Positions 1 through 39,994 of a stretch of DNA of 39,994 nucleotides are shown here, piece by piece. A program made the translations under genes and the position numbers. This DNA comes from a virus. Numbering within the stretch: position 1 is the stretch's first letter; each line of letters begins with the position of its first letter. Under the pieces are notes generated by a model. That model worked only from the letters and a program-made list of their open reading frames with translations. It was not told the DNA's origin and did no database searches. The DNA is taken from the IMG/VR virus record IMGVR_UViG_3300048998_000125, positions 1 through 39,994 of that record; one strand, 5' to 3'.

Positions 1-127
1 CAAGTCCAACCCGCAGCAGCGCCCACGCGCGCGCAGATCGATCACTTCGAATCCGAGTTGCGGAAACTCCCTCAAAAAGAAGCACGTACCGAGCATACGT
101 TCGGCCCGGGGTTCTACGCCCGAACCA
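1..127. repeat. Terminal direct repeat, copy 1 of 2 (identical to 39868..39994)
   Basis: Bases 1-127 recur base-for-base at 39868-39994 and the match runs exactly to the window end, so the unique sequence is 39,867 bp. The repeat lies inside a coding frame. It therefore looks like an assembly/circularisation overlap or terminal redundancy rather than an att site. Confidence 0.95.
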
Positions 128-441
128 TCTGGCTCGATGCCGGCGACACGCTAACCGGCAAAGTCCACGCGACCGAGCACATTTTCATCCTCTCCGAGGG
201 CGAGTTACTGGTTGCCACGGAAGACGGCACCGCCCACATCAAAGCCCCGTACCAGGCCGTTTGCCGTGCAGGGTTGAAGCGCGTGGGCCACGCGCTGACC
301 GATGTCCGCTGCTCGAACGTGCACATCACCACCGAAACCGATCTGGCGAAGCTCGAAGCCGCATTGATCATTCCCGACGAGCCGGCCGCTATCGCAGACC
401 AAACATCGAAGGAGTGCCTACCATGGCCTGGGCAGCAGTAA
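1..441 (+). CDS. 3' part of the cupin-like protein that starts at 39847
   Basis: The frame is open from the window edge. GPGFYARTIWLDAGDTLTGKVHATEHIFILSEGELLV...RVGHAL resembles a small double-stranded beta-helix core with His ligands. The gene sits between the needle-like gene and the ejection-protein genes (P22 gp14 slot). Confidence 0.6.
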   Translation, partial: QVQPAAAPTRAQIDHFESELRKLPQKEARTEHTFGPGFYARTIWLDAGDTLTGKVHATEHIFILSEGELLVATEDGTAHIKAPYQAVCRAGLKRVGHALTDVRCSNVHITTETDLAKLEAALIIPDEPAAIADQTSKECLPWPGQQ

Positions 442-1148
442 TTACCGGCGGGGCGACTCTCCTGGGCGGCATGATGTCGTCCGGCAGTCAGCAGCAAGCG
501 GGACAACAAGCCAGTGGCGACCAAAGCGCCGCCGCACTGGCCGGCATCGCCGAGCAGCGCCGGCAATTTGACTCCGTACGCTCGCTGCTTGATCCGTATG
601 TCACGGGCGGCAATGACGCACTGTCGCTGCAGCGCGGCCTTACTGGTCTCAATGGCGCCGAAAACCAGGACGCGGCCGTCCGCTCGATCCAGAACTCGCC
701 CCAATTCAAGGCGATGCTGGACCAAGGGGAAACCTCCATTTTGCAAAATGCATCGGCAACTGGCGGCCTGCGCGGCGGTAACACGCAAGGCGCGCTGGCG
801 CAGTTTAGCCCGATGCTGCTTGCCCAACTGATTGACTCCCAATACGCAAAGCTGGGCGGACTGACCAGCGTCGGCCAGAACGCTGCCGCGGGCGTGGGCA
901 ATGCGGGCATGCAGACCGGCAGCCAGGTTGCAGCGCTTTTGCAGCAGCAGGGCGCAGCGCAGGCTGGTGGCGCGCTGGCAAACGGTCGCGCGCAGTCCGG
1001 AATGATCAATTCGATTGCAGGCGGTGTCGGACAGTTCGCTGGCATGGGCGGCTTTGGCAGCAGCGGCTACAACCATGCCGCAGCAGATCCTACGTATGGT
1101 GCCGGCGCGCTATATCCGGACACCGCAACGATGCAGACATATTTCTGA
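423..1148 (+). CDS. Internal virion / DNA-ejection protein, Gly/Gln/Ala-rich (P22 gp7-position analogue)
   Basis: ATG 423 lies 7 nt after GAAGGAG (the track ORF from 261 is an upstream extension). 241 aa, starting MAWAAVITGGATLLGGMMSSG (hydrophobic N-terminus). It is the first of three consecutive genes of 241/432/968 aa where P22 has gp7/gp20/gp16 (229/471/609 aa). Confidence 0.7.
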   Translation: MAWAAVITGGATLLGGMMSSGSQQQAGQQASGDQSAAALAGIAEQRRQFDSVRSLLDPYVTGGNDALSLQRGLTGLNGAENQDAAVRSIQNSPQFKAMLDQGETSILQNASATGGLRGGNTQGALAQFSPMLLAQLIDSQYAKLGGLTSVGQNAAAGVGNAGMQTGSQVAALLQQQGAAQAGGALANGRAQSGMINSIAGGVGQFAGMGGFGSSGYNHAAADPTYGAGALYPDTATMQTYF

Positions 1149-1156
1149 GGACCGCC

Positions 1157-2455
1157 ATGCAGCCAGTCGACTACACGATCAACATTCCAACGCCGCTGGA
1201 AGCGCAAGCGCAAGGCTTTCAACTGGGCGCAGCCGAACAACAGCAGCAGGCGCAAGTGCAGGCCCGGCAGCAGGCGCTCGTGCAACAGCAGCAGATGCAG
1301 GCCGATCTTGCGGCGCTGGCCAGCAAGCCGAACCCGACCGGACAGGATTACGCCGCGGTGATGACGCGCTATCCGCAGCTTGCGGACCACTTCAAAAAGT
1401 CGTGGGACGTGCTCAACGGCGCGCAGCAACAGACCCAGCTGGACCAAGCGTCGCAGGTCTACTCCGCTGTCCTGAGCGGGCAGCCACAGGTAGCTTCGAA
1501 GATGCTCCGAGACCAAGCGGTCGCGCAACGCAACAGCGGCCAGGAACAGCAGGCCAAGGCTGCCGAAACAATGGCGCAGTGGGTGGACCTGCACCCGGAA
1601 TCTGCGAAAACGACGGTCGGCCTCGCGCTGGCTGCAAAGCTGGGCCCGGAGAAATTCGGCAGCACGTTTGCCACCCTGGGCGATCAGTCGCGCGCCGCCG
1701 AGAAGCAGCCGCTGGAGCTGCAGAAGACGAACGCTGAGATCAGCAATATCAGCAGCCAGATCGAAAACCGCGCCGGTCAGCTTGCGCTCGACCAGGACAA
1801 GCTTAGGTCCGATGTGCAGCTAAAACTGTACGAGCTGGGGCAGAAAGCCAACACACTCACCGACGACGCCAAAAAGATCATCAACGATTCGACCATTGCT
1901 TCGGTGGCCGCCGACCAGTCAGCAGCGCAGATGCTTTCGATGGCCGACCGCCTCGAAAAGACTGATCCGTCGTCTGGTCTCTACGCCAAGGGTCAAGAGC
2001 TGTACAAGTCCGCCACCGGCAACCAGGACGCGATCACCCAACTGCGGCAGGAATATACCCGGCTGCGCTCCAAGCAGGTGCTGGCCAATCTGCCGCAAGG
2101 TCCGGCCTCCGACAAGGACGTCGCCTTCGCTGCAAAGGGTTTTCCGGACGAAACGGCAGACGCCAAATCAATGGCGCAATTCGTGCGCGGCATGGCCAAG
2201 ATTCAGCAGGCCGGCAGCGCGCTAGATGCCGCGCAAGCCGAGTGGGTGAACTCCGTCGGCCACATGGGCAAGCCGAAAACCGACATTGAAATCGAAGGCG
2301 TCAAGGTGCCGGCCGGCTCCACTTTCACGGACTTCTCCAAGCAGTATCTCAAGAAGCTGACCGACAAGCGGGCGACCGAACAACAGGCTGAGGCAGGCGC
2401 CAGGCAGGTGCAGAGCCGGTCGTACATGCGCTTTGCTCAACCAGGGGCGCAGTGA
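1157..2455 (+). CDS. Internal virion / ejection protein, Gln-rich coiled-coil (gp20-position analogue)
   Basis: ATG 1157 follows GAGGA. 432 aa with a poly-Q/A N-terminus and long helical segments. Its stop overlaps the next start (TGATG). Confidence 0.7.
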   Translation: MQPVDYTINIPTPLEAQAQGFQLGAAEQQQQAQVQARQQALVQQQQMQADLAALASKPNPTGQDYAAVMTRYPQLADHFKKSWDVLNGAQQQTQLDQASQVYSAVLSGQPQVASKMLRDQAVAQRNSGQEQQAKAAETMAQWVDLHPESAKTTVGLALAAKLGPEKFGSTFATLGDQSRAAEKQPLELQKTNAEISNISSQIENRAGQLALDQDKLRSDVQLKLYELGQKANTLTDDAKKIINDSTIASVAADQSAAQMLSMADRLEKTDPSSGLYAKGQELYKSATGNQDAITQLRQEYTRLRSKQVLANLPQGPASDKDVAFAAKGFPDETADAKSMAQFVRGMAKIQQAGSALDAAQAEWVNSVGHMGKPKTDIEIEGVKVPAGSTFTDFSKQYLKKLTDKRATEQQAEAGARQVQSRSYMRFAQPGAQ

Positions 2456-5361
2456 TGGCCGACGTGCCGAACTCGCACAAGGATCCGTACTGGTCGCAGC
2501 TTGCAAGCGTGACCGAGGACAAGGTCGGGATTCCGAAGGGACTGCTGCAGAGCATTCTCACGCGCGGCGAGCGGTCGAACAATGACCAGGTGAGCGACGC
2601 CGGCGCGCGTACGCCGTTCCAGATCATCCCGCAGACACGCAAAGCCGCGATCGACAAATGGGGTATTGACCCGTACCTGTCGCCAGAGAACGCCGCCGAG
2701 GTTGCTGGTCTCCTGCTGAAAGACTCGATCCAGCGCAACAAGGGCAACGTTGCCGAGGCCGTGGGCGAGTATGTCGGCGGCACCGATCGCAAAAACTGGG
2801 GCCCGGTCACCAAGTCCTACATCAACCGCGTGATGACCGGAATCAATACGCCGTCAATCGCCGCAACGTTGAACCAAGGCACGGGAACCGCCCAAGGCGG
2901 CACGCAATCGACCTTCGACAAGGTGCAGGCGCAGATGAAAGCGCAAGCGCCCCAAACCCCGCAAATCGCGGCGATCTACAGCGCTTACCAATCAGGGCAG
3001 ATGACGCCGGAAGAGGCCGCCGACTTCGAAAAGGATGTGAAGTCCGGTGCGCTGATGCTCCCGCGCGGCGCGACACTCAAGGCCGATGCGGGTTCCAGCG
3101 GTGGCGCGCCCGCTGCTGCAGCTGGTGCTGGCGGCTCTGAAATTCCCGACGCGGTGTTCAATGCCTACCGGTCCGGCGCCATGTCCACCGACGAGCGCCG
3201 CGAATTCGAAGCCGACCTGAAATCCGGCGCGATCAAGTTGTCGCCGGCGCAGCAGAACCCGGCAACATCGGCAAACGGCATTCCGCTGCCGAACGGGACG
3301 ACGTTCCAACCGAACGTGACGCCGGCCGATCCGACCCTGGTGCAAAAGGCGATCGGAGCCGGGGAGGCTGGTTTGACTGCTGTCACCGGCGGCACCACCG
3401 GCGCCCTGGGCATGGTAGGCGGCACGGTTGGCGGTCTCGTCGGGTCGGTCATGTCCGGCGACTTCGGCACGCCGCAGGGCGTCAAAAATGTAGAGCAGGC
3501 CGCGGCGGCCGGCGCCGACGCACTGACATATGCGCCGCGCACGGCGTCAGGGCAGGATCAGGCGCATGCGGTCGGGCAGGCCATGCAGCAGTTGATCCCG
3601 GTCGCGCCGCTGGCTGGTGAGGCTGCAATGATGGGCCGCGCCGGCGCGCCGGCCGTGATGGCAACGCAGGACGCCATTCGAGCAGCGCCGCAAGCCGTGG
3701 CTGATGCACTGGGTGCGGGTAAGCCTGCCGCCGTGGCAGCGCCGGCAGAGGCAGGTGGCGCGGCGGTAGCAGCGGCGGCTGTTCCAGCGATTGCGACGGA
3801 AGTCGTCGCGCCGGCCGCGCCAGCCCTGGCCGCGCCGGAACTCGCCCAAGTCGCAAAGAAAGCAGCAGACGGTGGCTTCGGAAGCCGCCGGGCCAAAGAG
3901 GTATTGGCCGGGGAGGCTGCGCCCGATCCGAAGGTGCTGGAAGCTGCAAAGCGCCTCGGCATTGACGAATACCTGCAGCCCGATCACGTCACCACGAATC
4001 AGGCCTATCGCGAGCTGGCGCAGGCCGTAAAGTCGATCCCAGGCTCGGAAGCGCGCGCCGCTGAAATGGTCGGTCTGGAAGCGGTTGCCAAGCGCGCCGA
4101 CCAGCTCATAGACGAGATCGGCGGCACGTCCGATCTTTCGACGCTCGATTCGAGCATCAAGGTGCGCCTGAACGAAACGCAGCGCAACCTGGACAAGAAG
4201 GCCGAGTCGCTCTACGACCAGGTGCGCCAAGCGATTCCAGCTTCCACGCCGGTGGCCGCGCCGAAGACTGTAGCGTTCTTGACCGGCCTGGCCGAAGACA
4301 TGGGCGGCGTGGCCAAGATGCCATCCGGCGAGCGCGCGCTGCTGCAATCCCTGAAGCCAGCCGACAACGCGCCGCTGACCTATGCGTTTCTGGATTTCAA
4401 GCGCAAGGAACTCGGCCAGGCGATGCGCAGCGGCTCGGGCGCGTTCAAGGATGCGGAGTCCGGACTGGTGAAAAAGCTGTATCGCACGCTGTCGGAAGAC
4501 CAGGAAGCGGTCGCGCAAGCGGCTGGCGCTGGCGAGCTATTCGGCGCGGCCAAGTCGGCGGTGCGCCAGCGCAAGGCGGTCGAAGACGATCTGGCGGCGC
4601 TGTTCGGTCGCAACCTGGATAAGTCCTTCGTCGGCTCCCTGTCCTCCAGTGTCAAGGCGCTGCCGGCAGGCGATCCCTCCGGATTCATCAAGCTGCTCAA
4701 AGCCGTGCCGGAAGACATGCGGCAGGACGTGGTGGCGTCCGGCCTGAACACCGCTTTCGGCAAGAACGCGAAAAACGGCAATCTCAATTTCAACAGCTAT
4801 GCGAACTGGTACGAGGGCATGCTGCGAAACAAGCAGTCCCACACCGCGCTCATGTCGAACCTGCCGCCCGGCGCGCGCAAGCAGTTGAGCGACCTTTACC
4901 GCGTATCCGATGGTGTGCGCCAAGCCACGCGCGAACGCATCACCACGGGCCGTATTCAGGCCGTGGCGAACGACATTCAGGGCGCCGACACCTTAATGGC
5001 AAATATTTACGGCCTGGCGCGCCGGGCGTCGGTCGGCTTGGCTGCCGAGGCCGTAACGACGCCAATGGGCGTTCCTGGTGCCGGCCTGGCTTCTGGGTTG
5101 ACGTCGGCGCTCACCAAAGGAAAAACGAACTACTTGCGCGCCGCGGACGCCCTGATCGCATCGCCAGAGTTCGCCAACCTGGTCAAGAACAGTGACAAAC
5201 CGAAAGCGAAAAAAGCCGCGGTGGCGCAGCTCGCGCACTCAGCCGCATTCAATAAATTCATGCGCGCGGTAGGCAAGCCTGCCGAAATGAAAGACCGTCA
5301 GCAATGGCTTGTCAACGCAATGGCCACCTCGGGCCAACAACCTCAGCAAAACAAAAAGTGA
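2455..5361 (+). CDS. Internal virion protein with N-terminal lytic transglycosylase (SLT) domain (gp16-position analogue)
   Basis: GLLQSILTRGERSNNDQVSDAGARTPFQIIPQTRKAAIDKWGIDPY matches the SLT catalytic E-S ... G-x-FQI signature. Long Ala/Pro/Gly low-complexity linkers; 968 aa. Confidence 0.8.
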   Translation: MADVPNSHKDPYWSQLASVTEDKVGIPKGLLQSILTRGERSNNDQVSDAGARTPFQIIPQTRKAAIDKWGIDPYLSPENAAEVAGLLLKDSIQRNKGNVAEAVGEYVGGTDRKNWGPVTKSYINRVMTGINTPSIAATLNQGTGTAQGGTQSTFDKVQAQMKAQAPQTPQIAAIYSAYQSGQMTPEEAADFEKDVKSGALMLPRGATLKADAGSSGGAPAAAAGAGGSEIPDAVFNAYRSGAMSTDERREFEADLKSGAIKLSPAQQNPATSANGIPLPNGTTFQPNVTPADPTLVQKAIGAGEAGLTAVTGGTTGALGMVGGTVGGLVGSVMSGDFGTPQGVKNVEQAAAAGADALTYAPRTASGQDQAHAVGQAMQQLIPVAPLAGEAAMMGRAGAPAVMATQDAIRAAPQAVADALGAGKPAAVAAPAEAGGAAVAAAAVPAIATEVVAPAAPALAAPELAQVAKKAADGGFGSRRAKEVLAGEAAPDPKVLEAAKRLGIDEYLQPDHVTTNQAYRELAQAVKSIPGSEARAAEMVGLEAVAKRADQLIDEIGGTSDLSTLDSSIKVRLNETQRNLDKKAESLYDQVRQAIPASTPVAAPKTVAFLTGLAEDMGGVAKMPSGERALLQSLKPADNAPLTYAFLDFKRKELGQAMRSGSGAFKDAESGLVKKLYRTLSEDQEAVAQAAGAGELFGAAKSAVRQRKAVEDDLAALFGRNLDKSFVGSLSSSVKALPAGDPSGFIKLLKAVPEDMRQDVVASGLNTAFGKNAKNGNLNFNSYANWYEGMLRNKQSHTALMSNLPPGARKQLSDLYRVSDGVRQATRERITTGRIQAVANDIQGADTLMANIYGLARRASVGLAAEAVTTPMGVPGAGLASGLTSALTKGKTNYLRAADALIASPEFANLVKNSDKPKAKKAAVAQLAHSAAFNKFMRAVGKPAEMKDRQQWLVNAMATSGQQPQQNKK

Positions 5362-5368
5362 GCTAATC

Positions 5369-7684
5369 ATGCTACCTACCGCACTCCCATTTCCGCTGTT
5401 CAGTGACGTAGACGGCCGGCCGCTCAACGGTGGCAGTATCTATTTCGGCGTCGAAAATCTGAACCCGGAGACGAATCCAATCGTCGTCTACTGGGACGCT
5501 GCCGGCACGCAACCAGCTTCCCAACCGATCAGCACGCTCAACGGCTACATCGTGCGCTCCGGCACCCCGGCGCGCGTGTACGCCAACAGCGCCTATTCCA
5601 TCACCGTGCGTAACACACGCGGCGAGCAGGTCTACACCGCGCCGAGTTCGTCGGCATTCGATCCCTCGTCGGCGCTGCTGGCATCGTTGGACGCCTATGT
5701 CCTGGCGTCGGCTGGCAAGGTGGTGAACTCCTTCGCCGCCCTGCGCGCGCTGAGCAAACTCGTCAACACCTATGCCTTCGTCACTGGCAGCGCCACCATC
5801 GGCGACGGCGGCGGCGGCGCCTTCCGCTACGACTCGACCGATACGACATCCACAGACAACGGCGTGAGCACCATCGTCGCAAGCGACGGCGGCCGCTGGA
5901 AGCTGTACCAGGGGATTCCTCGAGTAAAAGGCGTCTCGACGATTGCGATGGGTCTGAATTCGGCGACGGCTGAGACGACCGGTTACGAGAACATCGCGAT
6001 CGGCCAGGACACGCTGACCAACAACACCACGGCATTCGGCAACCTGGCCATGGGCCGCTACGCCCTGCAGAACGCGAATATCAAGGTGACCAATATCACC
6101 GGCTGCGCGAACAACGGATCCGGCCTGATCCGAGTCACCGCGCCGAGCCATGGTTTCAGCTGGACCAATTACGCAGTGGAAGTCATCATTTCCGGCGTGC
6201 TGGGTTGCACAGAAGCGAACGGAAGCTGGACGGCGACGGTCATCAACGCCAACACATTCGACCTGCAAAGCTCGGCATTCGTGCATGCCTACACGTCCGG
6301 CGGCACAGTGAAGGGACAGACCTACGTCGCGGGCTGGAACGTGGCGCTCGGCAACTACTCACTGCGCGCGCTGACCACGGGGTGGCAGAACACGGCTTGC
6401 GGCGTCTCTGCGCTGGCGAATAACACTTACGGCAATTTCAACACCGGCCTGGGCTACGGTGCGCTGCAGAGCAATATCAGCGGGTACGAAAACACTGCCG
6501 TCGGCACCATCTGCATGGTCTCGGGCGACAATTCCGGCCTTTTCCGAAACGTCGCGGTCGGCTTTGCCAGCTTGGGCGCGCTCGGGCAATTCGCGCTCGT
6601 CGCCGGTGCGAACAGTTACCAAAACGTCGCGGTCGGACACAACTCCGGCTCAGGTGTGCGCAACGGCACTGACAATGTGCTGCTCGGTTCGTCTTCCGGC
6701 CTCGGCATGCTTTCCGGCAGCCGAAACACATTCCTCGGTGCCAACACGCTTTATGCTGCGTCAGCTGCGGTCAACACCGACGACAACACGATGGTCGGCT
6801 ACAACTGCGGCACGGGGCTAACTTCTGGCAGTGGCAACACGTTCATCGGCTGCTCGGTCGCGCCGCCAGCCGCCGCTTGCAGCAACACGCTAATCATCGG
6901 CGCCGGATCAAGCGGCGCCAAGAAAATCATGGTCGTGAGCAGCAACACCGCCATGGGCTTAGACGCATGCTTCCCGAACCTGACATCTGGCGTCGATAAC
7001 ACGATGATCGGCCACCAGGCGGGCGGCCCACTGAACAGCGGCTCTAACAACACTGGCATCGGCGCTTATTCGCTTTTCTCGGTTACCACCGGATCGAACA
7101 ACAGCGGCATGAACGGCGGCGGGTTCAGCATCAGCAGCGGCTCTAACAACCTCATGCTCGGCCGCGATGCCGGATACACCACCAGCCCGTCGGGCAACAT
7201 CACCACGCAAAACAACGTGATCTGCTTGGGCGACAACAACATCGCGACCGCATACATCAAGGTCGCATGGACCGTTACCTCGGACAAGCGCGACAAGACC
7301 GACGTTCAGGACTTCGGGTACGGGCTTTCCTTCGTCAACGCGCTGCGCCCAGTGAAATTCCGCTGGGACGATCGGACGAAATATTGGGAGGAAGTCGAAG
7401 AGCGCGACGGCGAGGAAATCAAGCGCAAACACATCAAGCACAAACAGGACGGCTCGAAGGCTGACGAGAAGTTTACCGTCGGCTTCCTGTCTCAGGACGT
7501 GATCGCTGCGGAGAAGAAACACGGCGCGACCGACGGAAATCTGCTGATCGCTGACGACAGCAATCCGGATCTGCTGCGCATCACGGAAAGCAAGATGCTC
7601 CCGGCGCTGGTCAAGGCCGTGCAGGAGCTGTCGCTGCTGGTTCAGGAACAGGCGAAGCAGATAGCGGCGCTACAGCAAAAGTGA
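5369..7684 (+). CDS. Tailspike / tail fibre: P22 gp9-like head-binding N-terminus, NT-x-x-G beta-helix repeats, C-terminal peptidase S74 intramolecular chaperone
   Basis: ATG 5369 (M21 of track ORF 5309). The N-terminus LNGGSIYFGVENLNPETNPIVVYWDAAGTQPASQPISTLNGYIV parallels P22 gp9 [30 protein letters not shown]...QPLIINAAGKIV. There are dozens of G-x-x-NT-x-x-G repeats. TSDKRDKTDV (Ser codon 7280-7282) matches the S-D-x-R-x-K autocleavage site of endosialidase-type chaperones. Confidence 0.85.
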   Translation: MLPTALPFPLFSDVDGRPLNGGSIYFGVENLNPETNPIVVYWDAAGTQPASQPISTLNGYIVRSGTPARVYANSAYSITVRNTRGEQVYTAPSSSAFDPSSALLASLDAYVLASAGKVVNSFAALRALSKLVNTYAFVTGSATIGDGGGGAFRYDSTDTTSTDNGVSTIVASDGGRWKLYQGIPRVKGVSTIAMGLNSATAETTGYENIAIGQDTLTNNTTAFGNLAMGRYALQNANIKVTNITGCANNGSGLIRVTAPSHGFSWTNYAVEVIISGVLGCTEANGSWTATVINANTFDLQSSAFVHAYTSGGTVKGQTYVAGWNVALGNYSLRALTTGWQNTACGVSALANNTYGNFNTGLGYGALQSNISGYENTAVGTICMVSGDNSGLFRNVAVGFASLGALGQFALVAGANSYQNVAVGHNSGSGVRNGTDNVLLGSSSGLGMLSGSRNTFLGANTLYAASAAVNTDDNTMVGYNCGTGLTSGSGNTFIGCSVAPPAAACSNTLIIGAGSSGAKKIMVVSSNTAMGLDACFPNLTSGVDNTMIGHQAGGPLNSGSNNTGIGAYSLFSVTTGSNNSGMNGGGFSISSGSNNLMLGRDAGYTTSPSGNITTQNNVICLGDNNIATAYIKVAWTVTSDKRDKTDVQDFGYGLSFVNALRPVKFRWDDRTKYWEEVEERDGEEIKRKHIKHKQDGSKADEKFTVGFLSQDVIAAEKKHGATDGNLLIADDSNPDLLRITESKMLPALVKAVQELSLLVQEQAKQIAALQQK

Positions 7685-7716
7685 TTTTTCATCGACCTCA
7701 TGACAAAGGATTTAAC

Positions 7717-8154
7717 ATGGCAGAGCCAGTCAGCTCGTCTGCAGCCGCCGGGGGGGCGCTCATCAAGATATTCGGCCTACCGGTGCTGATCGGATCGATG
7801 GCCGCCGCATTGGGCTTTATCTTCCTCTGGCCGAAAACGAAGGGCGAAGCGTTCGCCCGATTCGCCACCTCGATCGTGCTATCTGCCATCGCAGGCCCGT
7901 TTCTGGTGGTGGTCCTGCGTTCGTGGATGCCCGGTCTCTTCGACTCGGCAAAGGATGTCGCGGGCATGTATGGCGCCGACACAGCGCTCGGCTTCCTGTT
8001 CATCGCTGCCCCGATCATGGTCGTGGCCGGCCTGCCTGCCTGGTGGATCATCGGCGGCTTCGTGCGTTGGTTTGAGAATCGCCGGGACAAGGATATCGGC
8101 GAGATGCTGGACGACGCTTCCGCCTCGGTCAAGAAAGTAAAGGAAGCGCTGTGA
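7717..8154 (+). CDS. Holin (class I-like, three predicted TM helices, charged C-tail)
   Basis: ATG 7717 follows AAAGGA. Three hydrophobic stretches are followed by RWFENRRDKDIGEMLDDASASVKKVKEAL. It lies directly upstream of, and overlaps (GTGA), the endolysin candidate. Confidence 0.7.
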   Translation: MAEPVSSSAAAGGALIKIFGLPVLIGSMAAALGFIFLWPKTKGEAFARFATSIVLSAIAGPFLVVVLRSWMPGLFDSAKDVAGMYGADTALGFLFIAAPIMVVAGLPAWWIIGGFVRWFENRRDKDIGEMLDDASASVKKVKEAL

Positions 8155-8561
8155 TCATCACCATTCGGCGCGACACTTTCGACCCGGCCTTCACGCTGGG
8201 AAAAATGCTGATCGACGGCTCGCCGTTCGGCGAGGTCTGCGAAGACACCGACCGCTATCTGGAAAACGGAGGGGAGAAACAATATGGCCGCACAGCTATA
8301 CCTCGTGGGCGGTACAAGATCGTCCTTTCCCGCTCGCAGCGCTTCGGCAAGATCATGCCCGAGGTCGTCGGTGTTCCCGGCTTTTCCGGCGTCCGCATAC
8401 ACGGCGGCAACCATGCTGCCGATACTCTGGGTTGCCCACTCCTGGGCGCTGTTCGGACTGCTGACGGGGTGCGCGACTGCGCGGCCATCAACAGCGAACT
8501 GATCGCCAAGCTTGCCGGCTGCGACAACCGCGGCGAACCTGTCTTTCTGGACGTGGAATGA
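8151..8561 (+). CDS. Endolysin candidate with YkuD/L,D-transpeptidase-like H-x-G-N...T-x-G-C motif (DUF5675-like)
   Basis: GTG 8151 follows AAGGAAG. The motif VRIHGGNHAADTLGCPLLG is present. 136 aa with no TM segment. The gene sits between the holin and the third lysis gene, with 4-nt overlaps on both sides. Confidence 0.55.
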   Translation: MIITIRRDTFDPAFTLGKMLIDGSPFGEVCEDTDRYLENGGEKQYGRTAIPRGRYKIVLSRSQRFGKIMPEVVGVPGFSGVRIHGGNHAADTLGCPLLGAVRTADGVRDCAAINSELIAKLAGCDNRGEPVFLDVE

Positions 8562-9130
8562 ACGGCGCCCCGGCCTCTAGTTGGGCGCTGCCCGGCGCGA
8601 TCGTGGCGGCCGGCGTCATTGCAACCGGCGGGTGGCTCTACCATGTGCGCAACGCGCTGCCCGACAAGGCCGGCCAGGTGGTGATCGCCACACCAGCGAA
8701 GGAAGTGGCCAGCGTCGAAAAGGTCGAGGTGCCGGTCAAGAAAGTGACCGTGTACAAGACCACGCCGGCGCTCAAGAAAAAGCTTGATCTGCCCCAGCCG
8801 GTGATCGATGACCAGCAGCAGGCCGTGCTCGCCTCGAGCAAAATCCCCGCCGGCGAGCGGGCCCATACCGTTACCACCGTGATCAACACCGATACCGGCA
8901 AGTCGGAGACGTACACGCGCACCGATCCGCTGCCCTGGTTGGCGTTCGAGAACCGCGGCGAAGTCGGGGTTTATGTCGGGGTGAAGAACGGACAGCAGGC
9001 GCTTCGCTTGCAGGCGCGCCAGGACTTCGTGCAGGTCAAGGCGCTGCACCTGGGCGTCGTTGGGTCGGTTGACGTCTCAGCCGGAAAGCCCGATGTGTTC
9101 GTCGGCGCCGGCGTCAGCTATCGCTGGTGA
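8558..9130 (+). CDS. Third lysis-cassette gene: N-terminal membrane anchor plus beta-rich C-terminal domain ending in aromatic residue (spanin-position protein)
   Basis: ATGA overlap with the endolysin gene. TM segment WALPGAIVAAGVIATGGWLY. The C-terminus shows alternating beta pattern ...GVYVGVKNGQQALRLQARQDFVQVKALHLGVVGSVDVSAGKPDVFVGAGVSYRW. No embedded lipoprotein ORF was found. Confidence 0.6.
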   Translation: MNGAPASSWALPGAIVAAGVIATGGWLYHVRNALPDKAGQVVIATPAKEVASVEKVEVPVKKVTVYKTTPALKKKLDLPQPVIDDQQQAVLASSKIPAGERAHTVTTVINTDTGKSETYTRTDPLPWLAFENRGEVGVYVGVKNGQQALRLQARQDFVQVKALHLGVVGSVDVSAGKPDVFVGAGVSYRW

Positions 9131-9410
9131 TGCGCACGGCCGGCGGCACGCCTTCGAGCTTTTCAATGACGGCGTTAATCTGCGGTGGTTTTTTATTCTC
9201 GGCGGCCCAGCGCGATCGCCATTGCCACTTCGCCTGCGTTGCGGTCGGTATGCCATCCGCGCCGGCCAGAAACAGCCAGTGCTTCGCGCCTGGCGATCCG
9301 TTGAAGTGAGCGACCGGTTCTTCTGGCAGCGCGATCGGGGCGTCGTCAAGCCAACCCATCTTTTTGGCGTAGTAGTAGACCGACCGGGTTTGAGCAATTC
9401 GTCCGCACAT
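9114..9410 (-). pseudogene. Truncated SRAP (SOS-response associated peptidase, YedK-like) gene, N-terminal ~85 aa only
   Basis: Starts MCGRIAQ (Cys2 nucleophile). FNGSPGAKHWLF and WAAENKKPPQINAVIEKLE parallel E. coli YedK YNVAPGTKVLLL and WWDKPPLINARVET. The ORF ends at 98 aa, before the conserved Glu/His region, and its 3' end overlaps the convergent lysis gene by 17 nt. Confidence 0.65.
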
Positions 9411-9415
9411 GGCTG

Positions 9416-9585
9416 CTATGGTCGCAGCAAGTCGTCGATCATTTGCTGATGCTGCGCAAGCACTGGTTCGCCGACGAGGTCCAGCTTCGCCGCGTCCACG
9501 ATTGACGCGGATGCCGAGCCATTTGATGACACAGATTTGACCAGTTGGTCGAGCCGGATGACTCGCCAGTGCAGACGCTTAATTT
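9416..9585 (-). pseudogene. 3' fragment of an 87-aa gene split by the IS element (joins to 11295..11396)
   Basis: The frame is open from the IS boundary: RLHWRVIRLDQLVKSVSSNGSASASIVDAAKLDLVGEPVLAQHQQMIDDLLRP*. It has no start codon of its own. It is in frame with the 5' fragment once the IS and one TSD copy are removed. Confidence 0.75.
9578..9585. repeat. Target-site duplication CTTAATTT (left copy)
   Basis: An identical 8-mer immediately flanks both IS ends (9578-9585 and 11295-11302). Confidence 0.85.
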
Positions 9586-9590
9586 GGGAA

Positions 9591-9731
9591 TTATATAGAT
9601 GACTCCCGCTTCTGAATTTTCTTTTTCAAGCGTGCGCGCTTCTTCGCTGGCTTGGATTTCGGCTTCGGCCGATAGGCCAGCACCTTGTCTGCGATCAGAT
9701 CGAGAGCGGGAGGCGGGACAGGCTTTTTCAT
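9591..9731 (-). CDS. 46-aa basic ORF inside the IS, translationally coupled to the transposase (ATGA)
   Basis: MKKPVPPPALDLIADKVLAYRPKPKSKPAKKRARLKKKIQKRESSI. Its ATG overlaps the transposase TGA. It is below the ORF-track size cutoff. Confidence 0.35.
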   Translation of the reverse strand: MKKPVPPPALDLIADKVLAYRPKPKSKPAKKRARLKKKIQKRESSI

Positions 9732-10648
9732 GCAATAAGTTCCTTATAGGTGATGCGCCGACCAGCGCACGCGGCAATAAAGCTGTCCAGCCGCGCCAGC
9801 GTCATGCGGCGCACGTTGCCATCATTGAGCCGGAATGTGAATTCGTTGACGTAGCGACCGATGTGTTTAGGGCTGGCGTGATGGTAGACGCCGTGCAGGC
9901 CGCGTTTCAAGACCGCCCACACGCTCTCAATGCCGTTCGTCGTGACGTTGCCGCGCGAGTATTCGCCGCCGCTGTGGTTGACGCTAGCGCTGGTGAAAAA
10001 CAGGCCATTCAAGCCGCGATAAGCCGCATGTTCGTCGGTGTGAAGCGTCGAGCCAGGTTCGATGTGCGTGTGGATGGCACGATGCAGGTTTGCGGTATTC
10101 ACATCCTTGACGTGCATGGCGCGGGTGCGACCGCCGCGCTCACGCATGCCGAGAACGGCTTGCTTTCCCACAGCGCCACGCCCGAGCTTCAATTTCTTGT
10201 GTTCATGCTTGTTCGCTTCTTTGCCGCCGATGTAGGTTTCATCGATCTCGACAATGCCGCTCAATACGGTCGGATCGTTGCCGCAGGCCTCGCGCAAACG
10301 CTGCAGGACGAACCATGCAGACTTTTGCGTGATGCCGATTTCCTTAGAAAGTTGCAGCGAACTGATTCCCTTGCGCGCCGTGACGAGCAAGTACATGGCG
10401 TAAAGCCATTTGTGCAGCGGCACATGACTGCGCTCGAAGATCGTGCCGGTGCGGACGGTGAAATCCTCTTTGCATTGATTGCAACGGTAGTAGCCGCCCT
10501 TGCGGGCCGTGATCCGCTCCCCGAGTCCGCAGACCGGGCAACGAACGCCCTGCGGCCACAAACGGCCTTCCAGGTACGTTCTGGCCGATTCCTGATCGGG
10601 AAACATCTGGAACAGTTCCAGCGTGCTGATGGTCAGTTTGTCATTCAT
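9728..10648 (-). CDS. IS1595-family (ISXO2-like) DDE transposase with N-terminal zinc ribbon
   Basis: 306 aa. It has the Zn ribbon CPVCG...YRCNQCK, an HTH-like segment ISSLQLSKEIGITQKSAWFVLQRLR, and the core IVEIDETYIGGK...LHTDEHAAYRGL...NGIESVWAVLKRGL...H typical of DDE_Tnp_IS1595. Confidence 0.9.
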   Translation of the reverse strand: MNDKLTISTLELFQMFPDQESARTYLEGRLWPQGVRCPVCGLGERITARKGGYYRCNQCKEDFTVRTGTIFERSHVPLHKWLYAMYLLVTARKGISSLQLSKEIGITQKSAWFVLQRLREACGNDPTVLSGIVEIDETYIGGKEANKHEHKKLKLGRGAVGKQAVLGMRERGGRTRAMHVKDVNTANLHRAIHTHIEPGSTLHTDEHAAYRGLNGLFFTSASVNHSGGEYSRGNVTTNGIESVWAVLKRGLHGVYHHASPKHIGRYVNEFTFRLNDGNVRRMTLARLDSFIAACAGRRITYKELIA

Positions 10649-10889
10649 GATTCCGCTCCGAGAAAATGTCAGCAGCTTCCCGCATCAGGCGGGACAGCAC
10701 ACGCTCCAAGTCTTGAGTCCCGGCAGCTTGCAGCGCTTGGAAAACAACCTGCGCGTTCGGGGAAGTGCCGCTCCAGCCGCCCTCTGGATGCGGCGAGAAG
10801 CGCACCACAAGGCCGCTGGGGCCGTGCCGCGCCTCGCGGCCTTCGACTGTCCAGCGGCCCCGCCAGCCGCGATTCGGGTGATTGCCCAT
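10641..10889 (-). CDS. IS passenger ORF, 82 aa, weak HicB/DUF1902-like flavour
   Basis: Its start overlaps the upstream stop (TAATG), and its stop overlaps the transposase start by 8 nt (ATGAATGA). WTVEGREARHGPSGLVVRFSPHPEGGWSGTSPNAQVVFQAL is vaguely antitoxin-like. Function is not established. Confidence 0.5.
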   Translation of the reverse strand: MGNHPNRGWRGRWTVEGREARHGPSGLVVRFSPHPEGGWSGTSPNAQVVFQALQAAGTQDLERVLSRLMREAADIFSERNHE

Positions 10890-11149
10890 TACTCTTCGAT
10901 TTCAATGATTTCGGAGTCAAGACCAGCATCGGTAATTGTGTATTCGATGGTCGCGCCAGAAATCGAGTCGAAAGAACGAATTTCGATTGTTGCCGGGTTG
11001 CCTTCGGCCAGTTGGAATTCGGCGTCAGCGGCCCACGCACGCAGCATGTCAGTCGTGAAGTAGTCGCCGCCTTTTTTATGGTTCGCGGCCAGAAATTCCT
11101 TGATTTCGCTCAGACCGGCTTGATTAACCGTGTAGTTTGTAACTTTCAT
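10889..11149 (-). CDS. IS passenger ORF, 86 aa acidic protein, unknown function
   Basis: ATG 11149 lies 7 nt after AGGAG. MKVTNYTVNQAGLSEIKEFLAANHKKGGDYF...EIIEIEE. GC content is visibly lower than the surroundings. It is the first gene downstream of a consensus promoter. Confidence 0.7.
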   Translation of the reverse strand: MKVTNYTVNQAGLSEIKEFLAANHKKGGDYFTTDMLRAWAADAEFQLAEGNPATIEIRSFDSISGATIEYTITDAGLDSEIIEIEE

Positions 11150-11182
11150 TTTTCTGCTCCTGCCCCTGTTCCCGAGGCGCGG

Positions 11183-11199
11183 TGGATTCGTCGAATCCA
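11183..11199. promoter_or_regulatory. Perfect 17-bp palindrome TGGATTCG-N-CGAATCCA between IS promoter and first passenger gene (operator candidate)
   Basis: tggattcgtcgaatcca has 8-bp perfect arms. It lies in the 5' UTR, about 10-25 nt downstream of the predicted -10. Confidence 0.5.
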
Positions 11200-11206
11200 T
11201 GGCTTG

Positions 11207-11234
11207 ATTATAGGCCTATATTTGAGGGAGTCAA
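11207..11234 (-). promoter_or_regulatory. Near-consensus sigma70 promoter driving IS passenger genes and transposase
   Basis: The minus strand reads TTGACT (11234-11229), a 16-nt spacer, then TATAAT (11212-11207). Confidence 0.7.
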
Positions 11235-11294
11235 GTATTATTTTCGACTCAAGGCAAGTATTTTTAACTAAAGGGAGCTATGTATATAATTCCC

Positions 11295-11302
11295 CTTAAT
11301 TT
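11295..11302. repeat. Target-site duplication CTTAATTT (right copy)
   Basis: Identical to 9578-9585 and abuts the right IS inverted repeat. Confidence 0.85.
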
Positions 11303-11396
11303 CCCACAGTAACGCCAGCACATCTTCGTTTTGCCGGTTACGTTCCTGGATTTCGCGGAGCTGATCGAGCGTCAGCGGCGGCTTGAAGACGGACAT
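11295..11396 (-). pseudogene. 5' fragment of the IS-split 87-aa gene
   Basis: From ATG 11396 it reads MSVFKPPLTLDQLREIQERNRQNEDVLALLWEIK, then runs into the IS (read-through adds GNYIHSSL*). Confidence 0.75.
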
Positions 11397-11417
11397 GGCG
11401 GCGACCCGAATCGAAAA

Positions 11418-11590
11418 ATCTGTCACAAATCTGTCACAAGGCGGGCTGGAACCCGCATGAACTTGGTCCCGCCGACAGGAATCGAATCTGTCACATCGAT
11501 AATTCAAGGGAAAACATGATGCTAAGTCCTTGATTATTATCCCCCAAGCCTGCATGAATTGCCGTGCGCTGTCACAAAAACTGTCACAAA
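11418..11590. repeat. Putative attP region: five same-orientation copies of CTGTCACA(A) (integrase arm-type site candidates)
   Basis: AATCTGTCACA occurs at 11418-11428, 11429-11439 and 11485-11495. CTGTCACAA occurs at 11569-11577 and 11581-11589. The region lies directly downstream of the int stop. Confidence 0.6.
11464..11492 (-). other. Candidate attP core: GACAG-N9-CTGTC inverted repeat with tRNA 3'-end-like sequence (TTCGATTCC ... ACCA)
   Basis: The minus strand reads GACAGATTCGATTCCTGTCGGCGGGACCA, which is T-loop-like TTCGATT followed by a 7-nt acceptor-like segment, A and CCA. The T-stem closing pair is A.C, so this is not a functional tRNA end as it stands. Confidence 0.35.
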
Positions 11591-12756
11591 ACGGCTACTC
11601 CCTTCGGGCTGGCCAGCATCGCGTCCAGTTTTGAAATCTCCCGGTCGTTTGCCTCGCCGTCGATCCACTTCGAATAGACCTCGAAAAACATCCTGGTATC
11701 GGTGTGGCCCATTTGCCGCGCCACGTACGCCGGGTTCATGCCGGCATGCAGGCACATGGTGGCGAACGAGTGCCTGGTCTGCTTGGCGTCGCGGTCCCGG
11801 ATGCCGAGCGCCTTGAGTGCCGGCCGCCAAACCAGCTGCACCGCCGGCCCTGTGTCGAGCAACCGCTCGCCGGTATATGGGTTACTGAACACGTAGCCGC
11901 TTTTCTTCAAGAAGGTGTGTTTCTTCTGCCGCTGCAGCGCCGCCAGCGCGCGGCTGTTCAAATCGAGGTAGCGGCTCCGGTGCGTCTTGGCATCCTTGTC
12001 GATCGCGCGCACACGCGCCGCGTCAATGAGGCATTTCTTGCGCCGGAAGTCGATGTTCTGCCAGGAGACGGCAATCTCTTCTGACGGGCGCGGCCCGGCG
12101 AAGAACGCGAATTCGAAGTAGTTGAACCACTGCTCGTCGTAGTGGCTCTTGATGTGTGCTAGCACGAGTTCGATTTCGTCGATGTCCAGCGGGTCCGGCT
12201 CGGGCTTTTGATACTTCCGCGTCGGAATCTCGGCCGTGATGTCGATCGCTATTTTCTTCATGCGCAGCGCCAGGCCGAACACGCCGCGCGCCGGAGTCAT
12301 CAGGTTGTTGAAGGTCTTGGCGTTCTTGACCTTCTTGCGCGCGAGTAGCAAGGCCAGTTCTTCGTAGGTGATCGACGCGATCTGCCGCTGCTCGAATTCC
12401 GGGTAGAAGTGGCGCTGCAAGGTATTGCGATATTCTTTGATGGTGGTGGCCGCCAGCTCGCCGGCGACAATCGTGAGCCATGTGGCAGCGGCGTCGCCGA
12501 ACGTCACGCCGACCGGCGAATCCACCTTTTTCAGGTAGGGCGAATCTGGAAAGTCGGCTGCAAAGTCCTCGATCGTGTATTTTTCAATATCGATCGACTT
12601 GACGATCCGGTCTCTCAGCTTGGCCGCGGCCCGGAGATTGGCAGGCGTGGGACTGATGGCGATTCGCTCGCGGTGCCTTCGTCCTTCCCAGTTGAAGGAC
12701 ACGAGGATCGACGCCTTCCGCGCATAGATCCCTTCGAATTGCTCGTCTCGACCCAT
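11584..12756 (-). CDS. int: Tyrosine integrase (P4/DUF3596-arm type)
   Basis: The N-terminal arm-binding segment is GIYARKASILVSFNWEGRRHRERI. The C-terminal catalytic region is TRHSFATMCLHAGMNPAYVARQMGHTDTRMFFEVYSKW (R..H-x-x-R..H..Y). ATG 12756 is preferred over GTG 12765 because of GGAGG spacing. Confidence 0.9.
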   Translation of the reverse strand: MGRDEQFEGIYARKASILVSFNWEGRRHRERIAISPTPANLRAAAKLRDRIVKSIDIEKYTIEDFAADFPDSPYLKKVDSPVGVTFGDAAATWLTIVAGELAATTIKEYRNTLQRHFYPEFEQRQIASITYEELALLLARKKVKNAKTFNNLMTPARGVFGLALRMKKIAIDITAEIPTRKYQKPEPDPLDIDEIELVLAHIKSHYDEQWFNYFEFAFFAGPRPSEEIAVSWQNIDFRRKKCLIDAARVRAIDKDAKTHRSRYLDLNSRALAALQRQKKHTFLKKSGYVFSNPYTGERLLDTGPAVQLVWRPALKALGIRDRDAKQTRHSFATMCLHAGMNPAYVARQMGHTDTRMFFEVYSKWIDGEANDREISKLDAMLASPKGVAVL

Positions 12757-12938
12757 TTGTCCCACGCCTCCAAGCTAAATTGCCGCACATTGTCCGGCGC
12801 CCATTTCCAGTGAATGCCCTCGACCAGGTGGCCGTCGGCAACCAGGTGATTGAACGCGCCCTGCGAGCGCCCGGTCAGCTCAGCGATTTTGCCGACGGTA
12901 ACCCATTCGACTGGGCGGTAATTGAAAACCTTGTCCAT
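12615..12938 (-). CDS. xis: Excisionase-like DNA-binding protein
   Basis: ATG 12938 follows AAGGAG. PVEWVTVGKIAELTGRSQGAFNHLVADGHLVEGIHWKWAPDN...EAWDKW matches the excisionase (DUF1233-type) pattern. The last ~45 aa overlap int in another frame and look like read-through. Confidence 0.7.
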   Translation of the reverse strand: MDKVFNYRPVEWVTVGKIAELTGRSQGAFNHLVADGHLVEGIHWKWAPDNVRQFSLEAWDKWVETSNSKGSMRGRRRSSCPSTGKDEGTASESPSVPRLPISGPRPS

Positions 12939-12941
12939 ATC

Positions 12942-13280
12942 TTACTCCTTCGCAACTGCCGGTCCGGCGGCCAGCGGCGCGCTGTCCGGCTGCGCGCAAA
13001 TGCAGTCCTTGCAAAAATGTGCATGCTCCCAGCGGTGGCCGCGTGGGCAGCGTTCCTTGATATCCGCCCAAGGATCGACCTGAACAGCGGCCCGGCCCAG
13101 CCGCCTGCAATTGGCAAACCCGTCGCACTGGGCGTCCAGCTTGCACTCGCACACCGGCTGGGCTAGGGCGCGCAGCTCTGCAATCTCCGCCGCCTGGTTG
13201 TCGATCAGCCGCAGCACCGCCTGCTCGAATATCGACAGATCGGTGCCGGACAGGCGCGCGCGGATTTCTTGTTCGGTCAT
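12942..13280 (-). CDS. Hypothetical Cys-rich protein, 112 aa
   Basis: ATGA coupling to the upstream gene. Ten Cys (CECK...C..FANC...C....H...H.C.DCIC) suggest metal binding. Confidence 0.6.
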   Translation of the reverse strand: MTEQEIRARLSGTDLSIFEQAVLRLIDNQAAEIAELRALAQPVCECKLDAQCDGFANCRRLGRAAVQVDPWADIKERCPRGHRWEHAHFCKDCICAQPDSAPLAAGPAVAKE

Positions 13281-13648
13281 CGTTTCCCTTTCGAGTCGTT
13301 CAACTTAAGTCGAGGTCCGCGGCTGTATAGCCCTGCGCATCCAGTCGCTACCAAATAGCCTTCCTCGACCAATTCCGACACAGCTTCAATGGTGAAGCCG
13401 GGTAGACCGGCGCTACCGCCGTAGTCGACAAAGTAGCGACCGCTAGGCTGTCCTTTTGCGTCGCCGCCTTCGTACACCGAACGCCGTACGTCTGCCCGCA
13501 GCGCGTCAATGACCGCCTTCTTTTCGGGTATCGGTGATTCAATCCGAGCAATTCCAGCCGCGACGCCCAGCGCATAGGCGTCGTTGAACACGCGCTCGAT
13601 TGACGGCGTGCCGGTGTAGGCCCGCAAATATCGTTCGAACCGAGTCAC
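13277..13648 (-). CDS. Hypothetical protein, 123 aa
   Basis: GTG 13648 follows AAGGAA and forms a GTGA overlap with the upstream micro-ORF. The track ORF from 13954 is an Arg-rich shadow extension. Confidence 0.55.
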   Translation of the reverse strand: MTRFERYLRAYTGTPSIERVFNDAYALGVAAGIARIESPIPEKKAVIDALRADVRRSVYEGGDAKGQPSGRYFVDYGGSAGLPGFTIEAVSELVEEGYLVATGCAGLYSRGPRLKLNDSKGKR

Positions 13649-13758
13649 GATATTTTCCTTCCGATGATTGCGGCGACCACGAAGCCGAGGATGTGAATTG
13701 CGGCGCCGGCCAGCTCGGGCAGCAGGACGAGAGCGGCGATGGCGAGTGCGGTCAGCAT
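13645..13758 (-). CDS. 37-aa hydrophobic membrane peptide
   Basis: MLTALAIAALVLLPELAGAAIHILGFVVAAIIGRKIS. Its start overlaps the HNH stop (ATGCTGA) and its stop overlaps the next start (GTGA). Confidence 0.4.
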   Translation of the reverse strand: MLTALAIAALVLLPELAGAAIHILGFVVAAIIGRKIS

Positions 13759-14183
13759 GCCGACACCTCGTCGAATAATTCCAGGTTGTTCTTCCGCTTG
13801 CGCCTGGTCTCCCGGGCGTTGACGGCGTGATGCTGCGCGTCATACCGCAAGTGGCAGCGCTGGCACCACGCTCGCAGGTTCTCCGGATCGTTGTTCTCCG
13901 GCGTGTGGTCCAGGTGCGCGATGGTGAGCACGATGCCGACCATCTTTCCGACATTGAAGTCCGAAAACCGGCACCGGCCGATGAAGGCGCCGGTATCCGC
14001 GTCGAATACTTCTGCGGCCTCGGTCATGTAGGTGTTTGCGTCCCGGTCCACGCCGCGAGCGATCAGCTTCCCGTGCGGCGCTTTGCATTTTTCGCAGCGG
14101 TAACCGGCGCGCGCCAGAATCTCCGCCCGAATAAATTTCCAGTTGGCCGGATAGCGGTGCTTGTTCTCGGGCTTTATGGGCAT
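13752..14183 (-). CDS. HNH endonuclease
   Basis: ATG 14183 follows GGGAGA. CEKCKAPHG...IAHLDHTPENNDPENLRAWCQRCHLRYD is a classic HNH / zinc-finger signature. 143 aa. Confidence 0.85.
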   Translation of the reverse strand: MPIKPENKHRYPANWKFIRAEILARAGYRCEKCKAPHGKLIARGVDRDANTYMTEAAEVFDADTGAFIGRCRFSDFNVGKMVGIVLTIAHLDHTPENNDPENLRAWCQRCHLRYDAQHHAVNARETRRKRKNNLELFDEVSAC

Positions 14184-14518
14184 GCTGTCTCCCGTGAATT
14201 GGCGGTGTCCATGACGCGCGGTTCCTCGCATATCGTCACGGTGTGCATGACGCCGGCATCCGCCGCCACAATGCCCTTTTCTGGAGAAACGACATGACCA
14301 CAGCCGACCTGATTTGCATCCTGATCCTGTTGATCGTGCTGCACCGCTGAATACCCCGCGCACCGCGCCACCTCATGCCCCTTGCGGTCCTCCAGCTCGT
14401 AGCACGGCAGGCGCAGCGCCATCGAGTAGACGCCACCGCCGGTCAGGCGCAGGTAGTCGACGCCGGCAGTGCAGCATTGGCTGGTCATCGGGTCGGTGAG
14501 GTGACGGCAGGTCGTCAT
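14174..14518 (-). CDS. Hypothetical Cys-rich protein, 114 aa
   Basis: ATG 14518. It overlaps the HNH start by 10 nt. No motif was recognised. Confidence 0.5.
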   Translation of the reverse strand: MTTCRHLTDPMTSQCCTAGVDYLRLTGGGVYSMALRLPCYELEDRKGHEVARCAGYSAVQHDQQDQDANQVGCGHVVSPEKGIVAADAGVMHTVTICEEPRVMDTANSRETACP

Positions 14519-14532
14519 GGTAGGATTCCCGC

Positions 14533-15138
14533 ATGGAACGATTTGGCTGGTATCTCATTGGCGCCTGGGCATTGTTTTTCGCCGTGTGGGCCGGGTTTGA
14601 GAACGACATGGACCGCAGCGCTTGGGCTGCTTGGGTGCAGGCGGTCGGCTCGATCGGTGCGATTGCGGGCGCATTGTTCATCGGCCTGCAGCAGCAGGAA
14701 CATGCGCGAGCCTTGCAGGTGGAGGCAAGGCGCCACGACGAGCTGCGGAAACTTGACACCGTGAAGGCTATCCTCGTCTCCGTCGAAGTTTGCTGCACAG
14801 ATCTGGCCGAGAAGTGGGATAAAGCCCAGTTCGCGACCCTCCTGCAGGCGGAAATTGTCCCGGTCGCTGATTGCAAAATGGCCGTCGAATCTATACCGCT
14901 GTTCGACGTGCCCGACGGTCATCTCGTGATACTGGTCAGCAGCATGCCTAGAAAGCTGCAATACCTGATCGACTCGATTGTTGCGATCAGCCCGGAGCGC
15001 CTTGGATTGCGCAGCGGCTCCGGGTTTGCCGAAACGTTTGAGAAGACGCTGGCATCGACGCGCGAGCTTGTGTTCATGACCTTGGCCAGGTGCGACGCGC
15101 TGCGGCGGGAGCGTGGCGGAGCCTTTGACAGCGAATGA
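14533..15138 (+). CDS. Oppositely oriented membrane protein (2 N-terminal TM helices + ~140-aa soluble domain), unknown function
   Basis: ATG 14533 lies 7 nt after AGGA. TM helices are WYLIGAWALFFAVWAGF and AVGSIGAIAGALFIGL. Amino-acid composition is sensible, whereas the overlapping minus-strand ORF 14515..15582 is Arg/Gly/Pro-rich shadow. Confidence 0.7.
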   Translation: MERFGWYLIGAWALFFAVWAGFENDMDRSAWAAWVQAVGSIGAIAGALFIGLQQQEHARALQVEARRHDELRKLDTVKAILVSVEVCCTDLAEKWDKAQFATLLQAEIVPVADCKMAVESIPLFDVPDGHLVILVSSMPRKLQYLIDSIVAISPERLGLRSGSGFAETFEKTLASTRELVFMTLARCDALRRERGGAFDSE

Positions 15139-15149
15139 GTGGCGGCAGG

Positions 15150-15689
15150 TCATGCAAACATCCTTGTTTGCGGTTGGTCGGTAGCTTCCTGCCGCGAGTT
15201 GGTCAGCGGGACGTAGTAGCCCTCGATGCCGGACTGGTGCAGCGCCGCTGCGTTCTGCGAACCGTAGGCAACCAATACCGACGGGGCACCGGCTGGACCT
15301 GCAGCTGAGCCGCCCGGAAGGTGGAACTTTATGCGGCCGGCAATGAACAGCATCGCGTCGGCCTTTTTCCAGCACCACTCCTGAAATGCTCGCGTTTCCG
15401 TTCGGGCGAAAATCAGCGCGATGCCATTGCCGTGCGCCGCCATGCGCTTGAGGAACTTCTCGGCGTGCGGCCCGTAGGGTGGATTGCACCAGACTCGGCC
15501 ATGCCATTCGCGGGATAGCCCGTCGTCCTCGATCGTGAATTGCGCCGCCGCCGTGCGCCATGGCTGGTGCTGGCTGGCGCAAGGGTCTAAGTCGAACGGG
15601 CCGAGCGCTTCGAGCAAACCGGGGGGGGTAAGCCAGTCGTGCGTGGTCGCGCCGCTACCGTCGCCGCCGGTTTCAAAGGTCGAATTCAC
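15150..15689 (-). CDS. Phage Dam-type DNA N6-adenine methyltransferase
   Basis: GTG 15689 forms a GTGA overlap with the upstream gene. DWLTPPGLLEALGPFDLDPCA...DGLSREWHGRVWCNPPYG carries the NPPY motif and matches the phage Dam family pattern. Confidence 0.85.
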   Translation of the reverse strand: MNSTFETGGDGSGATTHDWLTPPGLLEALGPFDLDPCASQHQPWRTAAAQFTIEDDGLSREWHGRVWCNPPYGPHAEKFLKRMAAHGNGIALIFARTETRAFQEWCWKKADAMLFIAGRIKFHLPGGSAAGPAGAPSVLVAYGSQNAAALHQSGIEGYYVPLTNSRQEATDQPQTRMFA

Positions 15690-16279
15690 TGCTCGCACCC
15701 CTTCCCGACCTGCCCAGGCTGCCCCGGCGCAGTGAATTTTTTCCAGTGAATCCAGCCGCGGTCCGGGCAATGGAATCCCCACTCGCGTACCACCGGCCCG
15801 GTCAGGAAAAGCGTCCAGCAGTCGCCGTCGTGCAGCTCAATGCGGTGCGGCGACGCGCCCCAGCGGAACGTCCAGTCGCCGGCCTTCATGATCCTGCGCT
15901 CGACCACTCCGCCGGCGAGGATGCGATGCTGGGTGTAGGAACCGCGCAGCACCAGCGTGAAGTTAAACAGCCATGGGTGGCCATGGTGCGCCCGGTCGTC
16001 GTCGCTGCGCTTGAAGCAATGCAGGTAGGCGTTGGCGACCTTGTTGCGTGCGATAAGCCACCAGCGCAGCAGGTACGGTTCGGACGGGCTGCCGATGATG
16101 AAGTCCGGCGCCCGGCGCTCGGCGCGGGTAATCACCGCGACGTCTTCCGGATCGGTGACGGCGCCCATGTTGTACCAGCGGTACCCGCCTTCGTTCTCGA
16201 TGCCGCACATGCATTCGATGTCGCTGCGCGCGGTCTCGTCGGCCAGTTCGAAGGCTAGCTCTGTCGTGCGGTCGGTCAT
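15686..16279 (-). CDS. Conserved phage protein with HHGHPW (cupin-like metal-binding) motif, function unknown
   Basis: ATG 16279 forms an ATGA overlap with the C5-MTase stop. YLLRWWLIARNK..YLHCFKRSDDDRAHHGHPWLFNFTLVLRGSYTQH...GASPHRIEL...WTLFLTGP..REWGFH. Confidence 0.6.
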   Translation of the reverse strand: MTDRTTELAFELADETARSDIECMCGIENEGGYRWYNMGAVTDPEDVAVITRAERRAPDFIIGSPSEPYLLRWWLIARNKVANAYLHCFKRSDDDRAHHGHPWLFNFTLVLRGSYTQHRILAGGVVERRIMKAGDWTFRWGASPHRIELHDGDCWTLFLTGPVVREWGFHCPDRGWIHWKKFTAPGQPGQVGKGCEQ

Positions 16280-18354
16280 GCTGCTCTCACGATCTGGCGC
16301 TCGTGCGCGAAGTTGGCTTGAATCAGCGCGCGCGCCATCGGCGGGCAGACGCTGTTGCCGCACATCCGGACTTGCGCGCTCTTGGTCAGCGGTCGCCACG
16401 GGATGCTGTGGATGTCCTCCACCTGCTCACCGTCGACGAACAGCTTTTCCCAGTCCGGAACGCTGTCGATGATGTAGTCCGCATTGAAGCCTTGCGCGCG
16501 GAACAGTTCCGGCGGCGCCAGCATGCGCAGTCCGATGTCGACGATCTGATAGTCCTGGCCCGCGATTGTCACCAGGCCGTAACGGTCCTTGGTGGTGACC
16601 GTGTGCAGCGGCTCCTCAAGGCGCGGGTCTTGGTCGGTGCCGTAATACTTCAGCAGGAAGGCGCGGACCTCGGCGTGGTGCAGTCCGCCCGCACTGACCG
16701 TGCTCAGCGGCTCATCGGCTGCTGCGGCGTTGCTGGTGCCACGTAGTTTGACTAGGTGACTGGCCACCAGCCGCGACTTCCCGCCGCCGCCAGCCGTCAC
16801 GGTACCGAGCGGGTCATCGGCACCGTGCCCGACGCTCTGGCCCATGTCGCGCTGAATGTGAGCCGTAACAAGGCTGTGGTGATCGCTGGACGTCACGGTG
16901 CCGATTGGGTCTTCCAGGTCGGACCCGACCACGCCGGTATAATGCTTGGCCAGGAACGCCGATACCAGCGCCTGGTTGCCGGTGCCGGCGACCGTGCCGA
17001 ATGGGGTTTCAATGTCCTTGTGCCCTTGGCCCCAGCGCTTGACGCCGGACGGGGAAACGTCCGCATGCGCCGCATCGACCAGCAACGCTGAAACGACGGC
17101 TGCCTTGCCGCTCCCGACAACTGTTCCGAGCGGCTTTTCGATGTCCAGAGCACGCGGCGCTTGGCCATCACGTTCGCCATAACCAGTCTGCACCATTGTT
17201 GCGGCAACGACGGCGGTGTCGTATTTCGAGGTCGCGGTAGCGGTCGGCTCGTCCACGCCACGCGGCCGGCTCTGACCAGCCCGGCCGCCGACGCCGGTCA
17301 ATACGGCCGTCATGACAGCTCTATGGTTTTCCGTCGGCAGCGTGCCTAACGGTTGATTGGCGGATACGGGTTTCCCAGAGTAGGCCGGACCGCCTTGGCC
17401 AAGAATGACCGGCACTATGGTTGGCTCCACCACGGAAAAGCCGTTGCTGGACATGATTGTGCGGACCGGCTCGTCTGAACCCCAAACGTTGGGCCCTCTG
17501 CCGGTCGTCTTGCTGTTAGCCGTATTGACAATGAAAGGGCTGGGGGAATTCACTACGTAGCGCATGATCCCCTTGGCGATCCGGCGCAGCGTGGCCTCGG
17601 CAAGCGGCTTCTTGCGGTCGAAGATCGACGGGCAGGGTAGGGACCAGTCAATGCACTCAGCGGCCGTGCGGTACGGCTGCAGCTTGCCGGCCTTGACGCC
17701 CAGGCTGTCTGGCGCGCCGTGCGTCGGCTCCGGCCACTGGATTGGTATCCCATCGCGGCGGGCCACCATGAAGAAGCGTTTTCGAATCGTTGGCGTGTCG
17801 TGATCGCATGCGCGCAGTTCGCGCCAGTCGACATCGTAGCCGTGCCCCTTCAACTGGCGCACGAAGCTTTCGAAGGTCTTGCCCTTCTTGGCCGGGTCAG
17901 GCATCCAGGTTTCTTGACCGTCGACCACCTTTACCAGCAGCGGGCCCCAGGTCTTAAATTCTTCGACGTTTTCCAGCATGATCACGCGCGGCTTGCACTT
18001 CGCGGCCCAGCGCAGGGTCACCCAGGCCAGCCCGCGAATCTTCTTCTCGACCGGCTTGCCGCCCTTGGCCTTGGAGAAGTGCTTGCAGTCCGGCGACAGC
18101 CACACCAGACCGACAGGCTGGTTGCCAGTGACCTTGATCGGGTCGACGTCCCAGACGCTTTCGCACAGGTGCTTTGTGTGCGGGTGATTCGCGGCGTGCA
18201 TAGCAAGCGCTTCCGGGTCGTGATTGATCGCGATGTCGACCGGCCGCCCAAAAGCTTGTTCCAGGCCTTCACTGGTGCCGCCGCCGCCGGCGAAGTTGTC
18301 GATTATCAGTTCGTCGGCGAGGCCGAGCGGTAACGTGAATTCGTCGCGTTTCAT
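16276..18354 (-). CDS. DNA (cytosine-5) methyltransferase with nine tandem TRD-like modules
   Basis: Motif I is DNFAGGGG, motif IV SPDCKHFS, motif VI ENVEEF and motif VIII TIRKRFFMVA. Near the C-terminus are RMLAPPELFRAQGF and motif X GNSVCPP. Residues ~293-600 contain nine repeats of [DE]-x-P-[LIF]-x-T-[VIL] ... LV. Confidence 0.9.
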   Translation of the reverse strand: MKRDEFTLPLGLADELIIDNFAGGGGTSEGLEQAFGRPVDIAINHDPEALAMHAANHPHTKHLCESVWDVDPIKVTGNQPVGLVWLSPDCKHFSKAKGGKPVEKKIRGLAWVTLRWAAKCKPRVIMLENVEEFKTWGPLLVKVVDGQETWMPDPAKKGKTFESFVRQLKGHGYDVDWRELRACDHDTPTIRKRFFMVARRDGIPIQWPEPTHGAPDSLGVKAGKLQPYRTAAECIDWSLPCPSIFDRKKPLAEATLRRIAKGIMRYVVNSPSPFIVNTANSKTTGRGPNVWGSDEPVRTIMSSNGFSVVEPTIVPVILGQGGPAYSGKPVSANQPLGTLPTENHRAVMTAVLTGVGGRAGQSRPRGVDEPTATATSKYDTAVVAATMVQTGYGERDGQAPRALDIEKPLGTVVGSGKAAVVSALLVDAAHADVSPSGVKRWGQGHKDIETPFGTVAGTGNQALVSAFLAKHYTGVVGSDLEDPIGTVTSSDHHSLVTAHIQRDMGQSVGHGADDPLGTVTAGGGGKSRLVASHLVKLRGTSNAAAADEPLSTVSAGGLHHAEVRAFLLKYYGTDQDPRLEEPLHTVTTKDRYGLVTIAGQDYQIVDIGLRMLAPPELFRAQGFNADYIIDSVPDWEKLFVDGEQVEDIHSIPWRPLTKSAQVRMCGNSVCPPMARALIQANFAHERQIVRAA

Positions 18355-18465
18355 CGTGATCCCTGGACGTCGTTAAAAAGGTGGAGCTACTACCCAACAA
18401 CCGTCTGCGCGCCGCGGTTGGAAGAGAGGAAGGCAACCGGCTGCCGGGGTTCGCTCCGTTGATCG

Positions 18466-18816
18466 TTATGCTGATTTGAGGCTTTCGCGCAGTAGGCGCA
18501 GCCAGGTGTTGCGCTGTTCGGTCCGCGCGACTTCCTCGGCGTGCTGCTTGGTGAAGTAATCGATGTCGCGCTGCGCCTCGCCGATGCGCGCCTGCAGCCA
18601 TTGCTGGCCGGTCATCAGCACCGGCGGCGGGTAATGGCTGGCGTCACAGTCCATTGCGATGGTGTCGGATAGCTGATCGATCATGAACGCCTGGAACGGC
18701 GCGTCCATCGGGTCATCACGCATCGGGATGGTGGCGCCCATGGCTCGCGCGCACATCATGGCGAACTGTTCGAACGTCATTTCCGCTGTAATCCTTGCTG
18801 TGTATCCGGTTGCCAT
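18466..18816 (-). CDS. Hypothetical protein, 116 aa
   Basis: ATG 18816 lies 6 nt after GGGAG. Composition is normal and no motif was recognised. Confidence 0.6.
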   Translation of the reverse strand: MATGYTARITAEMTFEQFAMMCARAMGATIPMRDDPMDAPFQAFMIDQLSDTIAMDCDASHYPPPVLMTGQQWLQARIGEAQRDIDYFTKQHAEEVARTEQRNTWLRLLRESLKSA

Positions 18817-18907
18817 TCGTCGCTCCCTGGTTAAATTCGTTGACCGTCTTTCCGGCCTGTCATCCCGACTGTGCCTTTACGCCGAACTGTCTCGGGAATT
18901 CCCGGCG

Positions 18908-18994
18908 TGTTGGTGGCGTGGAATCGAACCAAACTCACGTCCGCCTATGTGCAACATCTGCATAAACTGCGCTCTACCCATGAGCTACACCAAC
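18908..18994 (-). ncRNA. tRNA-like element lacking an anticodon loop (tRNA mimic or decayed tRNA)
   Basis: The minus strand reads GTTGGTG TA GCTC ATGGGTA GAGC G ... GTTTGG TTCGATT CCACGC CACCAAC A. It has a perfect 7-bp acceptor stem, a canonical D-arm with U8 and GG, and a consensus T-loop. The anticodon arm is replaced by a ~10-bp helix (GUUUAUGCAG/UUGCA-CA-UAGGC) capped by an AUG triloop. No CCA is encoded. Confidence 0.6.
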
Positions 18995-19157
18995 AAGGCA
19001 GCGGGCCGGACGTTACCCCGGCGATGTGTTCACAGTCTGGCCTTTCGGCTCTCAGTTTCTGCTTGGCCACCTGCCTGCCTTTACCCGTTGTTTTCTGTGT
19101 CCGGGTATCCCACTGCGCGTGTCTCCGAATCTCCACGCCGCCGCTGCCTTGTTGGTG
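18988..19157. repeat. Perfect 17-bp long-range inverted repeat (arms 18988-19004 and 19141-19157, 136-nt spacer)
   Basis: CACCAACAAGGCAGCGG pairs with CCGCTGCCTTGTTGGTG. One arm contains the 5' acceptor strand of the tRNA-like element. Confidence 0.9.
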
Positions 19158-19282
19158 CCGGTCTTTCCCGGCTGTATAGACTTTGCCCGCTGACTGGTGG
19201 CTGCCAATGGCGCTGCGCCGTCTGTGCCTTTCTAACTTCCCGCCCTAGCATGTAGGCCGCACTTTGGGGATCGCTGAGTTAG

Positions 19283-19304
19283 CAAAATAAGGGAGCCGCC
19301 CTTA
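19283..19304 (-). terminator. Weak intrinsic terminator-like hairpin inside the non-coding gap
   Basis: The minus strand reads UAAGGG-CGGCU-CCCUUA followed by UUUUG. The stem is 6 bp and the U-tract is short. Confidence 0.35.
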
Positions 19305-19429
19305 CCGCCCTCTGCCTCGGAGAATCCTGCTCGCAACACTCTCCGCGGAAGGCCGGTCTCTCCCGGCTGTCACCCAATTGACAGGGTTTGTCCCCTTACG
19401 GGCTATGGCACTGAGTGCCAATGAAACCG

Positions 19430-19630
19430 CTATGCCGTTGCTTCGGATTTGCTGCAGGTCGGGAACGGCCAAGCCGCCGCGGGATTGAGCACCGTCTTGA
19501 CTCCGGGCTGCTCGTCTTCCGGCTGCGCGCTGCAGCTGATGTCGGCGGCCGGCTTGCGCGCATCCCCGTTCAGTTCGCTGCGCGGGTTGAAATTGGTCAT
19601 GCGGACGGTCTGTTTCTGGAGGTCGAACAT
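19430..19630 (-). CDS. Hypothetical 66-aa protein (possibly an N-terminal remnant)
   Basis: TGATG coupling to the upstream ORF. MFDLQKQTVRMTNFNPRSELNGDARKPAADISCS looks protein-like, but the C-terminal third (AAAWPFPTCSKSEATA) is less convincing. Confidence 0.4.
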   Translation of the reverse strand: MFDLQKQTVRMTNFNPRSELNGDARKPAADISCSAQPEDEQPGVKTVLNPAAAWPFPTCSKSEATA

Positions 19631-19923
19631 CAGGTGCTCCCTTCGGTGGTGGAAAACTCAATAAACGGTCGGCGGATAATCTGATTCAGCCGTGCAATCG
19701 CCTCGGGATCGCGGTCGAACTCGGCGCGGGATTTCACCTCGCACAGCGTGCGCACCACGTGCACCGCCGACGGTTCGTCCTTGACCTGCAGGAACCGCCA
19801 GAACAGCGGATCGCGGCAGCGGAGGGCAACCCAGTCGACAGGCGCGTAATGGCCATGGTCAGCCGCCGATTTCTTCCCGGCGCTTCTTGGCCAGGTCGTA
19901 CAGCTCGTTTTGCGTCTCGACAT
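19630..19923 (-). CDS. Hypothetical protein, 97 aa
   Basis: The only in-frame start is ATG 19923, which overlaps the recT 3' end by 65 nt. The conserved-looking core is DPLFWRFLQVKDEPSAVHVVRTLCEVKSRAEFDRDPEAIARLNQII. Confidence 0.55.
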   Translation of the reverse strand: MSRRKTSCTTWPRSAGKKSAADHGHYAPVDWVALRCRDPLFWRFLQVKDEPSAVHVVRTLCEVKSRAEFDRDPEAIARLNQIIRRPFIEFSTTEGST

Positions 19924-20875
19924 CTTCGACGGTACGGATTTCGTCCATCACGATGTCGAGGATTTCGCCGCTGGTGCTGGCAGCGATCTGCGCTTTAAGT
20001 GCCGCAATCGAGTCGTGCTGCTGGTCGCCTGCGCCGCCGCCGCTGTCGCCGCCGATCTGGCTTTGCTGCTCGACTTCGGTAAAGTTGCCGTCGATGATCG
20101 AACCGTTTTGCTGGCTGATCCCGGCCTCGGCCATTTCATCAATGCCGACGGCGCGCTGCATTTCGATGGATACCGGCAGGAACTTGAACAGGCGACGTAC
20201 TACGGTCTTGATCGCCATGGCTGGATAGTCCGTCACCCAGGGGCCGTTGTCGGCGGACTTGCTGCGCGCCCGGATGCCATCCACTTCGGCGCGCGACATG
20301 ACGTCGAACTGGATGCCGCCGTCTTTCAGCTTGGCCACGGCGTAGACGAACTTCAACAGTTCCGGCTTGCTGCGATTCGGGTTTTGCCAGTCCGGCTCAT
20401 GATTAAGCTTTGCGTCCAGGCCGAGCACGCAGTCGAATTTGTCGCCCTCGTAGACGGCGCGCGCGTCGATGCTCACGATCTGGCCGGACCGGCGCGCCAG
20501 GTCGATCATGCCGCGATAGCCGATGATGACTTGCGCTTCGGTGCGAGTTACCTTCCACTGCCCGCCAACCTTTTCCCGCTTGTCGAACGGCAGGATATAG
20601 GCATGGCCGAGCGCATTACCCGGCTCAAGGCCCAGCTGCGCGCACTGGATTACGGCGCCGAGGAACGACATCGGGTCGCACTGCGCCAGCTTCGGCACCT
20701 TGCGCATTTCGGTGGTGGCGATGCGCGCCATACGCTCAGCGGTCATGTGACGCGGCAGGGCGACCTTGAGCTGCGCCTGCACCTTCGGGCTGGCCATCAG
20801 GTGCGCCAGGTCTTTGGGTTGTTCCTCGGCTGCTTCCTTGCCGGTGGCAACGGTTTTCAATGCGGATGCACTCAT
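19859..20875 (-). CDS. recT: RecT-family single-strand annealing recombinase
   Basis: ALPRHMTAERMARIATTEMRKVPKLAQCDPMSFLGAVIQCAQLGLEPGNALGHAYILPF is a typical RecT core. It lies immediately downstream of the YqaJ exonuclease. Confidence 0.9.
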   Translation of the reverse strand: MSASALKTVATGKEAAEEQPKDLAHLMASPKVQAQLKVALPRHMTAERMARIATTEMRKVPKLAQCDPMSFLGAVIQCAQLGLEPGNALGHAYILPFDKREKVGGQWKVTRTEAQVIIGYRGMIDLARRSGQIVSIDARAVYEGDKFDCVLGLDAKLNHEPDWQNPNRSKPELLKFVYAVAKLKDGGIQFDVMSRAEVDGIRARSKSADNGPWVTDYPAMAIKTVVRRLFKFLPVSIEMQRAVGIDEMAEAGISQQNGSIIDGNFTEVEQQSQIGGDSGGGAGDQQHDSIAALKAQIAASTSGEILDIVMDEIRTVEDVETQNELYDLAKKRREEIGG

Positions 20876-20876
20876 T

Positions 20877-21866
20877 TCAATTTCCTTTTTTTAACCGCAG
20901 CACGCGGGTGGTTGAAACCTTGGTGTATTGCCGGGCGATGTCCGGCTGCTCTTCCTGCAATTTTTTGACTTCCAGCCGGGCGGCCGACTGCGCCTTCCAG
21001 GTTGCGATTTCCTGGCCGCCGAATTTCAGAACGGCGAAGGGGTTGATGAAGTCGGCAATGTGGAACTTGAGCCGCTCTTCCTCCGCTTCAAGCGCCGATA
21101 TGCGCGCCTTCACGTCGGCAAGCTGGCGCACCATGACGGCGACCTCCGGCGAAGTGTCTACGGACAGGCCGTTGTCGAGCGGGAAAAGCAGCTTCACGTC
21201 ATCGAAGCGGACCGTGTCCGGCGGAGTGTCGCCGAGCACGCACTCGTTCCAGAATTCGACTTCCTTGGCGCGCATCGCCGTGATGGTCTCGTCGTCGCGC
21301 CGCACCCAGTAAATGTCGACGTCGTCAAAGCTGCGCAGCGCGGCAACCAGGCACAGTTGGCGATTGCCAGGCGTGACCATCAAGCCGTGCATGAACTGGG
21401 CGGCATACTCGATCGGTACGTCCTCGGTGTTCTCGGCGCCCCATTTCTTCCTGGCGAAGCCGGTGACGCTCTTGGCGTCGCAGTTGACCACTTCGTTTTC
21501 CAGCTCGACGACCTCTTCGCCGATCTCGACCGCGCCGGTCAAGCGCAGCTCGAAGTCGATCTCGCACGTCATGAATGGATGTTCCGGGTCGATGTACCGC
21601 GCATTGGTGGCGAGCAGCTCGACGGTGACGCCCTGGTCGCGCAGCTTGTCGATCACCATGTCGCGGATGAACGGCTCAAGCTTGTGACCGCGGTCGAACA
21701 TCCGCTGGCGCACGTCATCGATCACCTCCGGTTCGGCGCGGCCAGTCTTTGCCAGCCACAGTTCCACCGGCGTCTTGTACGGGCTGACGCCGAGGATCGC
21801 AGCGGCATCACTGCCGCCAATGTATTTCGAGCGGTCATGCACAATAGGATCGGTAACGGCGTTCAT
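20877..21866 (-). CDS. YqaJ-type (lambda-Exo-like PD-(D/E)XK) recombination exonuclease
   Basis: ATG 21866 (M22 of the track ORF). The N-terminal signature is YIGGSDAAAILGVSPYKTPVELWLAKTG. 329 aa. Confidence 0.85.
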   Translation of the reverse strand: MNAVTDPIVHDRSKYIGGSDAAAILGVSPYKTPVELWLAKTGRAEPEVIDDVRQRMFDRGHKLEPFIRDMVIDKLRDQGVTVELLATNARYIDPEHPFMTCEIDFELRLTGAVEIGEEVVELENEVVNCDAKSVTGFARKKWGAENTEDVPIEYAAQFMHGLMVTPGNRQLCLVAALRSFDDVDIYWVRRDDETITAMRAKEVEFWNECVLGDTPPDTVRFDDVKLLFPLDNGLSVDTSPEVAVMVRQLADVKARISALEAEEERLKFHIADFINPFAVLKFGGQEIATWKAQSAARLEVKKLQEEQPDIARQYTKVSTTRVLRLKKGN

Positions 21867-21967
21867 AGAATCGGCTCCCTCAGCGCGCGCGCTGCCTCGC
21901 GGATCGACGCAAGACGCCGCCGGCCGCAAGCGCGGTAGTAGAAGTAAAGGCGGACGAAAGCTTTCAT
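21863..21967 (-). CDS. 34-aa micro-ORF, translationally coupled on both sides
   Basis: MKAFVRLYFYYRACGRRRLASIREAARALREPIL, with ATGA overlaps at both ends. Confidence 0.3.
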   Translation of the reverse strand: MKAFVRLYFYYRACGRRRLASIREAARALREPIL

Positions 21968-22119
21968 GCGCGCACCTCGCCCTTGAACAGAACGGAAATG
22001 GCGGCGAGCGGGAATTGCGCCTGTGCGGCTTCGTACAGGTCCCAGGTGGACTTGCCGATAGCCGGGTAGATGAACGCCGGCTGCTCTGCCGTGCGGATGG
22101 TGACGACGGCGCGGATCAC
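21964..22119 (-). CDS. 51-aa ORF, translationally coupled
   Basis: GTG 22119 forms a GTGA overlap with the upstream stop. VIRAVVTIRTAEQPAFIYPAIGKSTWDLYEAAQAQFPLAAISVLFKGEVRA. Confidence 0.4.
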   Translation of the reverse strand: MIRAVVTIRTAEQPAFIYPAIGKSTWDLYEAAQAQFPLAAISVLFKGEVRA

Positions 22120-22259
22120 AGCGCACCCCGCACCAGCCCGACCGCATAGCCGACGACGAAGCCGGTCCACGCTGCCGAGGTCAGGAAGCCGGCAATGAAT
22201 GCCAGCTCGATCTGCGTGGCGAAGTGCAGGCGGTTCCAGTGGGCGCGTAGGCGGGTCAT
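22116..22259 (-). CDS. 47-aa membrane peptide
   Basis: ATG 22259 forms an ATGA overlap. It has a single TM segment, IELAFIAGFLTSAAWTGFVVGYAVGLV. Confidence 0.45.
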   Translation of the reverse strand: MTRLRAHWNRLHFATQIELAFIAGFLTSAAWTGFVVGYAVGLVRGAL

Positions 22260-23449
22260 AGCGGCTCCCCGAACATTTCCTCGCCCATGCTCATCATCTT
22301 TTCGAAGAGGAAGTTCTGCATATCGCGCGAGCAATCGCGGTATTTGTGCTTGAGGTGCAGGAACTCTTCGACCAGCACCGACGCCACTTGCTTGGTGCCG
22401 CCAAGATGGAAAGCGCGTTCGGCGATGTAGATGGTGTCGTTCTCAGCCAGCCCGAGGGTGCCTTCGCCAAGCGATTCAATAACCTTGATCGGATATGTGA
22501 TGTTGAAGCCGATCTTGGAGCAGAAAGTCTCTGCACGCTCCAGCGTTTTGCGCTGGACCTCGGTCAAAGTAATTTCGACCGGCGCGATTTTTTGCTTGGT
22601 CTTGTCTTCCCATACTTTGATGGCAGTCGGGTTCACTTTCGTGAGCCGGTCGCAGGTCAGCTCACCCACTACGCGGAGGAAAGTTTCGCTTGGGCTGACA
22701 CCGTATTGGTGAAAGTCGAGGACGTGTTCCTGATACGAATCGTCTGCCGTGAGAATCGATTTCAGGAACAGCACATCGTCGGACTTTGCCACTGCGGAGG
22801 CGATGCGCTCCAGCGGCTCCCATTGGTGTTTGATAGTCCGATCTTCGGTCAGGTCGAGCGTCTGATTATCGTTGTAGGTGTACATGCATTCGCGGGGCAT
22901 CTGCCCGACTCGCACACCGCGATAGAAGTACGCGCTGCCGCCGCGACGTCGAATCTCCATGCTGCCGCAGACCAGGTAAGGCTCGTCTTCGAGGATGTAT
23001 TTGTGGCGCTCGTAGAAGATTTCCTCGAACGGTTTCCCCACGATGACGATATCAGTCTGGTCTGGCATGCCTTCCGGCATCGACATCATCTTCTGCCCGG
23101 TTCCCGATTCGTCCATGCAGTTACAAGCGATTTCGCGATACGCCATCCACAAGTCCCATTGGGCGCCCAAGTGAGTGGTGAAGCCGATATCGACCGGCGC
23201 GGCATCGGCCACAGCCATGGTGACGAATTTGAATTCTTGTCCGCGCACCGCACCGACGCGCACGCCGAATTTGATTTCAGTGGTGCCGGAAAAAATCGTG
23301 ACTTCGTGGCCGGTGCGCAGCAGTACGGCGATGGCATATTTCAAGCCGGTGCCGAAAAAGCCGATAGGATTCTCGCCTTCCTTGACCGACACGCCGAACG
23401 TGGAAATAGCGGCGATGTCGATTTCGCCTTGGTTGGTGAAGACGATCAT
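22256..23449 (-). CDS. Hypothetical 397-aa early protein with N-terminal G-x-x-G-x-G-hK nucleotide-binding-like motif
   Basis: ATG 23449 forms an ATGA overlap (M16 of the track ORF). PIGFFGTGLKYAIAVLL resembles the GHKL ATP-lid motif. No other motif was recognised. Confidence 0.6.
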   Translation of the reverse strand: MIVFTNQGEIDIAAISTFGVSVKEGENPIGFFGTGLKYAIAVLLRTGHEVTIFSGTTEIKFGVRVGAVRGQEFKFVTMAVADAAPVDIGFTTHLGAQWDLWMAYREIACNCMDESGTGQKMMSMPEGMPDQTDIVIVGKPFEEIFYERHKYILEDEPYLVCGSMEIRRRGGSAYFYRGVRVGQMPRECMYTYNDNQTLDLTEDRTIKHQWEPLERIASAVAKSDDVLFLKSILTADDSYQEHVLDFHQYGVSPSETFLRVVGELTCDRLTKVNPTAIKVWEDKTKQKIAPVEITLTEVQRKTLERAETFCSKIGFNITYPIKVIESLGEGTLGLAENDTIYIAERAFHLGGTKQVASVLVEEFLHLKHKYRDCSRDMQNFLFEKMMSMGEEMFGEPL

Positions 23450-23763
23450 TGCTCGCCCTCCATGCTGGCGATTGCATCCAGCTCGGCGCGACAATTGATC
23501 GCCTTGTCGAGGTCCGCTTTCATCACTGCGAACAGTGCATCCTTGTCGCCGGCCAAGATGGCGCGCACCATCGGCACGCCGTCGCCGGTTTCGTAGCCGA
23601 CCATGTCAGCAGCCAGAAAGGCGGCTTCCTTGTCGGTCAGGCTCAGGCGCATGGCCGCTGCGTTGACTTCGGTCAGCTTGATGAGGTGTGCGTTTTCCTG
23701 GGCTGCGCTGGTGAACCGTGGTTCATGCCGGGGAAAACCAAATTGACGGTTAATGCTTTGCAT
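23446..23763 (-). CDS. First gene of the leftward early operon, 105 aa, unknown function
   Basis: ATG 23763 follows GGAAGAGAGGAAAAAA and lies ~39 nt downstream of the predicted PL start. Confidence 0.65.
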   Translation of the reverse strand: MQSINRQFGFPRHEPRFTSAAQENAHLIKLTEVNAAAMRLSLTDKEAAFLAADMVGYETGDGVPMVRAILAGDKDALFAVMKADLDKAINCRAELDAIASMEGEQ

Positions 23764-23779
23764 TTTTTCCTCTCTTCCG

Positions 23780-23859
23780 TTAGGTATGCCTAAGTTCGTT
23801 ACAGGTCTATGTTAGGCATGCCTAAGCATGAAGTCAAGAAATATTTTAGGCTTACCTAA
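23780..23859. promoter_or_regulatory. OL: three 14-bp palindromic operators TTAGG-N4-CCTAA
   Basis: TTAGGTATGCCTAA (23780-23793), TTAGGCATGCCTAA (23812-23825, perfect palindrome) and TTAGGCTTACCTAA (23846-23859). The same motif occurs three times between cI and cro. Confidence 0.8.
23809..23837 (-). promoter_or_regulatory. PL-like early leftward promoter
   Basis: The minus strand reads TTGACT (23837-23832), a 17-nt spacer, then TAACAT (23814-23809). The central operator fills the spacer and overlaps the -10. Confidence 0.7.
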
Positions 23860-23887
23860 AAATAGTTGGTTTCAGCGTGGAGAGGGT

Positions 23888-23913
23888 GTAAAAAAACCCG
23901 CCGAAGCGGGTTT
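23888..23913 (-). terminator. Strong intrinsic terminator ending the immunity (cI) operon
   Basis: The minus strand reads AAACCCGC-UUCG-GCGGGUUU followed by UUUUUUA, 20 nt after the lipoprotein gene stop. Confidence 0.85.
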
Positions 23914-23932
23914 CATGGCGACGAGGCAAGGG

Positions 23933-24280
23933 TCAGTCGTGGTCGGCGGACCAGCGAACGCCGCATTGCCGGCGCTCTTCGCGGTCTTTTACCTTGGAAT
24001 CTTCGAGGGTTTGCCACTGCATGTTGCTGGGCGCGTCCGGGCCGCAGGCGCAGAGCGGGACAACATGGTCCACCACGTAGCCAGGGCAGGCGCCGGACGG
24101 CTTGCCGGTGGCAGGGCAGGGCTGCAGGCGCTTGAACTCGGACACCGCCGCGCGGCTGCGAGCTATGCGGCCGGCGTCGTCTCGATCGGGGTTACAAGGT
24201 TGGCGGTTCGGCGTCGTGCAACCAGTAACCAAAGCGGCGCACATCCAAGCGGTCAAGCATGCGAGCCTAGAAATCTTCAA
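23933..24280 (-). CDS. Lipoprotein with HNH/His-Me-finger-like motif (lysogeny-expressed moron)
   Basis: TTG 24280. The signal peptide plus lipobox is MKISRLACLTAWMCAALVTG|C. PGYVVDHVVPLCACGPDAPSNMQWQTLEDSKVKD resembles the G-x-x-x-DH-x-x-PL..GG.D...N.Q.Q family of secreted HNH-motif proteins. Confidence 0.65.
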   Translation of the reverse strand: MKISRLACLTAWMCAALVTGCTTPNRQPCNPDRDDAGRIARSRAAVSEFKRLQPCPATGKPSGACPGYVVDHVVPLCACGPDAPSNMQWQTLEDSKVKDREERRQCGVRWSADHD

Positions 24281-24515
24281 ATCTCGACTCTTTCGGTAGC
24301 GCGTCTGCGCAAGCTTCAGTGGCTCGTGAAATTGCGCGTAGTTGGTCAGTCATTGTCGACAGGTCGTCTGCCAGCAATGCAATTTTGCCGTTTAGATCTT
24401 CCCGCTGATTGTGCGCGATATGCTCAATCGATTCTAATTTTTTCAGAATGTCGTTCGCGCGGAAATATAGGGCGATCAGGACGCTGAGTGCAACGGCGAG
24501 TAGGATTTCGAACAT
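24267..24515 (-). CDS. 82-aa single-pass membrane / coiled-coil protein downstream of cI
   Basis: ATG 24515 lies 5 nt after GAGG (M25 of the track ORF). The TM segment is FEILLAVALSVLIALYF, followed by heptad-like helices. Confidence 0.6.
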   Translation of the reverse strand: MFEILLAVALSVLIALYFRANDILKKLESIEHIAHNQREDLNGKIALLADDLSTMTDQLRAISRATEACADALPKESRFEDF

Positions 24516-24522
24516 AACTACC

Positions 24523-25215
24523 TCAAAGGCGGTTTTTGATTTTCCGTGCCGGCACTGGATGTGCGACATAGTACATCCACACCACATCTTCTTCGGTGGT
24601 GTTGATCACCTCCGGATCGTTGTAGCTACCCAGCCGAATGCCGCCGCGCCGCGAAAGCAACCGCTTGAGCATCGTCCTGCCATCTTTCAGCCGCACCAGC
24701 ACGTCGTCTTCCAGCTCTGGAGTGGTGCCTGGCTCGACCAAAGCGTATTCCCCAGGGTTGAATCGCGGCACGCCGGACACGCCCTCGATCGGCACCAGAA
24801 AGGCATTCGGATCGCCGCTGGCCACCTCGGCATAGACGTCGGACGCACCGGCAGGGTAATCACCATCACCCCAAATCCGATCCGGTATCCCCGCCATCGC
24901 CTTGCCATACGCCGGGATCTTGCGCATGCGGTCCGTGCCGGCCGGGAAGGCGCCCGCGATATCGTCATGCGCGCGCGCCACGCGCTCGGCTTCTCGCGGT
25001 TCGCGGCCGTGCAGCAGCCATTGCGCGGTAATGCCGAGCACTTCGCAGACCCGCGTCAGATTCTTGCCGGCGATTTCCTTGATGCCGCCGTCCTCGACGC
25101 TTTTCTCCCAGTCGGTAACCGTTGCGTTCGAAACCGGTACCAATCTGGCAAAGGCGGTCTTGCTCAGCACAGCCGCTTCCCTGGCTTCTTTCAGCCTTTG
25201 TTTCCACTCTTCCAT
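24523..25215 (-). CDS. cI: CI-like repressor (XRE HTH + S24 LexA-like peptidase domain)
   Basis: The HTH is LSKTAFARLVPVSNATVTDWE. The C-terminal segment FLVPIEGVSGVPRFNPGEYALVEP...DDVLVRLKDGRTMLKRL parallels the S24 Ser...Lys architecture. The gene is divergent from cro, with three operators between them. Confidence 0.85.
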   Translation of the reverse strand: MEEWKQRLKEAREAAVLSKTAFARLVPVSNATVTDWEKSVEDGGIKEIAGKNLTRVCEVLGITAQWLLHGREPREAERVARAHDDIAGAFPAGTDRMRKIPAYGKAMAGIPDRIWGDGDYPAGASDVYAEVASGDPNAFLVPIEGVSGVPRFNPGEYALVEPGTTPELEDDVLVRLKDGRTMLKRLLSRRGGIRLGSYNDPEVINTTEEDVVWMYYVAHPVPARKIKNRL

Positions 25216-25286
25216 TAGGCAATCCTAATTGTTTTTGAATTAGTTAAGCCTAAAATTCCTTGCATAAAGTCTTTAGGTATGCCTAA
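25215..25286. promoter_or_regulatory. OR: three operators TTAGG-N4-CCTAA between cI and cro
   Basis: TTAGGCAATCCTAA (25215-25228), TTAGTTAAGCCTAA (25240-25253, 1 mismatch) and TTAGGTATGCCTAA (25273-25286, identical to the OL site at 23780). Confidence 0.8.
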
Positions 25287-25289
25287 AAT
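25260..25289 (+). promoter_or_regulatory. PR-like promoter for cro (architecture mirrors PL)
   Basis: TTGCAT (25260-25265), an 18-nt spacer containing the operator at 25273-25286, then TAAAAT (25284-25289). The cro ATG is only 5 nt after the -10, so the mRNA would be leaderless or nearly so. An alternative is TTGTTT (25229) - 16 nt - TAAAAT (25251). Confidence 0.5.
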
Positions 25290-25294
25290 AAGGC

Positions 25295-25528
25295 ATGGAT
25301 ACCCAAAACGCCCCTTTCGAAGACATGGTCACCGACCCGAACATCATCATTGAGCGGCTCGGCGGCACCTCCAAAACCGCTGAGATTTGCGATCTCAAGC
25401 CGCCGTCGATAACGCAGTGGCGGTCCGATGGGATTCCGAAGCCTTGGCTTAAATACCTGCGGTTGGCCTATCCCGCAGTCTTCCGTCAGGACTGGAAGCC
25501 GCCAGAGCCAGCGCCGCAACAACATTAA
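25295..25528 (+). CDS. cro: Cro/YdaS-like small HTH regulator
   Basis: 77 aa. IIERLGGTSKTAEICDLKPPSITQWRSDGIPKPWLKYL matches the YdaS/Cro pattern. The gene is divergent from cI. Confidence 0.8.
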   Translation: MDTQNAPFEDMVTDPNIIIERLGGTSKTAEICDLKPPSITQWRSDGIPKPWLKYLRLAYPAVFRQDWKPPEPAPQQH

Positions 25529-25538
25529 TTTCCTTGAA

Positions 25539-25570
25539 GCACTGCCACACCGGCAGTGTCTTTTTTTTCT
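25539..25570 (+). terminator. tR1-like intrinsic terminator directly after cro
   Basis: CACTGCC-ACACC-GGCAGTG (7-bp stem) is followed by TCTTTTTTTTCT. Confidence 0.85.
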
Positions 25571-25619
25571 CTGATTTTGTCTGTCCGTAGTTGTCCGAAA
25601 GAATCGGAAGAGGTCGTAA

Positions 25620-26030
25620 ATGGTCGAAAACACCAACCAGCCAGCCCTGTTTTGCGAGTCGCCGGAAGAGGCGCTGCGCGAAGCTGTGAAGGCGCTCGGG
25701 GGCGCGAAGAAAGTAGGGGAGAAGCTGCGCCCGGACATGCTGGCAGACGACGCCGGCAAGTGGCTGTCGGACTGCTTGAACACCGACCGCCGGGAAAAGC
25801 TGGGCCTGGGGCAAATTCTCTGGATCCTGCGCGAGGCGCGGAAGACCAATTACCACGGCGCCATCAACTACATCTGCGGCGACACGGGCTATGGGTGTCC
25901 GGCGCCGATCGAGCCGGAAGACGAAAAAGCCAAGCTGATGCGAGATTTCATCAGCGCGACCGAGCAGCAGACCCGCAACGTCAAGCGCATGGAAGAGCTG
26001 GCCCGGCTCGGCATTGGAGTCGCGCCATGA
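25620..26030 (+). CDS. Hypothetical early protein, 136 aa
   Basis: ATG 25620 follows GGAAGAGG. No motif was recognised. Confidence 0.65.
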   Translation: MVENTNQPALFCESPEEALREAVKALGGAKKVGEKLRPDMLADDAGKWLSDCLNTDRREKLGLGQILWILREARKTNYHGAINYICGDTGYGCPAPIEPEDEKAKLMRDFISATEQQTRNVKRMEELARLGIGVAP

Positions 26031-26194
26031 AACGCCACCTCCCCATTTTCCGCAGCCGCATGAATCTGGCCGTGCAATGGGCGCTGGCCGTCATGGGCTG
26101 TCCGCACGCCATTGAGGCGCTGCATCACGAGAATTACTTGAGCGGCCGGTTCGCAGTCTATGCCCAACAGCGGCTCCAAGGGAGGCGCAAGTGA
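26027..26194 (+). CDS. 55-aa ORF, translationally coupled (ATGA)
   Basis: MKRHLPIFRSRMNLAVQWALAVMGCPHAIEALHHENYLSGRFAVYAQQRLQGRRK. It is below the track cutoff as an independent ORF. Confidence 0.4.
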   Translation: MKRHLPIFRSRMNLAVQWALAVMGCPHAIEALHHENYLSGRFAVYAQQRLQGRRK

Positions 26195-26436
26195 CGGAGA
26201 TTATTCCAATCGAAGCGATCCGAAAGAGCGCGCAGGAAGCAGCTTTCGCCGGGCAGTCGGCATGCCCGGAGGAATACCAGGAACGGTTTTACGCCATATG
26301 GATGTACGAGCTGCGGGTGGCGAATTACGAGCTGAAGCAAATGTCGCCGCTGACTCGGGCCGGACTTTCGGACGATGAAATCATGCGACTGCACGAGTCA
26401 AGCCGTGTTGCGCTCGATCAAGGGGAGGGCGCTTGA
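26191..26436 (+). CDS. Hypothetical protein, 81 aa
   Basis: GTG 26191 follows AAGGGAGG and forms a GTGA overlap with the upstream ORF. Confidence 0.6.
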   Translation: MTEIIPIEAIRKSAQEAAFAGQSACPEEYQERFYAIWMYELRVANYELKQMSPLTRAGLSDDEIMRLHESSRVALDQGEGA

Positions 26437-27308
26437 ACTTCTATAAGCGCCATATCGGCGACTACATCAAGGACGCCGGGCACCTGACCCTGCTCGAGCA
26501 CGGCATCTACTCGCGGCTGATGGACGTCTATTACACCCGCGAGGAAGCGCTGCCGGAAGACAAGATAGCGCGCCTGATCGGAGCCAGGTCGAAGGATGAA
26601 CTGCAGGCACTGCAAAACGTGCTTGGCGAGTTCTTTACCCTGGAAGACGCAAAGTGGTTCCAAGGCCGCTGCGAACGGGAAATAGAAGCAGCTTCGGCAA
26701 AAGGCGAGAAGAACCGGGAGAACGGAAAAAAGGGTGGTCGACCGAAAAAAGAGAAAACCGAAATCGAAACCGATCAAAACCCAAATGGTTTTACTGTTGA
26801 AAACCATGTGGGTTCTGAAAATAACCTTAGCCAGACACCAGACACCAGACACCAGACTCCAGACTTAAAAACAGAAAACACCGCCAGCAGTCCATCCGGG
26901 GCTGGAAGCGCCCGCCCAACTGCTGGAGAAATCTCGAAAACATTCCGAGCAGCCGGCGTCATGACCAATCCGGCAGACCCGCGAATCATCAAGCTGTCCG
27001 AGCAGCAAATCCCGATCGAGACCATCAAGGCCGCCTGCGAAACCGCGAAGGAAGCAAAGCCGGGCGAGACCATCGGCATCGGGTACGTCGTTGCCATCCT
27101 CGAGCGCTGGGCAAAGGAAGCGGCCGAGATCAAGGTCAACGGGGCACGAGCGCCGGGACAACCGAAAGCGCCTACCTGGCGCGACAACCGAGCAGAGGTG
27201 GAACGCCTCGGACGAGAAGTCAACATCCTGCCGGAAGGCACCGACACGTACAGCAGCTACGCCAATCGGGTCGAGGCTGAACTTCGAAAACAAGGAAAAC
27301 TGCCATGA
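26433..27308 (+). CDS. Replication organiser: N-terminal DUF1376 (YdaU-like) + C-terminal DnaD-like segment
   Basis: TTG 26433 follows AAGGGGAGGG. NFYKRHIGDYIKDAGHLTLLEHGIYSRLMDVYY is the DUF1376 signature. The C-terminal IGIGYVVAILERWAKE resembles the DnaD/replisome-organiser motif. Confidence 0.75.
   Translation: MNFYKRHIGDYIKDAGHLTLLEHGIYSRLMDVYYTREEALPEDKIARLIGARSKDELQALQNVLGEFFTLEDAKWFQGRCEREIEAASAKGEKNRENGKKGGRPKKEKTEIETDQNPNGFTVENHVGSENNLSQTPDTRHQTPDLKTENTASSPSGAGSARPTAGEISKTFRAAGVMTNPADPRIIKLSEQQIPIETIKAACETAKEAKPGETIGIGYVVAILERWAKEAAEIKVNGARAPGQPKAPTWRDNRAEVERLGREVNILPEGTDTYSSYANRVEAELRKQGKLP
26831..26865 (+). repeat. Five tandem heptamers (CCAGACA)x3(CCAGACT)x2 inside the replication gene, followed by an A-rich tract
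   Basis: ccagacaccagacaccagacaccagactccagact, then taaaaacagaaaaca. It encodes the linker SQTPDTRHQTPDLK. Confidence 0.95.
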
Positions 27309-27760
27309 GCATGAGCGACCGCCAAGTTGCACAAAACCATCCAGCGCAGTGCTGCGCCTACGGCTGCCCGATGCTCGGCACCATGAGCAAGAGCACCACA
27401 GGCGGCAAGCAGGACTGGATTTGCAGGCATCACTTCGACGCTGACGGCGGCGCCTGGCAGACGGTGACGAACGAACTGCGCCGCGTGCACTGGCTGGTCG
27501 AAGCAATCCAGACGCTGCGCGCGAACTGGCGGCAACCGACTTGGGACAACGCCAAGGCGCATGCCAAGACCTTGCTCGTCGGTGCCCAGCGCTCGGACCT
27601 GCTGCCGAACAAGGAAAAGGACAAGACGCAGTACGAGTGGATGTTCCGCCTCGAGAACGAGCTGCACACCCTGGTCAAGGTCGAGCGGCACCACGAGAAC
27701 AAGCAGGCCGAGATTGAAGGGCAGGGCTTCCGGCGGGTTGCTTTCGCTGAGGCCGAATAG
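27305..27760 (+). CDS. Hypothetical protein with Cys-rich N-terminus, 151 aa
   Basis: ATGA overlap with the upstream gene. CCAYGCPMLG...WICRHH suggests a zinc-binding module. Confidence 0.6.
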   Translation: MSMSDRQVAQNHPAQCCAYGCPMLGTMSKSTTGGKQDWICRHHFDADGGAWQTVTNELRRVHWLVEAIQTLRANWRQPTWDNAKAHAKTLLVGAQRSDLLPNKEKDKTQYEWMFRLENELHTLVKVERHHENKQAEIEGQGFRRVAFAEAE

Positions 27761-27826
27761 CAGCAAAGAACTGAGCATTACTGACACTTTTTGTCACATC
27801 AACGAACCACAACCAGGGAGAAGGAA

Positions 27827-28183
27827 ATGAATCATCAGGAAAGAGCAATTCTCGGTCTCAATGGCGGATACGCGGCCATGAGCGGCTTGAACAACGCGGC
27901 CGCGCTGCAGGCCGCGCAGCCGCAACCGGCCCGCGATCAATCGCCGGTCGAGCAGAGCATGTCCATCCTGTCCAACGCGATCACCGAGGCGCGGGCCGAG
28001 GCCGAGTATCTTGCGAACCGCCTGGAGCCAGTGCGCAAGCCGCCGGTGCCGCAGGAGACGGCCAAAGAGATGGAACATCCGGTCGCCAGCTGTCCACTCG
28101 ATGCTCAAGTGCTGGAGTTAGCGCGCCGTGCGCTGGGCCTGTCGGAACTGCTGCGGCGGCTGCAACACGAACTGCGCATCTGA
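27827..28183 (+). CDS. Hypothetical protein, 118 aa
   Basis: ATG 27827 follows GGGAGAAGGAA (M13 of the track ORF). Confidence 0.6.
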   Translation: MNHQERAILGLNGGYAAMSGLNNAAALQAAQPQPARDQSPVEQSMSILSNAITEARAEAEYLANRLEPVRKPPVPQETAKEMEHPVASCPLDAQVLELARRALGLSELLRRLQHELRI

Positions 28184-28250
28184 CCAGCTGCATGAACGGC
28201 AACGACAGGCTGGTGACGCCCGACAATCCGGTGCATGAAGGGACGAGACG

Positions 28251-28718
28251 ATGAATCCGATCACGATCACGCTGCCTTATCCGATCTCTGCCAACCGCTA
28301 CTGGCGCCAGGTCATCATCAACGGCCGTGCGATCAGCGTGCCGACGAAGGAATCGAAGGCGTACAAGCAGCACGTGCAGGCGCTGGCCATGGTCGCCGGC
28401 ATCCGCAAGCCGATCACCGGCCGCGTTGCCATCGACATCAAGCTCTATCCGCACCGGCCGCTGGACTGGCAGAAGCGCATGAAGGTAAACGGCTCGAGCT
28501 GGGACGACACGGTGCAGTGCATCGACCTGGACAACGCGAACAAGGTGCTGCTCGACTCGTTGAAGGGCGTGGCGATCGAGGACGACAAGTGGGTGCGCTG
28601 CCTGCACTCGGAACGAATGGAACCGGACGGCGGCGAGGCGCGCGTGGTAGTGACGATTGCGCCGGTGGCAGTTGAGGCGCCGCAGGTGGCATTGTTTGCG
28701 GAGGCGGCCAATGCCTGA
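28251..28718 (+). CDS. rusA: RusA-family Holliday junction resolvase
   Basis: ITLPYPISANRYWR ... CIDLDNANKVLLDSLKGVAIEDDKWV matches the RusA catalytic D-x-DN..K...D...DD pattern. Confidence 0.85.
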   Translation: MNPITITLPYPISANRYWRQVIINGRAISVPTKESKAYKQHVQALAMVAGIRKPITGRVAIDIKLYPHRPLDWQKRMKVNGSSWDDTVQCIDLDNANKVLLDSLKGVAIEDDKWVRCLHSERMEPDGGEARVVVTIAPVAVEAPQVALFAEAANA

Positions 28719-28836
28719 CGTCTATCTCGCATTACTGGTCAACTTGGTGGTGCACGGCTGGCTGCCGCCTTCGGCGCTGACGGAATATGCGGCCAGCGAA
28801 GTGCGGGACGAGCCGCTGCCGCAGGAGGCTGCATGA
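28711..28836 (+). CDS. 41-aa ORF coupling rusA to the next gene
   Basis: MPDVYLALLVNLVVHGWLPPSALTEYAASEVRDEPLPQEAA. It overlaps the rusA stop and the next ATG (ATGA). Confidence 0.3.
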   Translation: MPDVYLALLVNLVVHGWLPPSALTEYAASEVRDEPLPQEAA

Positions 28837-29198
28837 TCTGGCTGCTCTACGCCTGGCTGTGCTGGGTGGCGCTCAACTTCGGCGCCATGCTGCTCGTGTC
28901 GTTCGTGCTCAAGCCGGACGCGCCGTGCTTCACCGGGTTGGTGACCGTGTTGCCGGCCTGGATGGACGATCTGCTGGCGCCGGAGGAATATCACGCGATC
29001 GTGCTGCACGAGCGGGCGCATCAGTTCTACGGCGACGTGTGGTTCAACTTCGCGCGGCGGTGCTTTTTCCTGCCAGTGTCGAAGGAGCGCATCGAGCGGC
29101 AGGAAGTGCTGGCCGATGCGTACGTGCTCGCGCGCGGCTATCACTCTGCGCTGTGGTCGGCGCGGTTGAAGATTCGGAAAAGGAAAACCGCAAGCTGA
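28833..29198 (+). CDS. Small membrane protein with HExxH (M56/BlaR1-like) motif
   Basis: 121 aa. The N-terminal TM segments are IWLLYAWLCWVALNFGAMLLVSFVL. HAIVLHERAHQFYGDVWFNF...ERQEVLADAYVL parallels the M56 pattern vLxHExxHxxxxD...E..aD. HERAH is at nt 29007-29021. Confidence 0.6.
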   Translation: MIWLLYAWLCWVALNFGAMLLVSFVLKPDAPCFTGLVTVLPAWMDDLLAPEEYHAIVLHERAHQFYGDVWFNFARRCFFLPVSKERIERQEVLADAYVLARGYHSALWSARLKIRKRKTAS

Positions 29199-29203
29199 AA
29201 GGC

Positions 29204-29323
29204 GTGGTGGTGATCGGCTTCGACAACGATGGCGAATTCTACGGTGCGTCGAGCATCGCCGACGGTGGCAGCGTCATGTGGCTGATGGAAGTTTGCAAAC
29301 GCAAAATGCTGGAGGGAACATGA
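29204..29323 (+). CDS. ~39-aa ORF coupled (ATGA) to the small terminase gene; start uncertain (GTG 29204/29207/29210 or 29153)
   Basis: VVVIGFDNDGEFYGASSIADGGSVMWLMEVCKRKMLEGT. Its stop overlaps the terS ATG. Confidence 0.35.
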   Translation: MVVIGFDNDGEFYGASSIADGGSVMWLMEVCKRKMLEGT

Positions 29324-29640
29324 ACGACAAAACGAAACCGGCACGGGCGCCAGTGACCCCGCCGAATGCGGGAAAGGGCCGCCCGCCCGGGCCGAACAAG
29401 GTCACGACGGCGCTCAAGGAAGCGATTCTTCTGGCGGCCAAGAACAAGGGCAGCGACGGCAAAGGCGCCGGCGGCCTGGTCGGGTATCTCGAAATGCTGG
29501 CAGGGAAAGAGCGTAAAGCGTTCGCCATGTTGCTGGGCAAGGTGCTGCCGCTCAAGATCAGCGGCGAGGGCGAAGACGGCGCGATCAGAGTCGTGATCAA
29601 GGATTACACCGGGCGGAAGAAAGCTGATGCCGCAGATTGA
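29320..29640 (+). CDS. Terminase small subunit
   Basis: ATG 29320 follows GGAGGG. The gene encodes MNDKTKPARAPVTPPNAGKGRPPGPNKVTTALKEAILLAA, i.e. G-R-P followed by an HTH-like segment. It lies immediately upstream of, and overlaps, the large terminase. Confidence 0.75.
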   Translation: MNDKTKPARAPVTPPNAGKGRPPGPNKVTTALKEAILLAAKNKGSDGKGAGGLVGYLEMLAGKERKAFAMLLGKVLPLKISGEGEDGAIRVVIKDYTGRKKADAAD

Positions 29641-31075
29641 ATTCGAGTATGCGCCGCAAGGCCCGACGCTCGAGCAGTACCTGCTGAGCCGCGAGCAGCG
29701 CACGTTTATTTGCGGGCCGCTCGGCTCGTCGAAGACAAACGCGAGCTGCTGGAAAGTCTTTCGCGGCATGAATGACCAAGCGCCGAACCGCGAGGGCGTG
29801 CGCAAATCGCGCTGGGTTGCGGTGCGCAATACCTATCCCGACCTGTTTGGCACCACGATCAAAGACTGGCTGGAGATGTTCGAACCGCTCGGCCGCTTCG
29901 TGAAAGGCGGCATGGAACCGCCGACGCACTACCTGTCATTCGAAGCGGATGATGGGACAACTGTCGAAGCGGAACTGATCTTCCTGGCACTGGACCGTGA
30001 AGAGCACGTCAAGAAGCTGCGCGGCCTGCAGCTCACCGGCGGCTGGATCAACGAAACGAAGGAAATCCCCTTCGCCATCATTTCGATGCTCGACCTGCGC
30101 GTCGGACGCTACCCTCAAGACGTTGAGCCGACTTGGTACGGCATATTCGGAGACACCAACGCACCGGATACCGACCACTGGTATTACCGATTGGCCGAAG
30201 ACGAAAAGCCGGAAGGTTGGGCCTTTCTCAAGCAGCCTGGCGGACTGATCCGCGACAACAAGGATTCGCCATGGCGCGAGAACCCGCTGGCGGAGAATAT
30301 CCAGAACCTGCCGAAGGGCTATTACCTCAAGGGCGCGCAGGGTAAGGGGGAGGACTGGATCCTCGTCAACCTTGCGAACGAATACGGATTCGTCACCGAC
30401 GGCAAGCCTGTCTATCCGGACTATCGGGATTCCGTGCACTGCAAGCCGTTTGAATTGGTCAAGGAACTGGGCCTGCACATCGGTCTGGACTTCGGACTCA
30501 CGCCGGCCGCCGTGATCGGACAGCGCACGGCGATGGGGCAATGGCGCTGGCGGCGCGAGCTGGTCACGGAGGACACCGGCGTTATTCGCTTTGCAGCGGA
30601 GTTGAAGCGCTATCTTGGCGAGCACTTCAACGGCTGGCCGATTGTATCGATCACCGGCGACCCGGCGGGTAACCAGCGGCAAGGCGGTGACGAGGACGAG
30701 CGCACCGTATTTTCGATACTTGCCGCTCACGGTGTAGCCGCACAGCCTGCGCCGACCAACGACTTTAGCCTGCGGTCAGAGGCGGTATCCTCGCCGCTGC
30801 GCAGGATGATCGACGGCGAGCCGGGTTTCCTGATTCACCCGGATTGCAAGGTGACGCGCAAGGGTATGCAGGGCGGCTACCACTACAAGCGCGTCCAGGT
30901 CGCGGGCGACGAGCGCTTCCGTGATGTTCCGGACAAGAACCGGTTTTCACATCCTTGTGAGGCCGGCCAATATCTCATGCTGGGCGCCGGCGAGCACCTG
31001 ACGCTCACGCCGCCGCCAAAGCCGCAACCGGTGGTGGTGCCTCTCCCCATGGTCAACCACTACGGCCGGCGGTAG
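29627..31075 (+). CDS. Terminase large subunit
   Basis: 482 aa. It has the Walker A-like CGPLGSSKT and a C-terminal nuclease-type region. It sits between terS and the portal gene. Confidence 0.9.
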   Translation: MPQIEFEYAPQGPTLEQYLLSREQRTFICGPLGSSKTNASCWKVFRGMNDQAPNREGVRKSRWVAVRNTYPDLFGTTIKDWLEMFEPLGRFVKGGMEPPTHYLSFEADDGTTVEAELIFLALDREEHVKKLRGLQLTGGWINETKEIPFAIISMLDLRVGRYPQDVEPTWYGIFGDTNAPDTDHWYYRLAEDEKPEGWAFLKQPGGLIRDNKDSPWRENPLAENIQNLPKGYYLKGAQGKGEDWILVNLANEYGFVTDGKPVYPDYRDSVHCKPFELVKELGLHIGLDFGLTPAAVIGQRTAMGQWRWRRELVTEDTGVIRFAAELKRYLGEHFNGWPIVSITGDPAGNQRQGGDEDERTVFSILAAHGVAAQPAPTNDFSLRSEAVSSPLRRMIDGEPGFLIHPDCKVTRKGMQGGYHYKRVQVAGDERFRDVPDKNRFSHPCEAGQYLMLGAGEHLTLTPPPKPQPVVVPLPMVNHYGRR

Positions 31076-31142
31076 ATTTCCCTTTTCCGGCGCGATAGAG
31101 TTAAACTATCGCAACTTTCCAGCCTGAAAGGTAGGGGCTATC

Positions 31143-33200
31143 ATGTCGCAGACCAAGGAACAGCGCCTCGCCGGCGCCCACCAGCGGTTCATCACCGAAT
31201 TTAACCAGATCCAGGGCGCTGTTCGCGAGGTACGAATGCAATGCCTCGGCGCCCGCCGCTTCTACTCGATTCCCGGCGCGCAATGGGAAGGCCCACTCGG
31301 CGAGCAGTTTGAAAACAAGCCAAAATTCGAGATGAACAAGGTGCACCTGGCGGTGATCCGGATCATCAACGAGTATCGAAACAACCGGATCACGGTCGAC
31401 TTCGTGCCGAACGATGGCACGCAAGACGACGACCTGGCCGACACATGCGATGGGCTGTACCGGGCCGACGAGCAGGACTCAGGCGGGCAGGAAGCGTTCG
31501 ACAATGCCTTCGAAGAGGGCGTCGGCGGTGGCATGGGAGCCTGGCGCGTGCGTGCGCGGTACGAGGACGACCTCGACGACGAGGACGACCGGCAGCGCGC
31601 CGGCTTCGATCCGATCTTTGACGCTGATTCGTGCGTATTCTTCAACCTGGACGCCAAGCGGCAGGACAAGGCCGACGCCAAGCGCTGCTACGTGTTGACC
31701 AGCATGACACCGGGCGCGTTTAAGGAAGAGTACGGCCACGACCCGGCGAGCTGGCCCAAAGACATCTCGATGACCGAATTCGACTGGTCGACGCCGGACG
31801 TGGTATTCGTGGCCGAGGTGTACGAAATCGAGGAAAAGACCGAGATCATCCACATCTTCCGCGGCTTGGCGCTGGACGACGACGAGCCGAACGAGAAGAA
31901 GGTCAGCGATGCCGATCTGCGCGAGGATCCGGACCTGCTCAAGACGCTGGAGGCGACCGGCTTCCGCGAGGTACGGCAGAAGCGCGCCAAGCGCCAGCGC
32001 GTACACAAATACATCATGTCGGGCAACAGGATCGAAGAGGACTGCGGCTATATCTCCGGCACCTGCATTCCGATCGTTCCCTTCTACGGCAAGCGCTGGT
32101 ACGTCGACAACATCGAGCGTTGCATGGGGCACGTGCACCTGGCAATGGATGCGCAGCGCCTGACCAACATGCTCAACTCGTGGATAGCCGAGATTGCCAG
32201 CCGGTTTGACGTCGAGAAACCGATCCTCACCCCTGAGCAAATCCTTGGCCACGCTGTTATGTGGGCCGAAGACAATATCAAGAAATATCCGTATCTGCTG
32301 GTCAATCCCATCACTGACGCCCAGGGGCAGAAGATTTCCACCGGCCCGATCGGCTACACCAAAGCGCCGAACGTCCCGCCGGCGATGGCTGCCCTGGTCC
32401 AGATCGCCTACCAAGCGCTCGAAGACATGCTCGGCAACCAGAAAGACGGCGAGAAGATGATGTCGAATATCGGCGAGAAAACCGTCGAGATGATTCAGAC
32501 GCGCCTCGACATGCAGGCCTTCATCTACATGGACAACTTCGCCAAGGCAGTCAAGCGCAGCGGTGAAATCTGGCTCTCGATGTGCAAGGACATCATCGTC
32601 GAAGAATGCCGCAAGATGAAAACCGTCGGCGTTGACGGCAAGGTCGGCAGCGTGGAAATGCTCAAGCCAATGATCAATCCCGAAACCTCCGAGAGGTACA
32701 TGGAGAACGACCTGTCGCGCGCGAAGCTGGGCGTGCATGTGGACGTCGGCCCGACCTCTTCGAGCAAACGCGGCGCGATGGTCAAGTCGCTGATCGCCAT
32801 TCGGCAGATGATGACCGATCCGCAAGACTTGAAGGTCAATCTCGGCATGATCATGACCAACCTCGAAGGCGAGGGCATGAGCGAGTATCGCGCCTACTAC
32901 CGCAAGATACTGCTGCACATGGGCGTGCTCAAGCCGTCCGACGAGGAAATCAAGGAAATGCAGGCCGAGCAGCAGAACGTGCAGCCCGATCCGAACGCGG
33001 TCTACTTGGGCGCCGCTGCCAAGGAAGCCGAAGCCAAGGGGCAGCTCGCGCTGGCCAACGCCGAGAAAGCGAAGGCCGACACCATCAAGACCATGGCCGA
33101 GGTCGGGACCGAGCACCAGAACCAAGCGATCGCGGCGGCCACCGCGCTGCAGCAAGCGATGCAGGGGCAGACGGGATTGCCGGGCGCTCCGCCTGGTTGA
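31143..33200 (+). CDS. Portal protein (P22 gp1 type)
   Basis: 685 aa. The N-terminus is ...FYSIPGAQWEGPLGEQFENKPKFEMNKVHLAVIRIINEYRNNRITVDFVP, and the long C-terminal helical barrel is Ala/Gln-rich. Gene order is P22-like. Confidence 0.9.
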   Translation: MSQTKEQRLAGAHQRFITEFNQIQGAVREVRMQCLGARRFYSIPGAQWEGPLGEQFENKPKFEMNKVHLAVIRIINEYRNNRITVDFVPNDGTQDDDLADTCDGLYRADEQDSGGQEAFDNAFEEGVGGGMGAWRVRARYEDDLDDEDDRQRAGFDPIFDADSCVFFNLDAKRQDKADAKRCYVLTSMTPGAFKEEYGHDPASWPKDISMTEFDWSTPDVVFVAEVYEIEEKTEIIHIFRGLALDDDEPNEKKVSDADLREDPDLLKTLEATGFREVRQKRAKRQRVHKYIMSGNRIEEDCGYISGTCIPIVPFYGKRWYVDNIERCMGHVHLAMDAQRLTNMLNSWIAEIASRFDVEKPILTPEQILGHAVMWAEDNIKKYPYLLVNPITDAQGQKISTGPIGYTKAPNVPPAMAALVQIAYQALEDMLGNQKDGEKMMSNIGEKTVEMIQTRLDMQAFIYMDNFAKAVKRSGEIWLSMCKDIIVEECRKMKTVGVDGKVGSVEMLKPMINPETSERYMENDLSRAKLGVHVDVGPTSSSKRGAMVKSLIAIRQMMTDPQDLKVNLGMIMTNLEGEGMSEYRAYYRKILLHMGVLKPSDEEIKEMQAEQQNVQPDPNAVYLGAAAKEAEAKGQLALANAEKAKADTIKTMAEVGTEHQNQAIAAATALQQAMQGQTGLPGAPPG

Positions 33201-33227
33201 CAAAACCGTCGTTTCATCCGTTGACGA

Positions 33228-33259
33228 AAGCCCGAATCTGCACCGTTCGGGCTTTTTTC
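33228..33259 (+). terminator. Intrinsic terminator between portal and scaffold genes
   Basis: AAGCCCGAA-tctgcaccg-TTCGGGCTT (9-bp stem) is followed by TTTTCTT. Confidence 0.8.
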
Positions 33260-33292
33260 TTGCCCGCTTTAATAGTTTAAGTCAATCAATAC

Positions 33293-33321
33293 TTGCTTTC
33301 GCAATAGTTTCCTCCTATTAT
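33293..33321 (+). promoter_or_regulatory. Sigma70-like promoter upstream of scaffold/coat genes
   Basis: TTGCTT (33293-33298), a 17-nt spacer, then TATTAT (33316-33321). Confidence 0.5.
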
Positions 33322-33376
33322 CCTTGCCATATGGCACCCCGCCGGGCCTATCGGCGAGTTTGAAGGGACGATATCG

Positions 33377-34270
33377 ATGGCAACAGCAACCGCAACCGAC
33401 GAAACGCTGGTTAAAACCGGCACCGAAGGGGATGACACCGAGGAAGTGCTGGAACTGGACGGCGAGACGCTCGAAGGTGACGACACAGCGGAAGGTGGCG
33501 CGGATGATGGCGACGAAGGCGACGAGGACGAAGTCCTGATCACCATCGGCGACGAGAAGCCCGACGAGTCCGAGGAAGAAAAGCAGATTGCCCAGGCGCC
33601 GCAGTGGGTGAAAGACCTACGCAAGAAGGCCCGCGAAACGGATCGGGAAAACCGCGAACTCAGGGCGAAGCTGGCAGCGCCGGCAGTAAAGACCGAGATG
33701 GTCGACGCCGTAGGCGCAGAGCCGACGCTCGAAGGCTGCGGTTACGATGCCGACAAGTTCAAGGCCGAGCTGACCGCCTTTTTTGAGCGCAAGCGCAAAG
33801 CGGACGAGCAGCAGGCCGAACAGCAGCGGAAGGTCGAGGCAGCCAACAAGGCCTATCAGGCCAAGCTGGACGGGTACGGTAAGCAGAAGGGCGAATTGAA
33901 GGTGAAGGATTTCGACGAGGCCGAGCAGGCCGTCAAAGACACCCTCTCACCGATGCAGCAAAGCATGCTCGTTAAAGGAGCCGCGAACGCTGCAGTGCTG
34001 GTCTACGCGCTTGGAAAGAATCCCAAGAAGGCGCAGGAACTGGCCGCAATCGCTGATCCTGTTGAATTCATTGCAGCCGCAGTCAGACTGGAGACGCAAT
34101 TGAAAGTGACCAACCGCAAAGCAGCACCGTTGCCGGAAAAGACATTGCGCGGTTCCGCGCCGGTGTCCGGCGGCTCGAACAAGGAACTGGAAAAGTTGGA
34201 AGCCGAGGCAGCAAAGACCGGCGACCGCTCGAAGGTTATCGCGTACAAGCGCAAGCTGCGTCAGGCATAG
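33377..34270 (+). CDS. Scaffolding protein
   Basis: 297 aa. The N-terminus is highly acidic (DDTEEVLELDGETLEGDDTAEGGADDGDEGDEDE), followed by Lys/Glu/Ala coiled coil. The gene lies between portal and coat. Confidence 0.8.
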   Translation: MATATATDETLVKTGTEGDDTEEVLELDGETLEGDDTAEGGADDGDEGDEDEVLITIGDEKPDESEEEKQIAQAPQWVKDLRKKARETDRENRELRAKLAAPAVKTEMVDAVGAEPTLEGCGYDADKFKAELTAFFERKRKADEQQAEQQRKVEAANKAYQAKLDGYGKQKGELKVKDFDEAEQAVKDTLSPMQQSMLVKGAANAAVLVYALGKNPKKAQELAAIADPVEFIAAAVRLETQLKVTNRKAAPLPEKTLRGSAPVSGGSNKELEKLEAEAAKTGDRSKVIAYKRKLRQA

Positions 34271-34396
34271 AAGTAAAACGGCGCCGTCGAGCCGCAATCG
34301 ACGTGACAAGGCAGCCGCCAGGCCGTGACTGGTGAGTAGAGAAAAACCGTGGTCGGAAGCGACCGCAACTTTAATCCACTCATTCAGGAGCTTGTC

Positions 34397-35854
34397 ATGA
34401 AAAAGTATTTCCTCTCGGCGATTATCGCCCTCGCAGCACTGGCACTGTTCGTGCCGCAAACCATCCATCGATTCGCCATCAAGGCAGTAGCCGGTATCGC
34501 CGCTGCGGTGACGTGCTACGTCCTGCTTCCGCTGTCCGAAGCCATCCGTTCGAGCTTGGCCCGCAACGGCCTGATCCTGTACGCAAACAGCTTTTCGAAA
34601 GAAGAGTTGGTCGCGTTCGACAAGGTCTTCGAAGCATTCGATGACGGCCTGGTGATGTCGAACCTGTTCCAGAAGTATCAGCTGGACGATGTGTCTGCCG
34701 AACGTACCGGTAACACGATCTGGCGTCCGCAGCCGTACATTGCGCAGTCGTTCACCGGTCTGGATCAAACCTCGAACTTCAACCGCAACTACACACAGTT
34801 GTCGGTCCCGACCTCGTTGGCATATAGCCACTCCGTGCCGCTGACCCTGTCGGCAACCGAACTGCGCGACTTGCTGCAATCCGAGCGCCTGGGCCTGGCC
34901 GCAATGCAACGTCTCGCCAGCGACATCAACGTCGACTGCTCGAACCTTGCAGCGCTGACCGGCACCGTGTTCGTCAAACGCTCCGGCGCTGCTGCCGGCT
35001 TCGATGACGTCGCTGCCTGCGACGCCGCGTTCAACCGCATGGGCGTGCCGATGTTCGACCGTAAGGCCGCCTTCTCCAGCGCCGACTACAACGGCATGGC
35101 GTCGAACCTGGCTTCCCGCGTGCTCGACAACAGCAAGTCGCTGACCGCCTATGAGCGTGCTCGCGTGGGCATGATCGCCGGCTTCGACACCTACAAGCTG
35201 GACTACGCCTACCGCCTGACCGCGGCGGCTGGTGTGACTGTTACCGTCAACGGCGCCAACCAGCGCTACGTGCCGGCAGCAACCACGCTTGACGCCAACG
35301 GCGGCCGCCATAACGTCGACAACCGGTTCCAGAACCTGACCATCGGCGTGGTATCGGGCACCGTCAAGGTCGGCGACGCCTTCACCATTGCCGGTGTCAA
35401 CGAAGTGCATCACATCACCAAGCAGGACACCGGTTCGCTCAAGACCTTCCGGGTCAACGCGATCATTTCCGGCGCCGGCGGCGCGGGCGTGATTCAAATC
35501 TCGCCTCCGATCATCGCGGCCGATTCGTCCCCGACTGATCCGGAACTGCAATACAAGAACGTGACGGCAACGCCAGCCAACGGCGCTGCAATCACCTTCC
35601 TGAATACGGTTTCCGGCTCGGTCAATCCGTTCTGGCAAGCCGACGCCTTCGAGATCATGCCTGGCCGTTACGTGCCGGCGCAGGATAGCGGCCTGGCGAT
35701 CATGCAGAGCACCACCGAGAACGGCGTGACGGTTGTCATGACCCGCCAAGGTGCTATCAACGACCTGAGCACCAAGTATCGCTGGGACGTGTTCTACGGC
35801 CTCGTGAACAAGCAGCCGGAAATGACCGGCGCGGTAATGTTCAGCCAGACCTAA
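34397..35854 (+). CDS. Major capsid protein (P22 gp5 type) with ~64-aa hydrophobic N-terminal extension
   Basis: ATG 34397 lies 6 nt after AGGAG. GNTIWRPQPY matches P22 SNTIWMPVEQ. HNVDNRFQNLTIGVVSGTVKVGDAFTIAGV matches [29 protein letters not shown], and NPFWQADAFEI matches NVFWADDAIRI. Homology to the P22 coat begins near residue 66. Confidence 0.85.
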   Translation: MKKYFLSAIIALAALALFVPQTIHRFAIKAVAGIAAAVTCYVLLPLSEAIRSSLARNGLILYANSFSKEELVAFDKVFEAFDDGLVMSNLFQKYQLDDVSAERTGNTIWRPQPYIAQSFTGLDQTSNFNRNYTQLSVPTSLAYSHSVPLTLSATELRDLLQSERLGLAAMQRLASDINVDCSNLAALTGTVFVKRSGAAAGFDDVAACDAAFNRMGVPMFDRKAAFSSADYNGMASNLASRVLDNSKSLTAYERARVGMIAGFDTYKLDYAYRLTAAAGVTVTVNGANQRYVPAATTLDANGGRHNVDNRFQNLTIGVVSGTVKVGDAFTIAGVNEVHHITKQDTGSLKTFRVNAIISGAGGAGVIQISPPIIAADSSPTDPELQYKNVTATPANGAAITFLNTVSGSVNPFWQADAFEIMPGRYVPAQDSGLAIMQSTTENGVTVVMTRQGAINDLSTKYRWDVFYGLVNKQPEMTGAVMFSQT

Positions 35855-35896
35855 CCGGTAACCGAGTCTTCTCCTCTTGGTGTAAGCCAAGCTCAC

Positions 35897-35933
35897 GGCC
35901 CGCTGCGGACTACCCTCCAAAGCGGGCCTTTTT
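35897..35933 (+). terminator. Intrinsic terminator after the coat gene
   Basis: GGCCCGCT-16 nt-AGCGGGCC is followed by TTTTT. Confidence 0.7.
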
Positions 35934-35960
35934 CCAGAACCACTCGAAAGGGTTTAGAAA

Positions 35961-36254
35961 ATGGAATTCCCAAAAATGCTGTACAAAGCCGGCGGCCCGG
36001 AAGACATTCACGGCGGCCACTTTTCCACCAAGGTGGTCAACGACGAAGCCGAGCAGGAAGCTGCGCTGGCCGATGGTTGGCACCTGACCACGCCGGAAGC
36101 CGCCGAAGCGCTGGCACCGAAGAAAGAGGAAGACCAGCCGCCCACGCGCGCCGAACTCGAGGCCAAGGCCGCCGAGCTGGGCATCGACTTCGCCAAGAAC
36201 ATCGGCGACGCGAAGCTGGCAGCAAAGATCGCCGAAGCGCTGGCACCGAAGTAA
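35961..36254 (+). CDS. Small protein with C-terminal HeH/SAP-like motif, 97 aa
   Basis: ATG 35961 follows AAAGGG. TRAELEAKAAELGIDFAKNIGDAKLAAKI is a helix-extended-helix pattern. Confidence 0.65.
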   Translation: MEFPKMLYKAGGPEDIHGGHFSTKVVNDEAEQEAALADGWHLTTPEAAEALAPKKEEDQPPTRAELEAKAAELGIDFAKNIGDAKLAAKIAEALAPK

Positions 36255-36271
36255 ATCGGACGAGGTGAGCC

Positions 36272-36757
36272 ATGAGCTGGACAAAGCGGCAGTTAATCGA
36301 GCAAGCCTTCGGCGAATTGGCGCTGGCGTCGTATGTCTTCGACCTCACGCCGGAAGAACTCGACGCTGCTGTGCGCCGCATGGATGCCATGCTGGCCACC
36401 TGGAACGCAGCGGGGATTCGCCTCGGCTACGCGCTGACGTCCAGCCCCGACGATTCCGACCTCGAACAGGATTCCGGCCTGCCGGACGCCGCCTTCGAGG
36501 CCGTCTATTTGAACCTTGCGGTCCGCACCGCCGCAAGCAAGGGCAAGGTGCTATCCCAGGACACGCGCAACGCAGCGAAGGCGGCCTATGACGTGCTGCT
36601 GATGCGCGCCGCCATGCCTCCCGAGATGCAGAACCGCGCCAACATTCCCGCCGGTGCTGGCAACAAATCCTGGCGCAGCGTCAACGCACCATTCCTGCCG
36701 TCTCCGGTCGATCCACTCGAAACGGTCGATGGCGACAACACTCTCGATTTTGAATAG
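36272..36757 (+). CDS. Head-completion / tail adaptor protein (P22 gp4-like)
   Basis: SWTKRQLIEQAFGELALAS...TPEELDAAVRRMDAMLATWNAAGIRLGY parallels P22 gp4 KGDLVRAALRKLGVAS...[30 protein letters not shown]. 161 versus 166 aa. Confidence 0.8.
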   Translation: MSWTKRQLIEQAFGELALASYVFDLTPEELDAAVRRMDAMLATWNAAGIRLGYALTSSPDDSDLEQDSGLPDAAFEAVYLNLAVRTAASKGKVLSQDTRNAAKAAYDVLLMRAAMPPEMQNRANIPAGAGNKSWRSVNAPFLPSPVDPLETVDGDNTLDFE

Positions 36758-36766
36758 GACGCTGCC

Positions 36767-37225
36767 ATGCAGATCAATCAACTATCCGCGCAAGACACGC
36801 TGACTGCGTCCGACTTGTTCGCTATCTGGTCCAGCTCGAACGGCGACTCGCGCAAGGTGGCCGCGTCGGTGCTGCTGGCTTACCTGCAGGCAAATCTGAC
36901 CTCAAACGGCAGCATGCAGACGCAATACTATGCGCCGGCCGCCACAGGGTTCTCTGTCACGATCAACCCGGTCACCGACGGCGGCAGCGTTTTACTGCTG
37001 CTTACCCCTGCCGGCACATATGCCGCCGGCACGATCGTGCTGCCAGCACTGGCCGAGTGCGTCGACGGGCAAGAGGTGCTCGTGTCGTGCACGCAGATCG
37101 TGACTGCCCTTACCGTGAGCGGCAACGGTTCCACCGTCAACGGCGCGCCGACCGCCTTGGCCGCCAACGGCTATTTCCGCCTGCGCTTCGACGGCGTGCT
37201 GTCGTCGTGGTATCGCGTCGGCTGA
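36767..37225 (+). CDS. Virion-module protein, 152 aa, unknown function
   Basis: ATG 36767. The gene lies between the gp4-like and gp10-like genes, a slot that is empty in P22. Confidence 0.6.
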   Translation: MQINQLSAQDTLTASDLFAIWSSSNGDSRKVAASVLLAYLQANLTSNGSMQTQYYAPAATGFSVTINPVTDGGSVLLLLTPAGTYAAGTIVLPALAECVDGQEVLVSCTQIVTALTVSGNGSTVNGAPTALAANGYFRLRFDGVLSSWYRVG

Positions 37226-37249
37226 TCAAACTAATCACTGGAGAACAAC

Positions 37250-37549
37250 ATGACGATCCGCGCCCCATTTCAGCCGAAGGTTGGCTCGAACGCAGTTGTA
37301 ACACCGGCCGCCGCCTCTGCGGCCACCACTGTAGACGCCAACAGCAGATCGGTGCGACTGGTCAACAGCGGCGCGAATATCTGTTACGTGCGAATTTCTG
37401 CGGCGGCCGCAGCCGCCACCACCGCCGACTTGCCGGTCCGCTCTGGCGAGTCAATCATCGTTTCGAAGGCGCCAGGCCAAGACCAAATATCTTATATTTC
37501 GGCGGCCGGCACGACGCTCAATATTCAGCCAGGGGAAGGCGGTATCTGA
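37250..37549 (+). CDS. Virion-module protein, 99 aa, Ala/Ser/Thr-rich, unknown function
   Basis: ATG 37250 follows GGAGAA. Confidence 0.55.
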   Translation: MTIRAPFQPKVGSNAVVTPAAASAATTVDANSRSVRLVNSGANICYVRISAAAAAATTADLPVRSGESIIVSKAPGQDQISYISAAGTTLNIQPGEGGI

Positions 37550-37562
37550 GCCTTGAGAATCA

Positions 37563-38981
37563 ATGCAAATTCCGATCCTCAACGGTATCTATACCGACAA
37601 CGCGCCTGACTTTCGCACGCGCTATCCGCGTAACTTGATCCCGGTGCCGCTCGAGCAGGGCATCTCGAAGGGCTATTTGAAGCCGGGCACCGGCATCACC
37701 TTGTTCGGCACGGGCCCGGGGGTTGACCGCGGCGGCATCAACTGGAACGGCACGATGTTCCGGGCGATGGGCAGCAAGCTCGTCTCGGTGGACACCGGCG
37801 GCGTGGTTACCGTGATCGGCGATATCGGCGATGACGGCAAGGTCGTCACCTTCGACTATTCCTTCGACCGGCTGGCGATTTGGTCTGCTCTCAAGCTGTG
37901 GTACTGGGACGGGAAGAACCTCGACCAGGTGACCGACCCTGATCTCGGCAAGGTAATCGACGGCAACTGGATCGCCGGGTATTTCCTGAGCACCGACGGC
38001 ACGAGCCTGATCGTCACCGATCTGAACGATCCATTCGCTGTCAATCCACTGAAATACGGCTCGGCGGAGTCCGACCCTGATCCGATCATGGCCACCGACA
38101 AGCTGCGAAATGAGCAGTACGCGCTCGGCCGCTACAGCATTGAGGTGTTTCAGAATATCGGCGGCAGCCTGTTTCCGTTCCAGCGTGTGGAAGGCGCGCA
38201 GATCCCGCGCGGCATCATCGGCACACACGCATACAGTGCATTCCTGAACACCTTCGCATTTGTCGGGTCGGGGCGCAATGAAGCGCCGTCTGTGTACCTC
38301 ATGACGGCCGGCGATACGATCAAACTGGCGACACGTGAAATCGATACCGTCCTGCAGGGATACACCGAACAGCAACTCTCCGGCGTAGTGGTTGAGGCGC
38401 GCGTTGACAAGGCGCATCAGCACCTGTGGATCCATTTGCCCGACCAGGTGCTGGTCTACGATGCGGCTGCCAGTCAGGCGCTGGCCGAGCCGGTGTGGTT
38501 CACGATGACAACGAGCGTCGTGGGTCTTGGCACTTATCGCGGACGCGGCCTCGTGTGGTGTTACGGCCGCTGGCTGGCGGGCGACCCGACCAGTGCGAGC
38601 CTGGGCATTCTGGACGACAGCGTCTCGACGCACTTCGGACAGACTACCGGTTGGGAATTCGGCACGCAGGTGCTGTACCTGGCCGGCAACGATGGCATCG
38701 TTCATGAGATCGAACTGGTTTGCTTGACCGGCAGCGTTGCGCTCGGCACCGACCCAGTCGTATGGACCAGCTACACGCTGGACGGCCAGACGTGGAGCCA
38801 GGAGCGACCGGCCAAGGTCGGGAAACAGGGGGATCGGCAGAAGCGCATTGCCTGGCGTGAGCAGGGCACGATGCGGCTGTGGCGCGTGCAGAAATTCCGC
38901 GGCACCAGCGAAGCACACCTGACCGTTGCAAGGCTCGAAGCGCAGGTCGAACCGCTATTCACCAGGCCGCGCAATGCCTAG
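37563..38981 (+). CDS. Tail hub / DNA-stabilisation protein (P22 gp10-like)
   Basis: 472 aa, as in P22 gp10. HLPDQVLVYDAAASQ matches P22 HLPRHVLVYDASSSQ. The N-terminus MQIPILNGIYTD.APDFRTRYPRNLIPVP parallels MPIQQLPMMKGMGKDFKNADYIDYLPVNM. Confidence 0.85.
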   Translation: MQIPILNGIYTDNAPDFRTRYPRNLIPVPLEQGISKGYLKPGTGITLFGTGPGVDRGGINWNGTMFRAMGSKLVSVDTGGVVTVIGDIGDDGKVVTFDYSFDRLAIWSALKLWYWDGKNLDQVTDPDLGKVIDGNWIAGYFLSTDGTSLIVTDLNDPFAVNPLKYGSAESDPDPIMATDKLRNEQYALGRYSIEVFQNIGGSLFPFQRVEGAQIPRGIIGTHAYSAFLNTFAFVGSGRNEAPSVYLMTAGDTIKLATREIDTVLQGYTEQQLSGVVVEARVDKAHQHLWIHLPDQVLVYDAAASQALAEPVWFTMTTSVVGLGTYRGRGLVWCYGRWLAGDPTSASLGILDDSVSTHFGQTTGWEFGTQVLYLAGNDGIVHEIELVCLTGSVALGTDPVVWTSYTLDGQTWSQERPAKVGKQGDRQKRIAWREQGTMRLWRVQKFRGTSEAHLTVARLEAQVEPLFTRPRNA

Positions 38982-39705
38982 CGACCTGAGCGTCTCGACG
39001 CGGCTCATCACGCGCAACAAGCTGGCGCAGTTTCTCAAAAACCACGAGCTGATCAAGGCGTTCGAGAACCTGCAAACCGACGTTGCGGATGTGCTGCCGG
39101 CCATGTCTGCCGAAGCGCTGTCCGCTGCAGAAGCCGCGATGGCGCTGGCCGATTTGCTGGCGTCCCTCGGCTTCATCATGGCCGTGCCGGCCACCACGAC
39201 CCCAAACGCCCGGGCGCTGGCAGTCGGCGCCGGCTTGACACTGACCGACGGCGGCGCCGGCAATAGCGTCGTTCTCAACCTGGCAACAAGCGGCTTCGGC
39301 GCTGTGCTCGCGGCCTCAATTTCCGAGAATGCCGGCACCTACATTAACGCGCCCGGCATGACGCTCACCCTCGAAGCAAATTCGACCTATATGGTCGATG
39401 GCGTTTTCGAGTTTCAATCCGATGCTGCCGTGCCAACTGTCGGCCTCGGCTTCACGTTACCTACGGGCGCCGTCATCAGCGGGCAGCACGGTCACCTGCT
39501 CGACCTGGCACCCTTGACCGGCCCGTCCGGTGCCGTGGGTGGTGTTGCCGCGGCGGGTCCGATATCCCTCATTACGGGCCATTGGATTATCAAGACCGGA
39601 GCCACGGCCGGCGCGGCGCAACTGCGGTTCAAGTCGCTGGCGACCGGCTACGCGGTGACCCTGCTGCAGAACCGGTGCTCGATCGGTTCGCGCCGGGTGG
39701 CGTGA
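38974..39705 (+). CDS. Tail needle / plug-position protein (gp26 slot), 243 aa
   Basis: ATG 38974 overlaps the gp10-like stop (ATGCCTAG). The N-terminal helical segment is ITRNKLAQFLKNHELIKAFENLQTDVADVL, followed by a Gly/Ala/Thr-rich beta region. The assignment is positional only. Confidence 0.55.
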   Translation: MPSDLSVSTRLITRNKLAQFLKNHELIKAFENLQTDVADVLPAMSAEALSAAEAAMALADLLASLGFIMAVPATTTPNARALAVGAGLTLTDGGAGNSVVLNLATSGFGAVLAASISENAGTYINAPGMTLTLEANSTYMVDGVFEFQSDAAVPTVGLGFTLPTGAVISGQHGHLLDLAPLTGPSGAVGGVAAAGPISLITGHWIIKTGATAGAAQLRFKSLATGYAVTLLQNRCSIGSRRVA

Positions 39706-39729
39706 TCCTGACCATAAAAAGCTATCGCG

Positions 39730-39759
39730 CTTGCAATTTCCAATAGTCATTGACTATAA
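39730..39759 (+). promoter_or_regulatory. Sigma70-like promoter upstream of the cupin-like and ejection-protein genes
   Basis: TTGCAA (39730-39735), an 18-nt spacer, then TATAAT (39754-39759), within a 141-nt intergenic gap. Confidence 0.5.
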
Positions 39760-39846
39760 TCAACGCATTCCGGGCCATTTAGTGTCTGGATAGCCGAGCC
39801 TACTGAGCAGCCGGCAGCTCACATAGTCCCCGTCAGGGAGAATGTG

Positions 39847-39994
39847 ATGCAGCCAGTGGCAGATCGCCAAGTCCAACCCGCAGCAGCGCCCACGCGCGCG
39901 CAGATCGATCACTTCGAATCCGAGTTGCGGAAACTCCCTCAAAAAGAAGCACGTACCGAGCATACGTTCGGCCCGGGGTTCTACGCCCGAACCA
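39847..39994 (+). CDS. 5' end of a 153-aa cupin-like virion-module protein (same gene as 1..441; gene = 39847..39867 + 1..441 on the circle)
   Basis: ATG 39847 lies 5 nt after GGGAGA. It reads MQPVADRQVQPAAAPTRAQIDHFESELRKL..., in frame with track ORF 58..441 (39925 corresponds to position 58). Confidence 0.65.
   Translation, partial: MQPVADRQVQPAAAPTRAQIDHFESELRKLPQKEARTEHTFGPGFYART
39868..39994. repeat. Terminal direct repeat, copy 2 of 2 (identical to 1..127)
   Basis: Same 127-nt string caagtccaacccgcagcagc...ctacgcccgaacca as at the window start. Confidence 0.95.

Follow-up and report, generated by a model that had tools for sequence, protein, structure and literature searches.

The viral window (39,994 nucleotides in all) encodes, on its minus strand, a C5-cytosine DNA methyltransferase (C5-MTase) with one catalytic core and an array of nine tandem modules. 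The protein adds a member to a phage methylase family that is already known, the modular grammar of which appears to be under-described. The preferred reading, with a rough probability of 0.5, is that of an orphan phage C5-MTase with a variable region of nine modules resembling target recognition domains (TRDs), acting as a broad-specificity anti-restriction methylase. The features concerned are as follows.

16276..18354 (-), complete coding sequence of the C5-cytosine DNA methyltransferase in the ORF listing, 692 aa plus a TGA stop
17482..18354 (-), N-terminal catalytic part, aa 1-291, with motifs I, IV, VI and VIII
17365..17481 (-), module 1, aa 292-330, GSDEPVRTIMSSNGFSVV..., type 'L', the most divergent
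17260..17364 (-), module 2, aa 331-365, SANQPLGTLPTENHRAVM...GVGGRAGQSRPR, hybrid, its type-I head joined to a different tail
17146..17259 (-), module 3, aa 366-403, GVDEPTATATSKYDTAVV...VQTGYGERDGQAPRAL, with a head of type 'J'
17017..17145 (-), module 4, aa 404-446, DIEKPLGTVVGSGKAAVV..., type 'G', with the longest linker
16921..17016 (-), module 5, aa 447-478, DIETPFGTVAGTGNQALVSAFLAKHYTGVVGS, type 'D', orthologous to module 2 of ARM81mr_p29
16825..16920 (-), module 6, aa 479-510, DLEDPIGTVTSSDHHSLVTAHIQRDMGQSVGH, an 'E'-type head joined to a tail taken from a neighbouring type
16723..16824 (-), module 7, aa 511-544, GADDPLGTVTAGGGGKSRLVASHLVKLRGTSNAA, type 'A'
16624..16722 (-), module 8, aa 545-577, AADEPLSTVSAGGLHHAEVRAFLLKYYGTDQDP, type 'B', mostly penultimate across the family
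16531..16623 (-), module 9, aa 578-608, RLEEPLHTVTTKDRYGLVTIAGQDYQIVDIG, type 'C', the last module family-wide, adjoining motif IX
16279..16530 (-), C-terminal catalytic part, aa 609-692, with motif IX LRMLAPPELFRAQGF and motif X CGNSVCPP
15686..16279 (-), 197-aa ORF of phrog_4786 downstream of the methyltransferase, its start coupled to the methyltransferase stop by an ATGA overlap
15150..15782 (-), Dam-like phage N6-adenine methyltransferase of the same operon (PF05869, E=2.3e-11)

By its motifs, the 692-aa ORF is a C5-cytosine methyltransferase with one complete catalytic core (motifs I-VIII and IX-X). The match to PF00145 (E=4.1e-23) is confined to residues 17-205, corresponding to profile positions 3-167 of 324, and that to phrog_116 (E=4.3e-100) extends over residues 16-687. 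Placement of the start codon is supported by the agreement of the MKRDEF... N-terminus with the homologue consensus, and an AGGGA lies about 7 nt 5′ of the ATG. Motif I, DNFAGGGG (D19-N-F-A-G-G-G-G26), falls within the Pfam match and is invariant or nearly so in two homologue alignments. Motif IV (S87-P88-D89-C90-K-H-F-S94) is of the PDC variant rather than PC, with P88 and C90 invariant across 141 diverse sequences. Motif VI (E128-N129-V130), the R191 and R193 of the RxR in motif VIII (TIRKR, T189-I-R-K-R193), motif IX (R610-MLxPxELxxAQGF) and motif X (G666-N667-S-V) are likewise invariant or nearly so. A conserved PLAxxTLRRIAxG helix region is also contained within aa 1-291. AlphaFold2, supplied with 141 diverse representatives, gives a pLDDT above 90 over most of aa 1-291 and of 83-98 over aa 609-692. 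Foldseek searches with this model recognise the catalytic core alone, with M.HaeIII (3ubt), M.HhaI (2zcj), DNMT1 and the prophage methyltransferase 3g7u at E ~1e-10, and return no match for the module array.

The gene belongs to a temperate phage, in which it is part of the early-left operon (recombination/integrase). Its neighbours are the Dam-like methyltransferase, for which the TIGR01712 match is below cut-off, the phrog_4786 ORF, for which Pfam, NCBIfam and the PDB give nothing, RecT, RecE/YqaJ, an integrase and a CI-like repressor. There is no restriction endonuclease gene among these neighbourhood genes. Homologous loci have a similar orphan context, where the next gene encodes a Lar restriction-alleviation protein or a PAPS reductase.

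The nine heptads described in the sequence-only reading, as 32-43-aa [DE]xPxxT[VIL]-loop-LV repeats, are all present in the ORF at 16276..18354 (-). The array lies where that reading had placed it, between motif VIII (T189-R193) and motif IX (R610...), with the GNSV of motif X following. The span first given to it, 16555-17478, corresponds to residues 293-600 and stands, apart from the ninth module, which extends slightly past it to ~16531. The heptads start at residues 294, 333, 368, 406, 449, 481, 513, 547 and 580, and thus lie 39, 35, 38, 43, 32, 32, 34 and 33 aa apart. The pattern [DENQK][DEQKT]PxxT[VILA] occurs nine times, against a mean of 0.055 and a maximum of 2 in 5000 shuffles of the protein. 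In leave-one-out HMM searches, eight of the nine units outscore every one of 500 shuffled versions of themselves; the weakest is unit 1, which is recovered by an HMM built on homologue modules (22.6 bits, i-E 3.7e-9). Identity between the nine units is 16-47%, with a mean of 26%. Neither TRF nor a direct-repeat search detects a tandem repeat in the array at the DNA level, where similarity is limited to patches of 21-35 nt (74-86% identity) at the DEPLxTV core, spaced 96-102 nt apart; the module duplications are therefore considered old.

Each module consists of an invariant P...T-[VIL] core, a variable and often Gly-rich loop, and then a β-strand. The T-[VIL] dipeptide is found in all nine, and its T is invariant across module types. 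In the canonical TRDs of M.HhaI and M.HaeIII, a conserved TL dipeptide is flanked by recognition loops, one of these being ‘Loop 2’ (PMC2790894). The sequence pattern of each module resembles this ‘TL dipeptide + Loop 2’ layout: a Thr-Leu-type dipeptide, a Gly-rich loop and a β-strand, situated between motifs VIII and IX. The differences are that M.HhaI and M.HaeIII contain one TRD unit rather than nine, and that no module has a significant sequence or structure match to the solved TRDs. A 16-sequence module profile searched against solved structures, and a phmmer search of the C-terminal 148 aa, both found nothing relevant in the PDB. With 78 close homologues, AlphaFold2 places the array (residues 246-605) below pLDDT 50; with the 141 diverse representatives it reaches 25-67, remaining below 35 across residues 402-473 in the module 4 region, and yields no usable tertiary model of the array. 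One β-hairpin per module is predicted within this low-confidence model. The PF00145 score of single-module constructs shifts by -0.4 to +1.9 bits relative to a construct with none, which at ≤2 bits is uninformative.

The family is large, with more than 8000 close homologues and 2693 clusters (50% identity) at E≤1e-30. A nine-module array had been viewed as exceptional in a phage, and this was not borne out, as thousands of phage and prophage homologues have 3-12 modules. The comparison of module number across homologues, proposed in the same place, gives a range of 1-12, with length rising by ~35 aa per module (length = 371.6 + 35.2 x N, r=0.91, in a set of proteins with 6-12 modules each). 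Among 120 close homologues, at least 13 types of module are distinguished, each having its own conserved loop. Module identity in these proteins is 0.67-0.85 within a type versus 0.32 between types, and the entropy of loop positions 11-15 is 0.2-0.5 bits within a type versus 1.7-2.6 bits between types. As judged from these alignments, the within-type identity indicates purifying selection on every module type. The 120 proteins display 57 module arrangements, and the nine-module arrangement of this protein is unique among them. Some natural variants differ by a single module, such as IHGDEFABC and IHGFDEABC. One head pairs with up to five different tails and one tail with several heads, suggesting that module ‘heads’ and ‘tails’ recombine. 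Conservation is 85% in the N-terminal catalytic part, 75-79% in modules 5-9 and 73% in the motif IX-X region; the lowest values are those of modules 1-4 (57% identity, 71% alignable). Type 'B' is penultimate in 86 of 166 members and type 'C' is last in 102 of 116. Being constant across the family, modules 8 and 9 are probably scaffold rather than independent TRDs. The proposal of tandem TRDs is retained as regards the single catalytic core and the repeats at the TRD position, but probably not for the last two modules.

The closest relatives are orphan m5C methyltransferases of ~550-800 aa from proteobacterial phages and prophages, described by Dziewit, Radlinska and co-workers and belonging to PHROG family phrog_116. 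They include JCM7686_0772 and JCM7686_2655 of Paracoccus aminophilus prophages, Pyei1_p05, and the Aeromonas phage enzymes ARM81mr_p29 and ARM81ld_p31. By tblastn, identity over 97% of the query is 45.0% for phiARM81mr, 39.9% for phiARM81ld and 39.2% for Pyei1. Pyei1_p05 is ~69% identical to JCM7686_0772 and JCM7686_2655 (PMC6536676), and the ~39% identity to the Paracoccus prophage enzymes is a figure obtained via Pyei1_p05. The catalytic motifs and the module array are common to these enzymes, as are module types, in particular those matching modules 5-9. Five modules are found in ARM81mr_p29, four of which are orthologous to modules among 5-9 of this protein; 6-7 are detectable in Pyei1_p05, and there are eight each in ZF40 gp21 and BgManors32. 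The phi105 homologue is a short relative with three. Like the gene under study, the Paracoccus/Aeromonas-type enzymes are orphans located in early or replication regions of temperate phages.

It has been reported that JCM7686_0772 and JCM7686_2655, encoded by 2.1-kb genes, partially protect DNA from 16 of the 28 restriction enzymes assayed (PMC3925955). The protected sites are AGCT, GGCC, CCNGG, CCWGG, CCSGG and GCGC, together with CCGG, ACGT, CTCGAG and sites containing protected motifs; no protection was seen at CGCG, GATC, CTAG, CATG, GGNNCC or CCATGG (PMC3925955). Protection was incomplete at each positive site, and the authors' term is ‘relaxed specificity’ (PMC3925955). The ARM81 enzymes are also reported as relaxed in specificity, and a Sinorhizobium homologue was inactive in E. 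coli (PMC5537653). The papers cited on these relaxed enzymes make no mention of tandem modules (PMC6536676, PMC5537653, PMC3925955). From these assays we infer that discrete protected palindromes fit several specificities better than one short motif. A sole target of ‘CC’ was considered and rejected, since AGCT, ACGT, GCGC and CTCGAG are protected while GGNNCC and CCATGG are not. A paper on a prophage ‘rRNA methyltransferase’ was dropped as a lead because it concerns an MT-A70 adenine enzyme.

The comparison with tandem-TRD enzymes of Bacillus phages, drawn in the sequence-only reading, holds for the layout of tandem units on one core, but not for sequence homology between the arrays. The module HMM finds nothing significant in M.SPRI, M.Rho11sI or M.H2I (E≥1.1), and hhalign of the two families aligns motifs IV-VIII only (probability 75.6%), leaving the arrays unaligned. 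The multispecific C5-MTases of phages SPR, phi3T, rho11s, H2 and SPbeta are known from the Trautner laboratory. Each TRD of these enzymes was mapped genetically to its target, and nothing comparable is known for the family studied here. Some Bacillus phage enzymes also carry relic or ‘pseudo’ TRDs. The SPR-type enzymes similarly contain several tandem units of ~40 aa between motifs VIII and IX, with a P/S-T-[LIV]-T core (sPTLTt) repeated ~42-46 aa apart in M.SPRI, M.Rho11sI and M.H2I. Their last unit, DDEPAFTVNTIDRHGVAI, directly precedes motif IX and closely resembles module 9. The unit number differs: SPR-type enzymes have 3-4, this protein has nine, and members of its family have as many as 12. 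Enzymes of the SPR type are likewise phage-borne orphans used against host restriction (PMC12707154, PMC8936443). Another difference is that they methylate their own sites fully (PMC8936443), whereas modification by the homologues of this protein is partial (PMC3925955).

Under the preferred multi-TRD reading, modules 8 and 9 would provide a constant base for the small domain adjoining motif IX. Modules 1-7, each with its preceding linker, would be alternatives for target recognition, of which one at a time works with the single catalytic domain. Several distinct short motifs, most of them palindromic, would then be methylated by the enzyme, and phage DNA synthesised in the cell would consequently be shielded in advance from many Type II restriction systems. 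Through in-register recombination, modules may be gained or lost and their heads and tails re-paired, so that the repertoire comes to differ between phages. This model requires eight idle modules to be kept clear of the active one, which is counted against it. The multi-TRD reading is favoured by the TRD position of the array, the type-specific loops, the cassette behaviour of the modules, the homologue assays and the orphan context. It is weakened by the partial protection, the ‘relaxed specificity’ and the inactive Sinorhizobium homologue, as well as by the lack of module homology to Bacillus TRDs or solved structures and the unreliable AlphaFold array. An extended form can be put forward only tentatively, in which each variable module (up to ~7 here, up to ~10 elsewhere), with its linker as ‘Loop 1’, specifies its own motif and re-pairing of heads and tails generates new specificities. 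If this combinatorial form is true, the family would surpass all other known DNA methyltransferases in multispecificity by a wide margin, and would represent a natural and widespread ‘master-key’ anti-restriction device that evolved independently of the Bacillus SPR-type enzymes. Were the modules to recognise DNA independently of one another, a single small gene would enable the phage to overcome many Type II systems at once, which would help to explain the host range of temperate phages. To our knowledge, the question of how one catalytic domain makes use of alternative TRDs, raised by work on Bacillus phages in the 1980s-90s, has had no structural answer. The natural variants (57 arrangements in 120 homologues, with thousands more distant) are a ready mutant series for decoding TRD readout in C5-MTases, and could also answer that question. 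The modules are also a possible parts list for engineering methyltransferases of chosen specificity.

A less likely explanation than the multi-TRD reading is that all nine modules fold as one composite domain, a repetitive β-hairpin DNA-binding surface that loosely recognises a very short motif and/or confers processivity. Module number would then tune affinity and not the count of target motifs. The β-hairpin predicted in each module is consistent with this, as are the interchangeable heads and tails and the in-register loss of internal modules, which are behaviours of solenoid-type repeat proteins. Protection that is partial at every positive site also points this way, but the same assays protect AGCT, ACGT, GCGC and CTCGAG, which lack CC, and leave GGNNCC, CCATGG and CGCG fully cut although these contain CC or CG (PMC3925955). 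Furthermore, the loops are conserved and strongly type-specific, which a purely structural repeat does not need. If the array were such a non-specific DNA-binding repeat, the gene would be one unremarkable representative of a common family of phage methylases.

It is improbable that the array is mostly silent, with one or a few modules (e.g., those nearest motif IX) reading DNA and the rest persisting as relic or ‘pseudo’ TRDs in a mono- or oligo-specific enzyme. The low conservation of modules 1-4, a unit 1 that is barely recognisable within the protein, and the existence of short relatives such as the three-module phi105 homologue are in keeping with this idea. The purifying selection indicated for all module types argues against it, as does the protection of many unrelated sites by multi-module homologues (PMC3925955).

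A different chemistry or substrate, in which a non-methyl group (e.g., carboxymethyl from Cx-SAM) is transferred or the array serves RNA or ssDNA, is highly improbable: the N-terminus weakly matches the DNA cytosine C5-carboxymethyltransferase 8yf3 (E=0.0017, Foldseek rank 17) and an uncharacterised ORF is translationally coupled downstream, but the matches to M.HaeIII, M.HhaI and DNMT1 are at least as good, no CmoA-like gene is seen in the methyltransferase neighbourhood, and homologues expressed alone in E. coli block m5C-sensitive restriction enzymes (PMC3925955).

The window protein is a C5-cytosine DNA methyltransferase (C5-MTase) supported by the ORF listing, PF00145 and phrog_116. The Pfam match to PF00145 (C-5 cytosine DNA methylase) covers the N-terminal 205 residues (E=4.1e-23; profile positions 3-167 of 324), and the whole protein matches PHROG phrog_116 'DNA methyltransferase' (E=4.3e-100). 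Alignments reveal a full catalytic motif set, kept across homologues.

The C5-MTase and its catalytic motifs
16276-18354, minus strand: C5-cytosine DNA methyltransferase ORF, 692 aa
Motif I: DNFAGGGG
Motif IV: SPDC90KHFS
Motif VI: ENV
Motif VIII: TIRKR
Motif IX: RMLAPPELFRAQGF
Motif X: GNSV

The catalytic core is predicted with pLDDT >90 (AlphaFold2, diverse alignment). A Foldseek search with it retrieves M.HaeIII, M.HhaI, DNMT1 and the prophage methylase 3g7u at E about 1e-10.

Between motifs VIII and IX lie tandem TRD-like modules. The nine heptads described in the sequence-only reading are all present, at residues 294, 333, 368, 406, 449, 481, 513, 547 and 580 (spacing 32-43 aa); the pattern thus has nine occurrences where 0.055 are expected, with a maximum of two in 5000 shuffles. 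Eight of the nine units beat all their own shuffles in a leave-one-out HMM, unit 1 alone being weak. Pairwise identity among the units is 16-47%. DNA repeat searches found no DNA-level tandem repeat in the array, where similarity is limited to 21-35-nt patches (74-86% identity) at the conserved DEPLxTV core; the module duplications are therefore ancient.

The enzyme is a further member of a known, very large family with a partly documented phenotype. A word-indexed search returned at least 8000 homologous proteins at E<=1e-10, and of the 50%-identity clusters, searched exhaustively through their representatives, 8389 reached E<=1e-3 and 2693 reached E<=1e-30. The best 120 of the at least 8000 homologues, at 53-71% identity, have lengths of 572-828 aa and originate mostly from Oxalobacteraceae, other Betaproteobacteria and metagenomes. 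By the module HMM, close homologues carry 6-12 modules each, most commonly nine, and their length follows 371.6 + 35.2 x N modules (r=0.91). Nine is an ordinary count within the family. Among the 150 best diverse representatives the range is 1-12 modules and the commonest number six, with divergent modules undercounted.

Module number in phage homologues
Burkholderia phage BgManors32: 8
Pectobacterium phage ZF40: 8
Aeromonas phage phiARM81mr: 5
Paracoccus phage Pyei1: 6-7
Bacillus phage phi105: 3
Pseudomonas phage Lana: 8, plus intein

The Lana protein, gp71 (1047 aa; 547-3690 of locus L006), has an intein-like insert of ~420 aa within motif IV (FSPDC/FPAST...VVHN/CTHFS). Several representatives of ~900-1190 aa probably contain the same kind of insert.

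The 120 close homologues together contribute 1168 modules, which cluster into at least 13 types, with identity of 0.67-0.85 within a type versus 0.32 between types. Two module positions, P5 and T8, do not vary between types. In the loop that follows T-[VIL], at positions 11-15, entropy is 1.7-2.6 bits between types versus 0.2-0.5 bits within a type. Type order is broadly kept, with presence/absence and local swaps (IHGDEFABC versus IHGFDEABC, for example); the 120 proteins show 57 arrangements, that of the query being unique among them. Conservation is 85% in the N-terminal catalytic part, 75-79% in modules 5-9 and 73% in the motif IX-X region; modules 1-4 are more variable (57%). In the wide family, types B and C (query modules 8 and 9) are constant and at least 47 other clusters form the variable part. 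Type B, GGxHxAEVRAFLxKYYG, is mostly penultimate, and type C, PLHTVTTKDRFGLV, is the final module in 102 of 116 cases. The head of a module (PxxT[VIL] plus loop) and its tail (strand plus linker) recombine, so that a given head can be joined to as many as five different tails and a given tail to several heads; measured against the family consensus, query modules 2 and 6 are hybrids of this kind. This modular grammar and head/tail recombination appear under-described so far, and are directly testable through methylomes of natural and engineered variants.

A multi-TRD array is the favoured reading, at a probability of about 0.5. In it, modules 1-7 would serve as alternative recognition elements yielding several target motifs and broad self-protection of phage DNA, with modules 8-9 forming a constant scaffold that adjoins motif IX. 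Assays exist for related enzymes. In E. coli, two Paracoccus aminophilus prophage m5C MTase genes of 2.1 kb, expressed by Dziewit et al. 2014, gave partial protection against 16 of 28 restriction enzymes (PMC3925955). These were AluI (AGCT), BsuRI (GGCC), Bme1390I (CCNGG), EcoRII (CCWGG), NciI (CCSGG), Hin6I (GCGC), HpaII and MspI (CCGG), TaiI (ACGT), XhoI (CTCGAG), PvuII, PauI, BglI, EcoO109I, HpyF10VI and CaiI (PMC3925955). The sites CGCG, TCGCGA, GATC, GGNNCC, CCWWGG, CTAG, CATG, GANTC, CCGCTC, ACGCGT and CCATGG were unprotected (PMC3925955). Later work by the same group described these phage enzymes of roughly 700 aa as widely distributed and relaxed in specificity, counting Aeromonas ARM81 phage enzymes among them and one Sinorhizobium member as inactive (PMC5537653, PMC6536676). 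Pyei1_p05 is ~69% identical to the Paracoccus enzymes (PMC6536676). The window protein is 39% identical to Pyei1_p05 and 45% to ARM81mr_p29 over 97% of its length. Pyei1_p05 and ARM81mr_p29 share the module array, and of the five ARM81mr modules four are orthologous to window modules 5-9. The published accounts (PMC3925955, PMC5537653, PMC6536676) make no mention of tandem modules.

The main rival, a single repetitive DNA-binding domain with loose specificity, is a possible but less probable account. The protected sites would amount to some 6-8 discrete palindromes (AGCT, GGCC, CCNGG, GCGC, CCGG, ACGT, CTCGAG), and several CC- or CG-containing sites were untouched (PMC3925955). Several specificities seem to explain this pattern better than a single short, relaxed motif would, and the motif count would be close to the module count. 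The multi-TRD interpretation proposed earlier is partly supported. A mostly silent array is improbable and ranks below both readings.

Some phage C5-MTase-like enzymes add groups other than methyl. The N-terminal 96 residues resemble PDB 8yf3, a DNA cytosine C5-carboxymethyltransferase using Cx-SAM, weakly in sequence (E=0.0017) and also in fold; no CmoA-like gene was seen near the C5-MTase, and a different chemistry or substrate, also ranked below the multi-TRD and single-domain readings, is very unlikely.

The variable regions of the Bacillus enzymes M.SPRI, M.Rho11sI and M.H2I contain units such as VYDSNGIATTLTSQ, VYSPDGVSPTLTTMG and VYNSNGLSPTLTTNKG. Their end unit, DDEPAFTVNTIDRHGVAI, just ahead of motif IX, is strikingly like window module 9. 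The module HMM gave only E>=1.1 on these enzymes, and profile-profile alignment was limited to motifs IV-VIII. The proposed likeness to SPR-type tandem TRDs holds as a pattern only, with no sequence homology detected, so the window enzyme would be SPR-like in its working and not a demonstrated member of that family. Most likely, the expansion of its array was an independent one. Against the canonical TRD layout, Loop 1 - TL - Loop 2 (PMC2790894), each module may be read from its sequence as 'TL + Loop 2 + strand', the preceding linker being a possible Loop 1; PDB sequences, Pfam scores on single-module constructs and structure prediction gave no confirmation of this layout.

The window resembles a temperate phage: its plus strand encodes portal, major head, tail-spike and internal-virion proteins (PHROGs).

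Genes around the C5-MTase
24523-25215, minus strand: CI-like repressor, early-left operon
20877-21929, minus strand: RecE/YqaJ, early-left operon
19859-20875, minus strand: RecT, early-left operon
15686-16279, minus strand: 197-aa ORF, phrog_4786 (labelled 'cysteine dioxygenase'), E=2.9e-48
15150-15782, minus strand: Dam-like phage N6-adenine MTase, PF05869 E=2.3e-11, TIGR01712 below cut-off
11584-12765, minus strand: integrase, early-left operon

The window spans the whole of the single contig on which this C5-MTase occurs (39994 bp). It has genes for integrase, CI-like repressor and RecET as well as for portal, major head and tail-spike, and the phage genome may be complete or nearly so. Judged by the taxonomy of the closest MTase homologues, the phage may have a betaproteobacterial, Oxalobacteraceae-like host. 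The C5-MTase and the Dam-like MTase share an operon, the latter two genes downstream, so the phage has both a cytosine and an adenine methylase. The start of the phrog_4786 ORF overlaps the C5-MTase stop as ATGA, which suggests translational coupling; searches of Pfam, NCBIfam and PDB sequences with this ORF gave no match. No matches were found for the ORFs at 22256-23494 (-; 412 aa) and 13277-13954 (-; 225 aa) in Pfam, or at 9599-11299 (+; 566 aa) and 1157-2455 (+; 432 aa) in PHROGs.

No endonuclease gene adjoins the C5-MTase. In homologous loci the MTase lies between recombination genes and integrase, followed by PAPS reductase or the Lar restriction-alleviation protein. These neighbourhoods fit an anti-restriction or DNA-modification cluster and an anti-restriction role. 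In the prophage loci L010-L013, the gene directly 3' of the MTase (6854-7516 / 5124-5786 in L011-L013; 7082-8311 in L010) is Lar (PF14354) or PAPS reductase (PF01507). Escherichia phages Flotzy and Eeyore also have PAPS reductase annotated beside their homologue.

Follow-up and report, generated by a model that had tools for sequence, protein, structure and literature searches.

Conserved RNA modules in a non-coding cassette of a phage early operon recur in hundreds of unrelated phages

A structured non-coding interval in the early leftward operon

The window, by which we mean the whole 39,994-nt stretch of viral DNA analysed here (IMG/VR record IMGVR_UViG_3300048998_000125), contains a gap of 613 nt at 18817-19429. 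It is bordered on the minus strand by a 66-aa ORF (19430-19630) and, downstream, by a 116-aa gene (18466-18816) assigned to phrog_8905 (PHROG match E = 1.1e-20). An earlier note on this DNA had found no credible ORF in the gap, and this was borne out: the shadow ORFs had no PHROG match, and no protein homology was detected in any frame. We conclude that 18817-19429 is truly non-coding and that it is structured when read on the operon (minus) strand.

The 66-aa ORF is probably a truncated remnant of a longer gene. Its residues 1-31 resemble the N-terminus of a 202-aa ORF in another phage locus (L036:10270-10878; 42% identity, pairwise E = 7e-6), nothing beyond residue 31 found a match, and the ORF as a whole belongs to no PHROG family and gave only one sub-threshold Pfam match. 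Since only the first 31 residues are protein-like, the non-functional stretch may start near 19537. The 116-aa gene, with a GGGAG Shine-Dalgarno sequence upstream of its ATG, has its N and C ends in common with homologues P0002-P0004. The gap as the missing N-terminal part of this gene was excluded because its N-terminus is intact and the same as in homologues of 196-200 aa. Nor did relatives reveal an intact gene in place of the gap, which would have made it a frameshifted copy. In Pseudoduganella prophages, which are the closest RecT relatives, genes are packed tightly and the gap is missing altogether, so the cassette looks like a lineage-specific acquisition and not a frameshifted gene.

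The structure claimed for the minus strand was confirmed, and the minimum free energy of the whole gap is well below that of shuffled sequence (MFE z = -3.99). From the 5′ side, the listed hairpins are UGGCAC-UCA-GUGCCA (19420-19406), a 6-bp hairpin read from the sequence and present in both the MFE and centroid folds; CCC-GUAA-GGG (19402-19393); a CUGUCA/UGACAG hairpin (19384-19367); and a second GNRA-capped hairpin, present as GCC-GAAA-GGC (19049-19040). Three hairpins of the GCCGG...CCGGC type (19367-19352, 19172-19157 and 19022-19005) and a degenerate fourth (18857-18842) were also found where expected, as were repeated sequence modules (families D1 and D4). A weak internal terminator was not: the terminator scan returned none in 18700-19700. 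The first of these hairpins, at 19406-19420, has no homologue among the compared phage loci, and the intervals 19429-19373, 19351-19178 and 18908-18863 have no relatives in the ~5 Mb of phage DNA compared.

The gap as a whole gave no blastn match to cultured phages, and ARAGORN found neither tRNA nor tmRNA in the window. As the earlier note had supposed, the RNA is absent from the libraries checked, Rfam 15 being without a match at gathering or lax thresholds. Neither the whole window, run through cmscan at gathering scores, nor 18600-19700, run at E <= 10, matched GOLLD/ROOL or another curated large RNA, RNase P, tmRNA or a group I intron. When 30 related loci were searched together with the window at gathering and lax thresholds, no Rfam family lay over either of the two modules described below, motif A and B-long.

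GOLLD and ROOL sit near tRNAs in phages. A single ornate RNA of their kind spanning the 613 nt, or else a functionless decayed tRNA array or pseudogene, would suit the stability of the global fold and the presence of one tRNA-like remnant. The gap matches no Rfam family, however, and the conservation outside the window is confined to discrete modules and is not continuous. Covariation, to which the earlier note had looked for a decision, is found in the motif A stem and in B-long. A decayed tRNA array fits the tRNA-like element, which is single, and nothing else in the gap, and no protein homology points to a former gene. Junk is excluded because the conserved modules are under purifying selection and covary, and we regard this whole group of explanations as very unlikely. 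The gap is neither a single huge ornate RNA nor simply the remains of a tRNA array, but a cassette of separate modules. In the 5′ to 3′ direction of the minus strand these are the small hairpin, motif A copy 1, an unassigned structured stretch of ~170 nt, motif A copy 2, the directly adjoining B-long, a degenerate tRNA and motif A copy 3. The modules recur in hundreds of unrelated phages, yet they are in no RNA family database.

Three copies of motif A in the window

Motif A is a 22-nt hairpin composed of a U-G-R-C-R flank, a 5-bp stem, a GARAGA loop and a 3′ R. When the whole 40-kb window was scanned with a covariance model of it (R1), filters off, there were only three significant matches, all in the gap and on the operon strand. 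Copy 1 (19351-19372; UGACA GCCGG GAGAGA CCGGC C) carries the GAGAGA variant of the loop and a 3′ C in place of R (R1 match 19345-19378, 27.3 bits, E = 1.7e-5). Copy 2 (19156-19177; AUACA GCCGG GAAAGA CCGGC A) adjoins the 5′ strand of the B-long closing helix P1 and was matched at 19150-19175 (25.6 bits, E = 5.1e-5); its AUACA flank is a variant that also occurs in L036 and L105. Copy 3 (18841-18862; UGACA GGCCG GAAAGA CGGUC A) is the best match in the window (18835-18868, 32.5 bits, E = 5.9e-7). It lies within the 5′ UTR of the 116-aa gene, ending 24 nt ahead of the ATG at 18816, and compensatory and G.U changes distinguish its stem from those of the first two copies. All three copies thus have the stem, with a G-C pair next to the loop, and a GARAGA loop, the 5′ flank being UGACA in copies 1 and 3 and the AUACA variant in copy 2, with 3′ bases C, A and A. 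No boxA was found upstream of any of them.

Motif A is a widespread, strand-specific RNA hairpin next to tRNAs and long helices

Across phages we found 381 unique instances of motif A in 331 loci, representing at least 331 IMG/VR contigs. Among cultured phages, carriers include those of Ralstonia, Vibrio, Erwinia, Pseudomonas, Stenotrophomonas, Cronobacter, Acinetobacter and cyanobacteria. The stem covaries, with 44 different stem sequences. When flanks and loop were prescribed but the stem was not, a full 5-bp stem was present in 72 of 101 new IMG/VR hits, as against ~2% expected by chance, and these 72 stems comprised 29 different sequences. With the loop left free, GAAAGA (78/108) and GAGAGA (22/108) were recovered. 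With the flanks left free, the 5′ positions came back as T (61/79), G (75/79), R (78/79), C (76/79) and R (70/79), and the 3′ position as R (68/79). Non-Watson-Crick pairs in the stems were G.U in 15 cases and A.C in none, showing that the hairpin forms on the sense strand.

Typically, 2-7 nt separate the motif from a tRNA, tRNA-like RNA or long closing helix downstream of it. In 45 of the 381 instances a tRNA starts -1 to 11 nt downstream, and none has a tRNA on the opposite strand within 300 nt. The tRNA that follows is the first of its run for 35 of the 43 copies directly ahead of a tRNA. In loci with a GC content of at most 52%, 110 of 161 instances are free of any overlapping ORF of >= 90 aa, and the nearest ORFs of these 110 are mostly on the same strand, by 88:21 upstream and 88:20 downstream. 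Many copies are found 20-30 nt upstream of start codons or directly ahead of ordinary tRNAs. Terminators lie within the next 45 nt for 9% of instances and for 2% of controls (4.5-fold). The arrangement in the window has a counterpart in Ralstonia phage Adzire, where a 540-nt gap between an exonuclease gene and the next gene carries three copies; a long closing helix (~20 bp) comes after the first copy, and 38 nt separate the last copy from an ATG. A long helix after a motif A copy is also present in L036, Vibrio phage 1.033.O and mEp390.

Motif A is missing from Rfam 15 and was without annotation in every record inspected. Searches of literature full text other than the candidate catalogue PMC10690425 found neither exact motif 14-mers nor a description of such a motif. 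A conserved hairpin upstream of motif A, H1, was seen in 67% versus a background of ~40%; it was omitted from the definition because this support is only moderate. In phage Alexa, a separate hammerhead-like element lies downstream of one copy. DUF805b in L118 proved to have no relation to the motif.

Several known elements were considered for motif A and rejected. A sigma-70 promoter (TTGACA-17-TATAAT) with the hairpin as spacer was dropped because no -10 sequence is conserved (A at the second base of the would-be -10 in only 17 of 111 instances, no -10 enrichment) and because the tRNA start, 2-7 nt away, is too close. A hammerhead has the core CUGANGA - stem II - GAAA, and UGRCR-stem-R is without the GAAA after the stem; HDV-like/theta, twister and pistol ribozymes were excluded by core sequence and topology. 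The HDV-like theta ribozymes, which directly adjoin the 3′ ends of tRNAs and require a nested double pseudoknot (PMC10879173), resemble motif A in being small conserved RNAs tightly tied to phage tRNA genes, but motif A precedes the 5′ ends of tRNAs. No P1/P2/P3 arrangement was seen in the segments that separate motif A from an upstream tRNA, and as the hairpin upstream of motif A often has a loop of 3-6 nt, there is no room for P2/P3. No HDV-family Rfam match was found at motif A loci.

We also considered whether the modules mainly mark the boundaries of mobile or exchangeable cassettes. The 22-nt sequence would then be a recombination hot spot at the DNA level, serving as short homology for phage recombinases or as a hairpin site for an HUH-type or tyrosine-type enzyme, and tRNAs, small RNAs and genes would be shuffled between phages. 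The homology of unrelated contigs does often break exactly at motif A, with 16 groups alike only upstream of it and 9 only downstream; the whole gap is missing from the closest RecT relatives, and the flanking 66-aa ORF looks truncated. A precedent would be the PeSLs, reportedly mobile promoter/stem-loop cassettes of T4-type phages. Like these, motif A forms conserved intergenic stem-loop modules at mosaic junctions; unlike these, which carry an early promoter, it is not a sigma-70 promoter. However, the stem varies in sequence while its structure is kept, with G.U but never A.C, which argues for selection on the folded sense-strand RNA rather than on DNA homology. Motif A is also consistently co-oriented with genes and tRNAs, and no transposase, integrase, nuclease or HUH protein is recurrently beside it. 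An IS200/IS605-type (HUH) transposon end, whose sub-terminal hairpin would come with a TnpA/TnpB gene and be indifferent to the direction of transcription, was rejected on the same grounds, and the boundary explanation in general appears unlikely.

B-long belongs to a conserved RNA family found at the N-leader position in lambdoid prophages

The perfect 17-bp inverted repeat pointed out in the earlier note (18988-19004 with 19141-19157) is the covarying closing helix, P1, of a conserved RNA family of ~170 nt. This RNA, B-long, occupies 18988-19157 on the minus strand and comprises six helices, as derived from its fold and from alignments A2 and A3 of 22-24 relatives. In A3, 91.7% of cells were paired, compared with 36-43% when the 3′ partners were slid, and 23 of 31 pairs, including all 7 of the 7 P1 pairs, showed compensatory changes. 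The single-sequence fold (-86.5 kcal/mol) reproduces the family consensus structure, and the fold of 18986-19180 has z = -6.07, none of 200 shuffles being as stable. By blastn, the window B-long is 72-81% identical to L469, L568, L498 and L455 over 146-189 nt; no cultured phage was matched, and Rfam 15 did not contain it. Its row in A2 and A3 has every invariant block of the family, and the window has P1, P2 (GCGUG/CACGC), the blocks GGCAGGNAGGUGGCC and AACACAUC, and P6 (GCCGG-GGUARCGU-CCGGC). P6 is the motif B hairpin GCCGG-GGUAACGU-CCGGC (19005-19022). It is nearly invariant in the family, and scanning IMG/VR for its exact 18-mer pattern turned up more than 119 contigs. The hairpin at 19040-19049 caps the variable arm P5, its counterparts being GCC-UUCG-GGC in L568, GCCC-GCAA-GGGC in L469 and GCCG-UUCG-CGGC in L438.

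In enteric lambdoid prophages, the B-long family lies between nutL and gene N, the position of lambda's N-leader hairpin. In L436, L463, L495, L506 and L512 it stands exactly between boxA/boxB (nutL) and an arginine-rich N-like gene, and the closing stem in L436 is nearly that of lambda (GCUUUGGGGUG.../...CACCACCAAAGC). Like the lambda hairpin, B-long has a long closing helix around an interior of ~100-150 nt. Its interior is unrelated to that of lambda and is itself conserved, with the blocks GCGGCGUGG, AAAUCG, GACACGC, GGCAGGNAGGUGGCC and AACACAUC-GCCGGGGUARCGUCCGGCC. The window has the long stem, but not the nutL and N context: its B-long is 4.5 kb from PL, with motif A instead of nutL upstream. 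Because no N-like gene follows, the analogy with lambda is positional only.

A compact, very stable and conserved fold such as B-long could also suggest that the product of the gap is one or several stable small RNAs acting in trans, such as decoys or sponges that engage host factors or anti-phage nucleases. In that case motif A would be the handle they have in common, and the tRNA-like element would serve as a decoy against tRNA-targeting defence. In Vibrio phage 1.033.O, a 1.1-kb non-coding locus with motif A has its own promoter-like site and terminator, and a conserved element of ~125 nt ending in motif A recurs between unrelated flanks in L011, L019, L045 and L115. Against this, neither promoter nor terminator was predicted on the minus strand within the gap, many motif A copies are placed just before start codons or abut ordinary tRNAs, and no target complementarity was identified. 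We consider trans-acting RNAs quite unlikely.

The tRNA-like element is degenerate

The tRNA-like element announced in the earlier note holds only in part. At 18909-18994 on the minus strand, acceptor, D and T arms are recognisable, but there is no anticodon arm, so that the element is no complete cloverleaf of the kind that ARAGORN or RF00005 would detect. RF00005 gave no match at E <= 10, and the only Rfam match was tRNA-Sec (18.2 bits, E = 1.3; gathering score 47). Folded alone, the element was no stabler than shuffled sequence (z = -0.5), and the 5′ strand of its acceptor shares bases with the 3′ strand of P1. A scan of IMG/VR with a 22-mer from its T arm and acceptor returned zero hits, so that no close relative was found. 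In the relative L468, the equivalent place after P1 is taken by a sequence readable as a tRNA, by eye a tRNA-Arg.

RNA punctuation and antitermination as possible explanations

The modules exist, recur widely, covary, are strand-specific and intergenic, and keep a fixed short distance to tRNA 5′ ends or closing helices. Probably, they mark the sites at which the long early transcript is cleaved, shielded or allowed to go on elongating. Our main reading, at a probability of roughly 0.4, is that the gap is a transcribed, cis-acting RNA cassette inserted in the early leftward operon that acts as RNA punctuation. In this mechanism the long closing helix would be a putative site for a double-strand nuclease of the RNase III type, by analogy with the lambda N-leader stem, which is known to be processed by RNase III. 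The tRNA-like element would be a putative site of the RNase P/Z type. The motif A hairpins stand directly 5′ of the predicted cleavage sites, so that cleavage would leave the upstream RNA with a compact hairpin at its end, followed by only a few nucleotides, and the mRNA downstream would start with a motif A hairpin. A conserved factor probably recognises the hairpin. Overall, this would divide the early transcript and determine stability and translation for the genes on either side. Mitochondrial tRNA punctuation with its t-elements and the intercistronic RNase III hairpins of T7 are comparable in that structured elements define cleavage points in polycistronic transcripts, and a hairpin is left at the new 3′ end, as proposed here. 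The cassette, where cleavage is only predicted, differs from them in having an additional, sequence-conserved hairpin 2-7 nt upstream of the tRNA or helix.

Several observations argue against punctuation. A merely protective hairpin would need neither an invariant GARAGA loop nor a UGRCR flank, and end protection would be redundant at the ~9% of motif A copies with an intrinsic terminator just downstream. Some copies are near apparent promoters, with nothing upstream to protect (e.g. in L184). In the window, the tRNA-like element is not predicted to be stable, its acceptor strand is also in competition with the much stronger P1, and the interval 19351-19178 falls outside the account. We infer the nucleases, the end protection and the regulatory effect, and a nut/put-like element is a close rival.

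As such an element, motif A in the nascent RNA would bind elongating RNA polymerase, directly or via Nus factors or a small N-like protein, and make transcription of long stretches that are untranslated and highly structured resistant to Rho and hairpin terminators. It may, in addition, hold on to the 5′ strand of the next closing helix until the 3′ partner of that strand has been transcribed. In geometry motif A resembles lambda boxB, with 5 bp of stem, a GNRA-like loop rich in purines and an A on the 3′ side. As with boxB, it is found in early operons ahead of a long-range helix and of terminators, and copy 2 sits where boxB sits relative to an N-leader-type helix. Motif A follows a CI-like repressor gene (PL region) in mEp390 and 9 loci, and stands between a RinA/sigma-like gene and terminase in 9 others. 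The enrichment of terminators just downstream and the preference for a place ahead of the first tRNA of a run would also be expected. Moreover, its conservation across phages of very different hosts suggests a universal partner such as RNA polymerase.

The differences from lambda are considerable, however. A lambda nut site has boxA a few nucleotides upstream of the hairpin, and neither in the window nor among 273 non-redundant instances was a boxA-like word (GCUCUUUA-like) present or enriched, respectively. An arginine-rich N is expected downstream of nutL, but the first gene after PL in the window (23446-23763) has no arginine-rich N-terminus. Whereas boxB co-varies with N phage by phage, and N proteins diverge fast, motif A keeps its GARAGA hexaloop and 5′ UGRCR flank in phages of many hosts. 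It also occurs in several copies per locus, and in large lytic phages directly ahead of tRNAs; for processive modification, three copies in 600 nt would be redundant. The put element of HK022, to which motif A can be likened, is a cis-acting nascent RNA hairpin element of a lambdoid early operon that needs no phage protein. It measures ~70 nt with two long irregular stems and is confined to a few lambdoid phages, putL lying right after PL and putR ~270 nt after PR (PMC9378689). Motif A has no sequence resemblance to it, and put was rejected as its identity because size and position differ. Finally, mEp390 appears, from its sequence, to carry put-like hairpins of its own right after PL. We regard a nut/put-like role as possible, if rather doubtful.

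Implications for phage RNA biology

There is also a broader reading, which we hold tentatively and with more doubt than belief. Motif A would be a universally portable, hitherto unrecognised signal of tailed phages that is read by a conserved host machine, and B-long would be a new class of structured leader able to replace the lambda N-leader. If this were true, the machine would be RNA polymerase with Nus factors or an RNA-end-processing enzyme. Motif A would be placed ahead of every structured unit (tRNA, tRNA-like RNA, leader hairpin or ribozyme) and would secure that unit's transcription, folding or release.

If motif A is as it appears, few short RNA signals of phage genomes are more widespread. 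Its position before tRNAs and long helices provides a handle on how phages express, process and insulate non-coding RNAs within polycistronic operons, and it may reveal a host factor exploited by many phages. Models of motif A and B-long can improve phage genome annotation, and the two elements may supply compact insulator or processing parts for synthetic operons. B-long shows that in many prophages the classical position of the lambda N-leader is filled by an alternative, much more conserved RNA, and this offers a new system in which to test how N-type antiterminators are regulated.

A structured non-coding gap in the early operon

The 613-nt gap (19429-18817, minus strand) lies between a 66-aa ORF and a 116-aa ORF, and the ORFs overlapping it on either strand had no match among PHROG families. 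It was ruled out as the lost 5' end of the 116-aa gene because this protein, assigned to phrog_8905, shares the N-terminus of its 196-200-aa homologues, the sole difference being an internal deletion. The protein (window 18466-18816) keeps both ends of the ~200-aa homologues and is missing ~85 central residues. The gap as a whole folded better than shuffled sequence (z = -3.99). The earlier note had listed a tRNA-like element, several hairpins, repeated modules, a long-range helix and a weak internal terminator here; all were recovered in place except the terminator, of which none was found. As for the checks it proposed, ARAGORN found neither tRNA nor tmRNA in the window, and Rfam 15 returned nothing at gathering scores; at E <= 10, the sole alignment was a weak tRNA-Sec (18.2 bits) over the tRNA-like element.

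Motif A is a recurrent hairpin selected as RNA

The outward search began from the repeated GCCGG-GARAGA-CCGGC hairpin, whose exact 18-mer pattern was scanned in IMG/VR and, among the matches listed, always occurred in one orientation with conserved flanks. Motif A, a 22-nt hairpin, was then defined by three unbiased scans, each freeing the stem, the loop or the flanks. With flanks and loop fixed, a perfect 5-bp stem was present in 72/101 new matches, compared to ~2% expected, and 29 stem sequences were represented. The loop-free scan (flanks and stem fixed) yielded GAAAGA in 78/108 and GAGAGA in 22/108, and the flank-free scan (stem and loop fixed) a 5' flank U-G-R-C-R and a purine as the 3' base. 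Non-canonical stem pairs were G.U in 15 cases and A.C in none, showing that selection acts on the structure formed by the GARAGA strand. A variant with the 7-nt loop GAACAGA replacing GARAGA was seen in two comparison loci (L010, and L477 just upstream of the B-long closing helix).

The whole window was scanned, filters off, with a covariance model (R1) made from 66 diverse motif A instances (alignment A1). Exactly three significant matches were obtained, each of them inside the gap and on the operon strand (minus): copy 1 at 19378-19345 (27.3 bits), copy 2 at 19175-19150 (25.6 bits) and copy 3 at 18868-18835 (32.5 bits). Relative to the consensus, copy 3 carries one compensatory and one G.U change that preserve its hairpin, and copy 2 directly adjoins, with zero spacer, helix P1 of B-long.

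B-long is a covarying six-helix RNA

The fourth hairpin, GCCGG-GGUAACGU-CCGGC (19022-19005, minus), is the second element that recurs, with >119 IMG/VR contigs carrying it; it forms helix P6 of a ~150-185-nt RNA, B-long (alignments A2 and A3). The perfect 17-bp long-range helix of the earlier note proved to be the closing helix P1 of this family (19157-19141 with 19004-18988). Invariant blocks (GCGGCGUGG, AAAUCG, GACACGC, GGCAGGNAGGUGGCC and AACACAUC) accompany variable arms P3 and P5; the P5 cap is GCC-GAAA-GGC in the window and a UUCG- or GCAA-capped hairpin in relatives. In A3, 91.7% of cells were paired, versus 36-43% for slid partners, and compensatory changes were found at 23/31 B-long pairs, including 7/7 scored pairs of P1. 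Folded alone, the window B-long gave the family structure (-86.5 kcal/mol, z = -6.07, MFE = centroid).

Three cloverleaf parts can be made out in the tRNA-like element (18994-18909, minus): an acceptor stem of 7 bp, the D arm, and the T arm, whose loop GGUUCGAUUCC is canonical. The anticodon arm is missing, and the element alone was predicted to fold no better than shuffled sequence. Its 5' acceptor strand is included in the 3' strand of P1. We read it as a degenerate tRNA, which may act as an RNase P-type signal.

The closest known counterpart of B-long is the lambda N-leader hairpin, whose cleavage by RNase III controls translation of N. In enteric lambdoid prophages (L436, L463, L495, L506 and L512), B-long is preceded by a boxA-boxB nut site and followed by a gene for a protein with an arginine-rich N-like motif at its start. 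P1 of L436 is nearly identical to the lambda closing stem GCUUUGGGGUG.../...CACCACCAAAGC, and the ribosome-binding region and the start of N are likewise common to L436 and lambda. The B-long family thus provides a different interior for the N-leader hairpin. The RNA stands upstream of other genes or a tRNA (the latter in L468) in GC-rich prophages and in the window, and no N-like gene follows PL, the leftward early promoter, in the window phage. A promoter-like TTGACT-17-TAACAT (window 23780-23860) lies between repeated operator-like TTAGGCATGCCTAA palindromes, ~35 nt upstream of the first leftward gene and without a nut-like leader.

Motif A precedes tRNAs and other RNA structures

The sequence fetched held 381 unique motif A instances with 44 different stems in 331 contigs. 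An ARAGORN tRNA, of many isotypes, began -1 to 11 nt downstream in 45 instances (mode 4-5 nt), and none had an opposite-strand tRNA within 300 nt; in 35/43 copies directly before a tRNA, that tRNA was the first of its run. Other copies stand before tRNA-like RNAs missed by ARAGORN, long closing helices, intrinsic terminators or ribosome-binding sites; 9% of instances, versus 2% of controls, had a terminator in the next 45 nt. At loci with GC <=52%, copies mostly lie between genes and point the same way as the ORFs on either side (88:21 and 88:20). No protein family was found consistently adjacent. The modules are real, conserved sense-strand RNA structures located inside operons, immediately 5' of tRNA starts and closing helices.

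Cultured phages carry motif A without annotation, for example mEp390, Stenotrophomonas Pokken and BUCT708/709, Pseudomonas Medea1, Cronobacter ESP2949-1, Acinetobacter Alexa, Bacteroides BS-TP2 and numerous phages of Ralstonia, Vibrio and Erwinia. In E. coli genomes the motif is rare (9/5426).

Several neighbouring elements were also observed. The motif is followed in L021 (4988-5075 and 5732-5805), and immediately in L064, L094, L098, L117 and L120, by tRNA-like RNAs for which ARAGORN makes no tRNA call; these possess an acceptor arm and a T arm, and their UCCA/ACCA ends are encoded. A type-I hammerhead-like element with a full core (CUGACGA, stem II, GAAA, stem III, GUC) lies 5 nt after a copy in L127 (Acinetobacter phage vB_AbaP_Alexa, MT375042; 2526-2580) and L005 (1010-1062), and scored only 20.4 bits with Rfam HH9, under the gathering score. 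Besides motif A, a ~1.1-kb non-coding locus of L412 (Vibrio phage 1.033.O, MG592417) contains a promoter-like site, a closing helix of 14 bp and a terminator, with a tRNA-Gly at its end (2989-3060) that is annotated but reads as tRNA on the opposite strand (65 bits with Rfam on the + strand of the locus). A third recurrent hairpin, GAAUGCGCAGGCUGAUGCGC, adjoins motif A and B-long in GC-rich prophage non-coding regions (L036 ~11460-11485; downstream of B-long in L438, L477 and L455; upstream of a motif copy in L011). A ~125-nt conserved element with wholly unrelated flanks stops exactly at a motif A copy in four prophages (L011 8002-8127, L019 1827-1950, L045 7092-7222, L115 355-478) and could be a discrete small RNA gene. 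Pyrimidine words resembling anti-Shine-Dalgarno (UCCUCC, CUCCU) were enriched ~3- to 7-fold in the 60 nt before motif A (273 non-redundant instances). L118 carries a DUF805b RNA (RF02914, 47.5 bits; 3595-3629) and two motif A copies at unrelated positions.

The gap is probably an acquired cassette

In the closest RecT relatives found, from Pseudoduganella prophages (~70-80% identity), the genes that follow RecT are tightly packed and motif A is absent. At its 5' edge, the gap borders the 66-aa ORF, of which only the first 31 residues resemble a real protein, and similarity between contigs often ends exactly at motif A (upstream-only in 16 groups, downstream-only in 9). These features indicate that the gap is an acquired, mosaic cassette. 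A strikingly parallel cassette is present in Ralstonia phage Adzire, where it separates the exonuclease gene from the gene that follows; it has three motif A copies, the first followed by a ~20-bp closing helix and the last 38 nt before an ATG.

Possible function and relation to known systems

We favour RNA punctuation as the function of the modules, with a probability of roughly 0.4: nucleases would cut at the closing helix and at the tRNA-like element, and motif A hairpins would stay behind at the newly made RNA ends. Its close rival, which we hold somewhat less probable, is that motif A is a nut/put-like element acting on RNA polymerase. This would better account for the invariant loop, for the shape and position resembling boxB, the closest known counterpart of motif A, and for the enrichment before terminators, but it would have to work without boxA or any known partner. 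Both are preferred to DNA-level recombination sites, trans-acting small RNAs and a single giant RNA, which are less likely. Among known systems, T7 RNase III sites, tRNA punctuation, theta ribozymes, put RNA and T4 PeSL cassettes offer looser parallels.

Tests of membership placed the elements outside tRNAs, Rfam large RNAs, HDV-like and hammerhead ribozymes, sigma-70 promoters and IS200/IS605 ends, and those for boxA and N both spoke against a nut site. No Rfam family covered motif A in any locus scanned, and its core 14-mers were absent from the searchable literature. Both families appear undescribed in the resources searched, leaving aside the 8,495 anonymous IMG/VR candidates of PMC10690425, and we rate them as belonging among the cis-acting leader and intercistronic RNA elements of phages.

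What the first reader, a model, noticed from the sequence alone, without database searches (positions are those of the whole stretch)
18908..18994. tRNA mimic: perfect acceptor stem, D-arm and T-loop but the anticodon arm is a 10-bp helix with an AUG triloop
The minus strand folds as follows:
- acceptor GUUGGUG/CACCAAC, 7 of 7 Watson-Crick pairs
- U8-A9, then D-arm GCUC-AUGGGUA-GAGC
- T-loop GG-UUCGAUU-CC
- discriminator A

No 5-bp stem with a 7-nt loop can be drawn in the 36 nt between the D and T arms. The best fold is GUUUAUGCAG-AUG-UUGCA(CA)UAGGC, an elongated stem with no presentable anticodon. The T stem has one mismatch and possibly 6 pairs, and CCA is not encoded. An anticodon-less tRNA-shaped RNA could act as a decoy for tRNA-targeting host defences (anticodon nucleases of the PrrC/RloC/VapC type) or for tRNA-modifying or CCA-adding enzymes. 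It could also resemble the tRNA-like module of bacterial Y-RNA-like (YrlA) RNAs. All of these functions are speculative.
Basis: partly seen in the sequence, partly recalled or inferred. Interest (0 to 1): 0.7.

Follow-up and report, generated by a model that had tools for sequence, protein, structure and literature searches.

The report
Non-decoding tRNA-shaped module in phage RNA
A temperate phage carries a tRNA-shaped sequence that cannot decode, fused to the end of a larger folded non-coding RNA whose small leader hairpin also sits just upstream of tRNA genes in many unrelated phages.

Summary
The sequence features are real. On the minus strand, 18994..18908 has a 7/7 acceptor pairing, a textbook D arm (UAGCUCAUGGGUAGAGC) and a T loop (GGUUCGAUUCC). 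There is no 5-bp/7-nt anticodon arm. ARAGORN and Rfam do not call it. It is tRNA-derived but not a tRNA.

The proposed fold is not what thermodynamics predicts. The "10-bp helix" is weak (-4.9 kcal/mol). The 5' acceptor strand GUUGGUG is also the 3' end of a perfect 17-bp long-range helix with 19157..19141.

That helix abuts a 23-nt hairpin, UGACAGCC-N-GGARAGAC-N'-GGCA, present three times in this 613-nt non-coding gap. I found the hairpin in more than 120 unrelated viral contigs and in cultured phages of Proteobacteria, cyanobacteria and Bacteroides. It is absent from Rfam. It lies 3-8 nt upstream of canonical tRNAs and of many aberrant tRNA-like genes.

A hairpin-plus-helix RNA family shares the CAC.../...GUUGGUG helix. 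One E. coli prophage lineage (448 genomes) carries an analogous T-arm module with a compensated stem and no anticodon loop.

Most likely this is a non-decoding tRNA-like handle for tRNA-processing enzymes on an early-operon RNA. The decoy idea is untested, and YrlA membership fails on every feature I could test. Function is inferred, not shown.

The parts
18908..18994 (-). tRNA-shaped module. Acceptor 5' strand 18994-18988; U8A9; D arm 18985-18971; weak long arm 18967-18943 (loop 18957-18955, CA bulge 18949-18948); 8-nt linker; T arm 18934-18916 (loop 18928-18922); acceptor 3' strand 18915-18909; discriminator A 18908.
   Evidence: Sequence read. Not called by ARAGORN. Rfam tRNA-Sec 18.2 bits, below the gathering score of 47. 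Energies.
19157..19175 (-). Leader hairpin copy A: ACAGCCGGGAAAGACCGGC (5-bp stem, GAAAGA loop). It directly abuts the long-range helix.
   Evidence: Repeat family D1. The same motif occurs in >120 viral loci with a covarying N/N' pair.
19141..19157 (-). 5' arm of the 17-bp long-range helix: CACCAACAAGGCAGCGG. Its first 8 nt are identical to the 3' acceptor strand plus discriminator (CACCAACA).
   Evidence: Inverted repeat I2, 100% complementary; direct repeat D9. Formed in the MFE and centroid structures.
19005..19140 (-). 136-nt multi-stem domain enclosed by the long helix. It starts CGGCGUGGAGA and ends with the hairpin CCGGGGUAACGUCCGG.
   Evidence: Fold. Partly homologous to L174 2980-3022: 84% over 44 nt spanning hairpin copy A, the 5' helix arm and the first ~9 nt of this domain; shared start and terminal GGGGUARCG hairpin. 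In L132 the equivalent enclosed domain is a T-arm-bearing tRNA-like.
18988..19004 (-). 3' arm of the long-range helix: CCGCUGCCUUGUUGGUG. The last 7 nt are the tRNA-like 5' acceptor strand, which is the shared (switch) strand.
19352..19372 (-). Leader hairpin copy C: UGACAGCCGGGAGAGACCGGC (GAGAGA loop variant). It is followed after 7 nt by a local hairpin, CGGAGA...UCUCCG.
18842..18862 (-). Leader hairpin copy B (degenerate): UGACAGGCCGGAAAGACGGUC. It lies about 25 nt upstream of the ribosome-binding site and ATG (18816) of the 116-aa ORF.
   Evidence: The same hairpin-to-ATG spacing is seen in other phages.
18817..19429 (-). 613-nt non-coding gap in the early-left operon that holds all of the above. 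It lies between a 66-aa ORF (19430-19630) and the 116-aa ORF (18466-18816).
   Evidence: Gene calls on the source contig. ORF lists. All three GGARAGAC matches in the window fall here, on the minus strand.

Best explanation
What it is (fairly firm): a tRNA-derived, non-decoding module. It keeps the acceptor stem, D arm and T arm (the 'elbow' and 'top half' of a tRNA). It has lost the anticodon arm.

Where it sits:
- It is grafted onto the 3' end of a larger structured non-coding RNA in the early-left operon of a P22-like temperate phage.
- That RNA belongs to a previously uncatalogued phage family, built from a 23-nt leader hairpin (UGACAGCC-N-GGARAGAC-N'-GGCA) followed by a helix with ends CAC.../...GUUGGUG.
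- In other phages the same hairpin sits 3-8 nt in front of genuine tRNAs and of many tRNA-like genes with aberrant or missing anticodon arms.

How it most likely works (inferred):
- The module serves as a recognition and processing handle for the host's tRNA machinery: RNase P at the U(-1)/G1 junction, 3' trimming and CCA addition, and TruB/TrmA on the T loop.
- This would punctuate the polycistronic early transcript, or yield a stable tRNA-scaffolded RNA. The flanking leader hairpins would then end up at the new RNA ends.
- Two identical CACCAACA copies compete for the single GUUGGUG strand, so the tRNA shape can form only when the outer 7 bp of the upstream 17-bp helix open. The handle is therefore probably conditional (switch-like) rather than constitutive.
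For: Shown:
1. tRNA-specific sequence features are intact while the anticodon arm is replaced and is 8 nt longer.
2. Context is an early-left operon gap, between the RecT side and the C5-methylase side, in a P22-like temperate phage.
3. The 17-bp perfect helix shares the acceptor strand. Its inner 10 bp persist in both states and only the outer 7 bp swap.
4. The hairpin motif is real and widespread:
   - 117 unique viral instances
   - the unsearched flanking positions are conserved (G at -1 in 116/117, U at -2 in 99/117)
   - N/N' is Watson-Crick in 116/117
   - it occurs in cultured phages of three phyla
   - no common neighbouring protein
5. Nineteen ARAGORN-called tRNA genes (two of them with an undetermined anticodon) start 3-8 nt after the hairpin. 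Of 23 hairpin-adjacent tRNA-shaped genes, 11 are aberrant.
6. The same architecture, a long helix in place of the anticodon arm, occurs independently in L246, L031, L053, L054 and L097.
7. The hairpin-helix family shows compensatory helix changes in L174, L241, L286, L217, mEp390, P7641 and BUCT708. In L132 the helix encloses a tRNA-like. In L286 a tRNA-like follows the helix.
8. An E. coli prophage lineage (448 genomes) has GUUGUGGUG-AA-hairpin-CCCGG UUCGAUU CCGGG-CGCC-CAUCAUC-A. The T loop is the same, the T stem differs at three of five positions (two compensated pairs; our U-C mismatch becomes C-G), and 6/7 acceptor-like pairs remain, one through a two-sided change.

From established knowledge: U at -1 and a 7-bp acceptor stacked on a T arm are the main bacterial RNase P determinants.
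Against: - No experiment or expression data are available.
- No close homologue of this exact module exists, so its own pairs cannot be tested by covariation.
- Nearest-neighbour energies disfavour the cloverleaf by about 15 kcal/mol in context. Co-transcriptional order also favours the upstream helix.
- CCA is not encoded, the T stem has a mismatch, and the acceptor/T stack is 7/6.
- Position 15 is U.
- Sister RNAs (mEp390, BUCT708, L174) lack any T-arm module, so it is dispensable for the family.
- The excess of aberrant tRNA-likes next to the hairpin over elsewhere in the same loci is modest (11/23 against at most 23/84).
Confidence: 0.4

Rival explanations
1. Decaying relic. A phage tRNA gene once sat behind the leader hairpin and lost its anticodon arm by an indel or recombination. 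It is now neutral sequence, and its acceptor pairing is an accident of a local duplication of CGGCACCAACA.
For: - Singleton with no homologue of the arm.
- The arm is weak, the T stem has a mismatch and an extra nucleotide.
- The cloverleaf is not the MFE.
- There is an 11-nt direct repeat, 10/11 identical (D9).
- Related RNAs do without the module.
- Aberrant tRNA-likes are common in these phages even away from the hairpin.
Against: - The acceptor stem (7/7), D stem (4/4), T loop and the tertiary positions checked (U8, A14, G18G19, A21, G53, U54-A58, C61) are intact, with only U15 atypical and the T stem carrying one mismatch, while one arm is wholly replaced. Random decay would not spare them.
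- The same 'top half kept, anticodon arm replaced or deleted' pattern recurs independently in many phages.
- An E. coli prophage keeps an analogous module identical in 448 genomes. Relative to ours, its T stem changes by compensating substitutions.
Confidence: 0.25
2. Regulatory conformational switch. The two CACCAACA copies compete for GUUGGUG. Which helix forms is set by transcription kinetics, a protein or a tRNA-binding factor. The choice controls processing or translation of the downstream 116-aa ORF and methylase genes. The tRNA shape is the sensor or effector state.
For: - Identical 8-mers at 19157..19150 and 18915..18908, both complementary to 18995..18988.
- Only the outer 7 bp differ between the two states.
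- The region as a whole is more structured than shuffles (z = -3.13).
Against: - The energy gap of about 15 kcal/mol makes spontaneous switching unlikely.
- No ligand or factor is identified.
- No terminator or sequestered ribosome-binding site is linked to either state.
- There are no homologues with which to test both helices.
Confidence: 0.12
3. Decoy. The anticodon-less tRNA shape soaks up a host tRNA-targeting defence or toxin that recognises the elbow or acceptor end, or it titrates a tRNA-modifying or CCA-adding enzyme.
For: - Early-operon location.
- Intact elbow and acceptor without an anticodon.
- Aberrant tRNA-likes are numerous in phages.
- From the literature: phage tRNAs are proposed to counter anticodon nucleases (PMC10264068, listed).
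Against: - Known anticodon nucleases need the anticodon loop, which is absent here.
- No defence or anti-defence gene context was found.
- A single weakly folding copy embedded in an mRNA is a poor stoichiometric sponge.
- Nothing computed here bears on the idea directly.
Confidence: 0.1
4. YrlA-type Y RNA module that tethers a Ro60 (Rsr) protein.
For: It has a tRNA-like D arm and T arm with a non-anticodon stem. From the paper (PMC4201824): YrlA RNAs occur in phages and one is cleaved by RNase P.
Against: - No TROVE domain in the 20 ORFs scanned, nor in the stored Pfam hits for genes within 6 kb.
- No Rfam hit apart from tRNA-Sec at E up to 10.
- Module order is standard rather than permuted.
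- The GNCGAAN(0-1)G matches are at chance level and not in a terminal helix.
Confidence: 0.02
5. Attachment-site debris: a tRNA fragment left by integrase-mediated recombination.
For: Direct repeat of the tRNA-like 3' end. The phage has a tyrosine integrase. Related prophages end in tRNA 3' fragments.
Against: - The integrase is 6 kb away (11584-12765).
- Both halves of the tRNA shape are present.
- The repeat copy lies upstream of the 5' end, not downstream of the 3' end.
- The upstream copy is a conserved part of the hairpin-helix family.
Confidence: 0.03

Closest known systems
Canonical phage-encoded tRNA genes
   Same: Acceptor stem, U8/A9, D arm with G18G19, T arm with UUCGAUU. In other phages the same leader hairpin precedes genuine tRNAs of many isotypes at 3-8 nt.
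   Different: No 5-bp/7-nt anticodon arm. 87 nt long. 7/6 rather than 7/5 stacking. Not called by ARAGORN or Rfam. The acceptor strand is shared with an upstream helix.
YrlA / bacterial Y RNA tRNA-like domain (PMC4201824)
   Same: Mimics the D arm, T arm and acceptor of tRNA without decoding. Found in phages. Can be an RNase P and CCA-adding substrate.
   Different: YrlA is circularly permuted (the acceptor is capped by a loop and the ends emerge through the anticodon-position stem), carries a Ro60-binding helix and lies next to rsr. None of these holds here.
tmRNA tRNA-like domain
   Same: A tRNA top half used for something other than codon reading, processed by RNase P.
   Different: tmRNA lacks a D stem, has G3-U70 and a tag reading frame. 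ARAGORN finds no tmRNA.
tRNA-scaffold and tRNA-punctuation principles: engineered tRNA scaffolds, gammaherpesvirus tRNA-miRNA units, MALAT1 mascRNA, mitochondrial tRNA punctuation (recalled from my own knowledge, not tested here)
   Same: A tRNA body whose anticodon arm is replaced by another hairpin, or a tRNA shape within a long transcript, used so that RNase P/Z cut and stabilise RNA.
   Different: Those are eukaryotic, organellar or engineered cases. No bacterial-phage family of this kind is catalogued in Rfam 15.
Lambda nut boxB hairpin and intercistronic RNase III sites of T7/lambda (from my own knowledge)
   Same: For the leader hairpin: a 5-bp stem with a purine-rich GAA(A/G)A-type loop in early-operon leaders. 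In an E. coli prophage and in BUCT708 the first copy lies a few tens of nt downstream of a likely early promoter next to the repressor gene. The 17-bp perfect duplex resembles an RNase III site.
   Different: The loop has six nucleotides. There is no boxA. The motif also occurs in N4-like, crAss-like and cyanobacterial phages and directly in front of tRNAs. HK022 lacks it.

Membership tests
Canonical tRNA (Rfam RF00005 / ARAGORN) | Anticodon arm with a 5-bp stem and 7-nt loop | tested here: not met
   No such arm can be drawn in the 36-40 nt between the D and T arms. ARAGORN finds 0 genes. Rfam clan best is 18.2 bits, below threshold.
Canonical tRNA (Rfam RF00005 / ARAGORN) | 7-bp acceptor, 4-bp D stem with A14/G18G19/A21, T loop UUCRANY with G53-C61 | tested here: met
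   Read directly from the sequence. The D arm matches the consensus regex. Caveats: the T stem has one mismatch plus an extra pair, and position 15 is U.
Canonical tRNA (Rfam RF00005 / ARAGORN) | Cloverleaf is the stable fold of the transcript | tested here: not met
   Isolated: -22.0 against an MFE of -26.5. In context: -95.5 against -110.8 kcal/mol. Tertiary contacts are not modelled.
tRNA-Sec (RF01852) | Score at or above gathering; 8/5 or 9/4 acceptor/T stacking; 6-bp D stem; UCA anticodon | tested here: not met
   18.2 bits against 47. Stacking is 7/6, the D stem is 4 bp, and there is no UCA loop.
YrlA / Y RNA | Adjacent Ro60 (TROVE-domain) gene | tested here: not met
   No TROVE hit in 20 ORFs scanned against Pfam, nor in the stored Pfam hits for genes within 6 kb on the source contig.
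YrlA / Y RNA | Permuted order (T arm, capped acceptor, D arm) with the RNA ends in a Ro-binding helix carrying GNCGAAN(0-1)G | tested here: not met
   The order is acceptor-D-arm-T-acceptor. The two motif matches are at chance level and lie in a GNRA hairpin and at an ORF start. Feature definition taken from PMC4201824.
tmRNA | tRNA-like domain without a D stem, plus a tag ORF | tested here: not met
   ARAGORN tmRNA search is negative, and a D stem is present.
Leader-hairpin motif (defined here): UGACAGCC-N-GGARAGAC-N'-GGCA | 5-bp stem with a covarying fourth pair, GARAGA loop, UG(ACA) 5' flank | tested here: met
   Three copies at 19372-19352, 19175-19157 and 18862-18842. Family statistics.
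Hairpin-plus-helix RNA family (defined here) | Helix starting 0-2 nt after the hairpin with 5' CAC(A/C)(A/C)A... and 3' ...GUUG(U/G)GGUG, enclosing a variable domain | tested here: met
   Window 19157-19141 / 19004-18988. Homologous layouts with different, compensated helix sequences occur in L174, L241, L286, L217, mEp390, P7641, BUCT708 and an E. coli prophage. The family is not general to all hairpin instances.
RNase P / CCA-adding substrate (functional class) | Cleavage at -1/+1 and CCA addition | not testable with these tools
   Only the determinants can be read from the sequence: U(-1), a 7-bp acceptor on a T arm, A73.

The most novel reading that the evidence does not exclude
The leader hairpin (UGACAGCC-N-GGARAGAC-N'-GGCA) together with the tRNA-shaped or helical module that follows it forms an undescribed phage RNA system found across bacterial phyla.

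In this reading, phages place a universal 23-nt hairpin immediately 5' of tRNAs, anticodon-less tRNA scaffolds or long helices. This exploits a universally conserved host machine to cut, stabilise or regulate early transcripts. RNase P is the obvious candidate, given the fixed 3-8 nt spacing to tRNA position +1.

The window's element would be a switchable member, in which one strand can complete either the family helix or a tRNA acceptor stem.
Probability: 0.25. Interest if true: 0.8.

Novelty: new variant of a known kind. Interest (0 to 1): 0.6.

Why it matters
If the tRNA shape is used as a processing or stability handle, it would be a natural bacterial-virus counterpart of the engineered "tRNA scaffold" and of mitochondrial tRNA punctuation.

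The accompanying 23-nt hairpin is nearly invariant in phages of Proteobacteria, cyanobacteria and Bacteroides, and it is precisely spaced from tRNA 5' ends. That makes it a new, easily testable handle on how phages interact with a universal host RNA machine.

Practically, many phage "tRNA-like" sequences that tRNA finders miss, or label tRNA-??? with odd anticodons, may belong to this class and should not be annotated as decoding tRNAs or dismissed as pseudogenes.

If instead it is a relic, the finding is ordinary. Even then, the hairpin motif still deserves a covariance model and an Rfam entry.

Tried and rejected
**Searches for homologues of the tRNA-like module**
1. Exact 24-mer and 22-mer searches of the element in viral contigs: 0 hits.
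2. D-loop-specific gapped patterns in genome and metagenome collections: 0 hits. Even the window's own contig is not held there.
3. 86 RecT-linked loci from genomes, metagenomes and viral contigs. None has a homologue of the tRNA-like; only the hairpin and part of the 5' helix region match.
4. Homologues of the downstream 116-aa ORF. There are only four, in unrelated contexts with short upstream spacers. Ours is an internally deleted version, not an N-terminally truncated gene, so the gap is not a broken gene.
5. A signature pattern for 'helix strand + T arm + CAYCA' in viral contigs. It found only ordinary tRNAs and the E. coli-prophage copies.
6. BLAST of the element against phage genomes. 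Only generic D-arm matches to Gly, Ile, Val and Trp tRNAs, with no identifiable parent tRNA.

**Tests of specific ideas**
1. An intron or insertion in the anticodon loop: no excision restores a canonical loop (by eye).
2. An antisense target of the arm inside the phage: only chance 9-mers.
3. 'A helix abuts every leader hairpin': rejected. Ungapped complementarity is no better than a shuffled control, so the helix defines a sub-family only.
4. A shared neighbouring protein for the hairpin: none. At most 6 of 120 loci share any ORF cluster.
5. HK022 put RNA as the identity of the hairpin: HK022 lacks the motif.
6. The hairpin as a sigma-70 promoter (TGACA as the -35 element): the -10 position is not conserved, and the predicted start would fall inside the tRNA (by eye).

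**Database and literature checks**
1. Rfam at permissive thresholds on the window gap, mEp390 and L132. Nothing relevant; the only near-hit is a weak Mahella-1 match (17 bits against 70.7) to the 3' part of the L132 RNA.
2. Literature searches by sequence and by concept: nothing describing the motif or the class.
Full report
**1. The observation**

On the minus strand, 18994..18908 reads GUUGGUG-UA-GCUC-AUGGGUA-GAGC-GCA-GUUUAUGCAG-AUG-UUGCA(CA)UAGGC-GGACGUGA-GUUUGG-UUCGAUU-CCACGC-CACCAAC-A. The features present are:
- Acceptor stem: 7/7 Watson-Crick pairs.
- U8 and A9.
- A 4-bp D stem whose loop has A14, GGG and A21.
- G53-UUCGAUU-C61.
- Discriminator A.

The standard detectors do not call it.
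- ARAGORN finds no tRNA or tmRNA in the whole window.
- Rfam finds nothing at gathering thresholds.
- With permissive thresholds the only relevant match is tRNA-Sec at 18.2 bits, against a gathering score of 47.

The chance level depends on what is counted.
- A loose detector (T arm plus 7-bp acceptor) fires 0.34 times per dinucleotide-shuffled window. It gives one other, evidently chance, hit inside the methylase gene.
- The significance therefore rests on the D-arm consensus and the exact T loop occurring at the right positions. I estimate this at about 1e-8 per window (an inference).

The element is tRNA-derived.

**2.

- Alone, the 87 nt prefers a non-cloverleaf fold: -26.5 against -22.0 kcal/mol, with z = -1.06.
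- The anticodon-position arm contains three G-U pairs and a 2-nt bulge and is worth only -4.9 kcal/mol. Its MFE has a 5-nt rather than a 3-nt loop.
- The repeat scan found a perfect 17-nt inverted repeat. On the minus strand, 19157..19141 is CACCAACAAGGCAGCGG and 19004..18988 is CCGCUGCCUUGUUGGUG. The last seven bases of the second arm are the 5' acceptor strand.
- The first eight bases of the upstream arm (CACCAACA) are identical to the 3' acceptor strand plus discriminator (direct repeat D9).
- Folding 19240..18820 gives the 17-bp helix in both the MFE and the centroid, with z = -3.13.
- Forcing the cloverleaf costs about 15 kcal/mol. Only the outer 7 bp of the long helix are exchanged, and the inner 10 bp persist.
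- The upstream partner is also transcribed first.

These energies ignore tertiary structure and proteins. The cloverleaf is therefore disfavoured, not excluded.

**3. Context**

The window is a P22-like temperate phage. The scans identify a portal, coat protein and gp10-like stabilisation protein, an S24/HTH repressor at 24523-25215, and a tyrosine integrase at 11584-12765. GC content is about 61%.

The closest RecT relatives are in Pseudoduganella prophages, at 70-71% amino-acid identity.

The element lies in a 613-nt non-coding gap (18817-19429) of the minus-strand early-left operon. The order of that operon is:
- YqaJ exonuclease
- RecT
- small ORFs
- the gap
- a 116-aa ORF
- C5 methylase
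- further genes, ending with the integrase

No promoter or intrinsic terminator is predicted on that strand. The same contig is present in a Logan assembly.

**4. A conserved leader hairpin**

The gap contains three copies of a 19-21-nt hairpin, at 19372-19352, 19175-19157 and (degenerate) 18862-18842. All three GGARAGAC matches in the 40-kb window are these copies.

In 117 unique instances:
- the two positions 5' of the pattern, which were not specified in the search, are U (85%) and G (99%)
- the position 3' of the pattern is A (76%)
- the two free positions N and N' are Watson-Crick in 116 cases and G-U in one

The motif is therefore a real RNA (or single-strand) hairpin. It has a 5-bp stem, a GARAGA loop and a UGACA 5' flank. 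Variants with other, compensated stems exist:
- mEp390: UGACACCUCGGAAGAGACGAGG
- E. coli prophage: CCAGGGAAGAGUCCUGG

These variants were seen.

Its distribution is broad. It occurs in cultured phages of Escherichia, Klebsiella, Cronobacter, Pseudomonas, Stenotrophomonas, Xanthomonas, Ralstonia and Acinetobacter. It also occurs in cyanobacterial phages, a Bacteroides phage and a crAss-like phage. There is usually one locus per genome.

The loci share no neighbouring protein. Rfam has no match, and I found no paper containing the sequence.

**5. Link to tRNAs**

- Where a tRNA is nearby, it starts 3-8 nt (mostly 4-6) after the hairpin on the same strand. There are 19 such ARAGORN calls: 17 with a defined isotype (Gln, Leu, Pro, Trp, Asn, Met, Ser, Gly) and 2 with an undetermined anticodon.
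- Of 23 hairpin-adjacent tRNA-shaped genes, 11 are aberrant: the anticodon arm is absent, over-long or irregular. Elsewhere in the same loci at most 23 of 84 are aberrant.
- Independently, a gapped pattern for 'class-I D arm, over-long middle, T arm' returned more than 119 viral loci. Several of them carry a long helix with a small or stable loop where the anticodon arm should be, for example L031, L053, L054, L097 and L246.

The window's architecture is thus recurrent in phages, although each instance is sequence-unique.

**6. A hairpin-plus-helix RNA family that owns the acceptor strand**

In a sub-family the hairpin is followed at 0-2 nt by a helix whose ends are conserved: 5' CAC(A/C)(A/C)A... 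and ...GUUG(U/G)GGUG 3'. Its interior covaries. Examples are:
- window: CACCAACAAGGCAGCGG / CCGCUGCCUUGUUGGUG
- L174: CACCACAGAGCAAGGG / CCCUUGCUCUGUGGUG
- L241: CACUAACACG / CGUGUUGGUG
- L286: ACCACACUGAGG / CCUCAGUGUGGU
- also L217, mEp390, Klebsiella phage P7641 and BUCT708

These are documented. This is not a property of all hairpin instances.

The window and L174 also share the start (CGGCGUGGA) and the terminal hairpin (GGGGUARCG) of the enclosed domain.

Two further loci show tRNA-like modules in this family.
- In L132 the equivalent outer helix (CACCACAGG / CCUGUGGUG) encloses a four-way-junction tRNA-like with a UUCGAAU T arm (z = -3.0).
- In L286 a tRNA-like with two T loops follows the helix.

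GUUGGUG is therefore an ancestral part of this family. The tRNA-like module has been built onto it, with a second copy of CACCAACA supplying the 3' acceptor strand.

**7. A candidate homologue of the module**

An E. coli prophage sits in a leader of about 1 kb directly after the cI-like repressor gene. Its copy in the O25:H4 record examined here matches at >=99% identity in 448 of 5426 complete genomes.

The prophage has the variant hairpin and the family helix, followed by GUUGUGGUG-AA-CAGGUGUUU-AACGGG(AACUCCCUG)CCCGUU-A-CCCGG-UUCGAUU-CCGGG-CGCC-CAUCAUC-A. An intrinsic terminator comes after that.

Compared with the window:
- The T loop is identical.
- The T stem differs at three of five positions: two pairs are kept by compensating changes and the window's U-C mismatch becomes C-G.
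- Six of seven acceptor-like pairs can form, one of them through a change on both sides.
- There is no D arm.
- The middle hairpin has a 9-nt loop, so there is no canonical anticodon arm either.

The sister phages mEp390 and BUCT708 lack the module. A signature search found no further divergent copies.

Homologues do not carry a normal anticodon loop. T-arm and acceptor pairing are kept, and the D arm is not.

**8. Interpretation**

Firm:
- The element is a tRNA-derived, non-decoding module.
- It is attached to a conserved phage non-coding RNA.
- It is not a tRNA, tRNA-Sec, tmRNA or YrlA. There is no TROVE gene, no permuted order and no Rfam hit.

Inferred:
- What is conserved across the class is the tRNA top half, and the leader hairpin keeps a fixed distance from tRNA position +1.
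- The most economical mechanism is therefore that these modules are handles for tRNA-processing enzymes, which punctuate or stabilise early transcripts.
- The relevant features are U at -1, a 7-bp acceptor on a T arm, and the elbow. The candidate enzymes are RNase P, 3' trimming and CCA addition, and TruB/TrmA.
- In this phage the handle would be gated by competition between two CACCAACA copies.

Rivals are a recent relic, a pure conformational switch, a decoy, and att debris. They are weighed in the structured fields. I found no antisense target for the arm and no parent tRNA.

**9. Comparison and novelty**

The nearest known things are:
- phage tRNAs
- the YrlA tRNA-like domain
- the tmRNA tRNA-like domain
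- by principle, tRNA scaffolds and tRNA punctuation
- for the hairpin, lambda boxB

None fits as a family. I rate the element a new variant of a known kind (tRNA-like RNA modules).

The leader hairpin and the hairpin-helix family appear uncatalogued in Rfam 15 and in the literature I could search.

Two resemblances of the hairpin are recalled from memory and are leads only: RNase P RNA GGAAAGUCCGG and 23S rRNA GGAAAGACC.

Noticed in passing
L011, L014, L015, L024, L036, L045, L090 and about 40 other viral loci: A large family of phage tRNAs with a class-I D arm, anticodon loop CUUAUAC/UUUAUGC (UAU, called Ile by ARAGORN), an unusually long variable arm whose own loop is a conserved CAGAUUA/CAGAUAA heptamer, and an encoded ACCA end. 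This is an odd combination for tRNA-Ile.
   Followed up: no
L322 2799-2859; L307 about 4460; L068 3925-3855 (-); L253 4322-4391; L233 5734-5802: Phage tRNA-shaped genes with acceptor, D arm and T arm but essentially no anticodon arm (60-70 nt), some with encoded CCA. Several lie directly behind the leader hairpin.
   Followed up: partly
L132 1700-1950; L174 3200-3300; L216, L218, L252, L256, L271: The hairpin-helix RNA extends 3' in one subgroup with two further conserved hairpins, GAAUGCGCAGGCUGAUGCGC and GCCGGAGAUCAGCACCGGCC(ACCAC). In L252 a tRNA-like with two T loops follows the latter hairpin. There is a weak, sub-threshold Rfam similarity to Mahella-1 (17 bits against 70.7).
   Followed up: partly
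L336 1121-2131 (E. coli O25:H4 prophage); L339 381-1263 (phage BUCT708): The about 0.9-1 kb non-coding leader after the repressor gene carries six or seven copies of (R)GGAAAGACC, only some within hairpins, plus an internal intrinsic terminator. It looks like a regulatory leader or protein- or factor-binding array.
   Followed up: partly
window 18466-18816 (-): The 116-aa ORF downstream of the gap is an internally deleted version of a family of about 197 aa (phrog_8905). N- and C-termini align with P0002-P0004 but about 80 central residues are missing.
   Followed up: partly
window 19352-19372 and upstream 19373-19390 (-): In copy C the conserved UGACAG flank can pair with CUGUCA 6 nt upstream (CUGUCAauugggUGACAG). 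This was not seen at other copies.
   Followed up: no
window about 17080-17157 (-), inside the C5-methylase gene: A second 'T-loop-like + 7-bp acceptor' hit from my loose detector. It is at the chance rate (0.34 per shuffled window) and lies in coding sequence, so it is almost certainly spurious.
   Followed up: partly
L124 12345-12470: The Pseudoduganella prophage related by RecT ends in a tRNA 3' fragment (...GGGUUCGAAUCCCACCCUCUCCGCCA), a typical att core. The window's phage shows nothing comparable next to its integrase in the parts I read.
   Followed up: no
window 18683-19255 (+): A 190-aa ATG ORF on the opposite strand spans the whole tRNA-like region. It has no support from the gene calls on the source contig and is probably a GC-rich artefact.
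   Followed up: no
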